Source: a virus. Taken from it: a stretch of DNA of 64,000 bases. Below, piece after piece: positions 1 to 64,000 of the stretch. Made by a program: the position numbers and the translations under genes. Every line of letters begins with the position of its first letter. Positions within the stretch are counted from its first letter, which is position 1. Under the pieces are notes generated by a model. The model was not told the origin of the DNA. It worked only from the letters and a program-made list of their open reading frames with translations, and did no database searches. Location of the stretch: positions 1 to 64,000 of the IMG/VR virus record IMGVR_UViG_3300021962_000023; one strand, 5' to 3'.

Positions 1-47
1 CCCTAAATGCACCAAAAACATTTGTGCTACCGCTACACCATCGGGCA
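1..47 (-). tRNA. tRNA-Gln(TTG), 3' part outside window
   Basis: Minus strand TGCCCGA-TG-GTGTAGCGGTAGCAC, anticodon arm AATGT-TTTTGGT-GCATT; truncated at window edge. Confidence 0.85.
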
Positions 48-52
48 ATAAT

Positions 53-125
53 CTCAAGCATTCTACTCCCCGCAGTACGGAATTGTATCTTACTTAGCCC
101 ATCGTTAGCGGTATGGGTACTTGAG
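53..125 (-). ncRNA. Candidate small structured RNA (three-way junction with kissing loops)
   Basis: Stems CUCAAGUA/UGCUUGAG, CCCAU/AUGGG, UACU/AGUA; loop CCGC is complementary to loop GCGG; lies between tRNA genes. Confidence 0.5.
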
Positions 126-127
126 TT

Positions 128-200
128 GAGCAGATGATAGGAATCGAACCTACGTCTCCTACTTGGAAGGAAGGAGTAATGACCATTATACGACATCTGC
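128..200 (-). tRNA. tRNA-Gly(TCC)
   Basis: Cloverleaf GCAGATG..CATCTGC, loop CTTCCAA, T-loop GGTTCGATTCC. Confidence 0.93.
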
Positions 201-203
201 ATT

Positions 204-250
204 TAGTGGATGAACAACATCTATCGTTCTTTTGGCTTCCCACTAAAGCC
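204..250 (-). ncRNA. Candidate H-type pseudoknot RNA between two tRNA-Gly genes
   Basis: GGCUU/AAGCC hairpin whose loop UAGUGG pairs with downstream CCACUA; intervening GAAC/GUUC hairpin. Confidence 0.45.
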
Positions 251-253
251 CAT

Positions 254-329
254 TGGAGCGGAAGACCAGATTCGAACTGGCGACCTATTGCTTGGCAAGC
301 AATCGCTCTACCAACTGAGCTACTTCCGC
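254..329 (-). tRNA. tRNA-Gly(GCC)
   Basis: GCGGAAG..CTTCCGC-T-CCA, arm ATTGC-TTGCCAA-GCAAT, encoded CCA. Confidence 0.96.
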
Positions 330-334
330 AATTT

Positions 335-462
335 GTGTAGGATACGCCCACCTACACCACACTTTTAGTAGTATGTTACCACACTACCACGTTTCGAGTT
401 GTTTAACGACCTACTCTAAATGTCATCCGCCAGGGTGTGCTTCACGTTAAACCCGGAGACGC
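335..462 (-). ncRNA. Candidate variant type-III hammerhead ribozyme (389-461) followed by two hairpins
   Basis: GCGUC / GAAACGU stem III, stem I UCCGGGU/ACCCUGG, core CGGAUGA, stem II GAGU/ACUC, loop I-loop II pairing UUAACG/CGUUAA; non-consensus G4 and 6-nt insert. Confidence 0.45.
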
Positions 463-465
463 TTA

Positions 466-542
466 TGGTGGACCAAACAGGGCTCGAACCTGTGACCTTG
501 TCGTTATGAGCGACCTGCTCTAACCATCTGAGCTATAAGTCC
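466..542 (-). tRNA. tRNA-CAT, probably Ile2 (lysidine type) or elongator Met
   Basis: GGACTTATAGCTCAG start, loop CTCATAA, encoded ACCA; lacks initiator features. Confidence 0.9.
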
Positions 543-547
543 AAATT

Positions 548-669
548 ATAGAAAGGATTCGGGTCTTTCAGGGTTACTGATGATGAATGCGGGCTTAAAG
601 TCGTACTACTAACCCTTTTTCAAACCTATACCCCATAAGTTCATCATTACAGCTTCACTACCTTTCTAT
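548..669 (-). ncRNA. Candidate pseudoknotted RNA (~120 nt)
   Basis: Closing stem AUAGAAAGG/CCUUUCUAU; crossing helices AUGAUGAA/UUCAUCAU and GGGUUA/UAACCC. Confidence 0.5.
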
Positions 670-671
670 TG

Positions 672-744
672 TGGAGGTACAGAGATTCGAACTCTGGATT
701 CCTGCGTGCAAGGCAAGTGTGTTAGCCAACTATACCATACCCCC
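672..744 (-). tRNA. tRNA-Ala(TGC)
   Basis: GGGGGTA..TACCTCC-A with G3:U70, arm CTTGC-CTTGCAC-GCAGG. Confidence 0.93.
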
Positions 745-749
745 AATCG

Positions 750-834
750 TACTCGGGGCCGGACTCGAACCGGCACGGACCTTTCGGTCCAAAGGATTTT
801 AAGTCCTTCGTGGCTACCATTACACCACCCGAGC
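750..834 (-). tRNA. tRNA-Leu(TAA)
   Basis: Arm AAGGA-CTTAAAA-TCCTT, long variable arm GGACC-GAAA-GGTCC, GTTCGAGTC T-loop. Confidence 0.95.
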
Positions 835-836
835 AT

Positions 837-1079
837 TTAATATCCTATTTCATCTTTAATCTTCCATTGGGTATCGTGTGGAATTCGTTCAATTCTTTCA
901 ACTGGAACAAACCCATCAAACCCACTTTCTTTAACATCTTCAAAATGTTCAATGGTGTCCAAATAGAAACCAAATGAATATCTGATGTATTGGAATTTAT
1001 CACCATCCCAATATGCCACATGGTTGTTTCTACTAAACCCGTTATACCAGCCTTCCTTTATTTCACTTTTTGGTATCAT
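837..1079 (-). CDS. Hypothetical protein within tRNA array
   Basis: 80-aa ORF fills the gap between tRNA-Arg and tRNA-Leu; protein-like composition. Confidence 0.7.
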   Translation of the reverse strand: MIPKSEIKEGWYNGFSRNNHVAYWDGDKFQYIRYSFGFYLDTIEHFEDVKESGFDGFVPVERIERIPHDTQWKIKDEIGY

Positions 1080-1099
1080 AATAACTTTTTTAATTTACG

Positions 1100-1173
<74 letters not shown>

Positions 1174-1178
1174 ATATG

Positions 1179-1252
1179 CGGTGTATACGAGATTCGAACT
1201 CGTGGTCTCTTCCGTGACAGGGAAGCATGTTAGGCCTCTACACCAATACACC
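1179..1252 (-). tRNA. tRNA-Asp(GTC)
   Basis: GGTGTAT..ATACACC-G, arm CTTCC-CTGTCAC-GGAAG. Confidence 0.95.
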
Positions 1253-1370
1253 AAATTTTCGGAACTTATGGATTTTCACCACCGAAATCTCTTCTCCCAA
1301 CTAGCCTCATTGAGTGAGTGTTATCGCGTAATTCGTCATTCCTAATCTAAAGTAATTAATTTTAGATTTG

Positions 1371-1443
1371 AGCCTCCAGTCGGAATCGAACCAACGACCT
1401 ACTGATTACAAATCAGTTGCTCTACCTGCTGAGCTATGGAGGC
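1371..1443 (-). tRNA. tRNA-Thr(TGT)
   Basis: GCCTCCA..TGGAGGC-T, arm ACTGA-TTTGTAA-TCAGT. Confidence 0.95.
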
Positions 1444-1451
1444 AATTTGTA

Positions 1452-1546
1452 GTAAGAGAGATGTCACAGCCACCTCATCTCTCTTACCTATTCACATACT
1501 AACGGCTCAATGTGGCTTGACCGAATTAAAGTGGCTGATATGTGAG
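1452..1546 (-). ncRNA. Candidate two-domain pseudoknotted RNA
   Basis: Stem UCACAUA/UAUGUGA with inner CGGUCAA/UUGAGCCG; 12-bp hairpin GUAAGAGAGAUG/CAUCUCUCUUAC whose loop GGUGGCUG pairs with upstream CAGCCACU. Confidence 0.55.
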
Positions 1547-1549
1547 TTG

Positions 1550-1623
1550 TACTCCGTACGGGGTTCGAACCCGTAAGCTCTCCCGTGAAAGGGGAGTGTC
1601 CTAACCAATTAGACGAACGGAGC
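1550..1623 (-). tRNA. tRNA-Glu(TTC)
   Basis: GCTCCGT..ACGGAGT-A, arm CTCCC-CTTTCAC-GGGAG. Confidence 0.95.
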
Positions 1624-1656
1624 GTTACTTATTAAACCATTATTTCAAAGAACATT

Positions 1657-1690
1657 ACAAATATACGAAAAGTTTTTTATAATGTCAAGT
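1657..1690 (-). promoter_or_regulatory. Bacteroidota-type sigma promoter for the distal tRNA sub-cluster
   Basis: Minus strand CTTGACATTATAAAAAACTTTTCGTATATTTGT: TAnnTTTG -7 element, motif repeated across the window. Confidence 0.75.
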
Positions 1691-1709
1691 ACTTTTATAT
1701 ATTTATTTT

Positions 1710-2165
1710 TTACATTTTTACTAAATGGTCCGCACAATATGTTGCGATTGGACCTAAAGTTTTGTATCGTACATTATAACCCATACCTTCAACCATACCT
1801 ACCGCTTGTCTGAACACTTCATTAGATTTGTATTTAGGGTCTGGATTTAAATCCACATCAATCCAAGTTGCTTTTTGAACTCCGGCATTTCGTAATTCTT
1901 CTGCTACTTCAACTGAAAACCAAACTTCATTTAATAATCTTACTGAACGAGTGTACTCTCTCGGTGCATTCCACCGATTGTATAATACATGCGCTCCTCT
2001 ACCTGGCGTATATAATGCTACAACAATTGCATAGATAGTTTTATCTCTGAAGTTTTGTGAATCACATCCAATTAGTATTTCAACTCCTTCATGTTCATTC
2101 ATATATTCAGCGATATATGTTTCTAATTCAACTTTCGTTCCATCATGTAGTTTTCTATAAACCAT
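1710..2165 (-). CDS. RNase H-like YkuK/DUF458 family protein
   Basis: ILIGCDSQ and WIDVD acidic motifs typical of the family; the ORF-track ATG at 2189 lies inside the tRNA-Leu acceptor stem, so the start is moved to MVYRK at 2165. Confidence 0.75.
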   Translation of the reverse strand: MVYRKLHDGTKVELETYIAEYMNEHEGVEILIGCDSQNFRDKTIYAIVVALYTPGRGAHVLYNRWNAPREYTRSVRLLNEVWFSVEVAEELRNAGVQKATWIDVDLNPDPKYKSNEVFRQAVGMVEGMGYNVRYKTLGPIATYCADHLVKM

Positions 2166-2182
2166 ATCATTATTATTTATTG

Positions 2183-2257
2183 TACCCATAGAAGGACTCG
2201 AACCTTCAATTGTGTGGTGTCTAAAGCCACTGCGTATTCCAATTCCGCCATACGGGT
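2183..2257 (-). tRNA. tRNA-Leu(TAG), short variable region
   Basis: Leu-type D arm GCGGAATTGGAATACGC, loop TTTAGAC, only 6-nt variable region ACAATT, A73. Confidence 0.85.
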
Positions 2258-2266
2258 GTGTTTCCG

Positions 2267-2352
2267 TAGAGAGTAAGGGGTTCGAACCCTTGCGACTTTT
2301 ACATCCTACCTGTTTAGCAAACAGGCCCCTTCACCAACTTGGGTAACTCTCT
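2267..2352 (-). tRNA. tRNA-Ser(GCT)
   Basis: AGAGAGT..ACTCTCT, arm CCTGT-TTGCTAA-ACAGG, long variable arm. Confidence 0.93.
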
Positions 2353-2354
2353 AT

Positions 2355-2431
2355 TGGGGTGATTAATGGGATTCGAACCCATGCTATCAGTACCACAAAC
2401 TGACGTGCTAACCGCTAACACTATAAACACC
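2355..2431 (-). tRNA. tRNA-His(GTG)
   Basis: Encoded G-1, arm TCAGT-TTGTGGT-ACTGA, C73 plus CCA. Confidence 0.93.
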
Positions 2432-2437
2432 ATATTT

Positions 2438-2496
2438 TGTATAATATATTATTCATTTACCCCTAAATACCAGGGGTTTGTATCATATATTATACA
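2438..2496. other. Long intergenic hairpin
   Basis: TGTATAATATAT/ATATATTATACA 12-bp arms with inner ACCCCT/AGGGGT stem. Confidence 0.5.
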
Positions 2497-2499
2497 TCG

Positions 2500-2569
2500 T
2501 TGCATGTATGAGGTTCGAACTCATTTGGTCATCCTTATGAGAGATAACTCTTTTCCTCTAAGCCATGCA
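2500..2569 (-). tRNA. Atypical tRNA-Met(CAT), missing the position 8-9 linker; possibly a pseudogene
   Basis: Acceptor TGCATG/CATGCA, loop CTCATAA, T arm ATGAG-TTCGAAC-CTCAT; D arm abuts the acceptor stem (70 nt). Confidence 0.65.
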
Positions 2570-2574
2570 GTTTG

Positions 2575-2646
2575 AGTCAAGTATTGGATTCGAACCAATG
2601 TAAAAGGTTTTGCAGACCTCCACCTAACCAACTCGGTCAACCTGAC
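2575..2646 (-). tRNA. tRNA-Cys(GCA)
   Basis: GTCAGGT..ACTTGAC-T, arm GAGGT-CTGCAAA-ACCTT, U73. Confidence 0.93.
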
Positions 2647-2652
2647 ATTATG

Positions 2653-2724
2653 TAGTCCTATTAGGATTCGAACCCAAACTTCTTCATCCGTAGTGAAGGG
2701 TGCTATCCGTTACACCATAGAACC
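2653..2724 (-). tRNA. tRNA-Arg(ACG)
   Basis: GGTTCTA..TAGGACT-A, arm CTTCA-CTACGGA-TGAAG. Confidence 0.92.
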
Positions 2725-2728
2725 ATTA

Positions 2729-2926
2729 TTACTTCCATTGAGTTTTTCGGTTGTGTTTCCAACTTTTATACTCTCTGAACTTATGTGAATAAATTGGTTT
2801 ACCATTTCCATGTCTACCCCAAATCTTTGATGGTGCACAATCATAATACCAACTACCACATCTTTTAGAACAAATGAAACAATAGTTCCATTCCATTCTC
2901 ATTCGTTTTACTCTTTCTTCTTTCAT
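2729..2926 (-). CDS. Small hypothetical Cys/basic protein
   Basis: 65-aa ORF in the tRNA-free gap; CFIC...C...C residues. Confidence 0.5.
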   Translation of the reverse strand: MKEERVKRMRMEWNYCFICSKRCGSWYYDCAPSKIWGRHGNGKPIYSHKFREYKSWKHNRKTQWK

Positions 2927-2988
2927 TTTACATTAGGTTTGTTTACCTAATGCTTGTCAAATAATTGTTTCATAGTTTTACATTTTTG

Positions 2989-3059
2989 CACCCCCTAAAG
3001 GATTCGAACCTTTATCTGCGGTTTTGGAGACCGATATGCTACCATTGCACCAAAGAGAT
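2989..3059 (-). tRNA. tRNA-Trp(CCA)
   Basis: Loop CTCCAAA, canonical T arm; acceptor ATCTCTT/AGGGGGT has three G:U pairs. Confidence 0.85.
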
Positions 3060-3063
3060 ATTT

Positions 3064-3136
3064 AATACGAACATTGACCGGGTTGTGGGTATTCTCCACT
3101 ACTAGTCAGGTTTCAGCCACCCGGTTGATTCGTATT
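3064..3136 (-). ncRNA. Candidate small structured RNA (stem plus three-way junction)
   Basis: AAUACGAA/UUCGUAUU, ACCGGGU/ACCCGGU, hairpins GG-CUGAAA-CC and GUGG-AGAAUAC-CCAC. Confidence 0.55.
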
Positions 3137-3137
3137 G

Positions 3138-3211
3138 TTGGTAGTGCGGGATTCGAACCTGCCACCTTCTCGGTATCAGCGAGATGCTCTAACCAAATGA
3201 GCTAACTACCA
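3138..3211 (-). tRNA. tRNA-Ile(GAT)
   Basis: Arm TCTCG-CTGATAC-CGAGA, canonical D and T loops. Confidence 0.94.
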
Positions 3212-3217
3212 GTGTTG

Positions 3218-3294
3218 TCGGAATGGCTGGATTCGAACCAACGAGTTCTCCACGTCCCAAACGTGGCGGGGTAACCTGACTCCCCAACATTCCG
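3218..3294 (-). tRNA. tRNA-Pro(TGG)
   Basis: CGGAATG..CATTCCG-A, arm CCACG-TTTGGGA-CGTGG. Confidence 0.93.
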
Positions 3295-3343
3295 TTATTG
3301 TACTTCCTATGTGCAGAGTTGTCTAGTACTAACCATTCTCCAG

Positions 3344-3417
3344 TGAACCCGAATGGACTCGAACCATTGACTCCCTCATTAAAAGTGAGGTGCTCTAACC
3401 GACTGAGCTACGGATTC
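3344..3417 (-). tRNA. tRNA-Lys(TTT)
   Basis: Arm CCTCA-CTTTTAA-TGAGG. Confidence 0.95.
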
Positions 3418-3480
3418 ATAATAAAGTTATTTCTGTCTAATAAAGATAATCACTTTATTGTTCAAATATCACTTTAGTTG

Positions 3481-3553
3481 TGGAGCCTCAAGGAATCGAA
3501 CCTTGTCCTCTAGTTCTTCAGACTAGCGTACGCACCAGCTATACCAAAGCTCC
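3481..3553 (-). tRNA. tRNA-Phe(GAA)
   Basis: Arm CTAGT-CTGAAGA-ACTAG. Confidence 0.93.
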
Positions 3554-3559
3554 ATTTTG

Positions 3560-3641
3560 TGCCGCCGGTAGGACTCGAACCTACGAACTCCGAAGAGGAG
3601 GGATTTACAGTCCCTTGCAATTGCCACTATGCGACGTCGGC
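3560..3641 (-). tRNA. tRNA-Tyr(GTA)
   Basis: Arm AGGGA-CTGTAAA-TCCCT, variable arm CTC-TTCG-GAG. Confidence 0.94.
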
Positions 3642-3647
3642 GTTAAA

Positions 3648-3724
3648 TGGTAGAAGATATAGGATTCGAACCTATGACCCTTTGGATGTAAACCAAATGC
3701 TCTAACCGACTGAGCTAATCTTCT
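3648..3724 (-). tRNA. tRNA-Val(TAC)
   Basis: AGAAGAT..ATCTTCT-A-CCA, arm TTTGG-TTTACAT-CCAAA. Confidence 0.95.
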
Positions 3725-3730
3725 ATTTTG

Positions 3731-3802
3731 AGGGAAGGGAGAATTTCGAAATCTCGACCTGATGATTAACAGTCATCCGCTCTGCCTCTGAGCTACCAAC
3801 CC
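3731..3802 (-). tRNA. tRNA-Asn(GTT)
   Basis: Arm GATGA-CTGTTAA-TCATC; T-loop TTCGAAA. Confidence 0.92.
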
Positions 3803-3843
3803 AAAACAAAAAACCCCTTAACTTTGTTATCAGTTAAGGGGTT
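3803..3843 (-). terminator. Intrinsic terminator immediately upstream of tRNA-Asn (putative attenuator)
   Basis: 11-bp stem AACCCCUUAAC/GUUAAGGGGUU followed by UUUUGUUUU. Confidence 0.85.
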
Positions 3844-3875
3844 CTTCAAATATTTTCTATTTAAATCTTACATCA

Positions 3876-4034
3876 TTATCCTTTGTTGATGTCCCTTAAC
3901 TTTGTACTAATATAATCCACCTTGCCTAAATTCAAGACTGCCGGATTTGCTATCGTACTAAACATACCAATCCCTTGCCACTCATTTCTTTGAGTTGCCA
4001 GTGAACAAATTGTATGTAAGTTAAGAGTTTTCAT
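3876..4034 (-). CDS. Putative 52-aa attenuator leader peptide (MKTLNLHTICSLATQRNEWQG...)
   Basis: Internal ATG at 4034 after an AT-rich leader; stop 33 nt before the terminator; 3' end carries a 13-nt copy of the terminator 3' strand. Confidence 0.65.
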   Translation of the reverse strand: MKTLNLHTICSLATQRNEWQGIGMFSTIANPAVLNLGKVDYISTKLRDINKG

Positions 4035-4170
4035 TGTTAATATATATCTAAAAAAATAATAATCGTTTGTTTTTATAAAAAAAAGTAATTCAATTTCAAA
4101 ATACGCCAACCAAGTCATGCTCTGGTTAATATCAGCCTCATTAAATTACTTTTACTAATTAGCTAAAAGA

Positions 4171-4282
4171 GGAAAGTTTTGTAGGGTGGTACTTTCCAAA
4201 GGCCTAGCTACAGCCGTTGATTACCATCAACATAATTCGTATTGTTGAGATTGTTTAAGGTAAAAATCCCCTACGGAAAACC
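4171..4282 (-). ncRNA. Candidate structured RNA (~110 nt)
   Basis: Closing GGUUUU..GUAGGG/CCCUAC..AAAACU; inner UUACC/GGUAA, UCAACA/UGUUGA, GGC/GCC; GGAAAGU/ACUUUCC alternative helix. Confidence 0.45.
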
Positions 4283-4312
4283 ATACTATTCTATATTTGT
4301 CATTTTTTATTT

Positions 4313-4366
4313 AAGTGGAACTTTTAGTTATGGAAAGTACATCCAGCTATCTACATTAAACCACTA
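4313..4366 (-). ncRNA. Candidate small structured RNA 3' of the atypical tRNA-Gly
   Basis: AGUGG/CCACU closing stem, ACUUU/AAAGU inner stem. Confidence 0.3.
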
Positions 4367-4371
4367 CGAAG

Positions 4372-4443
4372 AGCGGTGCGAAGGTTTTGCTCCCCCTCCT
4401 CCTATCTGGAATGATAGGCGTGCTACTATTACACCAATACCGC
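4372..4443 (-). tRNA. Non-canonical tRNA-Gly(UCC)-like RNA with 8-nt anticodon loop
   Basis: GCGGUAU/GCACCGC-U73; CCUAU-CAUUCCAG-AUAGG; T-loop AGCAAAA replaces UUCRA; D-loop lacks GG. Confidence 0.75.
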
Positions 4444-4448
4444 TTATA

Positions 4449-5316
4449 TAAGGATGAGAATACTCCTTTTTGTGAACCAGCTTTCGAAAGATTATTGTTT
4501 CCTTTCTTTTCCACTTCCTTTTGAGAAGTACCAATTCAATGTGGGTTGGTAATGCCAACCAATCATAGAGTTTCAGATTACTCTCTCCCTACTTATTTTC
4601 TTCAACCCTGCCGAGCTGATTCACACTTGCGATGTTAGAAACCTTTCAAAAGAATCACAGACCTCTTGCGGAGGTATCGTGGCAGGGAACAACTCCCTAC
4701 TATGTACACACCTTTCATCTGAAACTGGTAAACACTTTTGCTCTTTTAGTTTTATAGTTTGCACCTAAAGCAAATTTGAGTTTTGGTTTGTAGATGGATT
4801 CGAGTAGTGGTTTACCACCAGCTCCGTTATCTTTTGAACAACAGAATACTTTACTACTCAATGTGATATCCCTATCACCATACTTCAAGTCATCTTCAAT
4901 AGAAGGGATTGGTGTCCCAGTCTAAAGGATAATAACAACACCACTTGTACATTATCTTATCTTGCGTCCTTTCGGATAGCTTGATTCTCAAGACCACTTT
5001 AGTATTGAATCACGCAATGATAAGGAGAGATTAAGTCCTTACTTCTCACAATAATTCTATGAGTTATTCTTATTGATGTTCCCATCTCAACTGAACAATC
5101 TACATTTGCCCAGTCATTCCGGCTCTTCGATGATAGTGTTACCCCCACCTACAAAGTCAGAATGATATCTCACTTGCCTACTTGAGCTTGCTCTCTTTTG
5201 GAGAGTAGCCGCAAACCGTCTAACCAAACGATTCACTTTATCCTACTTTCGTAGTTTATTTCACGACCATAGGCGGCCGTTGTTACACTATGTAGAACGA
5301 ATCTACTATGTGTAAT
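4449..5316 (-). ncRNA. Large structured ncRNA, GOLLD-like (~870 nt)
   Basis: No long ORF; higher GC than flanks; many hairpins with GNRA loops (CUAC-GAAA-GUAG, UCC-GAAA-GGA, ACCUCC-GCAA-GAGGU); own promoter at 5422; size and tRNA adjacency match GOLLD. Family call not verified by covariance model. Confidence 0.7.
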
Positions 5317-5421
5317 CTTTTTACGAATAATTGAAATGTTGTACATTTAATGGGCGTCTTATTTACGATTAGTCTACTATCCCACAATTATTATATGTTA
5401 AAGAACTTTTGTTTTGTTTTA

Positions 5422-5455
5422 ACAAATATACGAAAACTTTTTCAAACTTCCTAAT
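5422..5455 (-). promoter_or_regulatory. Bacteroidota-type promoter upstream of the large ncRNA
   Basis: TTTTCGTATATTTGT -7 element. Confidence 0.75.
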
Positions 5456-5589
5456 ATTTTTAAAACTTTTTTTTTATAAATTTGAATACCGAGTATCTTT
5501 CATCACCTATAAGTTTCTCATTTACTATGTAAAGATAATACTTTTTTTTCAGATTTCCAAATAAACTTTCAAATTTATTTTAATTTTTT

Positions 5590-5652
5590 TTGTTGAACAT
5601 TTTCAGCTATGTTTACTTACACCATATATGCTTCTTACTTCTGAATCAACAA
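5590..5652 (-). ncRNA. Candidate ~65-nt stem-loop sRNA directly after a promoter
   Basis: UUGUUGA/UCAACAA, UUCAG/CUGAA, UAUG/CAUA nested stems; starts next to the TATATTTG element at 5654-5667. Confidence 0.45.
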
Positions 5653-5653
5653 T

Positions 5654-5685
5654 ACAAATATACGAAACTTTTTTCATATATCCAA
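5654..5685 (-). promoter_or_regulatory. Bacteroidota-type promoter
   Basis: TTTCGTATATTTGT with upstream TTTGG. Confidence 0.75.
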
Positions 5686-5712
5686 ATAATTTTTCAATTA
5701 TTTTTTCTTTAG

Positions 5713-5783
5713 TTGCGCAGGAAGGAATCGAACCTCCATCTCTGGGTTATGAGCCCTGTATGCTACCTTTACACCACCGCACG
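5713..5783 (-). tRNA. Initiator tRNA-fMet(CAT)
   Basis: C1:A72 mismatch, three consecutive G:C pairs (GGG/CCC) in the anticodon stem, loop CTCATAA. Confidence 0.92.
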
Positions 5784-5804
5784 ATATAATTTATAAGAAC
5801 TTTT

Positions 5805-5910
5805 ACAAAATGGTAAGTGATATCCGGCTTTATTAACCCCCTACATATAGAGGAAGTAGTCACTCATTCGGTTTTATTAGATGATGGCTTCAACCACTCT
5901 CTCATTTTGT
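5805..5910 (-). ncRNA. Candidate ~105-nt structured RNA between promoter and tRNA-fMet
   Basis: ACAAAAUG/CAUUUUGU closing stem; GAGUGA/UCACUU, CUAC/GUAG, GUGG/CCAU helices; UAAUAAA loop motif twice. Confidence 0.45.
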
Positions 5911-5913
5911 TAT

Positions 5914-5945
5914 ACAAATATACGAAAGTTTTTTTTAACTTCCAA
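5914..5945 (-). promoter_or_regulatory. Bacteroidota-type promoter
   Basis: TTTGG...CTTTCGTATATTTGT. Confidence 0.75.
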
Positions 5946-5951
5946 ATATAT

Positions 5952-7184
5952 TTATATATATTTTTTATTTTTTTTAAAAATATTTTGAAAATCTTTTATA
6001 AAGTATTCTTCAACAATATTTTTTTTATGCTCTATACTTTTAAAAATAGTTTTATTATACTCAATAATTTCCAATACTTCTTTTGTATTGTATTTATTTT
6101 TCAATTCAATTGCTGATGTTATTAATTTATCCAATTTAACATCTATGTCATCTTCAAAATCATAACTTTCATCTATTATAGTATCAAATGTTTTAAATCC
6201 AAACTTATGCAAAGTTTCAATATGTCCATTTGTAGCACTAATAATGAAAGGGACTCCTATATATATTGCTTTCCAAGTTTTTTCGGTAATATGTATAGTA
6301 TCATTAAATCTATCATCTAACCTATAATCCAAAAATGTTTCGGATATAATATTAACTTTTGTTTTAAAAAATACATCCGTATTCAATTTATACAAATATG
6401 CATCATCCTTTATTACATCTTCAACATTAGCAATATCATTATCTAAACTAATTGGTAATCTATTTAATCCTATACGATTACCCACCTCATTTAGTTCCGA
6501 ATATTTAGTTAAATTATAAGTAGTATCCGATAAAACTGATAATATTGTATATAGACATTCACCCAATAATCTTTTATCCGAAATTGCTTTTAATAATTTA
6601 AACTTATTGAATCCTAATCTTCTATTTAATATCAGAAAATCTTTTTCTTTTTCAAATTCAGTTTCAATTGGTTCTGGCAATTCAAATAATGTAGATATAA
6701 AAAAATGTGGAAAATGAAATGTATTTAGATTATAATCTCTAATTTTAACAGATGAGAACCCCATAGTTATACTATTGTTATAAACCATAGCTAACCGATT
6801 GGATTCGATTTTCATTTGTTTAAATTTTTCTAAAAAATAAACCATTTCAGCCGTTATATATACATCAGCTTCCATTACATTATCTATCAAAAAATTAAAT
6901 CCTTTTTCAGATAATATAGCAATTATTTCAAAAAACTTTTTAGTAAATATAAATCCTTGCTTACTATATTCCCCCTTATCAACGGGTTCGTTATAGTAGT
7001 CTGGTAAATATCTACTCCAATTAAAAATTAAGAAATTGGTTTTTTCAATATCGATTGAATCATAGTTAAACGATTCATCTATCAAATATTGCGTAATATT
7101 ATAATCTAATTTTTCTAAATCAGATAATACATTACTTCCTTGAAATGTGTAAAAAACACATTTATCTAAATAACCAATTTTCAC
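5952..7184 (-). CDS. Hypothetical protein, possibly glycosyltransferase-like
   Basis: 410-aa ORF; C-terminal NIISET...ITEKTWKAI..PFII..GFKTF..IIDESYD motif; remote paralog at 55052. Confidence 0.6.
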   Translation of the reverse strand: MKIGYLDKCVFYTFQGSNVLSDLEKLDYNITQYLIDESFNYDSIDIEKTNFLIFNWSRYLPDYYNEPVDKGEYSKQGFIFTKKFFEIIAILSEKGFNFLIDNVMEADVYITAEMVYFLEKFKQMKIESNRLAMVYNNSITMGFSSVKIRDYNLNTFHFPHFFISTLFELPEPIETEFEKEKDFLILNRRLGFNKFKLLKAISDKRLLGECLYTILSVLSDTTYNLTKYSELNEVGNRIGLNRLPISLDNDIANVEDVIKDDAYLYKLNTDVFFKTKVNIISETFLDYRLDDRFNDTIHITEKTWKAIYIGVPFIISATNGHIETLHKFGFKTFDTIIDESYDFEDDIDVKLDKLITSAIELKNKYNTKEVLEIIEYNKTIFKSIEHKKNIVEEYFIKDFQNIFKKNKKYI

Positions 7185-7188
7185 AAAA

Positions 7189-7890
7189 CTATCGTTTCAA
7201 TGCCGTTTTAATCATAGCTTTAGCAGCTTGTTTTGCTTTTGAGGTATCATCATACTTCAATGCAGATTTAACCTTAATCATTTTACCCGTATCTGGATTC
7301 TTAACAGTCTTATCCAATATTCCCTTTGGTATTAAGGATTTCAACTTCATATCATCTTTAGGTTCTTCTTTAGGTTCTTCCTGTGGTTCAAATGTGAATA
7401 CTTTACCACCTTTCATTTTAGAATAACCTTGTGCTATTTTGCCAGGTGCAAACTTACCAATATTAAATGCTTCACCTGATTTTGAATCAATGAATGTTGC
7501 TTCACCTTTAGCTTTAGTTGCTTCATCTGCAAATAGTACACTATCTTGTTGATACTTTTTACCTAATGCCTGAATGTGTTCTTGCGATATATTAGGTACA
7601 AACAATGATTTCTCTTCGGTTGGTACTTTCATATCTTCGGGACAATCTTTATATTCAGTATTTGGTTGTCTACATTCCTGCCACATACCATCTACATGTA
7701 CAAATCCATATCCCAATTTACGCAAATCGTTTTCTAATTCTTTGTTTCTTTGTTTGTTTTCAGCAGGTGTTAATTCACCTCTACTCGCGGTTACAACTCC
7801 CCAATTTTTCATTTTTGGATTTGAAACTACATGTTGATATATTCTACCTAAAGATGCTTCATTTAAATCGTATCTACCTGCCTTTATCAT
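7189..7890 (-). CDS. DUF3293-like domain protein, putative virion-internal protein
   Basis: VTASRGELTPAENKQRNKELENDLRKLGY..VDG.W.E..EKSLFV resembles DUF3293; LNE|A site near the N-terminus; C-terminal KNPDTGKMIK module. Confidence 0.55.
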   Translation of the reverse strand: MIKAGRYDLNEASLGRIYQHVVSNPKMKNWGVVTASRGELTPAENKQRNKELENDLRKLGYGFVHVDGMWQECRQPNTEYKDCPEDMKVPTEEKSLFVPNISQEHIQALGKKYQQDSVLFADEATKAKGEATFIDSKSGEAFNIGKFAPGKIAQGYSKMKGGKVFTFEPQEEPKEEPKDDMKLKSLIPKGILDKTVKNPDTGKMIKVKSALKYDDTSKAKQAAKAMIKTALKR

Positions 7891-8639
7891 TTTTTAATTA
7901 TATTTGCGTTTTTTAAAATTCTTGCATTCGTTATCCACTTTTTACCAACTGCGTTTCTTAATGGTTCTCTTATGAATCCATCAACTGCTTTTTGAATGCT
8001 TGATGTTATATTGTTACCATCTTTTGTGTTATCTATGATACGGAAATTACCACTAAATAGAGTTTGAAATGCTCCTAAATTGTGCTGACATTCTTTCCAT
8101 ATTTCATTAACCAAACTTTCTGGCAAACTTCTACTTCTTTTAGCGTTACGAGCTTGAGCTACTTCCAATGATGTATTCACAAATACCATATATGTATCAT
8201 ATCCCAACTCTTCTGCTCTTGCTTTTTGCTTTCTGATTTTAGCCACATCATCGCCCGTACCATCTATAATCATACCCAATCTACCTTCCTCATAGAATGA
8301 TTTGGTTTTTTGAGTAATCCCTTTACCTGTTTCTCTCGGACCTTCTTTTGATTTAGTAATGTAATCCCATAACGCAGGGTCTTCTTTTTCAATCTTACCT
8401 AAATCTTTTGGGTCAATACCACTCTTTTTTAATTGAGCCTCAAATGCAATATCAGAGTTTACCATTTTCAATCCACTTGCTGAAAATGTTGCTATACCTT
8501 GTACACCAAACAAATCTGCGGCTACTTTGGATTTACCACTACCAGGTCCTCCTGCTAAAAATACACATTTAAGAATACCCGGGTCATCTACACCCTCATT
8601 TAATATGTTTGAATTTAATAAATCTTTTAACTTAATCAT
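7887..8639 (-). CDS. P-loop kinase, zeta-toxin/AAA_33-like
   Basis: VFLAGGPGSGKS Walker A, MIIDGTG, VNTSLEVAQARNAKR lid; N-terminal MIKLKDLL..LNE. Confidence 0.8.
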   Translation of the reverse strand: MIKLKDLLNSNILNEGVDDPGILKCVFLAGGPGSGKSKVAADLFGVQGIATFSASGLKMVNSDIAFEAQLKKSGIDPKDLGKIEKEDPALWDYITKSKEGPRETGKGITQKTKSFYEEGRLGMIIDGTGDDVAKIRKQKARAEELGYDTYMVFVNTSLEVAQARNAKRSRSLPESLVNEIWKECQHNLGAFQTLFSGNFRIIDNTKDGNNITSSIQKAVDGFIREPLRNAVGKKWITNARILKNANIIKK

Positions 8640-8944
8640 TATATTTTTTTTATAAGTTCATCCATATCCACCTCATAACCGTATCCTGCACCTTGATATT
8701 TTGTATCTGGAATAAATTTTACACCTGTTGCTTTTTGTAAACGGATTATCACTAATTGATTAAATATTTTATCCTTATTACCACTACCGATATTTGATTT
8801 AATCTTATCAATAATATCCAATCCTTTACTATCTGGAATTAATATTAAAGTAGAACCTTTCGATGTTATGGTAAAGTTTATACTATCAGTATCGAATTTA
8901 ATAGTAGTTTTATCTTCGTTTAATAATCCCTTTAACTTAATCAT
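8639..8944 (-). CDS. Hypothetical protein with MIKLKGLLNE N-terminus
   Basis: 101-aa ORF, translationally coupled to its neighbours. Confidence 0.75.
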   Translation of the reverse strand: MIKLKGLLNEDKTTIKFDTDSINFTITSKGSTLILIPDSKGLDIIDKIKSNIGSGNKDKIFNQLVIIRLQKATGVKFIPDTKYQGAGYGYEVDMDELIKKI

Positions 8945-9123
8945 CGTACTTCAAATTTTTCTATGATTGCAATAGCTGCTTCACAATGTTTAACTACTTC
9001 CTTACTATAAGGTTTAATATTATGAATTACATCTTTAAGATTATCCAATGCCGTTTCTCTTGTCATATTATGCATTGTTGCTTCTTTGAGAGGTTGCTTC
9101 TTTAGGAGTTCTTTTAATTTCAT
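8941..9123 (-). CDS. Hypothetical protein with MKLKELL..LKE N-terminus
   Basis: Start placed at the second Met, which begins the shared motif. Confidence 0.65.
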   Translation of the reverse strand: MKLKELLKKQPLKEATMHNMTRETALDNLKDVIHNIKPYSKEVVKHCEAAIAIIEKFEVR

Positions 9124-9127
9124 TATA

Positions 9128-9382
9128 TTATCGTTTTTCATTCCAAACTACTTGTCCGCCACCATCTTCGATGTGAATTTTAGCTTTTGGATTTTCTCTT
9201 CTCATTGCTTCAAAGTGAGCAGGTAAAAGATTCTTATCTTTAATGTTATTTTTTTGAGCAACAACTTTATTGTACTCAATAGCAACTAACGACCAAGGGC
9301 CTGAACCACCTGCTCTAACACCTTGCATCATTTTAGACCAAGATGTAGTTGCTTCACTTATTAAATCAGTTAGTTTTATCAT
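9128..9382 (-). CDS. Hypothetical protein with MIKLTDLISE N-terminus
   Basis: 84-aa ORF just after the TATACTTAT motif at 9387-9395. Confidence 0.75.
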   Translation of the reverse strand: MIKLTDLISEATTSWSKMMQGVRAGGSGPWSLVAIEYNKVVAQKNNIKDKNLLPAHFEAMRRENPKAKIHIEDGGGQVVWNEKR

Positions 9383-9386
9383 ACTA

Positions 9387-9395
9387 ATAAGTATA
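9387..9395 (-). promoter_or_regulatory. Second promoter class (TATAYTTAT), putative phage late promoter
   Basis: Same motif close upstream of genes at 12262, 13548, 15999, 22718, 27459 and 36183. Confidence 0.55.
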
Positions 9396-9409
9396 AATTT
9401 TTTTCAAAA

Positions 9410-9780
9410 TGGTGGAGATGGACGGAGTCGAACCGTCGTCCAAAATATGGTTTAATAAACCTCATTCACAAGCTTAGTCAGTTTTTCTTAACTGACAAAA
9501 TAGATAAAGATTTATACATTCGTTATCATTAATGTTTCCAATTCGATTTTGGGTTCAATTGGTATCCACCTGGATTCACATTCTATTTCAAGTCCCATGA
9601 TGTGTACGGGAGTGACTATGCAGCTACTGCTAAATCAGCACCAACGAATGCCATAGCATCTTCGAAGGTCATTGTAGATAATTCTACTGCGTTTATTGTT
9701 CGATAGGTGTTTAAGGATTTCCATCTAATCCTGCTTGCAATTATACTAACACTTCATACCTGTCAAAACCGGGCATCCCC
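9410..9780 (-). ncRNA. ssrA: tmRNA (SsrA)
   Basis: 5' GGGGAUGCCCGGUUUUGACAGG, 3' GUUCGACUCCGUCCAUCUCCACCA; tag ORF 9690-9616 AVELSTMTFEDAMAFVGADLAVAA*. Confidence 0.95.
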
Positions 9781-9807
9781 ATTGTTGTTATATATATTAT
9801 ATTTTAA

Positions 9808-10188
9808 TTATAAACCAACAGATTCAAAATCAATTTGATTAAACCCACCATCTCTAGCAACTGGCACTCCAAATGCTCGATTTCGTTGTGGGTCTTTTGA
9901 AGAGTTGTTATTGATTAAAATTCGTTCCTCTCTACCGATACCCATTACTAACTGATGGTAACGAATCCCTGCTACTGCCATTTGATGGATAGTAACCTCT
10001 CTTAAATGTTCTGGTCTCGCAGTTGTTAGAACGATGTAATGACCGGCATTGTACCATTCATTCATTTTCTCTTTAACACCTGGTAAAACATTTACCACAT
10101 TTGGGTCTAACTCTTCGAAACTAACTTGCTCAATTAGAGTCCCATCGATATCACTAAAAATTGTTTTGTATCCTTGTTCTTTTTTCAT
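9808..10188 (-). CDS. HAD-superfamily phosphatase-like protein
   Basis: TIFSDIDGTL motif I, IVLTTARP motif II. Confidence 0.8.
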   Translation of the reverse strand: MKKEQGYKTIFSDIDGTLIEQVSFEELDPNVVNVLPGVKEKMNEWYNAGHYIVLTTARPEHLREVTIHQMAVAGIRYHQLVMGIGREERILINNNSSKDPQRNRAFGVPVARDGGFNQIDFESVGL

Positions 10189-10259
10189 AATGTTTATCTC
10201 TTATTACTTAGTAAATGTACGAATTTTTGTTGGTATTGCCAAACTTTTTATCAATTATT

Positions 10260-10469
10260 TTAAAAGAAAAATGCGTTCCAAGCCCAACTAATTGGTACTA
10301 AATATCTTTCGCCAATTCTACTTTCATCGCCTGAACGATATGGTGATTTTACTACCTCAAAAGTACAAGTCTTTTTATTTACTTTTAACAACTTACCACA
10401 TAATGTTGGTGATTGATTTTGAGAAATCTCTTTACCAATTACCGATTTTAATTCCTCTATCTTATTCAT
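10260..10469 (-). CDS. Hypothetical small protein
   Basis: 69-aa ORF with A-rich leader CTTTAAAATCTAAAAATATG. Confidence 0.7.
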   Translation of the reverse strand: MNKIEELKSVIGKEISQNQSPTLCGKLLKVNKKTCTFEVVKSPYRSGDESRIGERYLVPISWAWNAFFF

Positions 10470-10480
10470 ATTTTTAGATT

Positions 10481-10696
10481 TTAAAGTTCATTAATCTCAT
10501 CTAACTCACCATTGTAGTAACATATGTTCAAGCCGTACTTTGGTAAATCCACATTGTAGTATTCATCGTTGTAATTGGTTAAGGTTACATCTAACCAAGT
10601 CACATCGATGTTGTTATCTTCACAAAATCTATCAAACCCAACTGCATCTTTAACAGCCGCTATAGCTTTAATCTCTTCTTTAGTGTATTTGTTCAT
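10481..10696 (-). CDS. Hypothetical acidic small protein
   Basis: 71-aa ORF with the same leader motif. Confidence 0.7.
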   Translation of the reverse strand: MNKYTKEEIKAIAAVKDAVGFDRFCEDNNIDVTWLDVTLTNYNDEYYNVDLPKYGLNICYYNGELDEINEL

Positions 10697-10723
10697 ATCT
10701 TTTAGATTTTAAAGTTTAAGGAA

Positions 10724-11302
10724 TTAAATATATTGTAACGCCTTCTGAATATCAGAATCTTTGGCTTTGTAACCCTTAACTTTTTCAATTGCTTTTTCCA
10801 ATGATAACGGGCCCCACACATACTTACCCTCTTGCATATCGATTAACATTCTCTTTACATCAGGCCAAGAAGCGAAAGGAGCTTTAGGTTGGAAATGAAC
10901 ATATTTAGAATTGAACTCTAAAGTAGTTCCGTTATCGGTTTTACCACTATCAGAGTATTCGTAGATATCTTCCATACCATTGTAACGACCTCCTTGCATC
11001 ATACTAGCAAAAGAGTTTAAATCGTTGTACTCTTTAGAACTATAATCAAGTTCATCACCATTGGCTTTACACACATATAAGTCTGAAGAAGAACCATTAG
11101 CGAAAGTGGATGACTTACCCCACACTAAAAAGTCAGGATATTTAGCTTTTACATATTGTTTGAACAACAAAGGAACTTCTTTACGGCCGATACTGATGTA
11201 GGGATTCTCTAACTTCTTACCCCAATAATCGGTAGTTCTCAAACACTCTGATGGTAATTCAAAATTAACACCTAACCAAGTAAATTTCATTTTAGATTTC
11301 AT
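10724..11302 (-). CDS. Hypothetical protein
   Basis: 192-aa ORF downstream of the repeated promoter cassette. Confidence 0.8.
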   Translation of the reverse strand: MKSKMKFTWLGVNFELPSECLRTTDYWGKKLENPYISIGRKEVPLLFKQYVKAKYPDFLVWGKSSTFANGSSSDLYVCKANGDELDYSSKEYNDLNSFASMMQGGRYNGMEDIYEYSDSGKTDNGTTLEFNSKYVHFQPKAPFASWPDVKRMLIDMQEGKYVWGPLSLEKAIEKVKGYKAKDSDIQKALQYI

Positions 11303-11339
11303 ATTTTTAAATTTTAGATTTTAACAATTTTAACTCTCA

Positions 11340-11386
11340 CTCTCAATTACCTTACAATATACAAAAAATATCAATACAAGTCAAGC
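11340..11386 (-). promoter_or_regulatory. Repeated promoter cassette, copy 1 (TTGACT-17-TATATT)
   Basis: 47-nt block 43/47 identical to 11631-11677; canonical sigma70-type spacing. Confidence 0.75.
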
Positions 11387-11389
11387 CTT

Positions 11390-11608
11390 TTACGAAATAA
11401 TTTTTAAACATTTTATCAAATGTTTTTCAGTTCGTTTATAGATTGCTTTGGAAATATAATCGTTATGGTACATCAGGTCATTTTTGATAATCAAATCAAC
11501 AATGTCACTTTTAGATGAAATTGGTTTGAAACCTGAAATCTGACTTACATCACCAAATAGATAATTAAAGTAAAAATCGTAGGAGGTACACATTTTAGAA
11601 AAAGTCAT
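11390..11608 (-). CDS. Hypothetical small protein
   Basis: 72-aa ORF following cassette copy 2. Confidence 0.6.
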   Translation of the reverse strand: MTFSKMCTSYDFYFNYLFGDVSQISGFKPISSKSDIVDLIIKNDLMYHNDYISKAIYKRTEKHLIKCLKIIS

Positions 11609-11630
11609 ATTTTAGGGGTTTAAGGTTTAA

Positions 11631-11677
11631 CTCTCAATTACTTTACAATATACAAAAAAACTGAATACAAGTCAAGC
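11631..11677 (-). promoter_or_regulatory. Repeated promoter cassette, copy 2
   Basis: Near-identical to 11340-11386. Confidence 0.75.
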
Positions 11678-11694
11678 TTTTTCTCAATTATTTT

Positions 11695-11922
11695 TTAATA
11701 TTTTAACCATTCTTCGTAAATGTAATCATAGGTATGACCGGATAATTCTGAAAGTTTCTCAAACACCCTTTCTCTAATTACGGAATCAAACACACCAATG
11801 TATTCGTAAACAATACCACCACGAATTGCGGTCCATAAACCACCAAATGTAGCTTGTGAATTAATCTCAACGCCCAATTCATCAGTTGGGTAACTTTCCA
11901 AATAAAATTGCTTAATATTCAT
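11695..11922 (-). CDS. Hypothetical small protein
   Basis: 75-aa ORF after the TTTTCGTATATTTAC promoter at ~11945. Confidence 0.7.
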   Translation of the reverse strand: MNIKQFYLESYPTDELGVEINSQATFGGLWTAIRGGIVYEYIGVFDSVIRERVFEKLSELSGHTYDYIYEEWLKY

Positions 11923-11976
11923 ATCTTTATCATTTATTACATAGTAAATATACGAAAAAAAATCGATATTGCCAAC

Positions 11977-12010
11977 AAAAAACCCAACTATTTTTTAGAT
12001 AATTGGGTTT
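11977..12010 (-). terminator. Intrinsic terminator
   Basis: AACCCAAUUAU/AUAGUUGGGUU stem plus UUUU. Confidence 0.7.
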
Positions 12011-12042
12011 CAACGAGTTATGTATTATATTTTTTTACTATA

Positions 12043-12237
12043 TTAGTTATGGTTTGCATCCAACACAATATACTTCTTTAAATCACCACATTCAGCCGGT
12101 TCTTCTAAAGTTTCATTGTTTGTTCCTAACCACTCTAATACTTCTTCCATTGTCATAGATTCACATCCTTCAACTGGTGTAGATGTACAAGCCAAACAAA
12201 TTTTAAATGGCCCCTTATCTAATTCTTTTTCTTCCAT
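12043..12237 (-). CDS. Small Cys-containing hypothetical protein
   Basis: 64 aa, CLAC and C..C; TATATTTAT motif upstream. Confidence 0.6.
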   Translation of the reverse strand: MEEKELDKGPFKICLACTSTPVEGCESMTMEEVLEWLGTNNETLEEPAECGDLKKYIVLDANHN

Positions 12238-12279
12238 TGTTTTATTATTTTAGTTTCTATAATAAATATATAATTTTTT

Positions 12280-12792
12280 TCATTTCCAATGATTATTATC
12301 TCTTTCCCACCAAAAAGTTAAATCCTGAACCGAATCATCGTAGTATTGGGCAACAAAATCGGATTTAAATTTACTTCCTACATTTTCAAACATAGATATG
12401 GTGATGATGGGTAGACCCGAACCAAAATGTTTTTTCATCCATGTCGTTAAAAAATCGTAATTTCCACCTCTAATTACCCCAGCTTCCACCAATATAGGAG
12501 TTTTTCTTTGTAAAAGATATCCGTATATTTGGAACACACGGGAAAGTTCATCCACATATCTCTTATTCCACACCTCATCCGGATATGGAACATCGACTCC
12601 AAACCCATCACATATTTCTCCCTCATAAGAAAGATGATGTCGTAGGATTTGACCGGCAATGGATGAATAATCCGTACTAACCGTTATGATAACCGAATTA
12701 GATGAATTATACCCCACCTCCAATAGCTTGTTACCCAATTTATGGATAACCTCTAATTCCTCTATATGTGATACGAATCTTACCTCTCTCAT
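12280..12792 (-). CDS. Phosphoribosyltransferase-fold protein
   Basis: ILVEAGVIRGGNY resembles the PRPP loop; C-terminal SDF.....TFWWE like purine PRTases. Confidence 0.55.
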   Translation of the reverse strand: MREVRFVSHIEELEVIHKLGNKLLEVGYNSSNSVIITVSTDYSSIAGQILRHHLSYEGEICDGFGVDVPYPDEVWNKRYVDELSRVFQIYGYLLQRKTPILVEAGVIRGGNYDFLTTWMKKHFGSGLPIITISMFENVGSKFKSDFVAQYYDDSVQDLTFWWERDNNHWK

Positions 12793-12936
12793 ATTATTGG
12801 TTTCTTTCTATCATACATTTCCAACATACCCCATCCGAACCGATTACCGAAGAGCATTTTGGACAAATATCGTTTTGTTGCATACTATCAAAAATTTTTG
12901 GGTTTACGACTTGGTCTCCCCAGCCCCTCTCCGTTT

Positions 12937-13527
12937 TTAGTGTTTATGTTTAACTTCGTGCTCTTGCCAAGGTTTAGTTGGTTTACTATTAGGAAAACTG
13001 AAACATCTCCATTTATCCGATTTATCAAAATGAATATGTTTTACCATAGTAGTCGGAACAGTAGCCCCCGTTGGTAATTTAATTGAATTTGCTCCGAATA
13101 TCAATTCCACTTTAATTGTAAGTGGTTCATCATCATCCCATTTTCTTTCTTGCTCTTCCAATAATCTCCACTCACCTCTATTCATATACTGGTCTTGCAA
13201 TGCACAATTTAGATATGAGAATGTTTGTTTAAGGTTTTCCATATTATCAGAAAATGTTGCAGCCGGTGCCAAATGTCCTTTATCATATACATTTGTTTTG
13301 TAATCAGCGCCATCCGATGTAATGATTCCTTTTTCAGTATAGAAATCCATTGTACCTCTATTTACATTGGTAGGTCTATTAGTTGATTTGTATACTAATT
13401 CAATTGGTTGTTGTAATTGTTGTGAATAAATTACTTGAAATACTTGATTTGTAATTTGCACATTTTGTTGTGCTTTTAGAGTTGTTGCTATAACCAATAG
13501 CATAACAATAGATAAAATTTTCTTCAT
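12937..13527 (-). CDS. Secreted DNA/RNA non-specific endonuclease (NucA/EndA-like)
   Basis: Signal peptide; YDKGHLAPAA, TFSYLNCALQ, MNRGEW motifs. Confidence 0.9.
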   Translation of the reverse strand: MKKILSIVMLLVIATTLKAQQNVQITNQVFQVIYSQQLQQPIELVYKSTNRPTNVNRGTMDFYTEKGIITSDGADYKTNVYDKGHLAPAATFSDNMENLKQTFSYLNCALQDQYMNRGEWRLLEEQERKWDDDEPLTIKVELIFGANSIKLPTGATVPTTMVKHIHFDKSDKWRCFSFPNSKPTKPWQEHEVKHKH

Positions 13528-13659
13528 TTACTTATGTTTAATTTTCAATAAATATATAATTGTACAATTTAAGGAACTTTCATCAACTTATTAGGAAAAT
13601 CCTATTTTTCTTACTTTTTTACTATTTAGGCCAATATATATATTAAAATAATATAATAT

Positions 13660-13785
13660 ATGATAAACTTACTTATAGCAATTGTACTAATGTGTGGCTC
13701 ATTTGGAGTTACTATTTCAAAAACAACAAAGGATTACGGATTCCGTAAACAAAGAGAACATACTGAACCTTTAAAATTAGATTAA
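13660..13785 (+). CDS. Possible 41-aa single-pass membrane peptide on the plus strand
   Basis: MINLLIAIVLMCGSFGVTISKTTKDYGFRKQREHTEPLKLD*; fills the intergenic gap and overlaps the stop codon of the convergent gene. Confidence 0.4.
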   Translation: MINLLIAIVLMCGSFGVTISKTTKDYGFRKQREHTEPLKLD

Positions 13786-15248
13786 AGCATCATTCTCGTT
13801 CCAATCAAAAAGTTACTTGTGAATCGTTGTGTAGGGTCTGTATTAACATTCAGTTTGTAATTGAATGAGAACCCAAATCTTCTACTGATTTTATAATCAA
13901 CAGACGAACCTACCAAAAATCCAAAGTGTCTACCTACTAATGTATTTCCGGTGAATGTATTATATCCTATTGGAGAATACATAGCAAATACTTGCGGTGA
14001 AAGAGTCAGTTTCTTACTATACTGAAATGGTCTAGTCCAAAATGCTACTGCTGATGTAGAAAGGGATACATCCCAATCTTGTTCAGTGCCTTTAGTCATT
14101 AAATTCACTACACCAATATTGTATCCATACACACCAAATTTAGGATGTGGTTTAATCCAAGTGTATCCAACTAATGCCATATAGTTTCCTTTCAAATATG
14201 CGGTTGTTAGAGAATAAGAATTGATTGCTTTTAATGTACCACCTTCAAAGTCCATTTTGGTTATACCACCACTTAATGCGAATTGGTCTAATGTACTCCA
14301 TGTCATTGATGTTAGGGAGTATGTTACATCTCCTGCCATAGAACTTCTACTAATACCCACATTGGCTATTGCACTAAATGTACCATCTTGATTTTCAGCA
14401 GTTGTTAAATCCGATGAAATCAATAATGGATTAAGGTTTTGAGATTTCTTTTGCTCTTTTTTCTCTTCTTTCTTTTCTTCCTTTTTTTCTTCTTTAGACT
14501 CTTCCTTCTTCTCTTCTTTCTTTGATTCTGATTTAGATTCTTCTTTCTTTTCCTCACTCTTACTTTCAGATTTTGATTCTGATTTAGATTCACTCTTTGT
14601 TTCCGATTTAGTTTCAGTCTTTGTTTCGGTTTTACTTTCAGATGAACTACCCGAACTTTGTGAAGAAGATGATGAAGAACTACCCGAACTTTGTGATGAA
14701 CCACCACTTGCTGGCGATGGGGTACTACTTCCGCTTGATGGTGGAGGTGGAGTTGATGTAGTTGGTGGCGGTGTAGTTGGTGGCGGTGCTACCGGTGGTG
14801 GAGGAATTGCCGCAGATGCCGCTGAACTTGCAGCTGATGATGCCGCTGAACTTGCTGCTCCACTTGCAGCTGTTGATGCCGCTGAACTTGCTGCTTGTGA
14901 GGCGGCTTGCGATGCCGCCTGATTTGCTGCTTGTGAGGCGGCTTGTTGTACTGCGGCCTGTACTGTTTGCTGTACTACTACATTAGTAGGACACCCCATA
15001 GCGTTATATGTAGTGTATGTTGCAGTTATCCACATTTGTACTGCCCCACTTTGCACTTCCAATGGAGTGAATACTCTGACCTGATTATAAAATGAAACAG
15101 TTGCGTATCCGTTTACCATTGTGGTAGTAGCTACTTTAATTTCACCACTACACTTATCTTTATATGTTTGGGTATAGGTTTGTCCGTTCGCTTGTGGAGC
15201 AAATAATGAAATAACAATTATCGTTAAAATTAATAGACATTTTTTCAT
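13782..15248 (-). CDS. Secreted protein with low-complexity stalk and C-terminal beta-barrel-like domain
   Basis: Signal peptide; AASQ/AASS repeats, Pro-, Ser- and KE-rich tracts; alternating beta-strands ending FGFSFNYK..NFLIGTRMML. Confidence 0.75.
   Translation of the reverse strand: MKKCLLILTIIVISLFAPQANGQTYTQTYKDKCSGEIKVATTTMVNGYATVSFYNQVRVFTPLEVQSGAVQMWITATYTTYNAMGCPTNVVVQQTVQAAVQQAASQAANQAASQAASQAASSAASTAASGAASSAASSAASSAASAAIPPPPVAPPPTTPPPTTSTPPPPSSGSSTPSPASGGSSQSSGSSSSSSSQSSGSSSESKTETKTETKSETKSESKSESKSESKSEEKKEESKSESKKEEKKEESKEEKKEEKKEEKKEQKKSQNLNPLLISSDLTTAENQDGTFSAIANVGISRSSMAGDVTYSLTSMTWSTLDQFALSGGITKMDFEGGTLKAINSYSLTTAYLKGNYMALVGYTWIKPHPKFGVYGYNIGVVNLMTKGTEQDWDVSLSTSAVAFWTRPFQYSKKLTLSPQVFAMYSPIGYNTFTGNTLVGRHFGFLVGSSVDYKISRRFGFSFNYKLNVNTDPTQRFTSNFLIGTRMML
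14440..14945 (-). repeat. Coding low-complexity tandem repeats (AAS[Q/S], PPTT, SESK, KEEK)
   Basis: 12-nt period GCCGCTGAACTT-type repeats at ~14815-14945 and degenerate SESK/KEEK repeats. Confidence 0.85.
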
Positions 15249-15251
15249 TTA

Positions 15252-15974
15252 TTACTTTTCAAATACACCCTTCTTAACCATCTTACCCAATATGTTTGCA
15301 CAAGCTATATCCAATGCTTTCTTTGTTGCAATACTAATAGTTGATTGGTTGAATTTGATTGGGTCTATCGTTGCATCCGATAATAGAGTTAATTCTCTTT
15401 TAGTAGTTGCTTCACCTAAACCAGATGCCGCTATAATTGTACCATTCTCTGCATTTGTGAATCTAACCTGTAAACCTAAACGAGTTACCATATTATCTTT
15501 GATACCATCTTTTAAATTAATGGTTTCATCTTCTGATACTGAATAATCATATACTTCGATTTCAACAAAATAATGGGCTAAACGAATTTTACCCATGCCA
15601 TCTAACTTATCCTCCGAAATACCTTTTGCAGATGCCTGAAATTGTTTAACCATTCGGTTTTTAATTTCTGTCTTATCTTCCGTAAATGTAAATCTGTTAA
15701 GATTATCCAAATATTCAAGCGTGATATTAGCCACACCCAAACCAACTCTCTTTTCCTTGAGTTCCGGATATTGGTCATAAACTTCATCACCAATACCACA
15801 TTTAAGGATTTGAATCGGAATTTGTTTTCCCTCATAATTTAAAAATTGGCTAATGTCCGATTTTGTTTCGAAGGATGCTTTGTATTGCTCTGTTTTAGTG
15901 CTTCCTATTGTTTGAGCAACAACCGCAACACTGCTTAACAAAAAGAAACTTAATAATACTAATAAATTTTTCAT
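15252..15974 (-). CDS. CsgG/HfaB-like protein
   Basis: Signal peptide; RVGLGVANITLEYL..RF.F.E...., AHYFVEIEVYDYS, LGLQVRFTNAENGTIIAASGLG match the CsgG fold pattern. Confidence 0.7.
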   Translation of the reverse strand: MKNLLVLLSFFLLSSVAVVAQTIGSTKTEQYKASFETKSDISQFLNYEGKQIPIQILKCGIGDEVYDQYPELKEKRVGLGVANITLEYLDNLNRFTFTEDKTEIKNRMVKQFQASAKGISEDKLDGMGKIRLAHYFVEIEVYDYSVSEDETINLKDGIKDNMVTRLGLQVRFTNAENGTIIAASGLGEATTKRELTLLSDATIDPIKFNQSTISIATKKALDIACANILGKMVKKGVFEK

Positions 15975-16006
15975 ACATAAATGGTTTTTCGTTTATGTAT
16001 AAGTAT

Positions 16007-16036
16007 AAAAAAAGGGAGAAACTATGTTCTCCCTTT
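16007..16036 (-). terminator. Intrinsic terminator
   Basis: AAAGGGAGAA/UUCUCCCUUU plus U-tract; overlaps the TATACTTAT motif at 15999-16007. Confidence 0.8.
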
Positions 16037-16042
16037 AATTAA

Positions 16043-16300
16043 TTATCCTAATTCTTCTTCTTTAGGTTCTCCCTTTTTATGAGTAAACTTATCTAATGTA
16101 TCAGCTCCCATTCCAATTGCTGTTATTACCATTACTGCGTTTACCAATTCTGCCGATGGTTTGATATCACCATGTGAGAAAGAGTTTACTAACATTGTTC
16201 CACATAGGAATAATGCTCCGAAGAATGCAATTACAGGTTTTACTGATATTGCTCCTCTTTCATCTTTGAATAAATCAATTACCCATTCTTTAAAAGTCAT
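16043..16300 (-). CDS. Small two-TM membrane protein (holin-like topology)
   Basis: Two hydrophobic segments and a charged C-tail. Confidence 0.65.
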   Translation of the reverse strand: MTFKEWVIDLFKDERGAISVKPVIAFFGALFLCGTMLVNSFSHGDIKPSAELVNAVMVITAIGMGADTLDKFTHKKGEPKEEELG

Positions 16301-16339
16301 AGTTTTACATTTAAATTGTTAATACTATGTAACCTATTA

Positions 16340-16949
16340 TTATCCTGCCATTTCGGCATCTTCATCTTTAATCTTTCCACACTTTAAACACTCTTCTTCA
16401 CCATCACCATCTAAATCACCCCAAACGTGTTCACATTGTCTATGTGCAAAGTATTCATCAATTTTACCATCACCATCGAAATCTAAACCATCCATTGTAC
16501 CATCTCCATCTTCATCGATTTCAACACCTTTCTTTTCGGTTTGTTTTTCTTCAGTTTTTGGTAGTGATACTACTGATTCTCCAGTTTTTGGTAACACTAA
16601 CGGTTCTATACTCATTGGTACTATTGGAGTATCAGTCATATCTGCTGTATTACTTAAAGATACACCATCTTCTTCATCCATCTTCTGAACTAACATCTTA
16701 TCCTTATCAGTATCACTAAACCAATAATCGATAATCTTACCATAAGAACCAATGAAAGCACCTAACATCAATAATAGAAGTTCTTTCCATTCTGCCGATG
16801 CCGATGTGTTCGATGTAATTGCACCAAAGATACCTCCGATGATTAATATAAATGAACCCAATACTAAAGCGGTGATATACCATCTACGCTTCATCATTGC
16901 GTTTAATAATTCTTTAAAACCGCTTGGCGGTTGGTTATTTTCTGCCATA
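16340..16949 (-). CDS. Two-TM membrane protein with DxDGDG Ca-binding-like repeats
   Basis: Two TMs; DEDGDG, DFDGDG and DLDGDG repeats; CxH...CxxC; start placed at MAENN. Confidence 0.7.
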
Positions 16950-17042
16950 TCTTTGTTTACTTTGTTGTGTTGCATGGTATATTGCCCATGCAAAAAATAT
17001 TATAAAAAATCCCGTAACTCCTATTTTATACCAATCCATTTA

Positions 17043-17369
17043 TTACCAAGCCGATTCTTTCTCTTTGAATTCATCACCATCCTTTTTAGGTTTTGGTTTT
17101 TCAGCCGGCGCAGGTTGTGCATTTCCACCACCAACTGCTTTCTCTTTGATGATTACCGTCTTACCACCACCCGCAGATTGTTGTTGAGTTTGGTTGTTTT
17201 GGATATTGATAACCGGAGCCGCTTGTTGTACTGGCGCTGCTGTTTCTTCTCCACCTGTTAATTTAGTTGTAAACCAACCACCCACACCTAATGTGATAGT
17301 TGATACAAGTCCTAATAGGATATTCTTCAATGAACTTCCTGTACTCTCTGATTTTTCTTCTTCTGCCAT
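17043..17369 (-). CDS. Single-TM protein with Gln/Pro/Lys-rich tail
   Basis: 108-aa ORF in the operon. Confidence 0.7.
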   Translation of the reverse strand: MAEEEKSESTGSSLKNILLGLVSTITLGVGGWFTTKLTGGEETAAPVQQAAPVINIQNNQTQQQSAGGGKTVIIKEKAVGGGNAQPAPAEKPKPKKDGDEFKEKESAW

Positions 17370-17382
17370 AATTGTTTAGTTG

Positions 17383-17754
17383 TTATAATTTATTAAAATC
17401 CGTTATTCCTAATTGTTTACCACTTGCATCGAATAATCCAATTCTATATCCAGATGATGGTAGTGCTGATGTATATACTTTCAATAAGTTATCACCTGCT
17501 TTTACATTCATAGTTTCTTTCGATACTACTTTATTTGCAATATCAAATATCTTAACAGTCACCGAACCTGCGGTTTCCATTTTTATATTCATAGAAACTT
17601 CTGATGTTACAAATGGAGTTTCTAATTTGATACCAACTGAATTTTGAATTTGTAATTCAGGTTTTACTTGTTGAGTTGGTTCAATAAATACCTCCTCTTT
17701 TGTACACCCCACAAATCCAATAGTTAATAATGCTACTATAAGTATTTTTTTCAT
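17383..17754 (-). CDS. Lipoprotein consisting of a T9SS type-A C-terminal-domain-like module
   Basis: Lipobox FVG-C; VTVKIFD..KVV....KAG.N.....SALPSSGYRIGL pattern. Confidence 0.65.
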   Translation of the reverse strand: MKKILIVALLTIGFVGCTKEEVFIEPTQQVKPELQIQNSVGIKLETPFVTSEVSMNIKMETAGSVTVKIFDIANKVVSKETMNVKAGDNLLKVYTSALPSSGYRIGLFDASGKQLGITDFNKL

Positions 17755-17755
17755 T

Positions 17756-18097
17756 TTATTTTATTATTATTGTTGTTTTTGCTATTTCTTTTTTAGTAAC
17801 ATCTTCTAATAACAAATATAAATATTGATATTGTATCGAATTCGTATAAATCTTTTTTACATTTTCACCATTTTGACCAATAAACCTCTCTCTACTAATT
17901 ACTTGCCCACTTTCTTTATCAATTAAAGTCAATGTATATGTTCCAGCCGATGGTAAATCAAAATGTATAGATTGCCCGTTTACCACTTTACTTTCACCTA
18001 CATTGAATATTTTTTCAACAGGCATAGTAGGTGTTGGTAAATCGGGTTTAGTACACCCTACTAACAAAATTAACGATATTAATATTATCTTCTTCAT
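17756..18097 (-). CDS. Second lipoprotein with T9SS CTD-like module
   Basis: Lipobox LVG-C; IHFDLPSAGTYTLTLID..SGQVI....G.N pattern. Confidence 0.6.
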   Translation of the reverse strand: MKKIILISLILLVGCTKPDLPTPTMPVEKIFNVGESKVVNGQSIHFDLPSAGTYTLTLIDKESGQVISRERFIGQNGENVKKIYTNSIQYQYLYLLLEDVTKKEIAKTTIIIK

Positions 18098-20400
18098 TAG
18101 TTTACCTTTACTTTTAATTGTGTTCCACTCTTACTAACCGCATCCGTATTTGAAATTGAAGTCAATCCCAATGTACTACTTAATCCTTGTAATGGTAAGA
18201 ATGTTATTTTATATTCAGTTGTCTTATCCAATGTAGTTGAACCATCCGTTATCAATGAACCCAATGTTACATATGTACCTCTATCAGTTCCAAAATTCGT
18301 AGGTGTTCCTTTTGTAGTGAATTCTACCTTTTCAAAACTTAATGCGGTATTATCATAGTTTAAATTGAATTGAGTACCTACTAACTCTTGTTGTAATGGG
18401 TCTATTGAAATTGTTACTATCAATTTACCACCAACATTTTCACCCATTAGATATGCATTGATTTGATTGGAAACTGATTGAGTTGATAAACTCATTGTTT
18501 TCATCGAATTACTTGCAACACTACTTGTGGTTTGTTTTGCAGAATGGGATAGGTTTACATCGCCCACCCATGTTACATTTAGATTGTAAGTATTGTTTAA
18601 GGTACCAGTATTTAAACTAAATGGATATAAACTTCTTGTTGAATTAAATTGTGTATTCCAATTAGATTTTGTTATAGCATCATATTCGGTTTTACTATAT
18701 AGTTTCATCAAATAAGTTAGTGCCGAATATTGTGTTAATGGTGCAACTCCTGTTAAATGTTGTAATAGTTTATAGGTATCCGCTTCATTGAATACACCAT
18801 TACCATCTACATCTGCGTTCATATATTGTAAACCTGATGTAAATTCCAATCCACTTTCATTTCCAAATATTCCACCATTTGATAATTCTTTAAACGCCAA
18901 ATAGACATCTGTTACACTCACAATACTATTGTATAATGTATTTAGTTCGGTTTGTGAATTTGCTACTATATTAATTCCATGTTGTTTATATATGGAATTT
19001 GGTGTAAACGAATATTCTGCTTTGAATGCATACCAACCATCTTGCAATCTTATATTACTCTGAAATGAACTTACTGCCACTTTACTAGCTAAATCTATAT
19101 TTCCAGGTACTACCCATTGTTTCCACCATCCGTTGAAATCCATTGGTACAATAGGTCCTTCGTATATATCAAATAACTTTACCGATTTTATATCATTCAA
19201 ATTTAAACCCAACCCATAAAATTCTCTCTCATCAATTTGTAATCTATGTCCATTTCTTGATGCTTCATATGGATTTATAAGTGACCATTCTACTTGTCCC
19301 GGTGTTATCGTTGCTTTATATCCATCGGTTAATTTGGTCGTATCTAAATCGTTTGTGATATCTACTTTACCCAATCCACTTAATGCTCTTGTAGTATTAT
19401 TAGTTACACCCCATACATTGTTTACATAAGTGTTTGCTTTTGCTGAAAATTTAGTTTCATCTACATTACCACCGAAATCAAAATTGAATCTTGCAGTTAA
19501 AACTTCCCCATTTGAGTGTGTTACTGAATTTGTATAAAACTCCGTAAATGTTGCATCATCCGGATTAGACCAAGTTCCATATTCAATTACATATGGACAA
19601 TTAAACTGATTCGGTAAATCGTTCCATTGAGAACCACCACCCCATTTAGTTACTGCATAATCTTCATTACCACTATTGTTTGGTTCACCACCTGCCCAGT
19701 TGTTATACTGACCAACTATGTTACCATTCAGTTGTCCATTTGATGTTTTGATTAAAGTTCCCTTTTCAGGTCCTGCATCAATTCTCCATTGCCCTTCAAC
19801 TACTTCATCGGTTAATGCAAACCAAATGCTAGTTTGAGGCACATTATTAAAAATAAATACATCTTCATCGGATGATGTAATTGTTACTAAATAACCTTTT
19901 TGTCCTTTAAATGTTGTTGCTTCCGATGCAGTTCTTGCACCTGTGTATGTATTTCCGTTTGCTATTGGTCTATAAAAGTGTCCGTTTACACCATTGTAGT
20001 AATATCCACTTGGATTGATTGTTGCTGCAACTGATAATTTCACATTACCTTTTGTTGCTCCGGTGTTTATTTTTAACGATGCTAATGCGGTATTGATATT
20101 TGCCATTGAACCCGTTACAACTAAACGAGTCTTATTTCCCGTTAATGTAAATCCACTTGCAGCAGTTAAACCTGTTGTTGTATTAAGATAAAATGTTGTA
20201 CCTGTTGGATATTCTACTAAACTGATTGATGCTAATACTACATCGGTTGTTGCGAATCCATTTAATACAAATCCACTTGCATCTTGCCCCGTTGTAGATG
20301 GTATAAATGATTTAGAGTCCGGAGCAGATACACTCTGTCCGAACCCTAAAAATGATATTAGTAAAAATAATGTAACTAATAGATGTTTCATATTATTCAA
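18097..20400 (-). CDS. Secreted adhesin-like protein: cadherin-like, C-type lectin, dockerin-like and cohesin-like domains
   Basis: Signal peptide; TGSMANINTALASL; YLVTITS..E, WFALTD..EG.W, NW..GEPN, WND; ADVDGNGVFNEAD; LVGTQFNLNYD. Confidence 0.8.
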   Translation of the reverse strand: MNNMKHLLVTLFLLISFLGFGQSVSAPDSKSFIPSTTGQDASGFVLNGFATTDVVLASISLVEYPTGTTFYLNTTTGLTAASGFTLTGNKTRLVVTGSMANINTALASLKINTGATKGNVKLSVAATINPSGYYYNGVNGHFYRPIANGNTYTGARTASEATTFKGQKGYLVTITSSDEDVFIFNNVPQTSIWFALTDEVVEGQWRIDAGPEKGTLIKTSNGQLNGNIVGQYNNWAGGEPNNSGNEDYAVTKWGGGSQWNDLPNQFNCPYVIEYGTWSNPDDATFTEFYTNSVTHSNGEVLTARFNFDFGGNVDETKFSAKANTYVNNVWGVTNNTTRALSGLGKVDITNDLDTTKLTDGYKATITPGQVEWSLINPYEASRNGHRLQIDEREFYGLGLNLNDIKSVKLFDIYEGPIVPMDFNGWWKQWVVPGNIDLASKVAVSSFQSNIRLQDGWYAFKAEYSFTPNSIYKQHGINIVANSQTELNTLYNSIVSVTDVYLAFKELSNGGIFGNESGLEFTSGLQYMNADVDGNGVFNEADTYKLLQHLTGVAPLTQYSALTYLMKLYSKTEYDAITKSNWNTQFNSTRSLYPFSLNTGTLNNTYNLNVTWVGDVNLSHSAKQTTSSVASNSMKTMSLSTQSVSNQINAYLMGENVGGKLIVTISIDPLQQELVGTQFNLNYDNTALSFEKVEFTTKGTPTNFGTDRGTYVTLGSLITDGSTTLDKTTEYKITFLPLQGLSSTLGLTSISNTDAVSKSGTQLKVKVN

Positions 20401-22045
20401 CTATTAAGTCAATTTTATTACCTTTTGCATCTACTGCATCTGAAAGAACAAAGTAGAATAAACCTGCTGTGTTTGTTAATTGAACTTTAGGAGTGAATAT
20501 TAATTTGTATGGAGTACCTGTTTTGATTCTTGCTATCTTTGTTTGGTCAATAGAACCAAATGTTAATCTACCATTATCATGTGTAGAAAAATTTGTAATT
20601 GTACTTCCTGCATCAAATATTACATTATCCAAAGTTAATTTAGATTCATCATAGTTCATTATTACTTGCAATCCAGCTAATTCAGCTCTTGTCAATGTAG
20701 TAGTTAATACAACCTTACCACCTTCCAATGTAGATGTAATACCCAATGTTGCTTTTTCAGCTGCCAATGTTTGGTATGCCATTGGAGCATTAGTCATACT
20801 CATAGATTTGATTGAATTTGTTTGAATATTAGCTACTGAATTTGTAAATTGACCTGCTACTATTTTAGTTGCTATTACCGCAGGGTCTGATGAATGTGAC
20901 CAGTTTAAATCTCCACCCCATGCAAATACTGCGTATACTTCTTTTATAGGAGTATCGATTAATACTTTACTTGTAGGTGTACCATCTAACCAACTTTGAT
21001 TCAACAAACCACTTTGCCATCTAATTGATGTTGATGTTGGAGTTGGAATCATTGATACAGATGTCATATCTTGTCCCATCACATGAGCGAATAATGCGTA
21101 TGAATCGGCTTCTCCAAATGGATTTGAATTATTAGTAACTTTACCAACTCTTTTTTCCAATGTAGGATATGTAAAGAAATTAGCAGTTCCACTAATATCT
21201 GTTTGTGAGTGTCCTAAAAATGCTTTATAAGCATCTGATACAGTTATGATGTTACTCATCCAACTTTTTTGAAATGCAGGTCCAACGAATACACCAACCG
21301 AATCACCAACTTTTACTTGTGTTGTGAAAAGTGCTTCACCACTAGCATCTAATGGTAATTGTGCAATAGGTTGTTGTGCCCAATCAATTGTACCATCTGT
21401 TTTTAATCTCATCAACTGAACACTATGGTCCGTAATTGTATATCCTTGTGGATAAAGAACTTTTACTTTAAATTGAGAAGTATTGCCTGTTACACCTGCA
21501 ATAGAAGTCCATCCTCCACCATAAATAGTTCCAACATTAGAACCATCAGTATCAGTACCAGTTGCCAAATCTATTTTGAAAATATTATTATAAGCGTTTT
21601 GGTCTTTTAGGATATACTTTTGAGTAGCAATTAAACCACTAATAGATGCATCGGCTCTTTGAACTGTCAATTGTCCAACATTCCAATCTGCATTTACTGC
21701 ATAATTCCACGGAGTTAATCCATACTGAACATCCAAATCATTATCACTTGCTCCACCATTGAAAGTAAACTTATAGTTACTCCAACCTGTATAGAATGTT
21801 TGTGCAGATGTCCCTTGATTAAATGTAGTAGATACATACGCCAATGCTTTGTTGTTGTATTGATATCTGAACCAAAGATAACGAGGGTTTTTGATTACCT
21901 GTCCCTTTGTTAGATTGTATTTTACAGTGATAGTATCACCTACCTTTAGTCCGGTTGTTGGTGATAGAGATTGACTGATTGTCAATTGTCCATAAGATGT
22001 TAAGGATACCAATAATATCCCTAAAAACATAATTAATTTTTTCAT
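20393..22045 (-). CDS. Secreted cohesin-like / degenerate dockerin / cohesin-like protein
   Basis: Signal peptide; VGDTITV..FRYQYNNKAL; ITVSDA, GDLNWSHS (cf. GDVNLSHS in the neighbour); LAGLQVIMNYD. Confidence 0.7.
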   Translation of the reverse strand: MKKLIMFLGILLVSLTSYGQLTISQSLSPTTGLKVGDTITVKYNLTKGQVIKNPRYLWFRYQYNNKALAYVSTTFNQGTSAQTFYTGWSNYKFTFNGGASDNDLDVQYGLTPWNYAVNADWNVGQLTVQRADASISGLIATQKYILKDQNAYNNIFKIDLATGTDTDGSNVGTIYGGGWTSIAGVTGNTSQFKVKVLYPQGYTITDHSVQLMRLKTDGTIDWAQQPIAQLPLDASGEALFTTQVKVGDSVGVFVGPAFQKSWMSNIITVSDAYKAFLGHSQTDISGTANFFTYPTLEKRVGKVTNNSNPFGEADSYALFAHVMGQDMTSVSMIPTPTSTSIRWQSGLLNQSWLDGTPTSKVLIDTPIKEVYAVFAWGGDLNWSHSSDPAVIATKIVAGQFTNSVANIQTNSIKSMSMTNAPMAYQTLAAEKATLGITSTLEGGKVVLTTTLTRAELAGLQVIMNYDESKLTLDNVIFDAGSTITNFSTHDNGRLTFGSIDQTKIARIKTGTPYKLIFTPKVQLTNTAGLFYFVLSDAVDAKGNKIDLIVE

Positions 22046-22046
22046 T

Positions 22047-22697
22047 TTACTTTCCTAGTAGTTTGGTGATAAGTTTATCGCAACCTTTTTTCAATGCATT
22101 TGACAATGATGTTTGGTTGAACTTACCACCTTCATCTACTATGAGAGTCGACATTGAGATTTCAGATGAACTTTCTTCAACCATAACCTCTTTGTCTTTT
22201 TTGCCATCCTTATATAAAGTTCCCTTTAAACGGATAACAACTTCCTCCTCATTAGAGTGGAATACTGATATATTCTTTTTTGTAGTCAGAACATCTAAAT
22301 AAATGATGTCCACTTTTAATCTTTGAGTTGCAGATGGAGCTAAATCCAATCCCTTCTCTTGTAAAAATTCTTCTAATATATTTTTTAAACCGAATTCTAA
22401 ATTTCTATTTCCGGCTAACTTACCAATTTTAACTTGATTAGTCACCGATTCAACCCATATATGGTCTTCGGCATTATACATAATGTTGTTAGGATTATTT
22501 TTGTATCTACCATCCAAATGCGTATCAAACCAATTTACAACGGCATTTGTCATTTCTTCCTTTCCAGCGAAATGAAAATAAACCATTGTTAATTGAAAGC
22601 ATAATGCGAATACTACCCATATGCATACAAAATAAACAAAACCTTGTAGAAGTAAATCTCCTATATACGAACTCAATTGAATAGCTCTATTTCTCAT
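22047..22697 (-). CDS. Membrane-anchored CsgG-like paralog
   Basis: N-terminal TM; GLKNILEEFL; C-terminal KFNQTSLSNALKK parallels KFNQSTISIATKK of 15252-15974. Confidence 0.55.
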   Translation of the reverse strand: MRNRAIQLSSYIGDLLLQGFVYFVCIWVVFALCFQLTMVYFHFAGKEEMTNAVVNWFDTHLDGRYKNNPNNIMYNAEDHIWVESVTNQVKIGKLAGNRNLEFGLKNILEEFLQEKGLDLAPSATQRLKVDIIYLDVLTTKKNISVFHSNEEEVVIRLKGTLYKDGKKDKEVMVEESSSEISMSTLIVDEGGKFNQTSLSNALKKGCDKLITKLLGK

Positions 22698-22754
22698 ACC
22701 TATAAATTATTACATTTATAAATATAGGAAATAATTCAAATCGAAATTAATTTT

Positions 22755-23375
22755 TTATAATTTAAATGCTTCGATTGTATGTTGGAACGGGTTACCCTCA
22801 ATTCCCTTCACTAAATCTAACATTTGCTGAGCTAATTCTCTTACTTCGACTTGTGCATGTTCACTATTTCTTAATCTTTGAAAATGTACAAATGACCTGA
22901 AATTAAACATCAAATCCATATCGATTTGCGAATTAAATGTTTTAAAAAATCTCGCACTTTCCTTAGCTCGTTTTCTACCTAACAATGGTGTCAGTTCTTC
23001 TAATGCTGCGTGATAAAATCCATTTGCCGCTCTTGTATACACATCCAATTTATCTTGCCAATCTTTAGGCCAATCAGTTGGAATAAATGTTTTATCCTCT
23101 TTTAATTCTTTGTATCTTGCACTTTCTCCATTGATACTAACACCAATACGATGTTTCAATAAATGAATGTGTGTGGCTTGGTCAACTGTTACTAAAAAGT
23201 GAAACGAACTCTTTTCAAAAGGAGTTTCATGTCCTTCGCTTGCTAACATTGTTAATAATTTTGGAATACGGGCTTTTTTTTCTTCCGTAATATCTCTACT
23301 TGTCGAAGTCCATGCCGATTGAGCATGTGTTAAATCACTTCCATAGTAACCTAGTAATTCTACTTTATTATTCAT
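22755..23375 (-). CDS. thyX: FAD-dependent thymidylate synthase
   Basis: GHETPFE, LLKHRIGVSINGESARY signature, FRSFVHFQRLR..HAQ.E.RE.A. Confidence 0.93.
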   Translation of the reverse strand: MNNKVELLGYYGSDLTHAQSAWTSTSRDITEEKKARIPKLLTMLASEGHETPFEKSSFHFLVTVDQATHIHLLKHRIGVSINGESARYKELKEDKTFIPTDWPKDWQDKLDVYTRAANGFYHAALEELTPLLGRKRAKESARFFKTFNSQIDMDLMFNFRSFVHFQRLRNSEHAQVEVRELAQQMLDLVKGIEGNPFQHTIEAFKL

Positions 23376-23562
23376 TTGGTGTTGATATTGATTTTAAAAA
23401 CTCATTAATTGGTATTAGCATACAGTATAATCCTACTGATTCTAAAAAGTTTAAATCTGGTAAATTTGGTAATAAAATTGTTACATAAGATATTGCTAAT
23501 CCTATAACGGATGTTACAACAAATACATTAAGAGCAATTTTAAATTTGTCTAAATTAGTCAT
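23368..23562 (-). CDS. Small two-TM membrane protein
   Basis: 64 aa, hydrophobic, coupled to thyX. Confidence 0.65.
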   Translation of the reverse strand: MTNLDKFKIALNVFVVTSVIGLAISYVTILLPNLPDLNFLESVGLYCMLIPINEFLKSISTPNE

Positions 23563-23606
23563 AATATTTTTATTTGAATATAAACAAAGATAATAAAAAT
23601 ATTTGA

Positions 23607-24410
23607 TTAAACCAAATTATTTTTAATAATATATTCATAAACATAGTTTGCCAATGTATTATATCCTAAATCACTTAAATGACCGGCTATATCTGTTGTA
23701 TATTTATTGGCATTTTCTAATTCAGAAATACTATCTATATTATGTGTATTTTTTAAAATAGATACGCTCTTATCATTCATAAATTGGTTTCCACCCAAAT
23801 TTAAAAAATACTCAACAAATGAAAATTTCATTTTTTCTAAAATAGTATCATTATCATTTAATGATAAATAATTTTTAGGGTCTATAAATTGTATCCAACT
23901 TTCTCTTGCCCAAAGAACATTTGAATCCAATTTGCCCATATTTAAAAAAAGATGTGGAATACCTTTTTGCTTAAAAAAGTTATGAAGGGATAAAGTATAC
24001 ATGATAGTATCATCAGTTCCTTTTGGTTCTAATTTTAGAATTTCAGCAAAATCTTTATTATGATACGGAATTTGATGTTTATATCCGTACATAGATTCAT
24101 TCCATTTTGTTCGAAAAAATTTCCTATCACTATCCTCTTTTAACTTTTCATAATCCAAATCATTGTATATATCTGTTACGAAAAATCTTTCAGGGTGAGA
24201 CCAAGAAATTAAAGCAAAATCAAAATGATTTTTTGAGATATCAATTAATGTTCTTCTGAAAATGGATTCATTACTACTTCCGCCAACAGAAGCTCTATGG
24301 CTTCCATTGGCTTCGGTATTAAATATTTTATATAATGAATTATTTTGATTTATAAATCCATCATTATCCAAAAAAGAACAGCTGTTCCAATATAACTTTT
24401 TTTTATTCAC
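23607..24410 (-). CDS. SGNH-hydrolase-like hypothetical protein
   Basis: NSCSF, GSSNESIFRR, C-terminal DIAGH. Confidence 0.55.
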   Translation of the reverse strand: MNKKKLYWNSCSFLDNDGFINQNNSLYKIFNTEANGSHRASVGGSSNESIFRRTLIDISKNHFDFALISWSHPERFFVTDIYNDLDYEKLKEDSDRKFFRTKWNESMYGYKHQIPYHNKDFAEILKLEPKGTDDTIMYTLSLHNFFKQKGIPHLFLNMGKLDSNVLWARESWIQFIDPKNYLSLNDNDTILEKMKFSFVEYFLNLGGNQFMNDKSVSILKNTHNIDSISELENANKYTTDIAGHLSDLGYNTLANYVYEYIIKNNLV

Positions 24411-24413
24411 AAA

Positions 24414-25271
24414 TTATGCTAATAAGTGGTAATATTCCTTAAAGTGTTTAATTCTATCTGGTAAACCAATAGTTCCACCATTTACTCTTTTGGTGATTGA
24501 TGTTACTACAACATCACTTGCTCCGTTATCTGCTAATTTGTTCAATCCGTTTTTAGACCAGAACCAAGCTGCCGATGCTAATGCGTATTTAGATGATACT
24601 AAATCTGGGTTAGATGGAATATCTACTCCAATTGCTTTACCAAATTGAGTGTAGTTATCTCTGCCCGTTAATTGGATATATCCTCTTCCTCTGAATTTGT
24701 AGCCATCCCCACTTGCTTCTGAACCATTTGCCATACGATTTGCATACACTTTGTTTGCAATCTTTTGTGGGTTTCTAGCGTAAGCTGCTGCTACCGCTTC
24801 AGTTGGGAAATATTTTCTAAAGATACCATTCAAACCTTTTGCTGAATAGTTTAAGTTCTCTTGCGTTACTCTGAATCCACCACTCTCATGTCCACATTGT
24901 GCTAAGAAGTGTGCAACTCTTAATGGGGTATTGATTCCAAATTTAGAAGCAACTTCTGGTATTGAATCAATTACAACTTGAGGAACATGTCCTTTAAGTT
25001 TATCTAATTTTAATCCTGCAACTTGCGGTGCCGGTGTAGATACTACGGGTGGAGTTGGTGTAGATAATGCTACTTGAGCTTGGATTGATTCGCCCATTAT
25101 CTTTGCCCAAGTTGCTGGTCCTACGATTCCATCTGGAGTTAATCCATTAGCCGATTGCCATTTCTTTACAGCCTCTTCAGTTTTTGGTCCGAAATTACCC
25201 ATAGGTTCTACACCCAATTTTGCTTGTAATTTCTTTACATCTTCGTTATTATCACCTTTTCTTAACAACAT
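24414..25271 (-). CDS. Endolysin: peptidoglycan-binding domain plus GH19
   Basis: PG_binding_1 (WQSANGLTPDGIVGPATW); AHFLAQCGHES, FRGRGYIQLTGRDNY, ASAAWFW, TKRVNGG. Confidence 0.95.
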   Translation of the reverse strand: MLLRKGDNNEDVKKLQAKLGVEPMGNFGPKTEEAVKKWQSANGLTPDGIVGPATWAKIMGESIQAQVALSTPTPPVVSTPAPQVAGLKLDKLKGHVPQVVIDSIPEVASKFGINTPLRVAHFLAQCGHESGGFRVTQENLNYSAKGLNGIFRKYFPTEAVAAAYARNPQKIANKVYANRMANGSEASGDGYKFRGRGYIQLTGRDNYTQFGKAIGVDIPSNPDLVSSKYALASAAWFWSKNGLNKLADNGASDVVVTSITKRVNGGTIGLPDRIKHFKEYYHLLA

Positions 25272-25283
25272 AGTAATTTAAGT

Positions 25284-26054
25284 TTAGTATTTTTCTACTT
25301 TTTTATAATCTAATATAGATATTGGTTTAACAACTATTTCGTTCCAAAGATATGTTTTATCATTTTTACATTTCTCCCAATTCCTACAAAGATTGTTTTC
25401 ATTATCTGGGTAGGAAAAACGAAATAAGTTTGCGGCTCTATTGCCACGGTCTGTAACCAAAGTCTTCGCATCAGATTGAAAAGCTGCTACTAACTTACCT
25501 TTTACTTTAACTAACACATTACTTTCGGGTCTGAAAAACTCTTTTGCCTGTGTAGTGAATGTTGAAATGGAATACTGAAATCCTTCTTCAATTCCATCTA
25601 TAATATTTTTTAATCCTTGTTCTGATGCCCAGTGTAGTGTTTCTACTTCGATATCAGTACTACCATATGTTTCTTGTGTAAATTCCTTATCTAATAACAC
25701 ATAAGGTTCTAATGCTCCTCTTGAATAGAAGAATGCAATTTTATCATTGTCGATATTTGCAATATATTTTCCAAATTCAGTTTTCAATCCCCATGCTCTA
25801 TGGTTCACAAAATCTTCAATGAAATCTAATACTTGCTTTTTAGTATATTCATCATATAATTCAGTTTCAACATATAGCTGATAACCAAAGTATTTATTAA
25901 TCAATCCTACTAATGTAGCGTTATCATCAATAACACCACCTCTTGTATCGTACCCTTGCTTTTCCAATGCCAAAAACTCATCAGCTATCTTTTCCCATTG
26001 GGCGATAGTGAAGAATAGATTTTCTGGTTTGTAATATCCTCTAACTGGGTACAT
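25284..26054 (-). CDS. Hypothetical protein
   Basis: 256-aa ORF. Confidence 0.8.
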   Translation of the reverse strand: MYPVRGYYKPENLFFTIAQWEKIADEFLALEKQGYDTRGGVIDDNATLVGLINKYFGYQLYVETELYDEYTKKQVLDFIEDFVNHRAWGLKTEFGKYIANIDNDKIAFFYSRGALEPYVLLDKEFTQETYGSTDIEVETLHWASEQGLKNIIDGIEEGFQYSISTFTTQAKEFFRPESNVLVKVKGKLVAAFQSDAKTLVTDRGNRAANLFRFSYPDNENNLCRNWEKCKNDKTYLWNEIVVKPISILDYKKVEKY

Positions 26055-26056
26055 AA

Positions 26057-27016
26057 TTATCCTTTAGTGCCGGTATCAGCGGCTTTTGCTTTAATACCAA
26101 TTGCTTCCGCAAATTTATTTGAACGATGTACTAATGGTACAATTGGTTCATCGATAACTCTTACATTCATTGGAATTTGCTTATCAGGATGTGATGCATT
26201 ATATGCTACAACTGCCGCCCATCTATGATGTCCATCTAATACATACCCATCATTGGATACATATATGGGTGCAGTGATTGCAGGATGTTGTGGATTTTCT
26301 TCCAATGCCTTACTCATACCTGCTACTTTTACACCAACTAATTCTGATTGAGTTGCTTTTAATCTATCAGGTGGAACTGCTACCGGATTGGATACATTAA
26401 TACCTTGTTTCTCCAACATTTGTTTAAAGAATTCTTCTGTATCGGCTTCTCCATTTTTATCTTTTGGCAACTTATCCGCCGGAGAACCTGGTTCAGGCGT
26501 TCCTTTAAATTGTGGCATATCCTCTCTCGGAATACCTTTGTTACCATCACAATATAAGTTAGTACCTGGAATTGAAACCTGGCATAAATTAAAGTTTGGT
26601 GCTTTTTCACCACTTGCTTTAGCCTGATTACCTAATTCTGCTAACTTATCAATGATAGTAGAAATTTGTTGTCTTTCTACGGGAGTTACTTGAGATAAAG
26701 GTTTGTTTGAAAAATCTCCACCTGGCATTAAATCTTTCAATTTTGGAATACCATTACCTTTTTCAGCAGATGTTTTCAAATCACTACCACTTACTTTTTG
26801 ACCTGAGTTTGTTTGTGTAGTATTTTGTGGAGTTTGAGTTGGCTGTGGTTCTCCTTTTGGTAATTGTCCGTTATTAGCTGCTTTAGCTTTTTGAATTTCC
26901 GCAGGACTTGGTTTATCGTGTTTATTTGGGTCAAAAGTTTGAACCACATAAACATTACCAGTTTTTTTGTTTTTTACAACTTCCTCTTCCTTTAATAAGG
27001 ATTTTAATCTAATCAT
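26057..27016 (-). CDS. ParB-N-like domain protein with MIRLKSLLKE N-terminus
   Basis: RLKATQSEL...PIYVSNDGYVLDGHHRWAA. Confidence 0.75.
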   Translation of the reverse strand: MIRLKSLLKEEEVVKNKKTGNVYVVQTFDPNKHDKPSPAEIQKAKAANNGQLPKGEPQPTQTPQNTTQTNSGQKVSGSDLKTSAEKGNGIPKLKDLMPGGDFSNKPLSQVTPVERQQISTIIDKLAELGNQAKASGEKAPNFNLCQVSIPGTNLYCDGNKGIPREDMPQFKGTPEPGSPADKLPKDKNGEADTEEFFKQMLEKQGINVSNPVAVPPDRLKATQSELVGVKVAGMSKALEENPQHPAITAPIYVSNDGYVLDGHHRWAAVVAYNASHPDKQIPMNVRVIDEPIVPLVHRSNKFAEAIGIKAKAADTGTKG

Positions 27017-27017
27017 T

Positions 27018-27158
27018 TTAGTTTATCTTTCCTTGTCCTCTGTATTTCTTTGGCTTTTGTGCTTTTGGGCCATAACTCTTTGTACCGGAACCTGGGCCTG
27101 TTCTTCTTTTACCAAACGAAACTTTCTGCGATGCCGCAGATGATTTTGCTTTTGCCAT
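27018..27158 (-). CDS. 46-aa basic protein (below the ORF-track cutoff)
   Basis: MAKAKSSAASQKVSFGKRRTGPGSGTKSYGPKAQKPKKYRGQGKIN*; abuts the next start codon. Confidence 0.65.
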   Translation of the reverse strand: MAKAKSSAASQKVSFGKRRTGPGSGTKSYGPKAQKPKKYRGQGKIN

Positions 27159-27192
27159 TTTGTTATTCTCTGATTTTTACTTTACTGATTTA

Positions 27193-27423
27193 TTACTTTG
27201 TTGCCTTAGCTTTCTTAGCTCTTACTTTAGCAACCGATGCTTCTACTTGTGCTACCGTAGCTTCAACTTCAGCTTTTACTTTCTTAGCTTTTGCAGTAGT
27301 TTTTTTAACTTCCTTAATTACTTCAGGAGCTTTTTCCGCTACTTCCTCTACGAAAGATTCAACTTGCTTTTCAATAGTATCTGCTTTTTTGAAAAGACTT
27401 TTTAAGAATGAAAATAATCCCAT
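27193..27423 (-). CDS. Small Lys/Ala/Glu-rich protein with amphipathic N-terminus
   Basis: MGLFSFLKSLF...; TATTTAT motif upstream. Confidence 0.7.
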   Translation of the reverse strand: MGLFSFLKSLFKKADTIEKQVESFVEEVAEKAPEVIKEVKKTTAKAKKVKAEVEATVAQVEASVAKVRAKKAKATK

Positions 27424-27465
27424 TGTTTTTTGGTTTTAGTGAACAATTTATTTTAAATATAAATA

Positions 27466-27783
27466 TTAATTTTTTTTGGAAAATACTTGTCCGTAAAATT
27501 CGTAATTTTTATGTACTGATTCTTCATCATCTAAATCGATTGCTTCCTTTTCATCTCTGTAAATGGCATCAACAGGACATTCGGGAATACAAGCGCCACA
27601 TAAAATACACATTGACGGGTCTATATAAAGTTGTTTATCAAAAAGTTCGTCTTTTGACATTGATTTTACTTCAGCTCCCATCCTATCAATGTGAATAGGT
27701 CCGTTTATACAATCAACAGGACACGCATCAACGCACGATGTATCCACACATCCAACACAATTTTTTCCAATTATAAAACTCAT
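27466..27783 (-). CDS. Ferredoxin (dicluster 4Fe-4S / 7Fe type)
   Basis: CVGCVDTSCVDACPVDCI and CILCGACIPECPVDAI. Confidence 0.93.
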   Translation of the reverse strand: MSFIIGKNCVGCVDTSCVDACPVDCINGPIHIDRMGAEVKSMSKDELFDKQLYIDPSMCILCGACIPECPVDAIYRDEKEAIDLDDEESVHKNYEFYGQVFSKKN

Positions 27784-28142
27784 AGAGTATCTCCTTTATA
27801 TATTCTATAACTATCATAATCAAAATGTTCTGTTGAAACTTCAAATACAATTGATTCAGGTTCCAATGCAATTAGTTGATGCGGCTTTCCTCTTTCGATA
27901 TATACCGAATCACCGACATTAAGTATATCTTTATGCAATGTTGCGGTTTTGGTATCAATCCAATGAAATTCAAATGCACCTTTTTGAATATACCAAGTTT
28001 CATTTTTAATCATATGGTAATGCATTGAAAATCTACTACCTTCGTTTGTGAATACTAATAGTTTTCCACAATATTGAGAATCATTATGTATCCATAATTC
28101 ATATCCCCATCCTTTTTCTACTTTTGTAGGTTTCATTTTCAT
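27780..28142 (-). CDS. Cupin, mannose-6-phosphate-isomerase type
   Basis: VEKGWGYE, SMHYHMIKNETW, PHQL. Confidence 0.85.
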   Translation of the reverse strand: MKMKPTKVEKGWGYELWIHNDSQYCGKLLVFTNEGSRFSMHYHMIKNETWYIQKGAFEFHWIDTKTATLHKDILNVGDSVYIERGKPHQLIALEPESIVFEVSTEHFDYDSYRIYKGDTL

Positions 28143-28567
28143 AATTGATTTTTTAAATGCGATGATGATTGAATTTTATCACCCAACCCATCCACTAATT
28201 CAATACCTAATCTATTGCATAATTCTTTTTCTAAAATACTATCTCCAAACTGGTCTCCACCATTAGTAAACAAGTATTTATCTGCTTTAAGAAATTTATG
28301 AATGAATTCTATACTACGATTTACACTTCTGTCATCATCTATTGATACTAAAGTATAATCGACAGACTTTAATTCATCTATGATTGCTTTTCGTTCTAAT
28401 TCATTCTGAAATACTTTAGAGCCTTTTAATCCGACTTGTATATCGTTATTAATTATAACCATAAGCGAGTCTCCCAATTCTTTACTTCTTTTAAGATATT
28501 CGATATGTCCTCTATGTAGAGGGTTAAAATATCCACTTGCGATAACTAATGTTTTAATCTTCGCCAT
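28139..28567 (-). CDS. Cytidylyltransferase-like nucleotidyltransferase (RfaE-II/TagD type)
   Basis: SGYFNPLHRGH HxGH motif, FTNGGD. Confidence 0.88.
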   Translation of the reverse strand: MAKIKTLVIASGYFNPLHRGHIEYLKRSKELGDSLMVIINNDIQVGLKGSKVFQNELERKAIIDELKSVDYTLVSIDDDRSVNRSIEFIHKFLKADKYLFTNGGDQFGDSILEKELCNRLGIELVDGLGDKIQSSSHLKNQL

Positions 28568-28802
28568 ATAATGAGAATCGTTTTACTACTTTTTCTACTT
28601 CTGCTTGCTTTACTATTTCTACCGTTCCTTTTCTTGCTTCAATATAAAAGTTGGTATCTCCATTGATTTGAAACCAACCTTCTAAAGCATCAGTAAGAGA
28701 TGGATAAATGCCTTTTTGACTACCATCGGCAAATATCCATCTATCTCCTGGTGGAACTCGTTTAAGAACTAGTATTTTTTCTTCTTTGAGTTCTTTTTCC
28801 AT
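28554..28802 (-). CDS. Hypothetical protein
   Basis: ORF coupled to its neighbours; start placed at MEKELK. Confidence 0.7.
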   Translation of the reverse strand: MEKELKEEKILVLKRVPPGDRWIFADGSQKGIYPSLTDALEGWFQINGDTNFYIEARKGTVEIVKQAEVEKVVKRFSLYGED

Positions 28803-28803
28803 A

Positions 28804-29010
28804 TTAGAATACTTCAATAATGTTTGTTTCTGATACTTTTACTACTTCGTACTCCAAGTTTACACCTTCTGATACGAACTTCTTAACTAACTTAGCTTCT
28901 GCTTCCGTTACAGACATTGCATCTACTAAATAGTTTTCCTTTTGTTTTTTGATTTTACCTTTAGCATCTTCAACTTCGATTGCTACTTGTACTGAATAAA
29001 ACTTTGCCAT
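28804..29010 (-). CDS. DUF4494-like protein (Bacteroidota family)
   Basis: GKIKKQKENYLVDAMSVTEAEA. Confidence 0.75.
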   Translation of the reverse strand: MAKFYSVQVAIEVEDAKGKIKKQKENYLVDAMSVTEAEAKLVKKFVSEGVNLEYEVVKVSETNIIEVF

Positions 29011-29044
29011 AATTGTTTGTTTTTGTTTATAATTGATTTAAATT

Positions 29045-30712
<1,668 letters not shown>

Positions 30713-30726
30713 TTAATTTTCCAAAT

Positions 30727-30756
30727 AAAAATGGGGAGAATTTCTTCCCCCCATTA
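30727..30756 (-). terminator. Intrinsic terminator after the TonB-dependent receptor gene
   Basis: AUGGGG..CCCCAU stem plus UUUUAUUU; Bacteroidota promoter TATCTTTG at 30693-30701 follows for groL. Confidence 0.75.
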
Positions 30757-30777
30757 AAATTTAGTTTATATTTGAAA

Positions 30778-33700
30778 TTATTTTCCAAAGATATAACGAA
30801 TACCTAATTGAGCACTCCACACATCAAATACTGATGAATTGTACTGATAAGTATCTCTAGCTAAGATAGTAGAACCATCTGCTAATTTTTGAGTTGCCAT
30901 CTTATAAACTGGTTCACCATTTGTCACAGTTGAGTAGTTTAAGATAGTTGGGATAGTTGCTCTTTGAGAAACACCCCACTCATTATTCAATAAGTTACCA
31001 AAGTTTAAGATATCTGCTCTGATTTGGATAGTGTTCTTTTTACCTTTAACATTCACATAGATATCTTGTACAACCGATAAGTCGAATCTATGTAACATTG
31101 GTAAGAATGAACCATTTCTTTCAGCGTATTGTCCTCTACGGGTAGATAAATACTCATCTTGTCCGATGTAAGAATCAAATGCTGCTTGTTGTTCAGCTTC
31201 AGTATAAGTTCTTGTACCTACTACCAATGGTGCGAATTTGATATCAGAACCTTTGTTTGGTACAAAGATTAACTCATTATTAGAGATTCTATCTCCGTTC
31301 ATATCTCCACCGATTGTGTAAGAGAAAGGAGAACCCTGATTTCCTACATAACCTAATGTGAATGAAGTTGCTCCACCCATACCTTTACCATATTCTAATC
31401 TATATCCTAACAAACCAACTAAACGATTTGGAGATAAGAAATCCGAATTGGATAAAGATAAATCATTATTACCATTGATACTTCTAGCACCTGTCCAAGA
31501 ACCACTAGCGATTGAACCTGCACTCATAAAGTCTTTAGCATCTGAAACTGTCCATGCGAATGAACCGAAAATACCTTTTTGATATGGATATTCTAATTTC
31601 AATGTCAATGAATTGAAACGAGTATTATCTGAATTAGTTAATACGATTGCGTTTGAAACATTACCATTTACTCTAACACCAGCATCAGTTCCTGCATACT
31701 TTGCTCTCTTATCAACTCCTGCGAATACACCAGTTGGAACGCCAAAGTTTGCGTTGTAATAATGAACTGCATTTAAGTTTACATTTTGGATATATTCAGC
31801 CGTACCGATGAAACCAAATGGTAATTTTTGGTCAACTGCGATATTTGATTTCCAAACTTGTGGGAACTTATAGTTCTCTTCAGTAAATGCTAAATCAAAT
31901 GTGGATGGTAAAGTTGGAGTTGATGGAATAAAGTATTTGTTAGGGTCAGCGGTGAAACCATATTTAGCTGCTGCTGAACCACTCACATCGATATATCCTG
32001 TCAATACACCATTGTTACCAACTTGGTTTGAAATGAATACATATGGAGGTCTACCAGTGAAGATACCCGTACCACCTCTAACTTGCGTTTTTCTATCACC
32101 AAATACATCGTGATTAAATCCGAAACGAGGTTCAAAAAGTGTTTGTGTTTTTGGTAACACACCTGTATTAAATCTCAATCCACCTGCGAATGTCATTGCT
32201 GATACCGCTGGATTTTCTAATGCAGTTTGTTCGAATGAAATAACTGCCGCTCTTAAACCAAAAGTAAACTTTAAGTTTTCAGTTGCTTGGAATTCATCTT
32301 GTCCGTAAACATCCAATCTATCAGTTTTCAATGTTTGCATTGGGTCAACTGCTCCTGGTAATGCCGAATAACGGAATTGGAAACGAGCTGGAACTAATGT
32401 AGAAGGTGCTCCACCATTTGCTAATGATTGATTAGCTGCTGTGTAGAAATCATTTAAACTATTGAAGATATAAACACCATTAGATGCTGGGAAGAATAAG
32501 TTATTAGATTGATACTTCTCATAGTTGAAACCAAATGTTAAAGTGTGTTTGTCTGCATACTTTGTTAAGTTGTTTGTAATATGGAAAGTATTGTAATCTA
32601 ACTTATTTCCTGGAGTGAATGGGTCAAAACCCACTGATGTAAGAGTTGTTGCACCATCTTTAATATCAATCGTTGGGAACATTTGAGAACGATACGCTCT
32701 ATCCTCAATCTGCTTGTCATATCCAACGATTAAGTTATTATGTAATGTGTTTGATAATTTAGAGTTCAATTCCAATACATAAGAACGAGTGTTATCCATA
32801 ATAATGTAACCACTATTTTGGAAACTCATTGCTAATGCCGAAGTTGTTCTATTACCAAATCCTGCAGATGTAGAGTTTGAAATATTAATCTCTGCATCAG
32901 AATCATGTTGTACATAACGAGCCGTTAATTTATGCTTATCATTGATGTTCCAATCCATACGAATCAAAAACTTCTTTGATGTATTTGCGTTGGAATATCC
33001 TTCAAACGGACCCGTTGTGTAGTTAAACTTATCTTGCATAAATTTAGATAAGTCCGATAATTGTGTATAAGTTGGTCTACTAACTTGCGAACCTGTCAAT
33101 GGAGAACCTGTTGAAATCCAAGTTGTACCTGGTTCAGTTTTCTCAATTTGTTCGTAGTTACCAAAGATGAATAATTTGTTCTTAATGATTGGTGCACCTA
33201 AACGGAAACCTTGTACCTTCTCATCAAATTTGGATGCCGTTACTTTAGTTCCTCTAGCGTTATCACCTACATATGTAGAACTATTATTTCTTTGTGTTTG
33301 ATATACAGAACCTTCAATTTCGTTTGTACCACTTCGTGTTACTGCATTGATACCTGCGCCAGTAAACCCACTCTGACGAATATCAAAAGGTGCAATATTA
33401 ACCTGAAGTTGCTCAATCGCATCTAAAGAGATTGCCGATGCTCCCGTTCTACCACCTGCCTGTGCAGATGAACCTAAACCGAATCCATTATTGAATTGAG
33501 AACCATCAATTGTAAAATTGTTCAAACGAGAATCTTGTGCTCCGAAAGAGTTTCCGTTTCCGTTTGGATTGTATTTAGTAATACCATCGATTGTTCTTGC
33601 TCCCGTAATTGGAATGTTTTGTAAATCTCTACGAGTAAATTGTTGAGATGCACCTGTTCTTTCTCTCGATATAATATTGTTTCGAGTAGAAACTACAACA

Positions 33701-34047
33701 ACCTCTTTTAAGGTTTTGTTCTCATCAACTAATAAGAAATTCACATTTGATGTAATACCTAATTGAGTATTAACATCTGTAACTTCCTCTTTCTTCGTAC
33801 CAACAAATGTTGCTTGAATTGTGTAAGGTCCTCCTACTCTAACAGCAGGTAACACATAACTACCCAACTTATTGGTAGATGTAGAATACTTCGTACCAGT
33901 TGGAGTGTGTACTGCTTGGATTGTTGCTCCAACCAACACTTCGTTTTTCTCATTCTTTACAACACCTGAAATTGAGGAAGTGGTTACTTGTCCAAATCCT
34001 ACAAAAGCAGATACTGAAAGGAGAAGCGATAAAATCACTTTTTTCAT
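30778..34047 (-). CDS. TonB-dependent receptor (Oar-like, N-terminal carboxypeptidase-regulatory domain)
   Basis: Signal peptide, plug (ISLDAIEQLQV..DIRQSGFTGAGINAVTRSGTN), beta-barrel ending AQLGIRYIF. Confidence 0.93.
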   Translation of the reverse strand: MKKVILSLLLSVSAFVGFGQVTTSSISGVVKNEKNEVLVGATIQAVHTPTGTKYSTSTNKLGSYVLPAVRVGGPYTIQATFVGTKKEEVTDVNTQLGITSNVNFLLVDENKTLKEVVVVSTRNNIISRERTGASQQFTRRDLQNIPITGARTIDGITKYNPNGNGNSFGAQDSRLNNFTIDGSQFNNGFGLGSSAQAGGRTGASAISLDAIEQLQVNIAPFDIRQSGFTGAGINAVTRSGTNEIEGSVYQTQRNNSSTYVGDNARGTKVTASKFDEKVQGFRLGAPIIKNKLFIFGNYEQIEKTEPGTTWISTGSPLTGSQVSRPTYTQLSDLSKFMQDKFNYTTGPFEGYSNANTSKKFLIRMDWNINDKHKLTARYVQHDSDAEINISNSTSAGFGNRTTSALAMSFQNSGYIIMDNTRSYVLELNSKLSNTLHNNLIVGYDKQIEDRAYRSQMFPTIDIKDGATTLTSVGFDPFTPGNKLDYNTFHITNNLTKYADKHTLTFGFNYEKYQSNNLFFPASNGVYIFNSLNDFYTAANQSLANGGAPSTLVPARFQFRYSALPGAVDPMQTLKTDRLDVYGQDEFQATENLKFTFGLRAAVISFEQTALENPAVSAMTFAGGLRFNTGVLPKTQTLFEPRFGFNHDVFGDRKTQVRGGTGIFTGRPPYVFISNQVGNNGVLTGYIDVSGSAAAKYGFTADPNKYFIPSTPTLPSTFDLAFTEENYKFPQVWKSNIAVDQKLPFGFIGTAEYIQNVNLNAVHYYNANFGVPTGVFAGVDKRAKYAGTDAGVRVNGNVSNAIVLTNSDNTRFNSLTLKLEYPYQKGIFGSFAWTVSDAKDFMSAGSIASGSWTGARSINGNNDLSLSNSDFLSPNRLVGLLGYRLEYGKGMGGATSFTLGYVGNQGSPFSYTIGGDMNGDRISNNELIFVPNKGSDIKFAPLVVGTRTYTEAEQQAAFDSYIGQDEYLSTRRGQYAERNGSFLPMLHRFDLSVVQDIYVNVKGKKNTIQIRADILNFGNLLNNEWGVSQRATIPTILNYSTVTNGEPVYKMATQKLADGSTILARDTYQYNSSVFDVWSAQLGIRYIFGK

Positions 34048-34090
34048 ACTTGTTTTGTTTTTGTTAAAAAATTGTTTTAATTGTTAAAAT

Positions 34091-34118
34091 AAAAAAGGGG
34101 TACACTTTCATGTACCCC
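34091..34118 (-). terminator. Intrinsic terminator
   Basis: GGGGUAC/GUACCCC plus UUUUUU. Confidence 0.85.
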
Positions 34119-34128
34119 ACTGGGTTTA

Positions 34129-34299
34129 CTACTTCGATTCCTCAACAGATGCCTGTCTATAATCCGTAACTAATTTTTTTAAGTCACCGATTGCCGTTCG
34201 AGCGTTCTTTTGAGATACTTTTGTTGTCTTGTTGTGTTCTTCCACAAATGTGTTCCATAATTTACTCATCTGTTCGAACAATTCTTGCTTTTTAGCCAT
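34129..34299 (-). CDS. Histone H1-like (Hc1-type, Bacteroidota) small protein
   Basis: 56 aa MAKKQELFEQM...KNARTAIGDLKKLVTDYRQASVEESK; own promoter (34318) and terminator. Confidence 0.7.
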   Translation of the reverse strand: MAKKQELFEQMSKLWNTFVEEHNKTTKVSQKNARTAIGDLKKLVTDYRQASVEESK

Positions 34300-34351
34300 A
34301 ATTTAAAATTTTAATTAAACAAATATAAGGAAACTTTTTTACATTTCCAAA

Positions 34352-34552
34352 TTATCTTCCTCTTCTTCTACGAAGTTCCATTTCTTTTAGATAGTGAGCC
34401 TTCCAATGGTATTCAACTGAAATAGGTCCATTTTGAAACTTATTCAAATCGTATTTCCATACACATCTTGAATCTTCATCTTCGAATACATATTCAAATT
34501 TTTTCCGATTTTCCGGTTTACTATTGTTTTCTTTAGTTACTTTTAGTGCCAT
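34352..34552 (-). CDS. Hypothetical small protein
   Basis: 66 aa after the promoter at 34558. Confidence 0.7.
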   Translation of the reverse strand: MALKVTKENNSKPENRKKFEYVFEDEDSRCVWKYDLNKFQNGPISVEYHWKAHYLKEMELRRRRGR

Positions 34553-34576
34553 ATTTTACAAATATACAAAAAATAT

Positions 34577-35604
34577 TTATATTTGCCAAGTCCTTAACCC
34601 AAATTTATTAAAAGTAAATGGCTGATTGTATCCAATTTTTAATTTATCCAATTCTTTTATTACTTCATATTTTGTATTATTCGGGCAATAAAAGAAAATA
34701 AACCCACCACCACCTGCTCCACTTATTTTACCACCGGTAGCCCCATGTTTAAGTGCGGTATTGTATAATTTTTGAATTTCTGATGTTGTTATTCCACTAG
34801 CTAATTGAGTTTTTTGTTTGAATCCGTAATCCAATACCTCACCCAACTCTTCTATCTTTCCTCTAATTAAACAATCCTTTATAAGTTTTGCTTGTTCTAC
34901 CAATCCATGCAGAGATAGTAACGATGTCTTATTATCCTCTTCGATTTTCTTAACTTGTTCTTCCAATACATCCGAGCTCTTTCGGGTGAAATTTGTAAAA
35001 TAAAGAACGATATTGTTTTCCAATTCATCTTGTACTTTATCTTTTATACGAAGTGGATTAACTATCACATCATCTCCCTTAAACTCCATATAATTCCATC
35101 CACCAAATGCGGCAGCATATTGGTCTTGCTTTCCACCATTCTCTTTCAATTCATTTCTTTCGATTTGAACTGCCATATCAGCAATATCATATTCTCCTAA
35201 AGGTAAATTGAATAATTCCATATAAACACCTATAATCGAAACTATAAGAGTTGATGATGTTCCCAGTCCACTACCCGTTGGTACATCTTGATATGAAACT
35301 ATATCACAACCAAATGGTTCTATTTTAAATCGTTTACAAATGTGATTATGAGTTGCTTTAAAGAGTTTTAATCCATATGAACAATCTAACTCACTACTGA
35401 AATCGTGCTCTTCAAATTCATCCTTATTTACCCACTTAAATGTAATTTTAGTATCATCTCTTAATTCTAAAGATGTGTGTGTAAATAAACGAATAGTTGT
35501 ATTGATTACTGCTCCAGTATGATTTTTTGTATAAGATGGCATATCAGTACCACCACCACCAAAACTAATCCTGAACGGAACTTTGCTCCTGTAAATTTTC
35601 TTCA
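34577..35604 (-). CDS. GHMP kinase, D-glycero-D-manno-heptose 7-phosphate kinase (HddA)-like
   Basis: PFRISFGGGGTD, DVPTGSGLGTSS, GGKQDQYAAAFGG, KISGAGGGGF; start placed at MKKIY. Confidence 0.88.
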
Positions 35605-36158
35605 TCCTCTGGGTTTCCATTTTCTGCATACCAATTTTTTACATTTCGTTCTCCAACTAATAAGAAGAAGCAATTATAACACAATGCTCTAATGTTTTCT
35701 AATTTTCTATTATTAAGATTACCATCTAAAAAATCAATCAATAGTGGCATTTTTCCATCAGTAACTCTTTCTTCGCTGAATCCACAACTTGAACATACTT
35801 TTGGTAGGTATCCACTATCAAACAATTTGTTTTTGAATTTGAATAGAGGATATTTTAAATGCTTTCCTGCAATTAAATCATCGATGTGATATTTTTTGTT
35901 TTTGATTTTTTTGGCTCTCTCAATACCAATACCATATGGATTTTTTAAATCTTCAAAAATACCATAAAGTTTAGCATATTTCTTATAAGTGTTATAAGAG
36001 ATACCCAATGTTCGGGCTGCTTCGAATGCTGAACGTGATTTTTCTTGTGCCGCTTTTATTTGTGATTCTAATATAGGTTTGGCACCCAACCCTCTTTTTG
36101 TAATTCTACTTGTTTCTTCAATGTTTGGGAAGAATCCTTCCACTTCTTCGTTTTCCAT
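35565..36158 (-). CDS. HTH plus degenerate HNH/zinc-finger protein
   Basis: AARTLGISYNTYKKY helix-turn-helix; CSSCG...LIDFLDGN..N..LENIRALCYNC with the catalytic His absent. Confidence 0.65.
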   Translation of the reverse strand: MENEEVEGFFPNIEETSRITKRGLGAKPILESQIKAAQEKSRSAFEAARTLGISYNTYKKYAKLYGIFEDLKNPYGIGIERAKKIKNKKYHIDDLIAGKHLKYPLFKFKNKLFDSGYLPKVCSSCGFSEERVTDGKMPLLIDFLDGNLNNRKLENIRALCYNCFFLLVGERNVKNWYAENGNPEDEENLQEQSSVQD

Positions 36159-36191
36159 ACTAATAACTATTTGATTATACTAATAAGTATA

Positions 36192-36989
36192 TCAAATTAT
36201 TTTTATAGAACCATTTTTGGAAATAAATTTATTTGAAATTAGATATTTTAAAACAATATTTGCTATTTGTATATTACCATTTATACCGGCATGCCCATCT
36301 ATTTTAATCTTTAATTCATCGTTAATTGTCAAATTATTAATAGTGAACCATCTAGCCATCTGAACATTATCAAAATTAACAAAATTAAAATCGTGTTTCA
36401 AATTATTTGTTTGTAAAAATTCTTCAAAAAAAGTATTATCGATTAATATTACATTTGCATTTTTATATTTTAAAAAATACATCAATCCTAAAAAATTATT
36501 CATACTTTTTTTATATTCAAAATCAGTATTTATAAAATTATAAAAATACGATTCTAATTCTTTGTGAATTTTTTTTAAATCACCAATATCATATCCGGCT
36601 GCCACATCTGTCATATCGGTAGTGGGTTCTTTTATAGTTCCCCAAGTAACATTCATCAACCTATCCAATTGATTACAATATACTTCTTCTCTCCACATTG
36701 GTGGTAATTCTAATATAAAAAGAGTTTCGGAAATTGTTGATTGGTTATCATAGACATATTGATATGTTTTTCTAATTAATCTATTCATAGAGCCGCCCGA
36801 TGTGGCTTCATTATGAACACTCATTGATAATTCTTTACCTAATATATTTGGATATGCATATTGAATATAATCATCATCCAATTTGATTCCCAATATTTCT
36901 GAATATTTTTTTCTGATATATTCAAAATTAAGTCCACCTGCTCCGGTAAAACTACATCCATTTGCATATATTTTTCTAAAATAATTCAT
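36192..36989 (-). CDS. SGNH-hydrolase-like hypothetical protein
   Basis: ANGCSFT, SGGSMNRLIR, IDGH. Confidence 0.6.
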   Translation of the reverse strand: MNYFRKIYANGCSFTGAGGLNFEYIRKKYSEILGIKLDDDYIQYAYPNILGKELSMSVHNEATSGGSMNRLIRKTYQYVYDNQSTISETLFILELPPMWREEVYCNQLDRLMNVTWGTIKEPTTDMTDVAAGYDIGDLKKIHKELESYFYNFINTDFEYKKSMNNFLGLMYFLKYKNANVILIDNTFFEEFLQTNNLKHDFNFVNFDNVQMARWFTINNLTINDELKIKIDGHAGINGNIQIANIVLKYLISNKFISKNGSIKII

Positions 36990-37375
36990 TAAATTAAAAC
37001 TTTGATTAATTTAGAAAAAGTAGAATCAATATTATCGGATGTATCCAAGTCTATAAAAAATTCAGTAGGTGGTTCGTAATCAGTTACGACTCTATCGGTT
37101 CTCATTTTTTTAGTATGACAATATATTTCCTGAACTTTACATTCCGATTTAAATTTTTCTCTAAAAGTTCTATTTGGAAAAATATAAGTAATGACCACAT
37201 CGATACCACAACTATCTAAATACCGTGCAACATCTAATGGATTATCGGTTTGTCCCTCATCTATGTGAAACACCGATTTTCTCCAATTTTTTTTATCAGT
37301 TTGTAACCAAAATTGTAATTTTTTACCCAAAGTGGTTTTACCACTACCCGGCTGACCTGTAAAAAGGTATATCAT
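36989..37375 (-). CDS. Adenylylsulfate-kinase-like P-loop protein
   Basis: LFTGQPGSGKTTL, YEPP. Confidence 0.7.
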   Translation of the reverse strand: MIYLFTGQPGSGKTTLGKKLQFWLQTDKKNWRKSVFHIDEGQTDNPLDVARYLDSCGIDVVITYIFPNRTFREKFKSECKVQEIYCHTKKMRTDRVVTDYEPPTEFFIDLDTSDNIDSTFSKLIKVLI

Positions 37376-37378
37376 AAC

Positions 37379-38224
37379 TTATTTGTTTTTTAATGCAAAT
37401 TGTGCTGCTTTAAATGCTGGTTTATCTTTTTCGTATCCTAATGCTGTTTTTATTTTAATCATTTTACCCGTTTCTGGGTTTTTAATTTTCTTATCCAAAT
37501 CCTTTGGTAATAGAGATTTTAAACTCATATCATTACCTTTTACCGATTTTGGTTTAGTTACTTCCTTATCTTTTTGTTTAGAGGTTGTATCATTTTTTTG
37601 TTTAGGTGGATTTGGTATACCATGCTGAACATGTCTTACTTTCAATGATACTTCTGGATATTTTTTAGAAAGAGCTTTTACTGCTGAAATGTTTTTGTGA
37701 GAATCATCTATAAAAAACACATCGTTTACTCCACTTTTGATTTTACTTTCAATCCAATCAGCTTTCTTTTGTGGGTCAGAATCAGCTAATGCTACTACAT
37801 ATAATTTATCTAATCCTATATCAGATAAATAATCTTTGATTGGTTTATATGCGGCTCTAGCTGTTAATATTACGATTTCCGAACCACCTACTCTTACTAT
37901 ATTTTTAAGTAATCTTGTAACACCCTTAATCTCTTGTGGTTGTTTTACTTTTTCAAAATCAGAAAAATCAAATTGGTCACCTTCTTTTGGTTCATATATT
38001 GCATATTCGCCAGGTGTTAATGTTGATTTCTTACCATCTTTATGAGTAATGTATATGTTTGATTTTGTTTTAACTAATGTATCATCAAAATCAAATATTC
38101 TTAATTTCTTTTCACCAGCTTCTTGCAATGAGTTGAATGCAAAAGCGTTCATATTGGAATATACTTTTCCAAATTCTACTTTCATTCCATTCCACATTCC
38201 TGATGTTGCTGATTTTGAAAACAT
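37379..38224 (-). CDS. HAD-like protein with C-terminal KNPETGKMIK module
   Basis: IFDFDDTL, ILTARA, FFIDDSHKN. Confidence 0.8.
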   Translation of the reverse strand: MFSKSATSGMWNGMKVEFGKVYSNMNAFAFNSLQEAGEKKLRIFDFDDTLVKTKSNIYITHKDGKKSTLTPGEYAIYEPKEGDQFDFSDFEKVKQPQEIKGVTRLLKNIVRVGGSEIVILTARAAYKPIKDYLSDIGLDKLYVVALADSDPQKKADWIESKIKSGVNDVFFIDDSHKNISAVKALSKKYPEVSLKVRHVQHGIPNPPKQKNDTTSKQKDKEVTKPKSVKGNDMSLKSLLPKDLDKKIKNPETGKMIKIKTALGYEKDKPAFKAAQFALKNK

Positions 38225-39045
38225 TATTCTTCTATTATTTCTATTTTAATTTTAGGAACATATCCATCTGGTAATTGTGAATTTATTCCTTTAAATTCTT
38301 TAACCTTATCTTTAAAGTAAGTAATTTGTAATATTTTATCAGTCAAATTCATTACTGTTTGAGATGATGTGGACATTTCAGCCGTATCTCTTTTCATATT
38401 CAGTTGTGGTCTTTTTGGAAAAAACTCTTTTCTCATAGCTTGTGCTATTTCTTTCCAATCCTCCACTTTATCAACTGATTTTTCTGCTGATATTTTTCTC
38501 ATTTGAGATGAAAGGTATTTCTCGCCATGCGTATATCCTGCATCGGTAAACATATGTCCGTGATTTGTTCTAACTACTGCTGATTCGGTATTTTGTATTT
38601 GGATATCCGGTTTGTGCTTTGATGTAGTTTCAATACTAACCATATGTTTCGGAGATGATATAAATGTATGTCCTTTTAAAGATAATCCACTTTTCCCCTT
38701 ATATGTTATTGCCGCTTTTATTGCTTGTTTTAATGTTGGTTGTTTGATGATGTTTCTCATTTTATCACCATCTGGTCCGGGCTTACCACCTTTTTTTACA
38801 ATTTTATGTTCTGCCTCATCGTGTCCTACTAATAGAGCGGAATTCACAACACCAATACCATTTTCATTTAACCCCTCACTCCAATCGGTTATAGTATCGT
38901 GTAAATATGCTACTTCAATTCCATCCATTACAGTATGTATAATTTCTAAAGTTGGTTGATATGCCCTATCTCTATTTTTTGCTAAGATAAATTTATCATT
39001 AATTTCTTTAGATACAATAATACATTCTTGTAGAATCTTAGCCAT
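38224..39045 (-). CDS. Ntn-hydrolase-like protein (Cys nucleophile) with short pro-peptide
   Basis: MAKILQE-CIIV...LAKNRDR, EGLNENGIGVVN, VRTNH. Confidence 0.65.
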   Translation of the reverse strand: MAKILQECIIVSKEINDKFILAKNRDRAYQPTLEIIHTVMDGIEVAYLHDTITDWSEGLNENGIGVVNSALLVGHDEAEHKIVKKGGKPGPDGDKMRNIIKQPTLKQAIKAAITYKGKSGLSLKGHTFISSPKHMVSIETTSKHKPDIQIQNTESAVVRTNHGHMFTDAGYTHGEKYLSSQMRKISAEKSVDKVEDWKEIAQAMRKEFFPKRPQLNMKRDTAEMSTSSQTVMNLTDKILQITYFKDKVKEFKGINSQLPDGYVPKIKIEIIEE

Positions 39046-39355
39046 TTAATGTTTGTTTCTTTGATACTTTCGTTTTCTTATTAAGTTCTTCGTTTTCTCT
39101 GGTAAGATATTCTACTTTAACAGTTAATGCGGCTACTTCCTTTGTTAAGGATAATACCATATTACGAAGTTCATCCTTTTCTTTTGCGGCGGATTCTAAT
39201 AATGCTTCTAATTTTGCAATTCTATCTTTACAATCATGCCTAATGAAATCTTCATCTCTCTCTTTAGCCATTGCTCTCTTTTCGTAATATCTCCAAGCAC
39301 CAGTTCCGCCTAATACTGTTACTAGCGTTATTAAAACTGTATACAAATTATCCAT
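39038..39355 (-). CDS. Single-TM plus coiled-coil protein
   Basis: N-terminal TM followed by heptad repeats. Confidence 0.75.
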   Translation of the reverse strand: MDNLYTVLITLVTVLGGTGAWRYYEKRAMAKERDEDFIRHDCKDRIAKLEALLESAAKEKDELRNMVLSLTKEVAALTVKVEYLTRENEELNKKTKVSKKQTLNG

Positions 39356-39360
39356 TGATT

Positions 39361-39885
39361 TTATTTTTTATTTATTTCTTTACCAGCTTTAACTGCATCT
39401 TTATATGCTTGAGAATTTTTAGGTGAAGGTTTTTCACCTCTAGCTCTCTTAGCTCTGATATTTGCCCACAATCCAGGTCCTTCCTCTTTTACAGGTTCCT
39501 TTTCACCATCATCGCCATCCATTGCATCATGTACCGAATTTAATTGGTCTACTGCTAATGTGATTTGTGAATACATCCAAGAGTCTAAAGTTTGTCCTTC
39601 TTGCATTCTTTTTGCAATCATACCAGCGTAATCTCCAATTCTTTCGAGTTGTCCCATTGTCATTTCGTTCAAACCTGATAGAGTTTCTTCTGGTGAAGAT
39701 TCATCACCTTCTTGCATTTTATGCTTCAACAATTCTGTCATTTTGTTGAATATTTGCTCTCCTCCATTTTTCCCTAAACGATACGCACCGCCTAACTTCT
39801 CATACACCTTAATCTTATTGGACATTGGCATATTTTTTTCATTTACTGCTTTCCAAGCTTTAGGATTGGTTACTTCAAATTTCAT
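39361..39885 (-). CDS. Hypothetical modular protein
   Basis: 174 aa; several xxE sites (MQE|G twice, LNE|M, VKE|E); GLWANIRAKR tail. Confidence 0.75.
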   Translation of the reverse strand: MKFEVTNPKAWKAVNEKNMPMSNKIKVYEKLGGAYRLGKNGGEQIFNKMTELLKHKMQEGDESSPEETLSGLNEMTMGQLERIGDYAGMIAKRMQEGQTLDSWMYSQITLAVDQLNSVHDAMDGDDGEKEPVKEEGPGLWANIRAKRARGEKPSPKNSQAYKDAVKAGKEINKK

Positions 39886-40562
39886 ATTATTTTTTTAATT
39901 TCTTTGTATTCATTTAATACTATTACATCATATAAATATTGAAAAAAAAATAGATGGCCAGTTTTATTTAAATGCTTATCATAATTATTTACCCAATATT
40001 CTGGAGTTTTTTCTATAATGTTAGCCATTAAACTATAATTGTTTCTGAATTTGATTATATTTTTATCAAATTTCAATACCAATGATTGTTGAAATTCTGC
40101 AAAAGCATTTGGTTCTGTTTTATAGGATAGTTCGGTATCCAAAGACCATATATAAAATTTTATATTTCGTTGTTTTAAATATTCACATATAAATGAATAT
40201 TTTATAATATCCTGTCTTATATACTCATCCATATCCAATACCTTTCTACTGAAGAATTGAAAATCCAATTCATCAAATCTTTCATCGTATTCTAAATGTA
40301 TAGTTGTATTTTTAAAATGGTCTAGCAATCTATTATAAAATCCAATTTCCAATATAACAATATCATCCGATTGAATACATTCGTACTCTTTAAAAAATTT
40401 GTTGATTATTTCACCATTACATGCTCCTACCAATGAATGATTTATCAACCCCATTCCTAATTTTTTAGAAAGTAATTGAGGCCAACTATCTTCTATTTTA
40501 ACCGAATCATTTGTTGTGAAATGAGTTGAAAATGAATCACCAAAAACAATCAAATTATTCAT
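39882..40562 (-). CDS. SGNH-hydrolase-like hypothetical protein
   Basis: VFGDSFS, GACNGEI, DKH. Confidence 0.6.
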   Translation of the reverse strand: MNNLIVFGDSFSTHFTTNDSVKIEDSWPQLLSKKLGMGLINHSLVGACNGEIINKFFKEYECIQSDDIVILEIGFYNRLLDHFKNTTIHLEYDERFDELDFQFFSRKVLDMDEYIRQDIIKYSFICEYLKQRNIKFYIWSLDTELSYKTEPNAFAEFQQSLVLKFDKNIIKFRNNYSLMANIIEKTPEYWVNNYDKHLNKTGHLFFFQYLYDVIVLNEYKEIKKII

Positions 40563-40563
40563 T

Positions 40564-41463
40564 TTAATTTATCTTATTTAATTCTTCTTGAAAGTGTGAA
40601 TAAGCAATTTGTTTAAATTCCTCTTTTCTATCAATTCTTTTTACCAAAGAATCGTAGTGTTTTCTATTTCTATAAATATAATTCTCACAAACTACATGAT
40701 TTTTTAATTTAAATTGATAAATTGCTTCACCCTTTTCATTTAGTTTTTGAATACCCCACATCAAAAATGTATCATCTGGTCCATATGCTCCCATAGATTC
40801 TGGTAGAGGAATTCTATCTAATAGAGATTTAGATAATAATGTAAACCAACCTGCTCCAAATTTTGTAGTAGGTTGACCTGGTACCATATTAAATACACTT
40901 TCTATACCAACTTCACCATATTCACCCGCATCTACAAATGGATTATTTGTTTTACAATAATCTAATGGTTTATCTAAAAATTTTTCATTAACTAAGCAAT
41001 CCCAAGTTGTATCCCAATATTTAACAATTTCAGGTGTTATAAAATATTTATCCGATATCTTTTCTTCTTCAATTGCATGAATTGCGTTTTCCATATAAAA
41101 CAAAATTCTTTCATCAAAACAAATATCAGTATCCAACCAAATAAAATGAGTTGCATCGGCACATTCTAAATGTGCATATCGTTTACATTGAAATGCTCCA
41201 ATAATCTCATCTCTAATTTGAAATGTAGATTTACCAGCCCATTCTGTTAATGATTTTAAAGAATTAAATCTATCAATAAAGAATTGTTTATCCACTTTAG
41301 AATTTTCCCAATCAAATAAATAATCCGATACTGAAAAAGAAATATAAAATTCATAATTGGCCCCATCTACATATTTTGATGTTTTATTTAAATCAACCAA
41401 TACTCTTTCCAAATCATCCAGCTCATGTGGCATTACGAATGATGTAATAACTATTTTTTTCAT
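40564..41463 (-). CDS. Putative GT-A glycosyltransferase
   Basis: HFIWLDTDI DxD motif, YGPDDTF. Confidence 0.6.
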   Translation of the reverse strand: MKKIVITSFVMPHELDDLERVLVDLNKTSKYVDGANYEFYISFSVSDYLFDWENSKVDKQFFIDRFNSLKSLTEWAGKSTFQIRDEIIGAFQCKRYAHLECADATHFIWLDTDICFDERILFYMENAIHAIEEEKISDKYFITPEIVKYWDTTWDCLVNEKFLDKPLDYCKTNNPFVDAGEYGEVGIESVFNMVPGQPTTKFGAGWFTLLSKSLLDRIPLPESMGAYGPDDTFLMWGIQKLNEKGEAIYQFKLKNHVVCENYIYRNRKHYDSLVKRIDRKEEFKQIAYSHFQEELNKIN

Positions 41464-42248
41464 TTGTATTTATTTTCTATTAACTTTTTAAGTTCTTCAT
41501 TTCTATCATATTGATGAACTAATGTGTACAATTCTCCAATATCCGTTTTAACATCATTTCCTTCTATCGTTGGTAATTTTTCAGTATATGGCAATGTATC
41601 ACCATTTTTTAATGTTAAATGCAATTGAGCAGCAAACCCCTCTTGTTGTTTTACAAATTGAACCTTATCTTTAAATTGATTCAAATGAATAAGAATATTA
41701 TATGCCGCCTGGTCTGCTAATTGTTCTGGATTAGAAGTAGTCAAACTCCATCTATAAATGTCAATAAATAAATCTCTTATAGCATCTCTCTTACCAACAA
41801 TGGTTCCAGCGCAATGTATTTCTTCATGTTGTAACCACTCCCATTCCATAGGAAATGATGTACCTGCATTTAATCTTGCCCAAGCCTCATCTCCAAATTT
41901 TAAAGATTCACTAAATGCAAGAATATCTTTATTCATATGGTTATTCAACCATTCAGTTGGGTCTTTTTGAAATACAATATCTTTTACATCTACCCAAATA
42001 ACTACATCAGTTTCATATTGATGTAGGACCTGATACATATCTCTAAATCTTTGTAAAATGATATGTTGTTGTGGTTCTGATTGTATTAATAACCATCCTT
42101 TATTCGTAAGATAATCGATTGTATCTTGTGTAATCTCATACACCAACATCAATTTATCTCCACTAAACCCACTTTGCTCTATTGATTCAACAAATGGTTT
42201 AATTTGTTCTACTCCATATTTGGTTATACAACCTACTATCGTATATTT
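41460..42248 (-). CDS. Putative glycosyltransferase
   Basis: VIWVDVKDIVFQKDP, ADQAAYN; start placed at MKYTIVG. Confidence 0.65.
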   Translation of the reverse strand, partial: KYTIVGCITKYGVEQIKPFVESIEQSGFSGDKLMLVYEITQDTIDYLTNKGWLLIQSEPQQHIILQRFRDMYQVLHQYETDVVIWVDVKDIVFQKDPTEWLNNHMNKDILAFSESLKFGDEAWARLNAGTSFPMEWEWLQHEEIHCAGTIVGKRDAIRDLFIDIYRWSLTTSNPEQLADQAAYNILIHLNQFKDKVQFVKQQEGFAAQLHLTLKNGDTLPYTEKLPTIEGNDVKTDIGELYTLVHQYDRNEELKKLIENKYK

Positions 42249-42991
42249 CATCGTTTTCCGTATTTTTGCCAATCATTATGCATAAACAAACCTTCACCAT
42301 GTGCTACTCCGTAGTTTTGTTGAACCCACCATTTACCAATGTTTCCTTCCAATGCAATACCATCTCCTGCAAATTGATTCACAATATCTAAATAAAATTG
42401 TTTTTTATATAAACAAGGGTTGTTTGTCCAATTACCATATCGAGAATTAGTCAAAAAGTATTCTCCAAATTGTCCAATATGTTCTGGAAAAGATTCTTTA
42501 GGATTACACCAATGAACTGAATCTAAAAGATGTGGCGATGTTGCTCCTATTTCCTCATCGTAATAAGTTAATTCATTTCCTTGATGTCTGAATGAGAAAT
42601 GTGGAAACCCTGGATTCTTTCTATGTCTATATCTAACCACATCTACACTACCATCTAATAATTCTAATCCAGATGATAATCTATCATATGCAGTTTCTTT
42701 ATTTTCAATTAAATTCCAATCGTGTTCTAAAACTAATACATTATCGGTTTGTGAATTTTCAGTTAATTTGATAAATGCTTTACCAATACCAATGTTGCTA
42801 GTTTCGCCAATAAAATCTAATCCAAAGTGTTTAGCTATTTCATAATCTTGCATACTAAACTCCTGAAATAAAATGGTAACATCGTTTGTAATATCAAACA
42901 ATCCGTTTTCATAATAAGTTGTCAATGTATCTACCAATACTTGCCCACTATTCCAAGCTAATATTCCAATACTAATTGGTAATTTTTGCAT
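42248..42991 (-). CDS. Putative GT2-like glycosyltransferase
   Basis: ISIGILAWN, VLVLEHDW, WTNNP. Confidence 0.6.
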   Translation of the reverse strand: MQKLPISIGILAWNSGQVLVDTLTTYYENGLFDITNDVTILFQEFSMQDYEIAKHFGLDFIGETSNIGIGKAFIKLTENSQTDNVLVLEHDWNLIENKETAYDRLSSGLELLDGSVDVVRYRHRKNPGFPHFSFRHQGNELTYYDEEIGATSPHLLDSVHWCNPKESFPEHIGQFGEYFLTNSRYGNWTNNPCLYKKQFYLDIVNQFAGDGIALEGNIGKWWVQQNYGVAHGEGLFMHNDWQKYGKR

Positions 42992-43620
42992 TTCTTAAAT
43001 AATTTATAAAGTTATTGTAATCTTCTTTCTTTATTTCATCCCAAATAGGTTCATCGGAAGTTGTACTCATTTCAGTATCAACTTTAAAATTACGCAATAC
43101 TGCTTTTGACGATGGGTTTACATCTTTTATAAAATTATCCCCATACCATATTTTTATATTGTTTGGAATTTCTATCCAATTCGTTCTATTCAACATAATA
43201 AAACAACCCCACCCCCAATCATTTACACCAGGCTGCCATACATCTAAATAAGGTCCTCTTTCTTCATCGATATTCCCCCTATAATTTCCTTCCCCCATTC
43301 CGATAATCCCATATTGATTTAATATATCATTTGTAATTAAACCAAAAATATTTGGGTCAAAATTTATATCATCGTTTAATAATGCTATGGATTCATTCTT
43401 AGCTAATTCAATTCCCAAATTCCATGCAGGATTTACATAAATGTTTTTACCAAATGAAACATGTCTAACTTTTTCTACTTTTCCATCCAATACATCTGTC
43501 AATTGATTATTTATTACAATAATCTCATCTACATATTCACACTCATTTAAATCTGAAAGTAGTTTTTTTGTTCTGTTTGATTTCCAAAGTGTTGGAATTA
43601 CTATTGAGAATTTGCCCATT
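42972..43620 (-). CDS. GT2 family glycosyltransferase
   Basis: FSIVIPT, NPAWNLG, LLNDDI, WYGDN; start placed at MGKFS. Confidence 0.8.
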
Positions 43621-44194
43621 GTAAGAATTGTTCTGGTGATATAATATTTAACATTCTCCACTTATTCATAGAATAGTGATAATATGATTTATAGTTATCG
43701 GTTGTTTCGTATGGGATATTTGTTCCCCTACGAATGATTCCACAGCCGTAATCAGTATCAACTACTTTAATATCTAAAACAATACTTTCAACTCTCAACT
43801 CCGCAATTGCTTTCCACACATCACCAGTCCATTCTCCACCATGGTCATCTCTTTCTTGCATCTTTTCAGTTGTTGGTAAACAATCGTGACAAACAATAGT
43901 TCCATTATCTGATAAATGGTTTAAGGAATTTTCAATATCCTTTAATACTTGGTCTGAATGATGTAATCCATCTATAAAGATTATATCAAATTTTGCATTT
44001 TCATCTATTGATTCAAAATATTCATCTGATGTTCCAACGAATGTAACCTCCCCTCGTGGAAATGGGTCAATCGATACTTTACATTCCGTATTTATTAAAT
44101 CAAAATTGGATGATGGGTCTTGCGTTCCAACTTCTAAATAAGATTTATATCCATATTTTTGGATTAAACTATTGATTATATCTGTTCTTTTCAT
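43601..44194 (-). CDS. Class I SAM-dependent methyltransferase (Methyltransf_24-like)
   Basis: YLEVG, FDIIFIDGLH, GTIVCHD. Confidence 0.85.
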   Translation of the reverse strand: MKRTDIINSLIQKYGYKSYLEVGTQDPSSNFDLINTECKVSIDPFPRGEVTFVGTSDEYFESIDENAKFDIIFIDGLHHSDQVLKDIENSLNHLSDNGTIVCHDCLPTTEKMQERDDHGGEWTGDVWKAIAELRVESIVLDIKVVDTDYGCGIIRRGTNIPYETTDNYKSYYHYSMNKWRMLNIISPEQFLQWANSQ

Positions 44195-44712
44195 TATATA
44201 TTATTTAATCTTTCTAAATCATTTGAACAAAGTATATCAGAAATTTCATCTATTTTACTTTCTTCCATATCCCACCATTTTAATTCTAAAAGTTTATTAA
44301 TAACTTCATCACTAAATCTTTTACGAATTTGTTTAGCAGGATTTCCACCTACTATTGTATATGGTGGAACATCTTTTGTTACCACACTATATGCAGCGAT
44401 AACTGCCCCATCACCAATTTTAACACCACTCATAATAACTGCATTTGTTGCAATCCATACATCATTACCAATTGTTACATCTCCCTTTGTTGCAGGATGT
44501 CCGTGGTCTCGTTTTACTTTTGGGAATAAAGATTCTTTTATATGGCCAAATGGATATGTAGTAAACCAATCTATTCTATGATTTGCTCCTAAAAATACAG
44601 TAACACCTTCTGCTATTGAGCAAAATTTACCAATTCGTAAAGTTTTACCTTCACCTCCATGTATAATTTTTATACCATCATGTCCGTAAGTATTACTTCC
44701 TACTTCTTTCAT
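44194..44712 (-). CDS. Hexapeptide-repeat O-acetyltransferase (CatB/Vat-like fold)
   Basis: IGKFCSIA, NHRIDWFTTYPF, IGNDVWI, IVGGNPAK, LLELKWWD. Confidence 0.88.
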   Translation of the reverse strand: MKEVGSNTYGHDGIKIIHGGEGKTLRIGKFCSIAEGVTVFLGANHRIDWFTTYPFGHIKESLFPKVKRDHGHPATKGDVTIGNDVWIATNAVIMSGVKIGDGAVIAAYSVVTKDVPPYTIVGGNPAKQIRKRFSDEVINKLLELKWWDMEESKIDEISDILCSNDLERLNNI

Positions 44713-45565
44713 ATGCCGATATTAATTTATCTACTAACTGAATTTGTGTATAATTGTGCAACACTTTCATCATACCATTGTGTGCGATTCTTTCCCTCTC
44801 CTCTTCGTTTTCATTGTAGTAGTTCATCTTTTCTATACAATCAAACATTTCATCGTAGTACACAATATCCTCTCCATCTATGAACATTTCAGAAAGACCT
44901 GTTGATTCATCTAATCTATCGGTTAGAACCATCTTACCGCAAGCCATTCCTTCAAATATTCTACGAGTGATTTCTTTCCATCTACTATTCTGAATAACCA
45001 TTAAACCGGTATTCAAAAACTCCGTATGTTCTTTAGCTCCTAATCCATTGCGATTGCCAACTGCTCCTTCTGCCCAATGTGTTAAGTAATCTAAAAATGA
45101 AGAATTACCAATACCTCTCGTTGTAACTGCTACATGCTTTGGTTCTAAATTCATAGGAAATTGAACTTGTGTATCTGCGAAGTGATTTATCCACTCAGCA
45201 TTTATACCCATACTTTTGTATGCTTCCGCACATTGTTTATCCGGTGTAATTGTGAAATGAAATCTATTTGCTTTTGGTGAATTTCTTTCAAAGTTTTGTG
45301 GGTCATCTCCACTTTCTTGTATCCAAAATGAATTTGGTTTTAAATCTTTATTTAGATAAGGAGAATCAAATCTACCCCAATCTAAAAACATAATAATTGT
45401 AGGTTCTTTAGGTCCTTCTACGAATTGTTTAAGTAATCCATCACCATCTGCAATAGAAACTATATCAGTTTCCCAACCTCTTTCTTTGAATTCATTGAGA
45501 ATAGCTAATGGCATACACCATTCTTCTCCTTTGTAATCAAATATAAATGTTATACTATTTTGCAT
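44693..45565 (-). CDS. Glycosyltransferase (Glyco_trans_1_2/CgeB-like)
   Basis: RRIFEGMACG..VLTD, IAHNG..KV...YT. Confidence 0.8.
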   Translation of the reverse strand: MQNSITFIFDYKGEEWCMPLAILNEFKERGWETDIVSIADGDGLLKQFVEGPKEPTIIMFLDWGRFDSPYLNKDLKPNSFWIQESGDDPQNFERNSPKANRFHFTITPDKQCAEAYKSMGINAEWINHFADTQVQFPMNLEPKHVAVTTRGIGNSSFLDYLTHWAEGAVGNRNGLGAKEHTEFLNTGLMVIQNSRWKEITRRIFEGMACGKMVLTDRLDESTGLSEMFIDGEDIVYYDEMFDCIEKMNYYNENEEERERIAHNGMMKVLHNYTQIQLVDKLISAYERSRK

Positions 45566-46187
45566 AATCTTCTCTTTTAAAATTTATAGAATAATTATCC
45601 TGCGGTTCTACATCATATGGAGAATATGGTTTCCAATTTTTACCAGATTGAACAAATTTTATTTCAGCATTAAATCTATTCTTCTTCATACCGATTGTAT
45701 CAATTGTTCTGGCATAATCACCTCTCATCCACCAAAAATTACCTGAATAAAAGAATCCATAGAAAAGTATTCCATATGTATTAAATTCGGTTTTTTCAAA
45801 TAATCTAAATACATCATATACTTTTTCAATATTAAAATAATTCATAACATGTCTCCATGTTATTATATTTTGATATTTTTCATCATTTTGTTTAGATGCG
45901 CCTTTAGTATGAAGATACAAAATATAATCGGAATCTCCAAATTTTTCTTTATCTTTTTCTAATAAATCCAATGTAACAAATTCATGCCCCATTGCCCTAA
46001 TATCTCTTATCAATCGTTTGTCTAAGATATCCAATACATTGGAAATAGATTTATTTTCATCGGCTATTGAAATTCCAATATTCAATCTATATGGAAAATC
46101 AAAATGCGTTTTGATAAGATTTAATTGCTCATCTATTATAGATTCAACACCATCCACTGCGTATATGTGATAATATATGTGAACCAT
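45555..46187 (-). CDS. Hypothetical protein in the glycosylation cluster
   Basis: ILYLHTKG, YSGNFWW motifs. Confidence 0.7.
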   Translation of the reverse strand: MVHIYYHIYAVDGVESIIDEQLNLIKTHFDFPYRLNIGISIADENKSISNVLDILDKRLIRDIRAMGHEFVTLDLLEKDKEKFGDSDYILYLHTKGASKQNDEKYQNIITWRHVMNYFNIEKVYDVFRLFEKTEFNTYGILFYGFFYSGNFWWMRGDYARTIDTIGMKKNRFNAEIKFVQSGKNWKPYSPYDVEPQDNYSINFKREDYAK

Positions 46188-46810
46188 TATAAAGTATCGT
46201 AGTAGTTATTCTGACGCTCTTGTCTTTCGATTGTTTTTGGATGTATAATACAATATATTTCATCCATAGGAAAATTAGTATATGATTCAAATCCTACGAT
46301 TCTTTCATGTACTTTACCACTCCATCCTATTTTATCAGAATTTTTATAGATACGAGTTTGAACATCAGGAAAGTTTACCCATCCTTTTTCATTCACATTC
46401 CAACCCCATTTTTGAATATGTGATTGTGTTAATCCTTCAACGGTATTAATACGAGGAACTACAATCATATCTTTATCGATATTTGCATCTAATAAAGCTT
46501 CCATATTTACAATCAAATCCGGTGTTAAATATTCATCAGCATCTAACTGAAATATCCACTCACCTTTACATTGTGAGTTTAATAAGTTCTTCCATTGTGC
46601 AAAATCATTATCGAATTCAGATTCAATTAATGTAATGTGGTCTGCGTTCGCTTGTAATTCTAAATACTCTAATAATTCGATAGGTGCTTTGGGTGTATCC
46701 AATAGAACTACGATTTCAGAATTTTCTTCTTTGTAGTTTAATAACTGATTAACCAAACGAATGGTTTCATCGACTTCATTACAAGCCGTTATTGCGTAAC
46801 TTAATTTCAT
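46187..46810 (-). CDS. GT2 family glycosyltransferase
   Basis: AITACNE, WIFQLDADEY, PDVQTRIY, VHER. Confidence 0.85.
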   Translation of the reverse strand: MKLSYAITACNEVDETIRLVNQLLNYKEENSEIVVLLDTPKAPIELLEYLELQANADHITLIESEFDNDFAQWKNLLNSQCKGEWIFQLDADEYLTPDLIVNMEALLDANIDKDMIVVPRINTVEGLTQSHIQKWGWNVNEKGWVNFPDVQTRIYKNSDKIGWSGKVHERIVGFESYTNFPMDEIYCIIHPKTIERQERQNNYYDTL

Positions 46811-47642
46811 TTAAATATTCTTTTAATTGGTCTTTTGGTTGCCATCCCAATCTATTTAAGGCATCATCATTAATTCTAATAGTTTCTCTATAATTACCTT
46901 TTACATCATCTACATATCTAATTGGATGCGGTGCGAACCAACTAGCTACTTCATTTAAAGAGTAATTGTGACCCGTTCCTAATTCCCAAGCATCTTCATG
47001 CTTTTCATTACTTTCTGCGATTCTGATTAATCCATCTACAATATCATCAATATGTGTAAAATCTCTCCTTTGCTTACCATCTCCGTGAATTAGAATAGGA
47101 GTACCATTTTTTACAGCTGCCCTCCATAATCCAATTACAGCCGCCATATGAGAGTCTACCAACTCACCGGGCCCATAAACATTATAAAACCTAACTATCT
47201 CCGCATTTAACCCATATACCCCTTTAAACATCTTTATCCACTCCTCTCCCATATGTTTACTCATTGCATAGGGTGATAACATTGGATTGTGATGACGAGA
47301 TGATGAACCTGCGTAAATTAATTTAGATTTATTGTGGTATGCGTATTCAACAACCTGTTTTGTACCATCCACATTTACTGAAAATGTTAGCGTTGGATTT
47401 TTAAATGATGGTTGAATTCTACTTAATGCTCCCAAATGAAAAATATAATCATATGGTGTATTTTTAATATTATCCATTGCTCTAATATCTCCACCCAAAA
47501 ATTTTACATATGGGGAAACTTTAGCTTCAGAACCAATTGATAAATTATCAATTACATGAACTTCATAACCTCTTTTAAGTAATTCAGCTGAAAGAGCATA
47601 TCCAACAAATCCAGCTCCACCCGTAACCAATACTTTTTTCAT
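46779..47642 (-). CDS. NAD-dependent epimerase/dehydratase
   Basis: VTGGAGFVG, YAMSK (YxxxK), RFYNVYGP, RDFTHIDD. Confidence 0.93.
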   Translation of the reverse strand: MKKVLVTGGAGFVGYALSAELLKRGYEVHVIDNLSIGSEAKVSPYVKFLGGDIRAMDNIKNTPYDYIFHLGALSRIQPSFKNPTLTFSVNVDGTKQVVEYAYHNKSKLIYAGSSSRHHNPMLSPYAMSKHMGEEWIKMFKGVYGLNAEIVRFYNVYGPGELVDSHMAAVIGLWRAAVKNGTPILIHGDGKQRRDFTHIDDIVDGLIRIAESNEKHEDAWELGTGHNYSLNEVASWFAPHPIRYVDDVKGNYRETIRINDDALNRLGWQPKDQLKEYLNEIKLRNNGL

Positions 47643-47878
47643 TAATCTTCTTTTTCCTTTTTTATAACTTCATCAGCACCACCGGTTGTATATGGTGGTC
47701 TATATGTTGAATTAGTATAATTCCAATTAGAAGTAATTGGTGATTCGAGAATTAATGTTTTATCCTCTACTTCTGCTAATTTATCTTTTAGTATATCCCA
47801 TTGCTTTGGGGTAATATTGAATTCATGCACTCCTTCTGAAAATCCTCTTAACCAAAGGACAAATTCTTTTGATGTCAT
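47642..47878 (-). CDS. Hypothetical small protein
   Basis: 78-aa coupled ORF. Confidence 0.7.
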   Translation of the reverse strand: MTSKEFVLWLRGFSEGVHEFNITPKQWDILKDKLAEVEDKTLILESPITSNWNYTNSTYRPPYTTGGADEVIKKEKED

Positions 47879-47880
47879 AA

Positions 47881-48354
47881 CTATTTATTTTTTAATTGTG
47901 ATTTCACATCTATATTATGTATAATTACTTTTTTTGGAGTAAGTTCATTTACATCCATATTTAATTCTACAACATTTCCCAATCCACTTAACTTATATGT
48001 TCTATATGAATCATTTGTTATAATTGGTACTTTACTAACTACTTTTTCATAAAATGCCTTAGCTCCACCTTTCATTTGCAATGATTCTTCTTCTTCATTT
48101 ACAAATTTACCAAAAAACTTTTTTATTAAATCAGGTCTAACATTTGATACTTTTACAGCATGTACTACATCTTTTATTTTAGATACAAATAGTGTGAATA
48201 TAATGGGAGCATCTGATTCTGTATATTTACCCTTAGTACCATCCACATATTCATACTCTTTGATTAAATAAAATCGGCTTCTAACCATATTAGTAGGAAC
48301 AATTTTATTTTTACCATCGATGTATCTACGATATATGGGATTATAGCTGCTCAT
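47881..48354 (-). CDS. Hypothetical protein
   Basis: 157-aa ORF. Confidence 0.75.
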   Translation of the reverse strand: MSSYNPIYRRYIDGKNKIVPTNMVRSRFYLIKEYEYVDGTKGKYTESDAPIIFTLFVSKIKDVVHAVKVSNVRPDLIKKFFGKFVNEEEESLQMKGGAKAFYEKVVSKVPIITNDSYRTYKLSGLGNVVELNMDVNELTPKKVIIHNIDVKSQLKNK

Positions 48355-49622
48355 TATTTATTTAACATTTTCAATTTAGGTAACTGAAGTTGTTGAAACT
48401 TTGGTTGTACTTTAGTATAAATACCATACTGATTTAAAATAATATTAAATCCTTCGGTCATTTTTTCTAAACTAAAATTCTGTCTATTGTGTTTTGCTAA
48501 TTTAGTTGAATCAGGCAAATACTTACTATAATTTTTATAAACATCTTTGATTATCGGCAATGCTTTTGAAACATTTACATTAAACCATTGTGATTCTTTT
48601 AGTAAGAATTGGTCAGCTGCCGATTCGTGTACATTTTTCAATTCACCTTCCAACAACACTGCTCCACTTTTTAAGAAATCCAAATGCCCACTCCAATTAG
48701 ATACAATTACAGGCTTACCTGTCAAACTGAATTCCAATAGTGGTCTACCAAATCCTTCACCTTTTGTAAAGTTTAACATAGCTTTTACTTTTGGATGTTC
48801 GTATAATCCGTTCATTTGAGATGGAGTTAAATCACCATGCAATAAATAAACCGGAACTTGTCCATAATCTTTACCCAATACCTCTCTAATTTTCTTAATA
48901 GTGTTTTCTCTATCAATTACACTAAATCCTGCTGAAGATGTTTTTAAAATTAATGCGGGTTTAACCTTTTCTTTTTTGAATGCAGTTGCAAATGTTTTAA
49001 TCATCATTCCCACATTCTTTCTATCTTCACCCAAATCACCTCTCAACCAGTGTCCTACAAATAGAAATGCGAAATCTTCTTTAATTGTATCCAATTCAGA
49101 AATACTTGCAACTACTTCAGTTCCAAAATCATTTTCATCAAATCCTTCAAAAAGAACTTCAACTGGTTTTTGTATTTTATGTTGTCCAATTAATTGACCT
49201 GTTTTTTTATCTTGCTCATTATAAACAGTTTTAACTAAACTATCTTTTGAATGCTCGGATGGAACAATAATTAAATCCATTCTATTACATCCGTGAATCC
49301 AATCTAATGCGCAATGTGTAGTTTCAATTGCGGCTGTTATACCAATGTTATAGAATCCCAATGGCTGAAATTCGTTTGGTACAGTAACCTGAATATAGAT
49401 ATCCGGCTTAGTTTCTATTTTTGGAATAATATTATCCACTACCCATTTATGAAATTCGTTATCATAATTCAATGCATCCATTGGAGTCATACCCCATCGT
49501 GTACTGATAACTTTAATATCAAATTTATCTAATTTATAAAGAGAATGTAATAAATCTCTCGCGTGGTCACCATATCCACTTCTTGTTGCTACCGGTGCCT
49601 GAAATACTAATGTTGGTTTCAT
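48354..49622 (-). CDS. GT-B (GT4-like) glycosyltransferase
   Basis: SGYGDHAR, FLFVGHW..RKNV, KGEGFGRPLLE. Confidence 0.9.
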   Translation of the reverse strand: MKPTLVFQAPVATRSGYGDHARDLLHSLYKLDKFDIKVISTRWGMTPMDALNYDNEFHKWVVDNIIPKIETKPDIYIQVTVPNEFQPLGFYNIGITAAIETTHCALDWIHGCNRMDLIIVPSEHSKDSLVKTVYNEQDKKTGQLIGQHKIQKPVEVLFEGFDENDFGTEVVASISELDTIKEDFAFLFVGHWLRGDLGEDRKNVGMMIKTFATAFKKEKVKPALILKTSSAGFSVIDRENTIKKIREVLGKDYGQVPVYLLHGDLTPSQMNGLYEHPKVKAMLNFTKGEGFGRPLLEFSLTGKPVIVSNWSGHLDFLKSGAVLLEGELKNVHESAADQFLLKESQWFNVNVSKALPIIKDVYKNYSKYLPDSTKLAKHNRQNFSLEKMTEGFNIILNQYGIYTKVQPKFQQLQLPKLKMLNK

Positions 49623-49623
49623 A

Positions 49624-51006
49624 CTATAACTCTATTAACTTAAATTTTTGTTTTGGTTTCCAATTTGTAAATGCCCCTTCCATTCCCTCAACTAATGCCT
49701 CACACATCGCTTCTTTACTCAATCCTCCTTCTGCTAAGAAATGATTTCTACCTTTTAATCCTGCAGATTTTCGTTCTTCTCTTCCAACTCTATACCAATC
49801 CATAATCAATGGTGATACATCTTCAAAATCAACTCTATCATCAAAGATATATGGAGTAGGAACTGAACCCGTTGTTGAACGAACTGGCCAAATTGGTTTA
49901 ACCCAATCTCCCCAAACTACACCTGCTTTTTTATGTCTATCGTGTAATGACCCAATTTCCACATAATCTTCTGCGGTTAATAATTTACCCGTACCTTTAT
50001 CTCTGAATCCACATTGGTCTTGTAATCCACCAGTCACATTTACAATGATAGGTGTTCCCGCCATTACCGATTCTGCGGTTGCTAATCCAAACCCTTCATT
50101 GGAAGCAATATTAATTGTAACATCAGCTATATTATAGAAATAATTTAATTGTTCTTCTGTATATTTGTTTGGTGCAAATATCACATTTGTTTCTGGTAAA
50201 CAACATTCTGCAATAGTTCTCGGTAAATCTGTCCCATGCTCTTGAACCGGTTCGGTGTGCATCAATAAACATACTTTATCTCTATCTTCGGGAGCCAATG
50301 CTTCTACAAACTTATCAAATGCTAATATAACATCAATTGGTTGTTTTCTACGAATGTTTCTATTATTCCAATAAAGAACAAATTCATACTCTTTATCGCC
50401 AAATATAGATTGTTTAAATTCTTTTGGAACTTCTACTGGTTTATACAAATCCGAATTGATACCATGTGGTACATAGCTCACTTGCCAATCAGCCGGTTTA
50501 GTCCAATGTTTTTCTTTATCCCAACTCCAAACTCGTTTAGTAATACCATAAGTTTGTTTTGAAATAGTTCCAATCCAATCACAACTTTCGTAATAATCTC
50601 TATTGTATTTTGGGTCTGGCAAATCATCCCAAATATGATAAAAGAAAAGAGGAACTGATTGTCTAACTTCATGCTCCATTTCATATAACCAAATCCAATA
50701 TCTTGGGTCTGTAAAGTGTAAGATTGCATCCGGCTTTTCCATCATCAATAATTGACGAATGATATCGGCATTACCATACCCATCGGATGGATATATTTTT
50801 ACTTCAGCATCCTTTACCCCAGTTTGCTCTCTTACGCTATCATTCAAATCTAAAATTTTCCCAGCTTCAGGGTGTTTAATTGCTGCACCTAATTGTACCC
50901 AATCGTATCTATCAACAGTTCCCATAACTAATTGTTTGGAAACATTGGCAATACCACTTGTCATTCTTAGGTCATCGGAAAGTAAGAGAATTTTCTTTTT
51001 TGCCAT
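49624..51006 (-). CDS. GT-B (GT4-like) glycosyltransferase
   Basis: SGIANVS, YVPHGI, NRNIRRKQ, NEGFGLATAE. Confidence 0.9.
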   Translation of the reverse strand: MAKKKILLLSDDLRMTSGIANVSKQLVMGTVDRYDWVQLGAAIKHPEAGKILDLNDSVREQTGVKDAEVKIYPSDGYGNADIIRQLLMMEKPDAILHFTDPRYWIWLYEMEHEVRQSVPLFFYHIWDDLPDPKYNRDYYESCDWIGTISKQTYGITKRVWSWDKEKHWTKPADWQVSYVPHGINSDLYKPVEVPKEFKQSIFGDKEYEFVLYWNNRNIRRKQPIDVILAFDKFVEALAPEDRDKVCLLMHTEPVQEHGTDLPRTIAECCLPETNVIFAPNKYTEEQLNYFYNIADVTINIASNEGFGLATAESVMAGTPIIVNVTGGLQDQCGFRDKGTGKLLTAEDYVEIGSLHDRHKKAGVVWGDWVKPIWPVRSTTGSVPTPYIFDDRVDFEDVSPLIMDWYRVGREERKSAGLKGRNHFLAEGGLSKEAMCEALVEGMEGAFTNWKPKQKFKLIEL

Positions 51007-51021
51007 AACTTTTTTTGTTTC

Positions 51022-51219
51022 TTAAAATTGTGAACCACTTACTTGTAGTATAGTGTATTCGTTTAATTGTTTTCTAAATTTTTCATTTTTAGTGTAAAGG
51101 TCTAAACTTCTATTAACGAGTTTTTGAAAATTAATACCACCTTGTATTGCGGATATTTTAAAATCTTCATCGTATAACTTTTGTATAACCTTAACAGTTG
51201 TTAATTTTAAATCTGCCAT
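51022..51219 (-). CDS. Small ribbon-helix-helix-like protein
   Basis: LTTVKV beta-strand followed by two helices; start placed at MADLK. Confidence 0.5.
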   Translation of the reverse strand: MADLKLTTVKVIQKLYDEDFKISAIQGGINFQKLVNRSLDLYTKNEKFRKQLNEYTILQVSGSQF

Positions 51220-51260
51220 AGTTAATTTGTATTTATATATATACATATATATAGATAAAA

Positions 51261-52124
51261 TTATTTTCCATCACAAATTCCTCGTTGCTTAAATTCACAC
51301 CAATCGCATAACTTTGATGGCTTCTTAGGATAATCAATATCCATTCTATAATTACCAGCTTCATCAAACACCGAATCAACAAATGCTAAAAATCCATTCC
51401 AAGCTTTATTAACCGATGGTTTGCCGCTTGCAGGTACATGTCTACTGATACGTGGGATTGTGTAATCTTCTACCTCAGCTACTTTTCGTTTTAAGATGAT
51501 AAATTCTACCTCAATCATATCTTGTGATATGTTTAACATTTCGGCATAAAACTTCTTATACAAAAGTATTTGTGAATTTTTAACGGGGTCTGATTTCTGA
51601 TATTTACTCCAACCTTTTGTAGATGTTTTGAAATCGGTAATACGATATCTACCTGTCTTTTTATTTCTGACAATGAAATCGATGAATCCTAAGAAGTTTA
51701 CATTCTCTGCAATCTTAGTATTAATTGGTTGTTCGATAGCAACTAACTCATCATCTTTTAATGAGAAAAAGTTATTGAAGTTTTTTGGCTTTTGAAAATA
51801 ATCTAATATAAGATTACCATCTTCCAAAAATTCTACCATCTCTTCTTTTGTGGAAATGTGTGTTTTGTATTCTTCGAATTCCTTTAGATAAATGTCTTTC
51901 ATTTTTACTTTCAACATATCTTTAAGATTCATCATCTTATCGGCTTGTGATTTCGAAATGCGAAGGCATTTATCCAAGTATTCTTGTAGTGTTTCGTGCA
52001 TTGCCGAACCAAATACTGAATGTATATTTGATGTTGATTCGGATAACTTATCAATATAACTTAATTTATATTGTTGTGGACAACTACTCCACATACTATA
52101 TTGAGAAAATGAAACTCTTGCCAT
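51261..52124 (-). CDS. PD-(D/E)XK nuclease (RecB/Cas4-like exonuclease)
   Basis: SFSQYSMWSSCPQQY, GFIDF, ITDFKT, QILLY, LCDWCEFK. Confidence 0.88.
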   Translation of the reverse strand: MARVSFSQYSMWSSCPQQYKLSYIDKLSESTSNIHSVFGSAMHETLQEYLDKCLRISKSQADKMMNLKDMLKVKMKDIYLKEFEEYKTHISTKEEMVEFLEDGNLILDYFQKPKNFNNFFSLKDDELVAIEQPINTKIAENVNFLGFIDFIVRNKKTGRYRITDFKTSTKGWSKYQKSDPVKNSQILLYKKFYAEMLNISQDMIEVEFIILKRKVAEVEDYTIPRISRHVPASGKPSVNKAWNGFLAFVDSVFDEAGNYRMDIDYPKKPSKLCDWCEFKQRGICDGK

Positions 52125-52173
52125 ATTATTTGTTTATAATACAAATATACAACTTTTATTTCATTATTCCAAA

Positions 52174-53409
52174 TTAAATGATTGGATTTTTTCTGGTATC
52201 TTCATTAATAATATCATCTATAAATGAAAGTTTTTCAGGTAAAAATGTATCATTAAATATCATACCATGTGTAGTATGGGCTACTAAATATTTTTTAGAA
52301 TTAACTCTATCCCAACTTGTAACTTTAGCACTTTTAAGATAGTTGATGTATTTTTCTAAATATTCTTTTAGTTTAACAGACTGAATATTATTAATTTTAT
52401 CTTCATATAAACTTATTAACTTCGTTCTATGTTCATCAAAATTAACAGGGTTGTACCACCAAGGAAAACGAACATAGTGAAAATTAATTAACTCATGTGA
52501 TTCATTTAATTCTTCTAAAAAATCAAAAAAATCATAAGCGTTTAATAAAGAAGCAGTATATTGGAAATCATATGTGATATTTTTATATTGAGTCATAGCC
52601 CATTTTAGTACCATCATATTTTTCTTAAATACTTTTGTATCAAATCCGGTTCTAACATATTCACCAACTTCACCTAATCCATCTATTGATATTGAAAAAT
52701 GTACTTTTCTAAAATCTTTCAAATATTCAAATATAGTTTTTCCTTTATATTTTAAAATACTGAAGTTTGTATTATACATTAAGGATATATCTTTCTTATT
52801 CTTTAATGAATCTAATAATTTAAAATGCTCCTCCAATACAAAAGGCTCACCACCGGCAAAATATAATACTTCTATATTTTTCATAGATTCCTCATTTAAT
52901 TTGAAATCTACTTTACTTAAAGATTCTACTTTCTCTTCACCAAATGCAAGAACTCCCATATTTGTTTTATAGAAATCCTCTTTCTCTTCTTGCCATTTAG
53001 TTGAATAAGAGTCATTGCAAGTTCTACATTTAAAATTACAAATATTAGATGGTCTTAAATCCAATGATACAAATTCCGTAGCTACTGTACCATCGAATTT
53101 TTCATCACTAATATATTTTTTATCAATATCATTCAATCTCGCGCTATGATGTTCATTCCATCTAATTCTGGATGATTTAATATCTTGCTTTTCTAAATCG
53201 TAACAAGCACTACAATAATCGTTTTGTACACCATTTACCATATCCAATCGAAGTTTTTTATATTCTTCTGAATTGAATGCATCTTCTATCGAAGTTCCCT
53301 TTAAATTAATATCGGTAAATGCCTTTTGTGAATCACAACATGGTTTTGCTGTTCCATCCATATACCCATTTAGGTGTATAAAAGGTAATATACAAAAACT
53401 CTTATTCAT
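52174..53409 (-). CDS. Radical SAM protein with SPASM/twitch-like domain
   Basis: CNFKCRTC, YFAGGEP, N-terminal FCILPF..PCC...C..C. Confidence 0.88.
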   Translation of the reverse strand: MNKSFCILPFIHLNGYMDGTAKPCCDSQKAFTDINLKGTSIEDAFNSEEYKKLRLDMVNGVQNDYCSACYDLEKQDIKSSRIRWNEHHSARLNDIDKKYISDEKFDGTVATEFVSLDLRPSNICNFKCRTCNDSYSTKWQEEKEDFYKTNMGVLAFGEEKVESLSKVDFKLNEESMKNIEVLYFAGGEPFVLEEHFKLLDSLKNKKDISLMYNTNFSILKYKGKTIFEYLKDFRKVHFSISIDGLGEVGEYVRTGFDTKVFKKNMMVLKWAMTQYKNITYDFQYTASLLNAYDFFDFLEELNESHELINFHYVRFPWWYNPVNFDEHRTKLISLYEDKINNIQSVKLKEYLEKYINYLKSAKVTSWDRVNSKKYLVAHTTHGMIFNDTFLPEKLSFIDDIINEDTRKNPII

Positions 53410-53861
53410 TATATCTTTAATTTTAATTTTGTAATTTGCTTTTTATCAGTACCATACTTTTCAGAAATATATTTAATATTTTCTCTACCCTCTCTAGTAG
53501 AATACAATATATCTAAATATTCTATTGCTTGGGTTTCTGAACAATCATATTCTTTTTTAATAAGTTCTATTATAAACGATTCATACTTTTCAGCCGATTT
53601 TCCTTTCATATACTTTAGAAAGTATCTGCCTTTTGGAATTGCATTAATATATAACTTATACATATCCTTTGGCTCAAGTGTTTGAGTCAAAGGTAGTATA
53701 GTTGCAATCAATTCAACCCAATCTGGATTCATCGAAAGGAATCGATTAATCATAAAGTTGCTCCAAGACTTCTTATCCTCTTCTGATAGATTATCAAAAT
53801 ACTTTGGGTCTTGTTCGTTTGTAATAGCCTTAATGTGGTCAAATAAACTTTTACCAGCCAT
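53409..53861 (-). CDS. Clamp loader small subunit (T4 gp62-like)
   Basis: LFDHIKAI, FMINRFLSM; next to the clamp loader and clamp genes. Confidence 0.7.
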   Translation of the reverse strand: MAGKSLFDHIKAITNEQDPKYFDNLSEEDKKSWSNFMINRFLSMNPDWVELIATILPLTQTLEPKDMYKLYINAIPKGRYFLKYMKGKSAEKYESFIIELIKKEYDCSETQAIEYLDILYSTREGRENIKYISEKYGTDKKQITKLKLKI

Positions 53862-53862
53862 A

Positions 53863-54108
53863 TTAATTAATTAATGGGTTTGCTTTTTTTTGTAATTCGG
53901 GTGGTAACAATTCTTGCAAAGCTTCTCCACAAGCCGTACATAAATACATTTCAATTGGTATAATTGTATCTTGCGATTGTCCGGTCATTATTTTACTTAA
54001 TTTCTTAAATCTAACACCTGGCATAAATACTTTACCACCACATTCACATACCATATCTCTTGCATCATTTAGGTTAATACCTAATGGCAATCCGTTTTGT
54101 CCTTCCAT
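53863..54108 (-). CDS. Zn-ribbon small protein
   Basis: CECG and CTACG. Confidence 0.75.
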   Translation of the reverse strand: MEGQNGLPLGINLNDARDMVCECGGKVFMPGVRFKKLSKIMTGQSQDTIIPIEMYLCTACGEALQELLPPELQKKANPLIN

Positions 54109-55055
54109 TATCGTATAATGTTTATAATTTGAATTAATAATGATGCGAATATAATTTCCTTATCGACAACCAATGCATCTTTGGATTGAGCTTCAGCAAT
54201 TGCTAAAATGATATTTGCTGTGTTGCCACCTGCGTAATCATCAACCTTATCATAAAGATATGTATACATTTCGGTATAATCGTTCATTTGATTATCCAAC
54301 ACCATTTGTCTTGTTTTTAAATATAGATTTCTTTTATCATCAGAACCTTTTAATGCATCGACCAATTTTGTTTTAAAATCGGATTCAATCATAATAGCTT
54401 TATCCACTTTCAATTCGCCTTTATTGGATTGAAGTTGGCAAGTATTTAATATTCTACGAATATCTGGGTAATAAGAACTTACAATTTCCGCAACATTCTT
54501 AATATCATATGTAATCTTTTCAGTATCTAATATCTTACTAACCTGAATTGCTACATCCTTTTTAGTTGGAGGTGTGATTGCAAATGATTGACATCTACTT
54601 TGAATCGGGTCAATAATCTTTTCAATGTAATTACAAGTCAAAATGAATCTACAATGTTTACTGAATGTTTCCATTAAGTTACGAAGAATTGCTTGTGCAT
54701 TTGGAGTCATATAATCAAACTCATCCAAAATCACAACTTTGAATCCTGCGAATCCAACCGATGATGCGAAGTTCTTTACTTTATTACGAACTGTATCCAC
54801 ATTGTTCTCATCCGATGCGTTGATAATCATATGGTCACATTTGATTGTGTTTACGATTAACTTTGCTAATGTGGTTTTACCCGTACCTGCTTTACCATAA
54901 AGTAGTAAGTGAGGAATATCGTTGTTATCCAAATATTGTTGGATAGTTTCTTTGATGGTTTCATTACCAACATAATCTGCAAGTGTTTGTGGGCGATATT
55001 TTTCTACCCATAAACTATGCTCTCTTTTATTAATATCGTTTGCGAAAAAACTCAT
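54108..55055 (-). CDS. Clamp loader ATPase (RFC small subunit / gp44-like)
   Basis: LWVEKYRP, GKAGTGKTT, VILDEFD, IQSRC. Confidence 0.96.
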   Translation of the reverse strand: MSFFANDINKREHSLWVEKYRPQTLADYVGNETIKETIQQYLDNNDIPHLLLYGKAGTGKTTLAKLIVNTIKCDHMIINASDENNVDTVRNKVKNFASSVGFAGFKVVILDEFDYMTPNAQAILRNLMETFSKHCRFILTCNYIEKIIDPIQSRCQSFAITPPTKKDVAIQVSKILDTEKITYDIKNVAEIVSSYYPDIRRILNTCQLQSNKGELKVDKAIMIESDFKTKLVDALKGSDDKRNLYLKTRQMVLDNQMNDYTEMYTYLYDKVDDYAGGNTANIILAIAEAQSKDALVVDKEIIFASLLIQIINIIR

Positions 55056-55999
55056 AACATTATTTTTTTTAATTCATTTAAAATGTGGCCGTTATGTATC
55101 ATATCTTCAAGCCTTTTTAAATTGTTTGATTTAATATTTCTTTCTTTTAATTCAATTGTATTCAAATCCGAAATTTCCTTAACAATTTTACTTTCATATG
55201 AAGTGTATCCAATTATATCAAATCCATCTTTTTCCAATTCGGATTTTATTCTATGCTGTAAAATATGAATGGTTGGTATACCCAATGATTCCATAATAAA
55301 TCCTTTCAATATTTTATCAGAACAAAAGAATGCAATAGCATCCGTATTAGATGATTCAAAACTTAAAAACATCTCACAATCCATAAAATTAAAAAATTGT
55401 ACAGACCATTGCTTATAACTATCAGTTATATTAGGTCCTATTAATAATTTAAATGTTTCTGAATTTTTTTGTTCTATAATTTTAAATATATCTACATAGT
55501 TTGATTTTCTAATTTCTTTTAATAAAAAATCTCTATCATTTCTATAACCCTCTCTATGCCATACTCCACATTTGTATTTTTTATCACAAACTATTTTTTG
55601 AAATTCAAAAAGTTCTACTGCAAATAATACATAATAATACATCAAAGATAATGATACATTTAAATATGTGTTGGGATAATCCAATATTTGTCCTTGAGTA
55701 CCACCATCAATTGCGCTTGTAATTATTTTAAAATTATCATATTTTAAAAATTCTTTTCTATTTTCCAAATGAAATCCATCACCATGAATACATAAAAGAA
55801 ATACTTTGTAATTATTTTCTAATAAAAATAAAGCATCATTTGGTTGAAATTGTTTGGTTGAATAGATAAATCCATCGTAGTTTTTATAATCTATTTTACG
55901 AGGGGATACTCCCATAGTTACATGAAATGTTGCTGGAAATTTTATATATTCCAGCAACTTCATTTCAGTTAAAGCATTTTCGTGTACCCAAATATTCAT
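55052..55999 (-). CDS. Hypothetical protein, remote paralog of 5952-7184
   Basis: FFCSDKILKG..PTIH..LEKDGFD resembles ITEKTWKA..PFII..LHKFGFK. Confidence 0.6.
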   Translation of the reverse strand: MNIWVHENALTEMKLLEYIKFPATFHVTMGVSPRKIDYKNYDGFIYSTKQFQPNDALFLLENNYKVFLLCIHGDGFHLENRKEFLKYDNFKIITSAIDGGTQGQILDYPNTYLNVSLSLMYYYVLFAVELFEFQKIVCDKKYKCGVWHREGYRNDRDFLLKEIRKSNYVDIFKIIEQKNSETFKLLIGPNITDSYKQWSVQFFNFMDCEMFLSFESSNTDAIAFFCSDKILKGFIMESLGIPTIHILQHRIKSELEKDGFDIIGYTSYESKIVKEISDLNTIELKERNIKSNNLKRLEDMIHNGHILNELKKIML

Positions 56000-56002
56000 T
56001 AA

Positions 56003-56302
56003 TTAGTTTTTTACGAATACACCATTTACAGTCTTACCTGTTCTATCTTTGATTTCATTCCAAGCTGCTTCCAAACAATCAGCGGGTTCTAATCCCAATT
56101 GTTTAGCTAAAATGATAAGTGTTACAAATGAATCACCAATACCATCTTTGATTTCCTCATCTTTGGATTTCAATAATGCCCCAGCGGTTTCACCCACCTC
56201 TTCCAAAACTTTCAATAATTGTTTTGGTGCATTTTCTTTTTTTAGGATATCCTTATCCGATGCCCATTGGGACACATTTTCAATTAAATTATCAAATGTC
56301 AT
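56003..56302 (-). CDS. MazG-like nucleotide pyrophosphohydrolase
   Basis: KVLEEVGE, DGIGD, AWNEIKDRTG. Confidence 0.88.
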   Translation of the reverse strand: MTFDNLIENVSQWASDKDILKKENAPKQLLKVLEEVGETAGALLKSKDEEIKDGIGDSFVTLIILAKQLGLEPADCLEAAWNEIKDRTGKTVNGVFVKN

Positions 56303-56303
56303 A

Positions 56304-56576
56304 TTATTTTTCTTTTACTCTTTCTAATTTTGTTTCTTCTGAAATTGGTCTTGGGAATATTTTAAATTCCATACCATTTTGTTTAAAGTGCAATGCACGT
56401 CCTTCTATTGATTCAATTTGTAAAACCAATGGAGCACTATTGCTATCTTCATTTGAAAATGCAAATACAACAGGCTCATTGTTAAAAAATTGAAAACACC
56501 ATTCAGCATCTACAATTGGAGTTTGTTCTGTTGGTTGAATTTCTTCGTTTGGTGCGAATCCGTTATCTTCTATCAT
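56304..56576 (-). CDS. Hypothetical protein
   Basis: 90-aa ORF. Confidence 0.7.
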   Translation of the reverse strand: MIEDNGFAPNEEIQPTEQTPIVDAEWCFQFFNNEPVVFAFSNEDSNSAPLVLQIESIEGRALHFKQNGMEFKIFPRPISEETKLERVKEK

Positions 56577-56583
56577 AAGTTTA

Positions 56584-57297
56584 TTAGTTTGAAATTTCTA
56601 CTAAATAGTATTTACAAGTAAACTCATCAATTTTGAATTCAACATGGGCTAAACCATCAGTAGATACTTTTAATTTAGCAGTAGTTGCTTCTTTATTAGC
56701 CGTTAAGATTTCTTTTAAATATTTCGCTGAGAATGAAATTGGTTTTACATCACCATCATATCCTTTAACTGCGGTAAATGTAACTCTATTTGTAGAGATT
56801 GATGAATAACCGATTGCCATTTTTAAATCACCACCTTCGGTAAATACAGTGAATGTATCGATATCAGATAATGCACCTTTTGCTTTGATAAATTTATCAA
56901 TCATATTCGATGCCATTTCAATACCAATACCAAATTCTGGCATTTGCTTTAAATCAGGAACAGATGGAATAACACCCAAATCTGCTAATTGATATGATGT
57001 TTCGGTTTCATCCGAAGATAATTTCAATACAGTAGCTTTATCACCAACTGAATCTACTTTTAGATTAATATCACTATCCAAAATACCCACCAAATTCTTT
57101 AATAAAGAAGTTGTGTAAATACCAATGTTAAATGGCGTTGATGTAAATCCATCAAAATCCACTTCTCCTAACATCGTTTTGTCATCCGAAATGAAACGAA
57201 CTGATAATTTGTTACCTTCAGCGTTCCATGCTACTGATTCGATTACTCCACCTAATGAATACTTTTGGATAAATCGTAAAAGATTGTTTTTGTTCAT
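56584..57297 (-). CDS. Sliding clamp (T4 gp45/PCNA-like)
   Basis: 237 aa; GIYTTSLLKNL, FSAKYLK, C-terminal YYLV; in the replication module. Confidence 0.75.
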   Translation of the reverse strand: MNKNNLLRFIQKYSLGGVIESVAWNAEGNKLSVRFISDDKTMLGEVDFDGFTSTPFNIGIYTTSLLKNLVGILDSDINLKVDSVGDKATVLKLSSDETETSYQLADLGVIPSVPDLKQMPEFGIGIEMASNMIDKFIKAKGALSDIDTFTVFTEGGDLKMAIGYSSISTNRVTFTAVKGYDGDVKPISFSAKYLKEILTANKEATTAKLKVSTDGLAHVEFKIDEFTCKYYLVEISN

Positions 57298-57339
57298 AAC
57301 TTTTGTTTTTTAAATTTTAATTATTGTTCTACAAATATA

Positions 57340-58098
57340 CTACAAATTTTTGATAATACCAAGTCTTTTTATATGATTATATAAATTTTCTGCATAATTT
57401 TTATTTTCTTCAGAAGTGGCATGTTGATGGGAGTCTGTATATTGTTTATATTCGCCATCAAACCTATTATCATCTGAATATTCTGTGTTTAAAAATACTC
57501 CATTCCAAATAAATGGTATTTCTTTCGATTTTAAATAGTATGTTATTAGTTGATGGTTCTTATACCAGTTTATATAATCATCTTCTATATTTGATAATTT
57601 TTCTAACATTTGGAATTCATTTATACCATCCGGATGTTCTTTATAATATCCCCACGGATTTAAAGCAAATGGTTCAACCCCACCATCCGATTTGTAGTAT
57701 TCTCGGCGTGATGGATAACTATACATTACTAATACCAAATCAGGCTTTACTTTATCTACGAATGTTAATATAGTTCTTGCTATATAATCATTACTCCTAC
57801 CACTATGTCCAAAATTCAAATCAACACCATTATTTACTAATTTGGAAAAATAATGAGGCCAAGTTTCATCATCATTTACACCAATTCCTTCTGTATGTGA
57901 ACACCCTACACTCATAACTTTGTATCCTTGTTTTAAAAAGGAATCTCCTCTAAATCCAAGTTCATTGTAAGTGTATGTATTTTTATTTGAATTATCGGAG
58001 CCTGAGCCTTGGAATCTTCTTCCTTTTCGTTCACTCAATTTCCATCGAAATGATGTAACATCAAATGTTATTGATTTCCAAAATTTTAATCCTTTCAT
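57340..58098 (-). CDS. SGNH-hydrolase-like hypothetical protein
   Basis: VGCSHTEG, NFGHSGRSND.IAR, HQH. Confidence 0.6.
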   Translation of the reverse strand: MKGLKFWKSITFDVTSFRWKLSERKGRRFQGSGSDNSNKNTYTYNELGFRGDSFLKQGYKVMSVGCSHTEGIGVNDDETWPHYFSKLVNNGVDLNFGHSGRSNDYIARTILTFVDKVKPDLVLVMYSYPSRREYYKSDGGVEPFALNPWGYYKEHPDGINEFQMLEKLSNIEDDYINWYKNHQLITYYLKSKEIPFIWNGVFLNTEYSDDNRFDGEYKQYTDSHQHATSEENKNYAENLYNHIKRLGIIKNL

Positions 58099-58099
58099 A

Positions 58100-60661
58100 T
58101 TAAAAACTAAAAAACTTTTTAGCGGTTTGAGCTTCTACCGATGCTTTTTCCCATTTTAAGGCGTTGTAAAAATCATCAACTTTGTTTTCTAACTCTGCTT
58201 TATAAATCATATCCCTATCAACATATTGTTCTACGAAGTCCATAATTTCTTTAGGGTCATTATAATCTTTAAATGCCACAGTATCCAATCCTAATGGGTT
58301 CGTTTTAAGATATACCCACTTAACTTTATCACCATCTCTAATTGGTTCATTCTTAAATGGACAATTGAAAAACTTTAATAATCGATTGTAAGTGATACCA
58401 GCTTTAACATGCGCCGGAGTTCCTTTTTCAAATGTCGCAATTGCTTCACCACCATCTTTTCTCCAAGTTCCATTATCATATTTACTCAACTCTTTGATTG
58501 CTCCACCTTTGGCTATTTTATTAACTGGCAGATTAACCATATTGTTTTTGAATTCTAATAATTTCTTATCAACATATTCGTTATCTTTACCCATAAGAAT
58601 ATCTTTCAACATACCACTCATTTGGTCCTGAAATGCTTTGGGAAACGATGAACGAACTACATCTAATCCTTTTACATCCAACTTATCACATTTGATACCA
58701 TTCTTTAATACCATCCATTGTGCATATCGTTTCTTTGCTACCCAAAATCCTGCTTTACTGATATATTCTTTCTTAATCTCAAAACGATGTTTCTCTTTTG
58801 GAATAAAAAAGAATCGCTCTGCTAACATATCATAGAATGTATTTAAAAATGATTGAGTTTCTTCAGCGATTGTGTTTACTTCCGAAGCCATTCGTTGTTC
58901 ATCAAATTCTTTGTATTCTGGGTATCTATGTTTTACTAAAGGTTCTGCCATCATATAGATTGAATCCGTATCGATGTACACATTATAATCTTCTTTTGTA
59001 CCCAACTCCTTCCAATATTTGATATTAGCCATTTCAGCTGTTTTCTTAATAACTACTTGTCCTGTCAATGTTACAGCTTCAGCGTTATCCACATCATAGA
59101 ATCTAAATGCCGGTAATCCTAACACACCATACATTGAGTTCAAAAGAATCTTTTGTACTAACTGACGTTTAGCATAGAATTCGTATTTTTCGGTATCACC
59201 TGCTTCACCATACTTTTTCTCTAACTTTCTGAATTCCACACGCTTATCAAACCAGTTGTTAAGAATATCTGCAATTAGACCGGGTTTATCTTGTGTATAA
59301 AGAACTCCATTTGCCGCAACACCCAAATTACTATCCTTAATAACTTCCTTCAGTTCCTGAGTCGTATATTCGTAAGTATCACCATCTTTACCAACTAATT
59401 TATAAGTGGTATCCAATCCTTTAATATTGGCTTCCGCATCCCAATTCTCAATCTTACCAATTTTTGTTTCGGGACTGATATTTAGGGTCATAATGATTGA
59501 TGGATATAGAGATGTTAAGTCCAAGTCATAAATCCAATCGTACTTACCAACAATAGGTTCTTTTACATATGCTCCAATGAATTTCTCCTGATTGTTATCT
59601 TTCAATGCTTGCATTCGTTCCTTTCTATCTTTTGGTTTATTGGTTGCTACCAATCCCTTCGTTTTGAGATATCCCAAACAAGCTCCCTCTAACCACTTAG
59701 AGGAATAGATGTAATCTTCATACGGAACAAATCCAGCGTGACAAACGGCTCTACATAATTCAATAAATTGTAATTTTTCATCCATTGCTACAACCAACTC
59801 CACATCGACAATATTATACTCAATGAATTTTTCTAAATCGGTTTCGAATAAATCATCCAAACTTCCTTCATACTCTACCTTACCTCTACCTAACTCTTTG
59901 GTAGCAATGTAGTTCAATGTATAAGATGCTTCTAATGTATAAGTGTAGGTTTTGTATAGATTGATATAATCCAAAATACTTACACCACCAAAACTAAACT
60001 TCTCTCTATATGGTGACCAGAATGCTTCTCCGATACGAGATAATCTTTTAGCATGTCCTTCACCACATACATTCTTAATACGATTATACAAATACGGAAT
60101 ATCAAAGAAATCAATATTCCATCCCGTTAGAATAGTCGGGTCAACTTGTTGATAATAATTAAGAAATGCAAGTAACAAATTTTTCTCATTATCGAAGATG
60201 TGTACTTTAACCTCACGGCCGTTTTTACTAAAATTACTAGCATTATTTTTAACTTTTCTTTCTTTATCCAATACAAACACTTCATATTCTTTTGTAATAG
60301 AATCGTGTGCTGCTATTGCTGTGATTTCGTTTTGAGCTTCTCTTGTATTTGGTAGACCTGATATCATTTCTACCTCAATATCAAATGTTAATACAGTATG
60401 TCCTTTTGATGGTAAATCATTATCATAAATATCTACTAACACTCTCGTTGTTTCCGGCACATCCGATTCAAATAAATCTTCAGCATCTTCTTTTTCCCAC
60501 TTCGAAATACGAGTTAATTTATCGCCATACATTGATAAATGTTGACCATATGGGTCTTTTTTATAAGCATATTTTCTATATGGAAATGTCTGATACCCAT
60601 TTGTATCATCCCATAAATGAATTAAATTTTTTGCTCTTTCGTAATAGATATTTTGATACAT
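58100..60661 (-). CDS. Family B DNA polymerase (T4 gp43-like)
   Basis: FDIE exonuclease motif, DLTSLYPSII, KILLNSMYG, YIDTDS, KKRYA. Confidence 0.97.
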   Translation of the reverse strand: MYQNIYYERAKNLIHLWDDTNGYQTFPYRKYAYKKDPYGQHLSMYGDKLTRISKWEKEDAEDLFESDVPETTRVLVDIYDNDLPSKGHTVLTFDIEVEMISGLPNTREAQNEITAIAAHDSITKEYEVFVLDKERKVKNNASNFSKNGREVKVHIFDNEKNLLLAFLNYYQQVDPTILTGWNIDFFDIPYLYNRIKNVCGEGHAKRLSRIGEAFWSPYREKFSFGGVSILDYINLYKTYTYTLEASYTLNYIATKELGRGKVEYEGSLDDLFETDLEKFIEYNIVDVELVVAMDEKLQFIELCRAVCHAGFVPYEDYIYSSKWLEGACLGYLKTKGLVATNKPKDRKERMQALKDNNQEKFIGAYVKEPIVGKYDWIYDLDLTSLYPSIIMTLNISPETKIGKIENWDAEANIKGLDTTYKLVGKDGDTYEYTTQELKEVIKDSNLGVAANGVLYTQDKPGLIADILNNWFDKRVEFRKLEKKYGEAGDTEKYEFYAKRQLVQKILLNSMYGVLGLPAFRFYDVDNAEAVTLTGQVVIKKTAEMANIKYWKELGTKEDYNVYIDTDSIYMMAEPLVKHRYPEYKEFDEQRMASEVNTIAEETQSFLNTFYDMLAERFFFIPKEKHRFEIKKEYISKAGFWVAKKRYAQWMVLKNGIKCDKLDVKGLDVVRSSFPKAFQDQMSGMLKDILMGKDNEYVDKKLLEFKNNMVNLPVNKIAKGGAIKELSKYDNGTWRKDGGEAIATFEKGTPAHVKAGITYNRLLKFFNCPFKNEPIRDGDKVKWVYLKTNPLGLDTVAFKDYNDPKEIMDFVEQYVDRDMIYKAELENKVDDFYNALKWEKASVEAQTAKKFFSF

Positions 60662-60662
60662 A

Positions 60663-61775
60663 CTATGCTCTTAATTTTTCATTTAATAATTTAATCATCT
60701 TACCATCATTTAATGATAATTCTTTTGCTCTTTCTATACTCTTAATAGATTGCTCCAATCTGAATTCATTATTATCCAATAATTTATCCAATGTTTCAAA
60801 CAAATCTTTTTTGAATTTAAAGAACATCCCATCTGGCTCAATCTCTCTATAACAATCTGATTCCTGATATATCATAGGCGTTCCATTCATCATACAATCG
60901 GTTGCAGCAACACTCCATCCATAATTTGTTTGTCTCATTTGAACTCCAACGGTACAAGATTGTAACTTTTTATAGTAATCATGCTTAGTTACCTTCGTAT
61001 TATCAATCCAACTATGTTCCGGCTTACCATCCAATTGTGGCACCCATACAATAAAATCTTGTCGTTTTTCTCTATACTCTTCCATTAATTTAATAAAAGC
61101 AGGGTATCCTTTATATGCAGCTGCTCTATGATTAAATACAATGATGTTTTTCTTTGGTTGCGGAGTTTCTATTATTTTAGAATTATCTACTCCCAAATTC
61201 CACACTACAAAGATATCATTTAATTTTTGAATAAACAAATCATTGAACCATAATTTTGCTTCTTCCAATACTCTATTCTTTTGGTCTTGTGTATTTAAGA
61301 AACAAGTTTCCATTTGAGATACGCCCAATAATTCTATTGGCATCCATCTCCATTTATTTTTTCTATCTTCGGAGTTGCACGATTTCATTTCCCACCAATG
61401 CCCATACCCAATGATTTTAGTATCAAAATCATTTTTATATCTACCTACTTGCGGCCAATCTGGTAAATGTGAATAGATTACATCATAATTTAATGTTTCC
61501 ATTAATCTATTCATATCCGGTGGATATGTTCTCATTTTAATCATATCACCTGAAAATGGTATGATGTGTTGTTTCACATTTATCAAATTCAACTTTTTAA
61601 CTGGCTGCGGTAGTATGATATTCCAAAAGAATTCACCCTCCGATTCCAATCCTTTGATGTGATTGTATATAACATCTACAAAGGAATCTTTTTCAATATT
61701 ACCAGAGTTAGTGATATTTGGTATTACTAATACTTTTCTGGCTTTATTGTAATCTATTGTTTCCCAAAATGTCAT
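60663..61775 (-). CDS. GT-B fold glycosyltransferase adjacent to the DNA polymerase
   Basis: IVFNHR...YKGYP, YGWSVAATDCMMNGTP. Confidence 0.7.
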   Translation of the reverse strand: MTFWETIDYNKARKVLVIPNITNSGNIEKDSFVDVIYNHIKGLESEGEFFWNIILPQPVKKLNLINVKQHIIPFSGDMIKMRTYPPDMNRLMETLNYDVIYSHLPDWPQVGRYKNDFDTKIIGYGHWWEMKSCNSEDRKNKWRWMPIELLGVSQMETCFLNTQDQKNRVLEEAKLWFNDLFIQKLNDIFVVWNLGVDNSKIIETPQPKKNIIVFNHRAAAYKGYPAFIKLMEEYREKRQDFIVWVPQLDGKPEHSWIDNTKVTKHDYYKKLQSCTVGVQMRQTNYGWSVAATDCMMNGTPMIYQESDCYREIEPDGMFFKFKKDLFETLDKLLDNNEFRLEQSIKSIERAKELSLNDGKMIKLLNEKLRA

Positions 61776-61776
61776 A

Positions 61777-63003
61777 TTATCTCCCCACTTCTTTTAAGTA
61801 ACTTTCTTTCATTTGTTCCCAAGTCATTCCAATAGCATCTACATAAAATAGAACTTCCGGTTTGATTTTACCATCTTCAAACAATTTTTCATATCGTTTG
61901 ATTGCTTTATCTTTCCACCATTTTACAGTGTATTCATTTCCATCGGCAAATTTCTTTTTAAGAACTAAATCTTTTTCTTCGATTTTAGAACAAAGGAACT
62001 CATTACCATTCTCATACATTTGTGCAAAATATACACCTCTTTGGAATCCATGGTCATAAGCGTTACCTTTGATACCCAACTCTTTGAAAATCGCCTGAAT
62101 AATCTTTTGTTTGATTCCACTTACAGGTCCGTTTCTATCGTAACCCATATTAGCACCATTTCGTTCTCTCTCATCCATAATGTGCATTTTATACCATTCT
62201 GAACGATTTTCTTTTAACCATTGATGCCATGGGTCATATACCTTATCATCCGGCTTTGTAGAAATCTTACCTTTGGATTCTCCCAATGTTTTGAAATGAG
62301 GAATACCATTATATTGTGAGTGGATACCATATAAAGATGTTGTACCAACTCCAATCAATGGGTTATTGTATTTCTTTTGCCAGTAATCTCTAATTTCAGG
62401 TGCGGTTGCCAATGCTGCAATTAACTTACCACCCAAAAAATTGTAACCAAATGGTTGTGTTGATACAATAGTAGTTGCAATAGTGGTACAATTCAATTTA
62501 CCATTCTGAAACTTATCTTCCTTTTGCCATCCAATGTAATTATCTCTAACTCCTAATGATGTAATATCCGAACCTAAACAAATCTGCCCTAATATCTTAC
62601 CACTTGTTCTATCTTTTACATAGCACTTTACATTACGACCTGGGTTAGCTTGGAATTCCATTGTATGAATTAATCTACGGATTTCAGTCCATCTAGTAGA
62701 TTCTTTTGGATTATCATCTACAATATCGACATAAGGGTCTATTGATTGAATTTCCGCAATAGTTAATTCCTTATTCATTATGTCCGTAGGTTTCCACAAC
62801 GAATCGTAGTGAGATTGTAATACAGGTAATTTTTTCATATTACCAATTAAATCTTCATTCCACTCCATCCATTTTTTGTATAGAGTTTGTTCTTCAACTG
62901 ACATTTCTTTAAGATAATCTAAGTTCTCAATAAACTTCTTTTTCATCTCATCGTAGTCAAATACCTCTGTGTTGGTTTGTTCACCTGTATCCCAAAATTT
63001 CAT
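61777..63003 (-). CDS. DUF4338 (DruA-like) domain protein
   Basis: PGRNVK..VKD..SGK.LG..LGS, RD.YIGW, QPFGYNFLGGKL.A, TTSLYG..SQYN. Confidence 0.75.
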   Translation of the reverse strand: MKFWDTGEQTNTEVFDYDEMKKKFIENLDYLKEMSVEEQTLYKKWMEWNEDLIGNMKKLPVLQSHYDSLWKPTDIMNKELTIAEIQSIDPYVDIVDDNPKESTRWTEIRRLIHTMEFQANPGRNVKCYVKDRTSGKILGQICLGSDITSLGVRDNYIGWQKEDKFQNGKLNCTTIATTIVSTQPFGYNFLGGKLIAALATAPEIRDYWQKKYNNPLIGVGTTSLYGIHSQYNGIPHFKTLGESKGKISTKPDDKVYDPWHQWLKENRSEWYKMHIMDERERNGANMGYDRNGPVSGIKQKIIQAIFKELGIKGNAYDHGFQRGVYFAQMYENGNEFLCSKIEEKDLVLKKKFADGNEYTVKWWKDKAIKRYEKLFEDGKIKPEVLFYVDAIGMTWEQMKESYLKEVGR

Positions 63004-63053
63004 ATTTTAGATTTTATTATTATGTTTTACAAATATACGAAAAATTATTAGTA

Positions 63054-63857
63054 TTACCAAAATTTAACGGATATTTCTGAATCTGGTTCAATTGTAGTAT
63101 GGTGCTGAACACCTTTATTATATTCTCTAGCATTTTTAGGATAAGGCCTAACTTCGTGTTTTAACCTCTTAATCAAATCTTTCTTCTCCTTTTTATCTGC
63201 TCCTATGATTTGTATGTATCTATGCTTTGGTGGTTCTTCTCTTCTCCAAAATTCTTTGTAACCATCTTTACCGATTTCTCTACGAAGATGTTCTAAATTA
63301 CCACTACCCCATTTGGTAAACACAGTCCTACTATGAATCCATTTAAATGGGTCATTTGATAGAGAGATACCATAATTTGGCATTAGGGCAATATCAGTAT
63401 TTAACCCCTGATAAATCCAATTGGTTGCTTGATAAATTCCTCCCAAATGTTCTTGTCCGTTATCTGCATAGGAAATAAGTACTTTGATATTCTTATCATT
63501 TTCTCTGAACCATTTGAATGATTGTCCTAATGCATATGATTCTATATTTGAACCATATCCATCATCACAATATAAACGAGTCAATTCCAAAATATTATCT
63601 TTGGTCAATCCCTCACATACCGATGTAGATGCTCTCGCACCTACGGGAAATCCATAAACCATACATCCAATTAGAATCTCATCATCACCAATTACATTTT
63701 GATTATCAGTTTTGTAAAATATACCCAATGCATATCTACAAGCAGTCCAAGCGTGAGTATAGTGTTTTTTAACAATAATCTCTTTGGCTACATTACTATT
63801 GATTTCTCTTATGGATACTTTACTCGTATCACAATATAACTTATTAACTTCTTTCAA
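63054..63857 (-). CDS. Mom-like (GNAT) DNA-modification protein; TTG start
   Basis: HYTH, ELTRLY, ISYAD..Q.H.G.IYQATNWIY.G, KHRY. Confidence 0.8.
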   Translation of the reverse strand: MKEVNKLYCDTSKVSIREINSNVAKEIIVKKHYTHAWTACRYALGIFYKTDNQNVIGDDEILIGCMVYGFPVGARASTSVCEGLTKDNILELTRLYCDDGYGSNIESYALGQSFKWFRENDKNIKVLISYADNGQEHLGGIYQATNWIYQGLNTDIALMPNYGISLSNDPFKWIHSRTVFTKWGSGNLEHLRREIGKDGYKEFWRREEPPKHRYIQIIGADKKEKKDLIKRLKHEVRPYPKNAREYNKGVQHHTTIEPDSEISVKFW

Positions 63858-64000
63858 TTGGTTCTAATTTATGTATTTCTTCAATAAATTCCTCTTTTGC
63901 TTTTGGATATGGTAACGATGGATACTTTAAAGATTTTAATAACTTCTTTTTTTCCCTACCACTCAAAAGTATATAAACATATCGATGCTTTCTCGGTTCT
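63844..64000 (-). CDS. C-terminus of a second Mom-like protein (truncated by window)
   Basis: EPRKHRYVYILLSGREKKKLLKSLKYPSLPYPK... parallels EPPKHRYIQII..KKEKKDLIKRLKHEVRPYPK. Confidence 0.75.
   Translation of the reverse strand, partial: EPRKHRYVYILLSGREKKKLLKSLKYPSLPYPKAKEEFIEEIHKLEPIERS

Follow-up and report, generated by a model that had tools for sequence, protein, structure and literature searches.

Why does a tRNA-like element that breaks the rules of decoding stand directly behind the 3' end of a GOLLD RNA? The question is raised by the minus strand of 4372..4443 in the window, that is, the whole stretch of 64,000 nucleotides analysed here, which covers the first 64 kb of a virus record of 198.5 kb with 31.7% G+C. 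GOLLD is among the largest bacterial and phage RNAs, and it forms 12-14-mer cages. To our knowledge, GOLLD has no known function, and its nearness to tRNA genes is the only consistent clue. All 23 tRNA genes and the tmRNA of the 198.5-kb phage are located inside the window, with the tRNAs at 128-5783.

The cloverleaf of the 72-nt element was parsed by hand from the reverse complement of 4372-4443. G1 is located at 4443 and the discriminator U73 at 4372; CCA is not encoded, and CUU comes next. The acceptor stem GCGGUAU/GCACCGC contains an A6.C67 mismatch and a U7.G66 wobble. After the linker UG, the D stem GUGU/GCAC closes the D-loop AAUAGUA (4424..4430, minus strand), in which A18 G19 replace G18 G19. 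A single G leads to the anticodon stem CCUAU/AUAGG. The anticodon loop CAUUCCAG (4406..4413, minus strand) consists of 8 nt, and it reads as an A inserted before U33, followed by UCC, A37 and G38. The variable region AGGA is followed by the G.U-rich T stem GGGGG/CCUUC and the T-loop AGCAAAA (4385..4391, minus strand; A54 G55 C56 ... A58). The original prediction of an intact cloverleaf with glycine identity (G1:C72, U73) is correct base for base, as G1:C72, C2:G71, G3:C70 and U73 are all read, together with C35 and C36. The predicted 8-nt anticodon loop, AGCAAAA T-loop and D-loop without GG were found as well, and the normal tRNA-Gly(TCC) placed at 128-200 is called by ARAGORN.

In the window ARAGORN called 23 tRNAs and the tmRNA, and the 4372-4443 element is not among them. 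The Rfam tRNA model (RF00005) left 4372-4443 unmatched even at E <= 10. The element is below the detection threshold of RF00005, and the 7/4/5/5-bp cloverleaf of an RF00005 tRNA is present with covariation. The canonical 7-nt anticodon loop with U33 just before the anticodon and a purine at 37 is not found. The canonical G18 G19 and T54 Psi55 C56 are also missing; A18:G55 is a covarying replacement, and G19:C56 is kept. The ViennaRNA fold is the same cloverleaf, with -23.7 kcal/mol and z = -2.15, to which a C32-G38 pair is added, giving 6 bp and a 6-nt loop in the anticodon arm. This single-sequence fold is weakly better than chance, and the real support comes from the aligned relatives.

GOLLD is located on the same strand immediately upstream of the element, and this junction with the GOLLD 3' end, which the original prediction left aside, is decisive for how the element is read. 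Its conserved 3' domain (4451..4861, minus strand) matches the full model 1-416 of Rfam RF02032 with 297.9 bits and E = 3e-86. The variable 5' domain of the same RNA corresponds to 4862..5330 (minus strand, 5' boundary approximate), where all ORFs are of 57 aa or less and the sequence is 76-95% identical to the upstream halves of relatives. The A/U spacer UAUAUAA (4444..4450, minus strand), assigned from the sequence and the Rfam match, lies between the last GOLLD helix P27 and G1. The element thus begins 7 nt past the last GOLLD helix, and the spacer is 7-14 nt long at all 56 loci of the family described below. The element lies past position 416 of the RF02032 model, behind P27, and not in the linker J13/15.

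Downstream of the element, a conserved structured RNA that we call X (4371-4154, minus strand, about 218 nt) starts with CUUCGUAGUGG. It is 91% identical in L244, one of the related loci, and has no match in Rfam. Both flanks of RNA X are occupied by tRNA-like units in L244, L247 and the giant-phage loci. A shorter cousin of X (UUCGUAGUGGUUAAC and three covarying hairpins) is located between two tRNA-Glu-like units in the giant-phage loci L091, L379, L380, L023 and L116. RNA X is followed by a 65-nt hairpin, Y (GUAAUUUAAUGAGGCU..UAUUAACCAGAGCAUGACUUGG..GAAUUAC), with a run of 8 U (4149-4077, minus strand), which is conserved in relatives, and later by the tRNA array. Hairpin Y stands directly 3' of the tRNA-like unit in L020, L033, L240, L249 and L257, and it is probably the end of the GOLLD/tRNA-like/X transcript. 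As a terminator, its interior is unusually conserved. No terminator-like site was detected between GOLLD and 3848 in the window, where Y (4077-4149) is the sole U-run hairpin. Therefore, the 3' end of GOLLD has to arise by cleavage.

Relatives were found by anchoring on the GOLLD terminus of the window (AGTATTCTCATC...TAA, followed by GCG) in IMG/VR and metagenomes. This search gave 56 distinct glycine-type units, every one directly behind GOLLD and often in tandem; one or two units per locus are usual. As the search pattern TAAGCG imposed the start G1 C2 G3, only positions 70-73 and 35-36 are unbiased. A D-arm search independent of GOLLD found non-canonical loops only within GOLLD operons (L020, L033, L181, L184). 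Phage tRNA-Gly(UCC) genes of the canonical type that share this D-arm (L148, L229, L232, L236) had no GOLLD terminus upstream. The phage GenBank collection contains a single distant relative, LR756502.1. According to pairwise comparisons with the window, L244 is 95% identical in GOLLD and 91% identical further downstream, but in the unit its identity drops to 70% and the type is the other one, whereas the unit of L370 is 96% identical with a GOLLD of 77% identity. The unit behaves as a swappable cassette. In some relatives the D-loop carries an extra hairpin of about 20-25 nt, both in otherwise complete glycine-type units (L246, L250, L254, L289, L302) and in the Glu-type second units of L023, L091, L116 and L379. 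The stem of the inserted hairpin covaries (CCACACGGG/CCCGCGGG vs CCACGCGGG/CCCACGGG).

The cloverleaf was examined in an alignment of 51 relatives. In this alignment 96.4% of the cells are paired, and both sides are changed in 14 of the 21 pairs, including all five anticodon-stem pairs. Compensatory changes are found in all four stems. None of 500 shuffled controls reached the observed scores, and slid controls paired at 42-57%. The elbow was compared among the 56 distinct units. The 18:55 pair is G:U in 29 units and A:G in 27, and the 19:56 pair is G:C in 52 and A:U in 4; no mixed state occurs in either pair. The 54:58 pair is U:A in 29 units, G:G in 20, A:A in 6 and A:G in 1. The variant T-loop co-occurs with the A18 G19 D-loop in 27/27 cases, none mixed. 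The cloverleaf and the exceptionless covariation of the elbow therefore indicate a selected L-shaped RNA and not a decaying pseudogene. The remodelled elbow is an alternative, maintained elbow, not a product of decay, and A18:G55 with a purine-purine 54:58 pair represents a natural alternative tRNA elbow.

The variant elbow is also observed away from GOLLD, in two IMG/VR loci (L122:9947-10020 and L130). Their D-loops AAUAGUA or AAAAGUA are combined with the T-loops AGCAUAA or AGCGUUA. The carriers are a tRNA-Gln(UUG) gene that is ordinary in other respects and encodes CCA, and a tRNA-Asp-like gene. Thus, the variant elbow may be compatible with real tRNA function.

The anticodon arm shows a different pattern. 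U73, C35, C36 and C74 are invariant in 56/56 units, and C32, A37 and G38 are nearly invariant; the variable stretch lies between C32 and the wobble base. The loop CAUUCCAG is found in 22 distinct units on 12 different covarying stems, and CGUCCAG in 17 units on 10 different stems. The other loops are CGAUCCAG (4 units), CCACCAG (3), CAUACCAG (2), C-AUUCCU-G (2), CCUCCAG (1), CGACCAG (1) and CAUCCG (1); the canonical loops CUUCCAG, CUUCCAA and CUCCCAG account for 3 units. The loop length varies from 6 to 8 nt, with 7 or 6 nt on near-identical backbones. In L249 and L275, CG-UCCAG vs CAUUCCAG is the sole difference. The extra base and the odd T-loop had been proposed for a conservation check. 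The outcome is positive, as the loop sequence recurs on its 12 stems and A18/G55 in 27/56 units, although the 8-nt length itself is limited to 30/56 and is not a fixed property of the family.

The bases required for decoding, namely U33, the 7-nt loop and the open 32-38 position, are not kept. G33 or C33 is found in relatives, and the U33 context is gone in most members. A34, which is rare among bacterial decoding tRNAs, is seen several times among the loop variants. In the variant-elbow group CCA is encoded in 0/27 units, and the acceptor base is weak. As the anticodon arm is rebuilt, with an extra base or no U33 and with the C32-G38 pair, normal decoding is unlikely. In contrast, the bacterial glycine identity set consists of G1:C72, C2:G71, U73, C35 and C36 (PMC9976931, PMC7826273), and judged by its bases the element appears to have it complete. 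G1:C72 and C2:G71 are also kept in the family, where G1, C2 and G3 were set by the search pattern. Since every known bacterial GlyRS determinant is kept, the unit can probably be glycylated. A pairing partner of at least 6 nt for the anticodon loop was searched for within 950 nt upstream and 600 nt downstream at 19 loci, and none was consistent or covarying; complements are scattered, such as GGAAUG about 680 nt upstream in 4 loci.

The slot behind GOLLD was compared at about 110 GOLLD loci obtained by a scan for the conserved GOLLD motif. Four kinds of followers were identified: a terminator hairpin, an ordinary tRNA, the odd tRNA-like unit, and an acceptor/T-arm minihelix. The automatic sorting of the 3' ends into terminators and tRNAs is rough, as the regular expression missed many true termini, and the split is qualitative only. 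The ordinary tRNAs start about 8-18 nt downstream and are mostly Met-CAU, with Arg, Ala, Glu and Gly also found. Behind other GOLLDs there are tRNA-Glu-like units with an 8-nt loop of the same design (CUUUUCAG, CUAUUCAG, CUUUUCGG). The minihelix, of 43 nt with a remnant of the D-loop, was found in L045, L056, L101 and L110. The RNase P substrate core is the acceptor/T-arm stack plus the elbow. This stack and elbow are shared by the ordinary tRNA, the tRNA-Glu-like unit and the minihelix, and the terminator ends the transcript by itself. Thus the slot behind GOLLD contains either a terminator or an RNase P-type substrate. As this phage has no terminator there, the unit is read as a punctuation module.

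We therefore favour, with a probability of about one half, a tRNA-Gly-derived mimic that punctuates a phage noncoding RNA operon consisting of GOLLD, the tRNA-like unit, RNA X and hairpin Y. According to this proposal, the four would be transcribed as one unit, and the L-shaped fold would recruit the tRNA-processing enzymes of the host. RNase P would cut before G1, between 4444 and 4443, giving the mature 3' end of GOLLD just behind P27; the spacer 4444..4450 would be the RNase P leader and, after cleavage, the 3' tail of GOLLD. A 3' endonuclease would cut after U73 and RNA X would be freed. The released 72-nt RNA could be completed by a host CCA-adding enzyme, and it would probably be chargeable with glycine and non-decoding. 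A pure processing handle, however, needs no C35, C36, A37, U73 or an invariant CAUUCCAG on 12 stems, and a function that depends on the anticodon arm must therefore exist. That the glycine determinants are preserved and the loop is invariant shows that the released mimic has a further function beyond processing. The most interesting candidates are a decoy for tRNA-directed host toxins and a GOLLD-bound ligand.

GOLLD at 4470-5340 is covered at high depth (10^3-10^4, summed contigs) in four freshwater metatranscriptome runs from three studies, and the depth drops beyond. This stretch is among the most deeply covered ones in the four assemblies. In three of the four runs, cover is absent over the tRNA-like unit and present over X and Y downstream. 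This gap is no more than a hint of excision, as missing contig cover is no evidence and contigs cannot show ends. One contig, X16 (depth 264, from an L181-type relative), spans 4333-4586 and includes the GOLLD/unit junction with the loop unedited. Thus, an uncut precursor, or DNA in that library, exists.

Several other readings of the unit were considered. A decaying tRNA-Gly pseudogene or a chance cloverleaf would fit the failure of the tRNA finders and the fold z of only -2.15. This candidate is ruled out by compensatory changes in four stems, by perfect tertiary covariation in 56 distinct relatives, and by units that are more conserved than GOLLD in some pairs (96% vs 77%). Decay of the homologs, raised as a check at the outset, is not seen; the relatives covary, as is expected for a functional RNA. 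A working decoding tRNA-Gly is very unlikely, whether as a reader of the quadruplet GGA-A with +1 frameshifting, as originally suggested, or as a triplet reader that tolerates the 8-nt loop. Frameshift suppressor tRNAs with 8-nt anticodon loops are established, U33-UCC-A37 is intact in the loop of the window copy with the extra base on the 5' side, and the glycine identity set is full. In addition, L037, L245, L248 and L327 combine a canonical elbow, a perfect acceptor stem and encoded CCA with the loops CGUCCAG or C-AUUCCU-G. On the other hand, the family includes 7-nt loops without U33 (CGUCCAG, CCACCAG), a 6-nt loop and A34 variants, and position 33 is often G or C. The window copy itself has the A6.C67 mismatch, a G.U-rich T stem, no T54/Psi55 and no CCA, and the phage already has a canonical tRNA-Gly(UCC) at 128-200. 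In the phage, 456 in-frame GGA-A are found among 1430 GGA codons (observed/expected 0.91), which in this weak test is no avoidance. An equally weak test found GGA at 8/44 of the +1 ORF junctions vs 10/64 of the -1 control, with no excess. As the loop length is not conserved and neither GGA-A nor the ORF junctions give a signal, an efficient quadruplet decoder is unlikely. A non-ribosomal glycine donor, also suggested originally, would receive its glycine from GlyRS, bind weakly to EF-Tu and the ribosome, and serve a transferase. This is highly improbable even though the glycine identity is kept while the D and T loops and the T stem are altered, the decoding features are lost, and discrimination in Staphylococcus aureus lies in the D and T arms (PMC7826273). 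The lineage of the S. aureus non-proteogenic tRNA was found only in staphylococci (PMC7826273), and no acceptor pathway is in sight. A Pfam search of the phage genome, with the host outside its scope, matched no FemAB family (PF02388), no PolyA_pol (the head domain of CCA-adding enzymes), no class II aminoacyl-tRNA synthetase core and no RNA ligase.

Two further readings concern host defence and the GOLLD cage. The unit could be an anti-defence decoy, as the original prediction also proposed, or a nuclease-resistant tRNA-Gly that soaks up or escapes a toxin by changing the side of the loop with the cleavage site. Such a unit would keep the marks for a tRNA-Gly-directed toxin, be it an anticodon nuclease or an acetyltransferase of the TacT kind, which recognises U73/G71. 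The bases immediately before the wobble base are hypervariable and NCC-A37-G38, U73 and G71 are constant, near-identical backbones differ only at that loop site (L249 vs L275), and the unit swaps as a cassette. Phage tRNAs are reported to evade anticodon nucleases by loop changes (PMC10264068), and the TacT identity is U73 plus G71 (PMC9976931). However, the cases in PMC10264068 include no Gly, U33 or loop-size change, these loci have no link to any host or to a defence gene, the Pfam RNA ligase is unmatched in the phage genome, which leaves the phage with no RNA-repair ligase, and the fixed position behind GOLLD is left unexplained. A decoy is thus unlikely as the primary role. We also know of no tRNA-Gly-specific anticodon nuclease. 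Alternatively, the unit could stay attached as a 3'-terminal tRNA-like structure of GOLLD, protecting the 3' end or equipping the nanocage with 12-14 displayed tRNA mimics that act as bait, cargo or docking site. Published models of the GOLLD cage discuss covalently linked tRNAs in the linker (10.1101/2024.12.08.627333; PMC12990946), one RNA contig bridges 4333-4586, and the short fixed spacer of 7-14 nt fits. Permanent attachment is nevertheless quite unlikely. Transcription runs on into X and Y, and the unit is not terminal without cleavage; RNase P normally accepts any exposed tRNA fold as a substrate. In many GOLLDs the 3' end is a plain terminator, and the P27 loop is a buried tertiary hub, so that there is little room for a tRNA 7 nt away.

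The punctuating mimic, which we prefer, can be compared with several known systems. mascRNA and menRNA are tRNA-like modules at the 3' end of the lncRNAs MALAT1 and MEN-beta and are cut by RNase P (PMC8457004, PMC11693755). The unit resembles them in that a tRNA fold immediately follows the final structured element of a long noncoding RNA. A predicted RNase P cut would likewise make the 3' end of the long RNA and free a small non-decoding mimic. In the unit no terminator lies between this fold and the last helix, and the acceptor/T-arm stack and elbow are conserved while the rest is dispensable, as in the slots occupied by a minihelix only. The unit differs in its phage setting, in being a full-size mimic of 72 nt with a complete anticodon arm and the full aminoacylation identity set, and in that its cleavage is only predicted; the resemblance is not homology.

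tRNA arrays or islands around GOLLD, a tRNA embedded in the linker J13/15, and a 'pseudo tRNA' inside a mycobacterial GOLLD have been published (10.1101/2024.12.08.627333; PMC12990946; PMC6582537). The unit shares with these the GOLLD partner and the setting of a phage tRNA island. Unlike them, it sits after P27 at the 3' end, not in an internal linker, and it belongs to a conserved glycine-derived family with rebuilt loops. Our literature search found no account of a family of tRNA-like elements at the 3' end of GOLLD. What this family contributes is a glycine-derived type, a unit welded directly to P27, and an elbow that covaries.

The sufD tRNA-Gly and SufJ are +1 frameshift suppressors with 8-nt anticodon loops. 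The unit has the tRNA-Gly body, the 8-nt loop and the extra base 5' of the anticodon in common with such suppressors. Unlike in these, the loop size and U33 vary among the orthologues, the elbow and the acceptor base are altered, and the weak tests on codon usage and ORFs gave no sign of frameshifting in this phage. The staphylococcal non-proteogenic tRNA-Gly (PMC7826273) is similar in combining a retained glycine identity with altered D/T regions, a pattern that suggests escape from translation. The unit differs from it in lineage, and no Fem partner was found in the phage.

These results sharpen the clue that links GOLLD to tRNAs. A conserved family of at least 56 distinct sequences, missed by the standard tRNA finders, is welded to the GOLLD 3' end. 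Covarying tertiary pairs preserve the L-shape of tRNA in this family, and the glycine identity set is retained as well, yet the family breaks the decoding rules. A bolder proposal, which taken as a whole we regard as doubtful, is that GOLLD operons are factories for chargeable, non-decoding mimics with which the GOLLD nanocage works as its partners or which it carries as cargo, with the recognition elements for synthetase and toxin kept and the nuclease-facing side of the loop varied. If true, the mimics could, for example, form a multivalent trap that captures GlyRS or the defence enzymes with which a host targets tRNAs, and this would be the first concrete function for GOLLD.

Some minor features of the tRNA array of the window were also observed. 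At 2500-2569 (minus strand) the Rfam tRNA model gives a weak match of 22.5 bits, which is below its threshold, to a tRNA-like sequence that ARAGORN does not call. The loop of this sequence is CUCAUAA, with the anticodon CAU, and its D-arm is reduced; it may be another non-canonical tRNA of the array. The set of 23 tRNAs covers nearly every amino acid other than Gln, for which no tRNA is present. Within the array, a 159-aa ORF at 1710-2189 (minus strand) matches the Pfam family RNaseH_like (PF04308, E = 2.9e-19).

Follow-up and report, generated by a model that had tools for sequence, protein, structure and literature searches.

A conserved ten-gene block with predicted envelope-targeted products, linked to lysis genes, in a large freshwater Bacteroidota phage

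Layout of the locus

The window analysed here is a stretch of 64,000 nucleotides (positions 1 to 64,000 of IMG/VR record IMGVR_UViG_3300021962_000023) from the 198,534-bp genome of an uncultured lake phage, the host of which is a Flavobacterium-type bacterium of the Bacteroidota. Ten ORFs, g1 to g10, occupy positions 13782-22697 on the minus strand. A preliminary description had proposed an envelope-directed block at these coordinates, and this was borne out, as each of the ten ORFs carries a Sec signal, a lipobox or membrane helices. The co-orientation that had been noted is trivial, because nearly the whole genome lies on one strand (146 of 154 ORFs of at least 150 aa in the 198,534 bp are on the minus strand). 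The genes g1-g6 are tightly packed, with gaps or overlaps of 1-13 nt, g1-g5 being translationally packed with gaps of 1-3 nt, and g9 and g10 are separated by 3 nt. The block had also been divided into two units behind TATAYTTAT motifs. The motif does occur at 22718 and at 15999, yet shows no enrichment (7.15 matches are expected and 10 were counted, and 19 of 100 shuffles reach at least 10). Two transcription units are better supported by the g8/g9 junction, where an intrinsic-terminator-like 10-bp hairpin and T-run (16011-16036, minus strand) are followed by TATACTTAT at 15999-16007. A terminator and a promoter-like site of their own precede g9 and g10 and set them apart from g8.

The block is surrounded by nucleotide-metabolism, lysis and chaperonin genes. 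An endolysin gene (24414-25271, minus strand; PHROG 181 at 1.5e-75) lies outside the block, 1.7 kb upstream. At the other flank, a NUC1/EndoG-type nuclease with a signal peptide (12937-13527, minus strand; PHROG nuclease at 2e-15) is 40% identical to gp012 of the cultured Flavobacterium phage immuto, which likewise adjoins the immuto block. Homologs of the nuclease occur in 29 of the 80 related loci described below, at varying positions, and it is a possible accessory member of the block.

The ten predicted products

Cleavable signal peptides on g2, g3, g9 and g10 end directly before Q, in keeping with the Q-rule of signal-peptide cleavage in Bacteroidota (PMC5837995). The site recurs in relatives of g9 (59/59), g10 (52/56), g2 (40/50) and g3 (40/49). 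The Sec, signal-peptidase I and signal-peptidase II pathways of the host would carry the predicted products to three layers, with g6, g7, g8 and the anchored form of g1 in the inner membrane and g9, g10 and g1 at the periplasm or outer membrane.

The first gene, g1 (22047-22697, minus strand, 216 aa), encodes an N-terminal membrane anchor and a ~140-aa YajG/Lipoprotein_16-like domain of the LptE/TraT/CsgG fold superfamily. It had been counted as a second CsgG, a reading that was not supported. The protein is YajG/LptE/TraT-like instead and not demonstrably CsgG: it scores 23.7 bits against Pfam Lipoprotein_16 (cutoff 25), 28 of 36 relatives match that family at E<0.01, and TraT, a protein of surface exclusion, is matched by 2. 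Its Atlas clusters are entirely viral, with PF03923 in 14-30% of members. Some relatives replace the anchor by a plain signal peptide, and many carry an extra g1 copy directly upstream of g9.

Next in the row, g2 (20393-22045, minus strand, 550 aa) has a signal peptide, an unassigned N-terminal head and a C-terminal dockerin-like and cohesin-like module, and g3 (18097-20400, minus strand, 767 aa) consists of a signal peptide, an N-terminal domain, an EPN-type C-type lectin at about residues 139-275, a middle region, a dockerin-like segment and a C-terminal cohesin-like domain. The C-terminal ~285 aa of the two are homologous (hhalign probability 99.5, E 1.6e-22), the heads differ, and LCCL and other heads take their place in relatives. 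Both proteins thus carry swappable N-terminal heads on a common dockerin-like and cohesin-like C-terminal module. The lectin call was confirmed: g3 itself reaches 21.5 bits against Pfam Lectin_C (cutoff 22.6), 25 of 26 relatives match the family (best 5.8e-11), and the g3 lectin profile finds the PDB lectin CEL-I at 7.4e-6 with the EPN and WND motifs aligned. The description of both proteins as cohesin/dockerin proteins survives in part. Pfam Cohesin is matched by 9 of 26 relatives of g2 (best 2.7e-5) and 13 of 26 relatives of g3, and Dockerin_1 by 1 of 26 of the latter, but in the proteins of the window themselves neither cohesin nor dockerin reaches the Pfam threshold (g3 Cohesin, 20.7 bits, cutoff 24.1), and the dockerin-like segment of g3, DVDGNGVFNEAD, is a single canonical Ca loop. 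Among Atlas neighbours of g2 there are proteins with Dockerin_1 or Cohesin, which we note only as a lead. Neither g2 nor g3 of the window has a T9SS sorting domain or a lipobox, and nothing in this phage points to a way for them through the outer membrane, so both may be periplasmic rather than surface-exposed.

The lipoprotein g4 (17756-18097, minus strand, 113 aa; lipobox LLVGC) is a small Ig-like beta-sandwich and a paralog of g5 (17383-17754, minus strand, 123 aa), a lipoprotein with an Ig-like sandwich resembling a T9SS sorting domain; the two align at 22-34% identity. The sequence C-T-K-E-E of g5 follows the Bacteroidota surface-export motif C-X-K-(D/E)2 (PMC5080379), which its relatives keep strictly in 14/41 and partially in 19/41 cases, and relatives of g4 have Lys at +3 and Asp/Glu at +4/+5 in 29/40. 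Both had been called T9SS-CTD lipoproteins. They are lipoproteins with a weak likeness to the sorting domain, but g5 scores 15.7 bits against Por_Secre_tail (cutoff 27), the g4 family has only sub-threshold matches (DUF3244, Por_Secre_tail, FlgD_ig), and every match in the pooled relatives (DUF3244 in 31/64, Por_Secre_tail in 21/64) is likewise sub-threshold. Pfam searches found no bona fide, threshold-passing T9SS sorting domain among the window proteins.

Three small membrane proteins follow. In g6 (17043-17369, minus strand, 108 aa), an acidic N-terminus and a weak Gly/Thr-rich membrane helix precede a Pro/Ala/Gln-rich stretch with two short beta-prone motifs, and the C-terminal end ...GDEFKE..P.W is invariant in the family alignment. 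The ORF listed for g7 (16340-16993, minus strand) has 217 aa, and its true start is likely the ATG at 16945, giving 201 aa. With two membrane helices, a variable acidic stretch and a zinc-ribbon-like C-terminal end, g7 probably has both termini in the cytoplasm. It had been characterised as a DxDGDG membrane protein, and the motif is present here, but only about 13 of 30 relatives share it; what is invariant in the alignment is the second membrane helix and the C-terminal C-x-H...C-x2-C. The holin-like g8 (16043-16300, minus strand, 85 aa) has two membrane helices and a charged C-terminal tail, and its slot holds other two-helix proteins of 79-91 aa in relatives, directly beside the endolysin in two loci (L073 and L077). 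Pfam, PHROG and NCBIfam returned no family match for g6, g7 or g8, holin families included.

The most conserved gene of the block is g9 (15252-15974, minus strand, 240 aa), a CsgG-superfamily protein with a signal peptide and no lipobox. Its top fold match is CsgG, and no direct Pfam hit was found. While the CsgG-family fold claimed earlier stands, the pore is not supported: the protein lacks a lipid anchor, and its single long hairpin, with 8 of 21 residues charged, is unlike membrane-type hairpins, so that g9 is probably not a pore by itself. The stalked beta-barrel seen in g10 (13782-15248, minus strand, 488 aa) was corroborated. A signal peptide is followed by a small two-Cys N-domain (residues 23-85), an Ala/Ser-rich helix, about 110 aa of disorder (Pro/Ser/Thr-rich, then Lys/Glu-rich), a helix at 250-270 and a 12-stranded outer-membrane barrel of the autotransporter/FapF type at 276-487. 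The top Foldseek match is FapF, and Pfam, PHROG and NCBIfam gave only chance-level, sub-threshold matches. The stalk could point either into the periplasm or to the surface.

Relatives, lysis genes and described systems

Synteny was counted in 80 IMG/VR loci (contigs) fetched as relatives. The order g1 to g10 recurs in these loci with differing flanking genes, which supports the proposal on the point of synteny in relatives, and the recurrence of the ten-gene block is far beyond chance. A core of g1, a cohesin protein, an Ig lipoprotein, g6 (70/80 loci), g7 (62/80 loci), g9 and g10 is preserved as a group amid varying flanks and inserts. There is also a short form with one cohesin protein and one lipoprotein, and members are missing or rearranged in some lineages (e.g., L022). 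The g8/g9 and g9/g10 slots take unrelated exported genes, such as TonB-dependent receptor homologs and ~400-aa lipoproteins; extra ORFs carry export signals in 54% of cases inside the block versus 18% outside. Further, g9 keeps 79-86% identity in contigs with a GroEL that shares only about 50% identity with that of the window. Phage immuto has a reduced block with, in a row, homologs of the lectin, dockerin-like and cohesin-plus-T9SS-domain proteins, g6 (gp016), g9 (52% identical), g10 and g1 (gp019, after the barrel gene). A single immuto protein combines Cohesin (36.7 bits) with a type A sorting domain, Por_Secre_tail (34.6 bits), both above the Pfam threshold; the link to the T9SS therefore holds in immuto but is not supported for the window proteins.

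The block is genetically linked to lysis genes, being interleaved with the holin-like g8 and having an endolysin inside or next to it in relatives. Four loci (L009, L011, L073 and L077) have an endolysin homolog within the block, and in seven others it lies 108-339 nt from an edge of the block. However, most of the 80 loci have no such homolog within reach of the block, and only 20 contain one.

The statement that no such system had been described in phages was too strong. Clusters of csgG and csgF are published for pelagimyophages (HTVC008M group) and the Methylophilales phage Melnitz, with lysis timing, macromolecule uptake and cell aggregation as proposed roles (PMC7029224, PMC9004378), and T9SS cargo with variable heads is published for 'Cryophage' (PMC7468147). 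No report of the present combination turned up in the literature searched. Like the csgG/csgF phages, this is a lytic aquatic phage with a CsgG-family gene among small exported proteins and no curli subunit genes. In contrast, their CsgG and CsgF are recognisable and near proteobacterial ones, whereas g9 is remote and CsgF is missing; the present block adds the barrel, the YajG/LptE-like protein, lectin/cohesin proteins, Ig-like lipoproteins and inner-membrane proteins, and its host belongs to the Bacteroidota. The cassette context of CsgG-fold, barrel and inner-membrane proteins is not described for Cryophage. Bacteroidota non-cellulosomal cohesin-dockerin proteins and T9SS cargo also carry cohesin-like and dockerin-like modules on exported proteins, and in immuto a cohesin is fused to the sorting domain; in the window, however, the two modules share one polypeptide, the head is a lectin, and no enzymes are attached.

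Outer-membrane barrels with a CsgG/LptE-fold partner are known from PelC-PelB and LptE-LptD (PDB 9h80, 5t0z, 5ixm). PelB and LptD have 16 and 26 strands, as against 12 in the autotransporter/FapF-looking g10, PelC and LptE are lipoproteins, unlike g9, and the block lacks polysaccharide or LPS genes. Type Va autotransporters (NalP, EspP, EstA) and FapF have no sequence-family match to g10, the 'passenger' of which amounts to only a ~60-aa domain carried by a long stalk of low complexity, and fap genes are absent. Resemblance to TraT and to receptor-blocking phage lipoproteins (PDB 9fsm, 9fs5), which act in surface or superinfection exclusion, is weak, and TraT is a lipoprotein ring acting alone.

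Candidate roles of the block

The reading we favour, tentatively, is that of a conserved, self-contained phage envelope module. During infection, g9, g10 and g1 would assemble into an outer-membrane complex, which together with the lipoproteins would hold in place, in the outer envelope or at the infected-cell surface, a cohesin/dockerin assembly that binds glycans and depends on calcium; in immuto, the host T9SS would bring the cohesin part to the surface. The likeliest purpose would be control of what binds the infected or lysing cell, whether by masking surface glycan receptors, excluding other phages or keeping progeny off debris, and the module would be inherited, and probably also expressed, with lysis genes. 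The dedicated glycan-binding surface-building system proposed before thus keeps its conserved, envelope-targeted block, but that proposal had missed the interleaved lysis genes, which make it one of several live readings. Moreover, the gene order among related phages is partly mere common descent, and a lysis role suits g6-g8 at least as naturally, and possibly g9 and g10. Since many relatives have the endolysin within the block or next to it, a serious if rather unlikely rival is that the block is or contains a lysis apparatus for the outer-membrane step or for lysis timing, a role proposed for CsgG/CsgF of Melnitz (PMC9004378). Here g8 would be the holin, g7 its partner or regulator, and g6 and g10, the ~250-aa stalk of which could span the periplasm, would work with g9 and g1 as a spanin-like or pore-type device, breaking or permeabilising the outer membrane after the endolysin has cut the wall. 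The two-helix genes of the g8 slot fit such a device, and g6, g7, g8 and g10 have no assigned function. Yet lysis offers no obvious job for the lectin, cohesin and Ig-like lipoproteins, which almost all relatives retain, g6 is without the coiled-coil periplasmic domain that i-spanins have, and g4 and g5 are folded ~100-aa sandwiches, g5 with a surface-export motif, unlike o-spanins. The scarcity of endolysin homologs and the terminator that sets g9 and g10 apart from g8 also speak against it.

It is unlikely that the block is an island of independently acting exported accessory genes near lysis genes (lectin adhesins, an outer-membrane barrel, CsgG-fold and LptE-like proteins, lipoproteins, a nuclease and nutrient receptors), ordered mainly by descent. 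The permissive slots, the two transcription units, the losses and the short form would suit an island, but the core persists even in the distant immuto, g1-g5 and g9-g10 are closely packed, and cohesin-like and dockerin-like parts imply partners. A curli- or Fap-like (type VIII-like) secretion system is quite improbable. In it, g9 as a CsgG-type pore or g10 as a FapF-type channel would export a fibre subunit in unfolded form, for instance the Gln/Asn-rich g6 or the low-complexity region of g10, and the fibres would aggregate cells, the 'sibling capture' proposed for phage csgG/csgF clusters (PMC7029224). Although these clusters and the fold matches of g9 and g10 point that way, the features of g9 argue against a pore, CsgA, B, E, F and Fap families were unmatched in profile searches of the block proteins, and g6 is membrane-anchored without amyloid repeats. 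Finally, it is hardly credible that the large lectin/cohesin proteins belong to the virion, as tail fibres or decoration proteins, with the small genes as chaperones. Phage receptor-binding proteins often have lectin-like and Ig-like domains and swappable parts, but PHROG gave no structural matches, and Sec signals obeying the host Q-rule, or lipoboxes, are found on all; tailed-phage virions, by contrast, are put together in the cytoplasm. In these proteins it is the N-terminal part that varies and the C-terminal part that stays constant, the opposite of typical fibres, and the neighbouring genes serve nucleotide metabolism, lysis and chaperonin functions.

Setting and conservation of the ten-gene block

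The ten ORFs of the block (g1-g10 in transcription order; 13782-22697, minus strand) are present as described previously, from g1 (22047-22697) to g10 (13782-15248). The source contig, of which the window is the first 64 kb, spans 198,534 bp with 32% G+C, 23 tRNA genes and one tmRNA. Because 146 of the 154 ORFs of at least 150 aa on the whole contig lie on the minus strand, the co-orientation of g1-g10 is uninformative. The genes are closely packed, with intergenic gaps or overlaps of 1-13 nt across g1-g6 and of 3 nt for g9-g10, and a strong hairpin with a T-run at 16011-16036 parts g1-g8 from g9-g10. The TATAYTTAT motifs earlier placed ahead of two units do occur at both sites, but the motif shows no enrichment across the window and was dropped as a promoter class; scans for sigma-70-type promoters fell below shuffle expectation.

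The neighbouring genes, also on the minus strand, encode ThyX (22755-23375), an endolysin (24414-25271), GroEL (29045-30664), a TonB-dependent receptor homolog (30778-34047) and, adjoining the block, a NUC1/EndoG-type nuclease with a signal peptide (12937-13527). Such a nuclease also adjoins the block of the cultured Flavobacterium phage vB_FspM_immuto (gp012) and occurs close to the block in 29 of 80 loci; for a phage nuclease to be exported is unusual.

A search of IMG/VR with the g9 protein returned 506 relatives. The synteny that the preliminary description had looked for is present, in that the order g1 to g10 recurs in the best 80 of these 506 loci while the flanks change, ThyX and the other flanks of the window being found there almost never. 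Among the variants are a shortened block, in which a single cohesin-type protein and a single lipoprotein are encoded, and an extra g1 copy immediately upstream of g9. Insertion hot spots between g8 and g9 and between g9 and g10 accept other exported genes, and export signals are carried by 54% of unassigned ORFs inside the block vs 18% outside it. The slots beside g8, g9 and g10 homologs hold signal-peptide proteins of ~750-1005 aa (L009:10868-13885 and loci L037, L038, L027, L029, L034, L045 and L068), some of which are homologous to the TonB-dependent receptor of the window. Lipoproteins of ~400 aa come after these large proteins, and together the two look like phage-carried SusC/SusD-type pairs.

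A reduced syntenic block, gp013-gp019, is found in immuto (NC_055915), a distant relative. It comprises a lectin (gp013), a dockerin-like protein (gp014), a cohesin protein (gp015), homologs of g6 (gp016) and g9 (gp017, 52% identity), a stalked barrel (gp018) and a g1 homolog (gp019).

At 90% identity, public metagenomes yield at least 6,662 clusters of the g9 family, nearly all of them without a name, which places the block in a very abundant group of large freshwater Bacteroidota phages; 247 representatives at 50% identity match the g9 profile at E<=0.001. Among loci picked by g9 similarity, g9 (15252-15974) keeps 79-86% identity in contigs where GroEL shares only about 50% (50-52%) identity with that of the window, a pattern that would fit either unusually strong conservation or recent exchange. 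A megablast of the whole block against the phage collection gave no match, and a scan of the genome collection gave no host prophage copies, its hits being limited to two small phage-like contigs that had been misbinned and a single true bacterial locus, L084. In four freshwater metatranscriptome runs (three recorded as RNA, one guessed), only 5-7% of sampled words were present.

Export signals and the g9, g1 and g10 folds

Each of the ten products bears an export or membrane signal. The signal peptides of g2, g3, g9 and g10 are of the cleavable kind whose removal leaves glutamine at the N-terminus, as in the 'Q-rule' of Bacteroidota (PMC5837995), and this holds among relatives for g9 (59/59), g10 (52/56), g2 (40/50) and g3 (40/49). 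Lipoboxes are present in g4 and g5; after its lipobox g5 reads C-T-K-E-E, a form of C-X-K-(D/E)2, the surface-export signal of Bacteroidota lipoproteins (PMC5080379), and is thus a putative surface-exposed lipoprotein. Of 41 g5 relatives, 14 have the strict motif and 19 a partial one, and g4 relatives have it in partial form only. Further, g1 has an N-terminal anchor, replaced by a plain signal peptide in some relatives, g6 has a weak helix rich in Gly and Thr, and g7 and g8 have two membrane helices apiece. That the block is a phage module of envelope-targeted proteins, fitted to Bacteroidota export rules and cohesive under rearrangement, is a solid conclusion.

Searches with g9 gave no direct family match in Pfam (E<=1), PHROGs, NCBIfam or PDB sequences compared with its profile. 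Its AlphaFold2 model, made with 40 homologs (pLDDT 74) and not a solved structure, has the CsgG alpha/beta fold: the best match is CsgG (Foldseek E 2e-7), followed at lower Z by Cj1090c, PelC, LptE, FlgT and TraT, and a phage protein that bears the name CsgG is the top match in a viral structure library. Remote homologs reached through the g9 profile exceed the cutoff of 20.8 bits for Pfam CsgG (PF03783), among them a chromosomal lipoprotein of Ignavibacteriales at L084 (28.6 bits) and P0270, a kinase-linked periplasmic domain (45.8 bits). Since g9 itself has no Pfam match and its homologs pass, it belongs to the CsgG superfamily by transitive evidence only.

Several features set g9 apart from the curli pore. 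Its signal ends VVAQ followed by TIG, with no cysteine, and the same A/S-Q site occurs in 59 of 59 family members examined; a lipobox cysteine is lacking in g9, whereas the bacterial homologs L084, P0218, P0228 and P0241 have lipoboxes. Three long strands in the model lead to one protruding hairpin (residues 135-174), at the tip of which (145-165) 8 of 21 residues are charged, with no consistently hydrophobic face at this model quality (pLDDT 74); the two amphipathic membrane hairpins of CsgG were not seen in that model. Pfam and NCBIfam showed no curli-family match, and so no CsgA, B, E or F partner, among the ten proteins. Because of the missing lipobox, the charged hairpin and the absence of curli partner genes, the modelled g9 is read as a periplasmic, possibly ring-forming CsgG/PelC-like protein rather than a demonstrated pore. 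A complex prediction with four mature copies scored 0.01, which is neutral either way.

The bacterial relatives of the g9 domain are of separate interest. P0218, P0228 and P0241 are lipoproteins carrying a fused caspase (Peptidase_C14) domain, and in P0270 a Ser/Thr kinase is combined with a periplasmic CsgG domain, which suggests that in bacteria this type of domain may serve as an envelope sensor or anchor module. The chromosomal operon of the Ignavibacteriales MAG (L084:10001-17437) carries two CsgG-like proteins and then an 825-aa transglutaminase-like protein, a CHASE2-adenylate/guanylate cyclase and a 428-aa exported protein.

The earlier proposal of two CsgG-like proteins holds for the fold of g9 and goes too far for g1, since a comparison of the two profiles with hhalign was not significant (probability 6%, a 20-column motif only). 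The pair was accordingly not called paralogous; both are of the same broad fold class. The g1 protein matches Lipoprotein_16 (YajG) slightly below the Pfam threshold, 28 of 36 relatives match that family and two match TraT, and its language-model neighbours are viral clusters, partly with Lipoprotein_16. It is better described, on these family matches, as YajG/LptE/TraT-like.

For g10, the idea of a stalked beta-barrel is borne out by the order of domains in the model. A small N-terminal domain (~60 aa) with two conserved cysteines precedes a long Ala/Ser-rich helix, then come about 110 disordered residues, Pro/Ser/Thr-rich and afterwards Lys/Glu-rich, and a helix at 250-270 leads into a confident C-terminal 12-stranded barrel, an arrangement of the autotransporter/FapF type. 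There was no Autotransporter or FapF match at E<=1 in Pfam or NCBIfam, and the g10 profile gave only low-complexity noise against PDB sequences. The stalk may point toward the surface, as in an autotransporter, or into the periplasm, as in FapF.

Lectin, cohesin-like and lipoprotein components

The g2 and g3 proteins have homologous C-terminal modules, ~285 aa in length (hhalign probability 99.5), and differ in their N-terminal heads. The C-type lectin assigned to g3 is well founded: although g3 itself scores 21.5 bits against a cutoff of 22.6 (PF00059), 25 of 26 relatives match the family (best 5.8e-11), the immuto homolog reaches 57.3 bits, and the g3 profile matches the PDB lectin CEL-I at 7.4e-6 with GGEPNN and WND, the EPN/WND sites, aligned. 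Some relatives additionally contain LCCL domains. When profiles of g1, g2 and g4/g5 were compared with PDB sequences, no meaningful match resulted.

The proposed cohesin/dockerin pairs fared less evenly. A cohesin-like module can be recognised, but below threshold in this phage: g3 scores 20.7 bits against the Cohesin (PF00963) cutoff of 24.1 and g2 has no match, with matches at E<0.01 for 13 of 26 relatives of g3 and for 9 of 26 relatives of g2. The syntenic gp015 of immuto exceeds the cutoff at 36.7 bits. On the dockerin side, g3 has one canonical Ca loop, DVDGNGVFNEAD, whose D/N/E positions are invariant in the family. Type I dockerin consists of two tandem ~22-aa segments, each a Ca-binding loop and a helix; the g3 segment before DVDGNGVFNEAD has no loop, the second repeat being degenerate, and g2 is degenerate as well. 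Dockerin_1 (PF00404) matches one of 26 g3 relatives (0.0034), and the occurrence of Dockerin_1 among Atlas neighbours counts as no more than a lead.

The g4 and g5 proteins are paralogous lipoproteins of about 100 aa. They had been described as lipoproteins with T9SS CTD-like domains; the lipoprotein part stands, but the likeness to a sorting domain is below threshold, with g5 scoring 15.7 bits (Pfam PF18962, cutoff 27) and 15.5 bits (TIGR04183, cutoff 23) for the type A domain. Matches of the family to DUF3244, Por_Secre_tail and FlgD-Ig are likewise all below threshold, Por_Secre_tail being hit by 21 of 64 relatives. No cargo domain precedes the sorting-domain-like part of g5, and none of the window proteins has a T9SS sorting domain above threshold. 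Judged by sequence, g4 and g5 are probably Ig-like sandwiches, and their sorting-domain likeness is a lead.

The immuto version offers a clearer case. There, gp015 combines cohesin with a genuine type A sorting domain of the T9SS (34.6 bits), which marks its cohesin part as predicted cargo of the host T9SS. For g2 and g3, no route across the outer membrane is visible in this phage.

The lysis link and competing readings

Beyond signal peptides, PHROGs match none of the ten proteins, g6, g7 and g8 included, and NCBIfam gave nothing useful. At its C-terminus g6 carries an invariant ...GDEFKE..P.W, and its periplasmic part is beta-prone and rich in Pro, Ala and Gln. A two-component spanin was not recognised in the block, as g6 has no coiled coil and g4 and g5 are ~100-aa folded sandwiches, g5 with its surface-export motif. 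The TTG listed as the start of g7 (16340-16993, minus strand) probably lies upstream of the true one, which is likely to be ATG 16945; in most relatives the protein starts at this position or no more than a few codons from it. Given an invariant second helix and an invariant zinc-ribbon-like C-terminus (C-x-H...C-x2-C), both termini of g7 are probably cytoplasmic. The DxDGDG motif once taken to define this protein was rejected in that role, as it is lineage-specific and present in only about 13 of 30 relatives. The g8 protein has a holin-like architecture, being small, with membrane helices and a charged C-terminal tail, and matches no holin family in Pfam or PHROGs. Other two-helix proteins of 79-91 aa replace it in relatives, and g8-analogous genes lie directly beside the endolysin in L073 and L077.

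An endolysin homolog occurs in 20 of the 80 loci; it is inside the block in L009, L011, L073 and L077, and in another seven it lies 108-339 nt from the block edges. Here the gene is 1.7 kb upstream. Because of this recurring attachment, which the preliminary description had overlooked, a role in lysis has to be taken seriously as a rival, at least where g6-g8 are concerned. Clusters of phage csgG and csgF, of obscure function, have been published (PMC7029224; PMC9004378), with lysis timing suggested for them in the latter study, and phage-encoded T9SS cargo has been published as well (PMC7468147). No paper on the present combined cassette was found in the literature searched, an incomplete set.

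The reading we tentatively favour, at somewhat below an even chance, is that g9, g10 and g1 would form an outer-membrane complex working with the lipoproteins, and that together these would retain a calcium-dependent assembly of lectin and cohesin proteins, either at the surface or within the outer envelope. Its purpose would be to regulate attachment to cells that are infected or undergoing lysis, with the module passed on together with lysis functions. The weakest point of this reading is the missing outer-membrane route for g2 and g3. That the block is an outer-membrane lysis device is unlikely, though it draws on the endolysin homologs inside or beside the block in several relatives; beside these stand the missing spanin features. 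Rather unlikely, too, is an island of independent exported accessory genes, a reading for which the hot spots that accept such genes speak, and against which the recurring order g1 to g10 speaks.

A curli- or Fap-like fibre exporter is very improbable: the CsgG-class fold of g9 and the FapF-type barrel of g10 are accompanied by no curli partners and, by Pfam, no fap genes in the block. Virion parts were rejected on the Sec and lipoprotein signals of the products, and we give that reading next to no weight. A bolder reading is doubtful. Here g9 as a ring, the g10 barrel and g1 would be tied by g6 and g7 to the inner membrane as a trans-envelope machine of an undescribed kind. It would be either a T9SS-independent pathway by which a lectin/cohesin coat, dependent on calcium, is put on the infected Bacteroidota cell, or a barrel-anchored substitute for a spanin that opens the outer membrane during lysis.

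About 9 kb per phage is spent on proteins exported to the host envelope and not on virion parts. The block therefore bears on how Bacteroidota phages breach or remodel the outer membrane, where spanins are rarely recognised, on the purpose of phage-borne CsgG-type genes, and on phage use of host T9SS and lipoprotein surface export to re-dress infected cells. As the cultured pair of Flavobacterium sp. LMO8 and immuto carries a reduced block, these questions are open to direct testing.

Two further minus-strand ORFs lie by the endolysin gene. One, a 64-aa ORF between it and ThyX (23368-23562), has one or two membrane helices and makes a second candidate for the holin. The other (25284-26054) encodes a 256-aa protein that is paired with the endolysin in L002, L009, L013, L068, L070 and L078.
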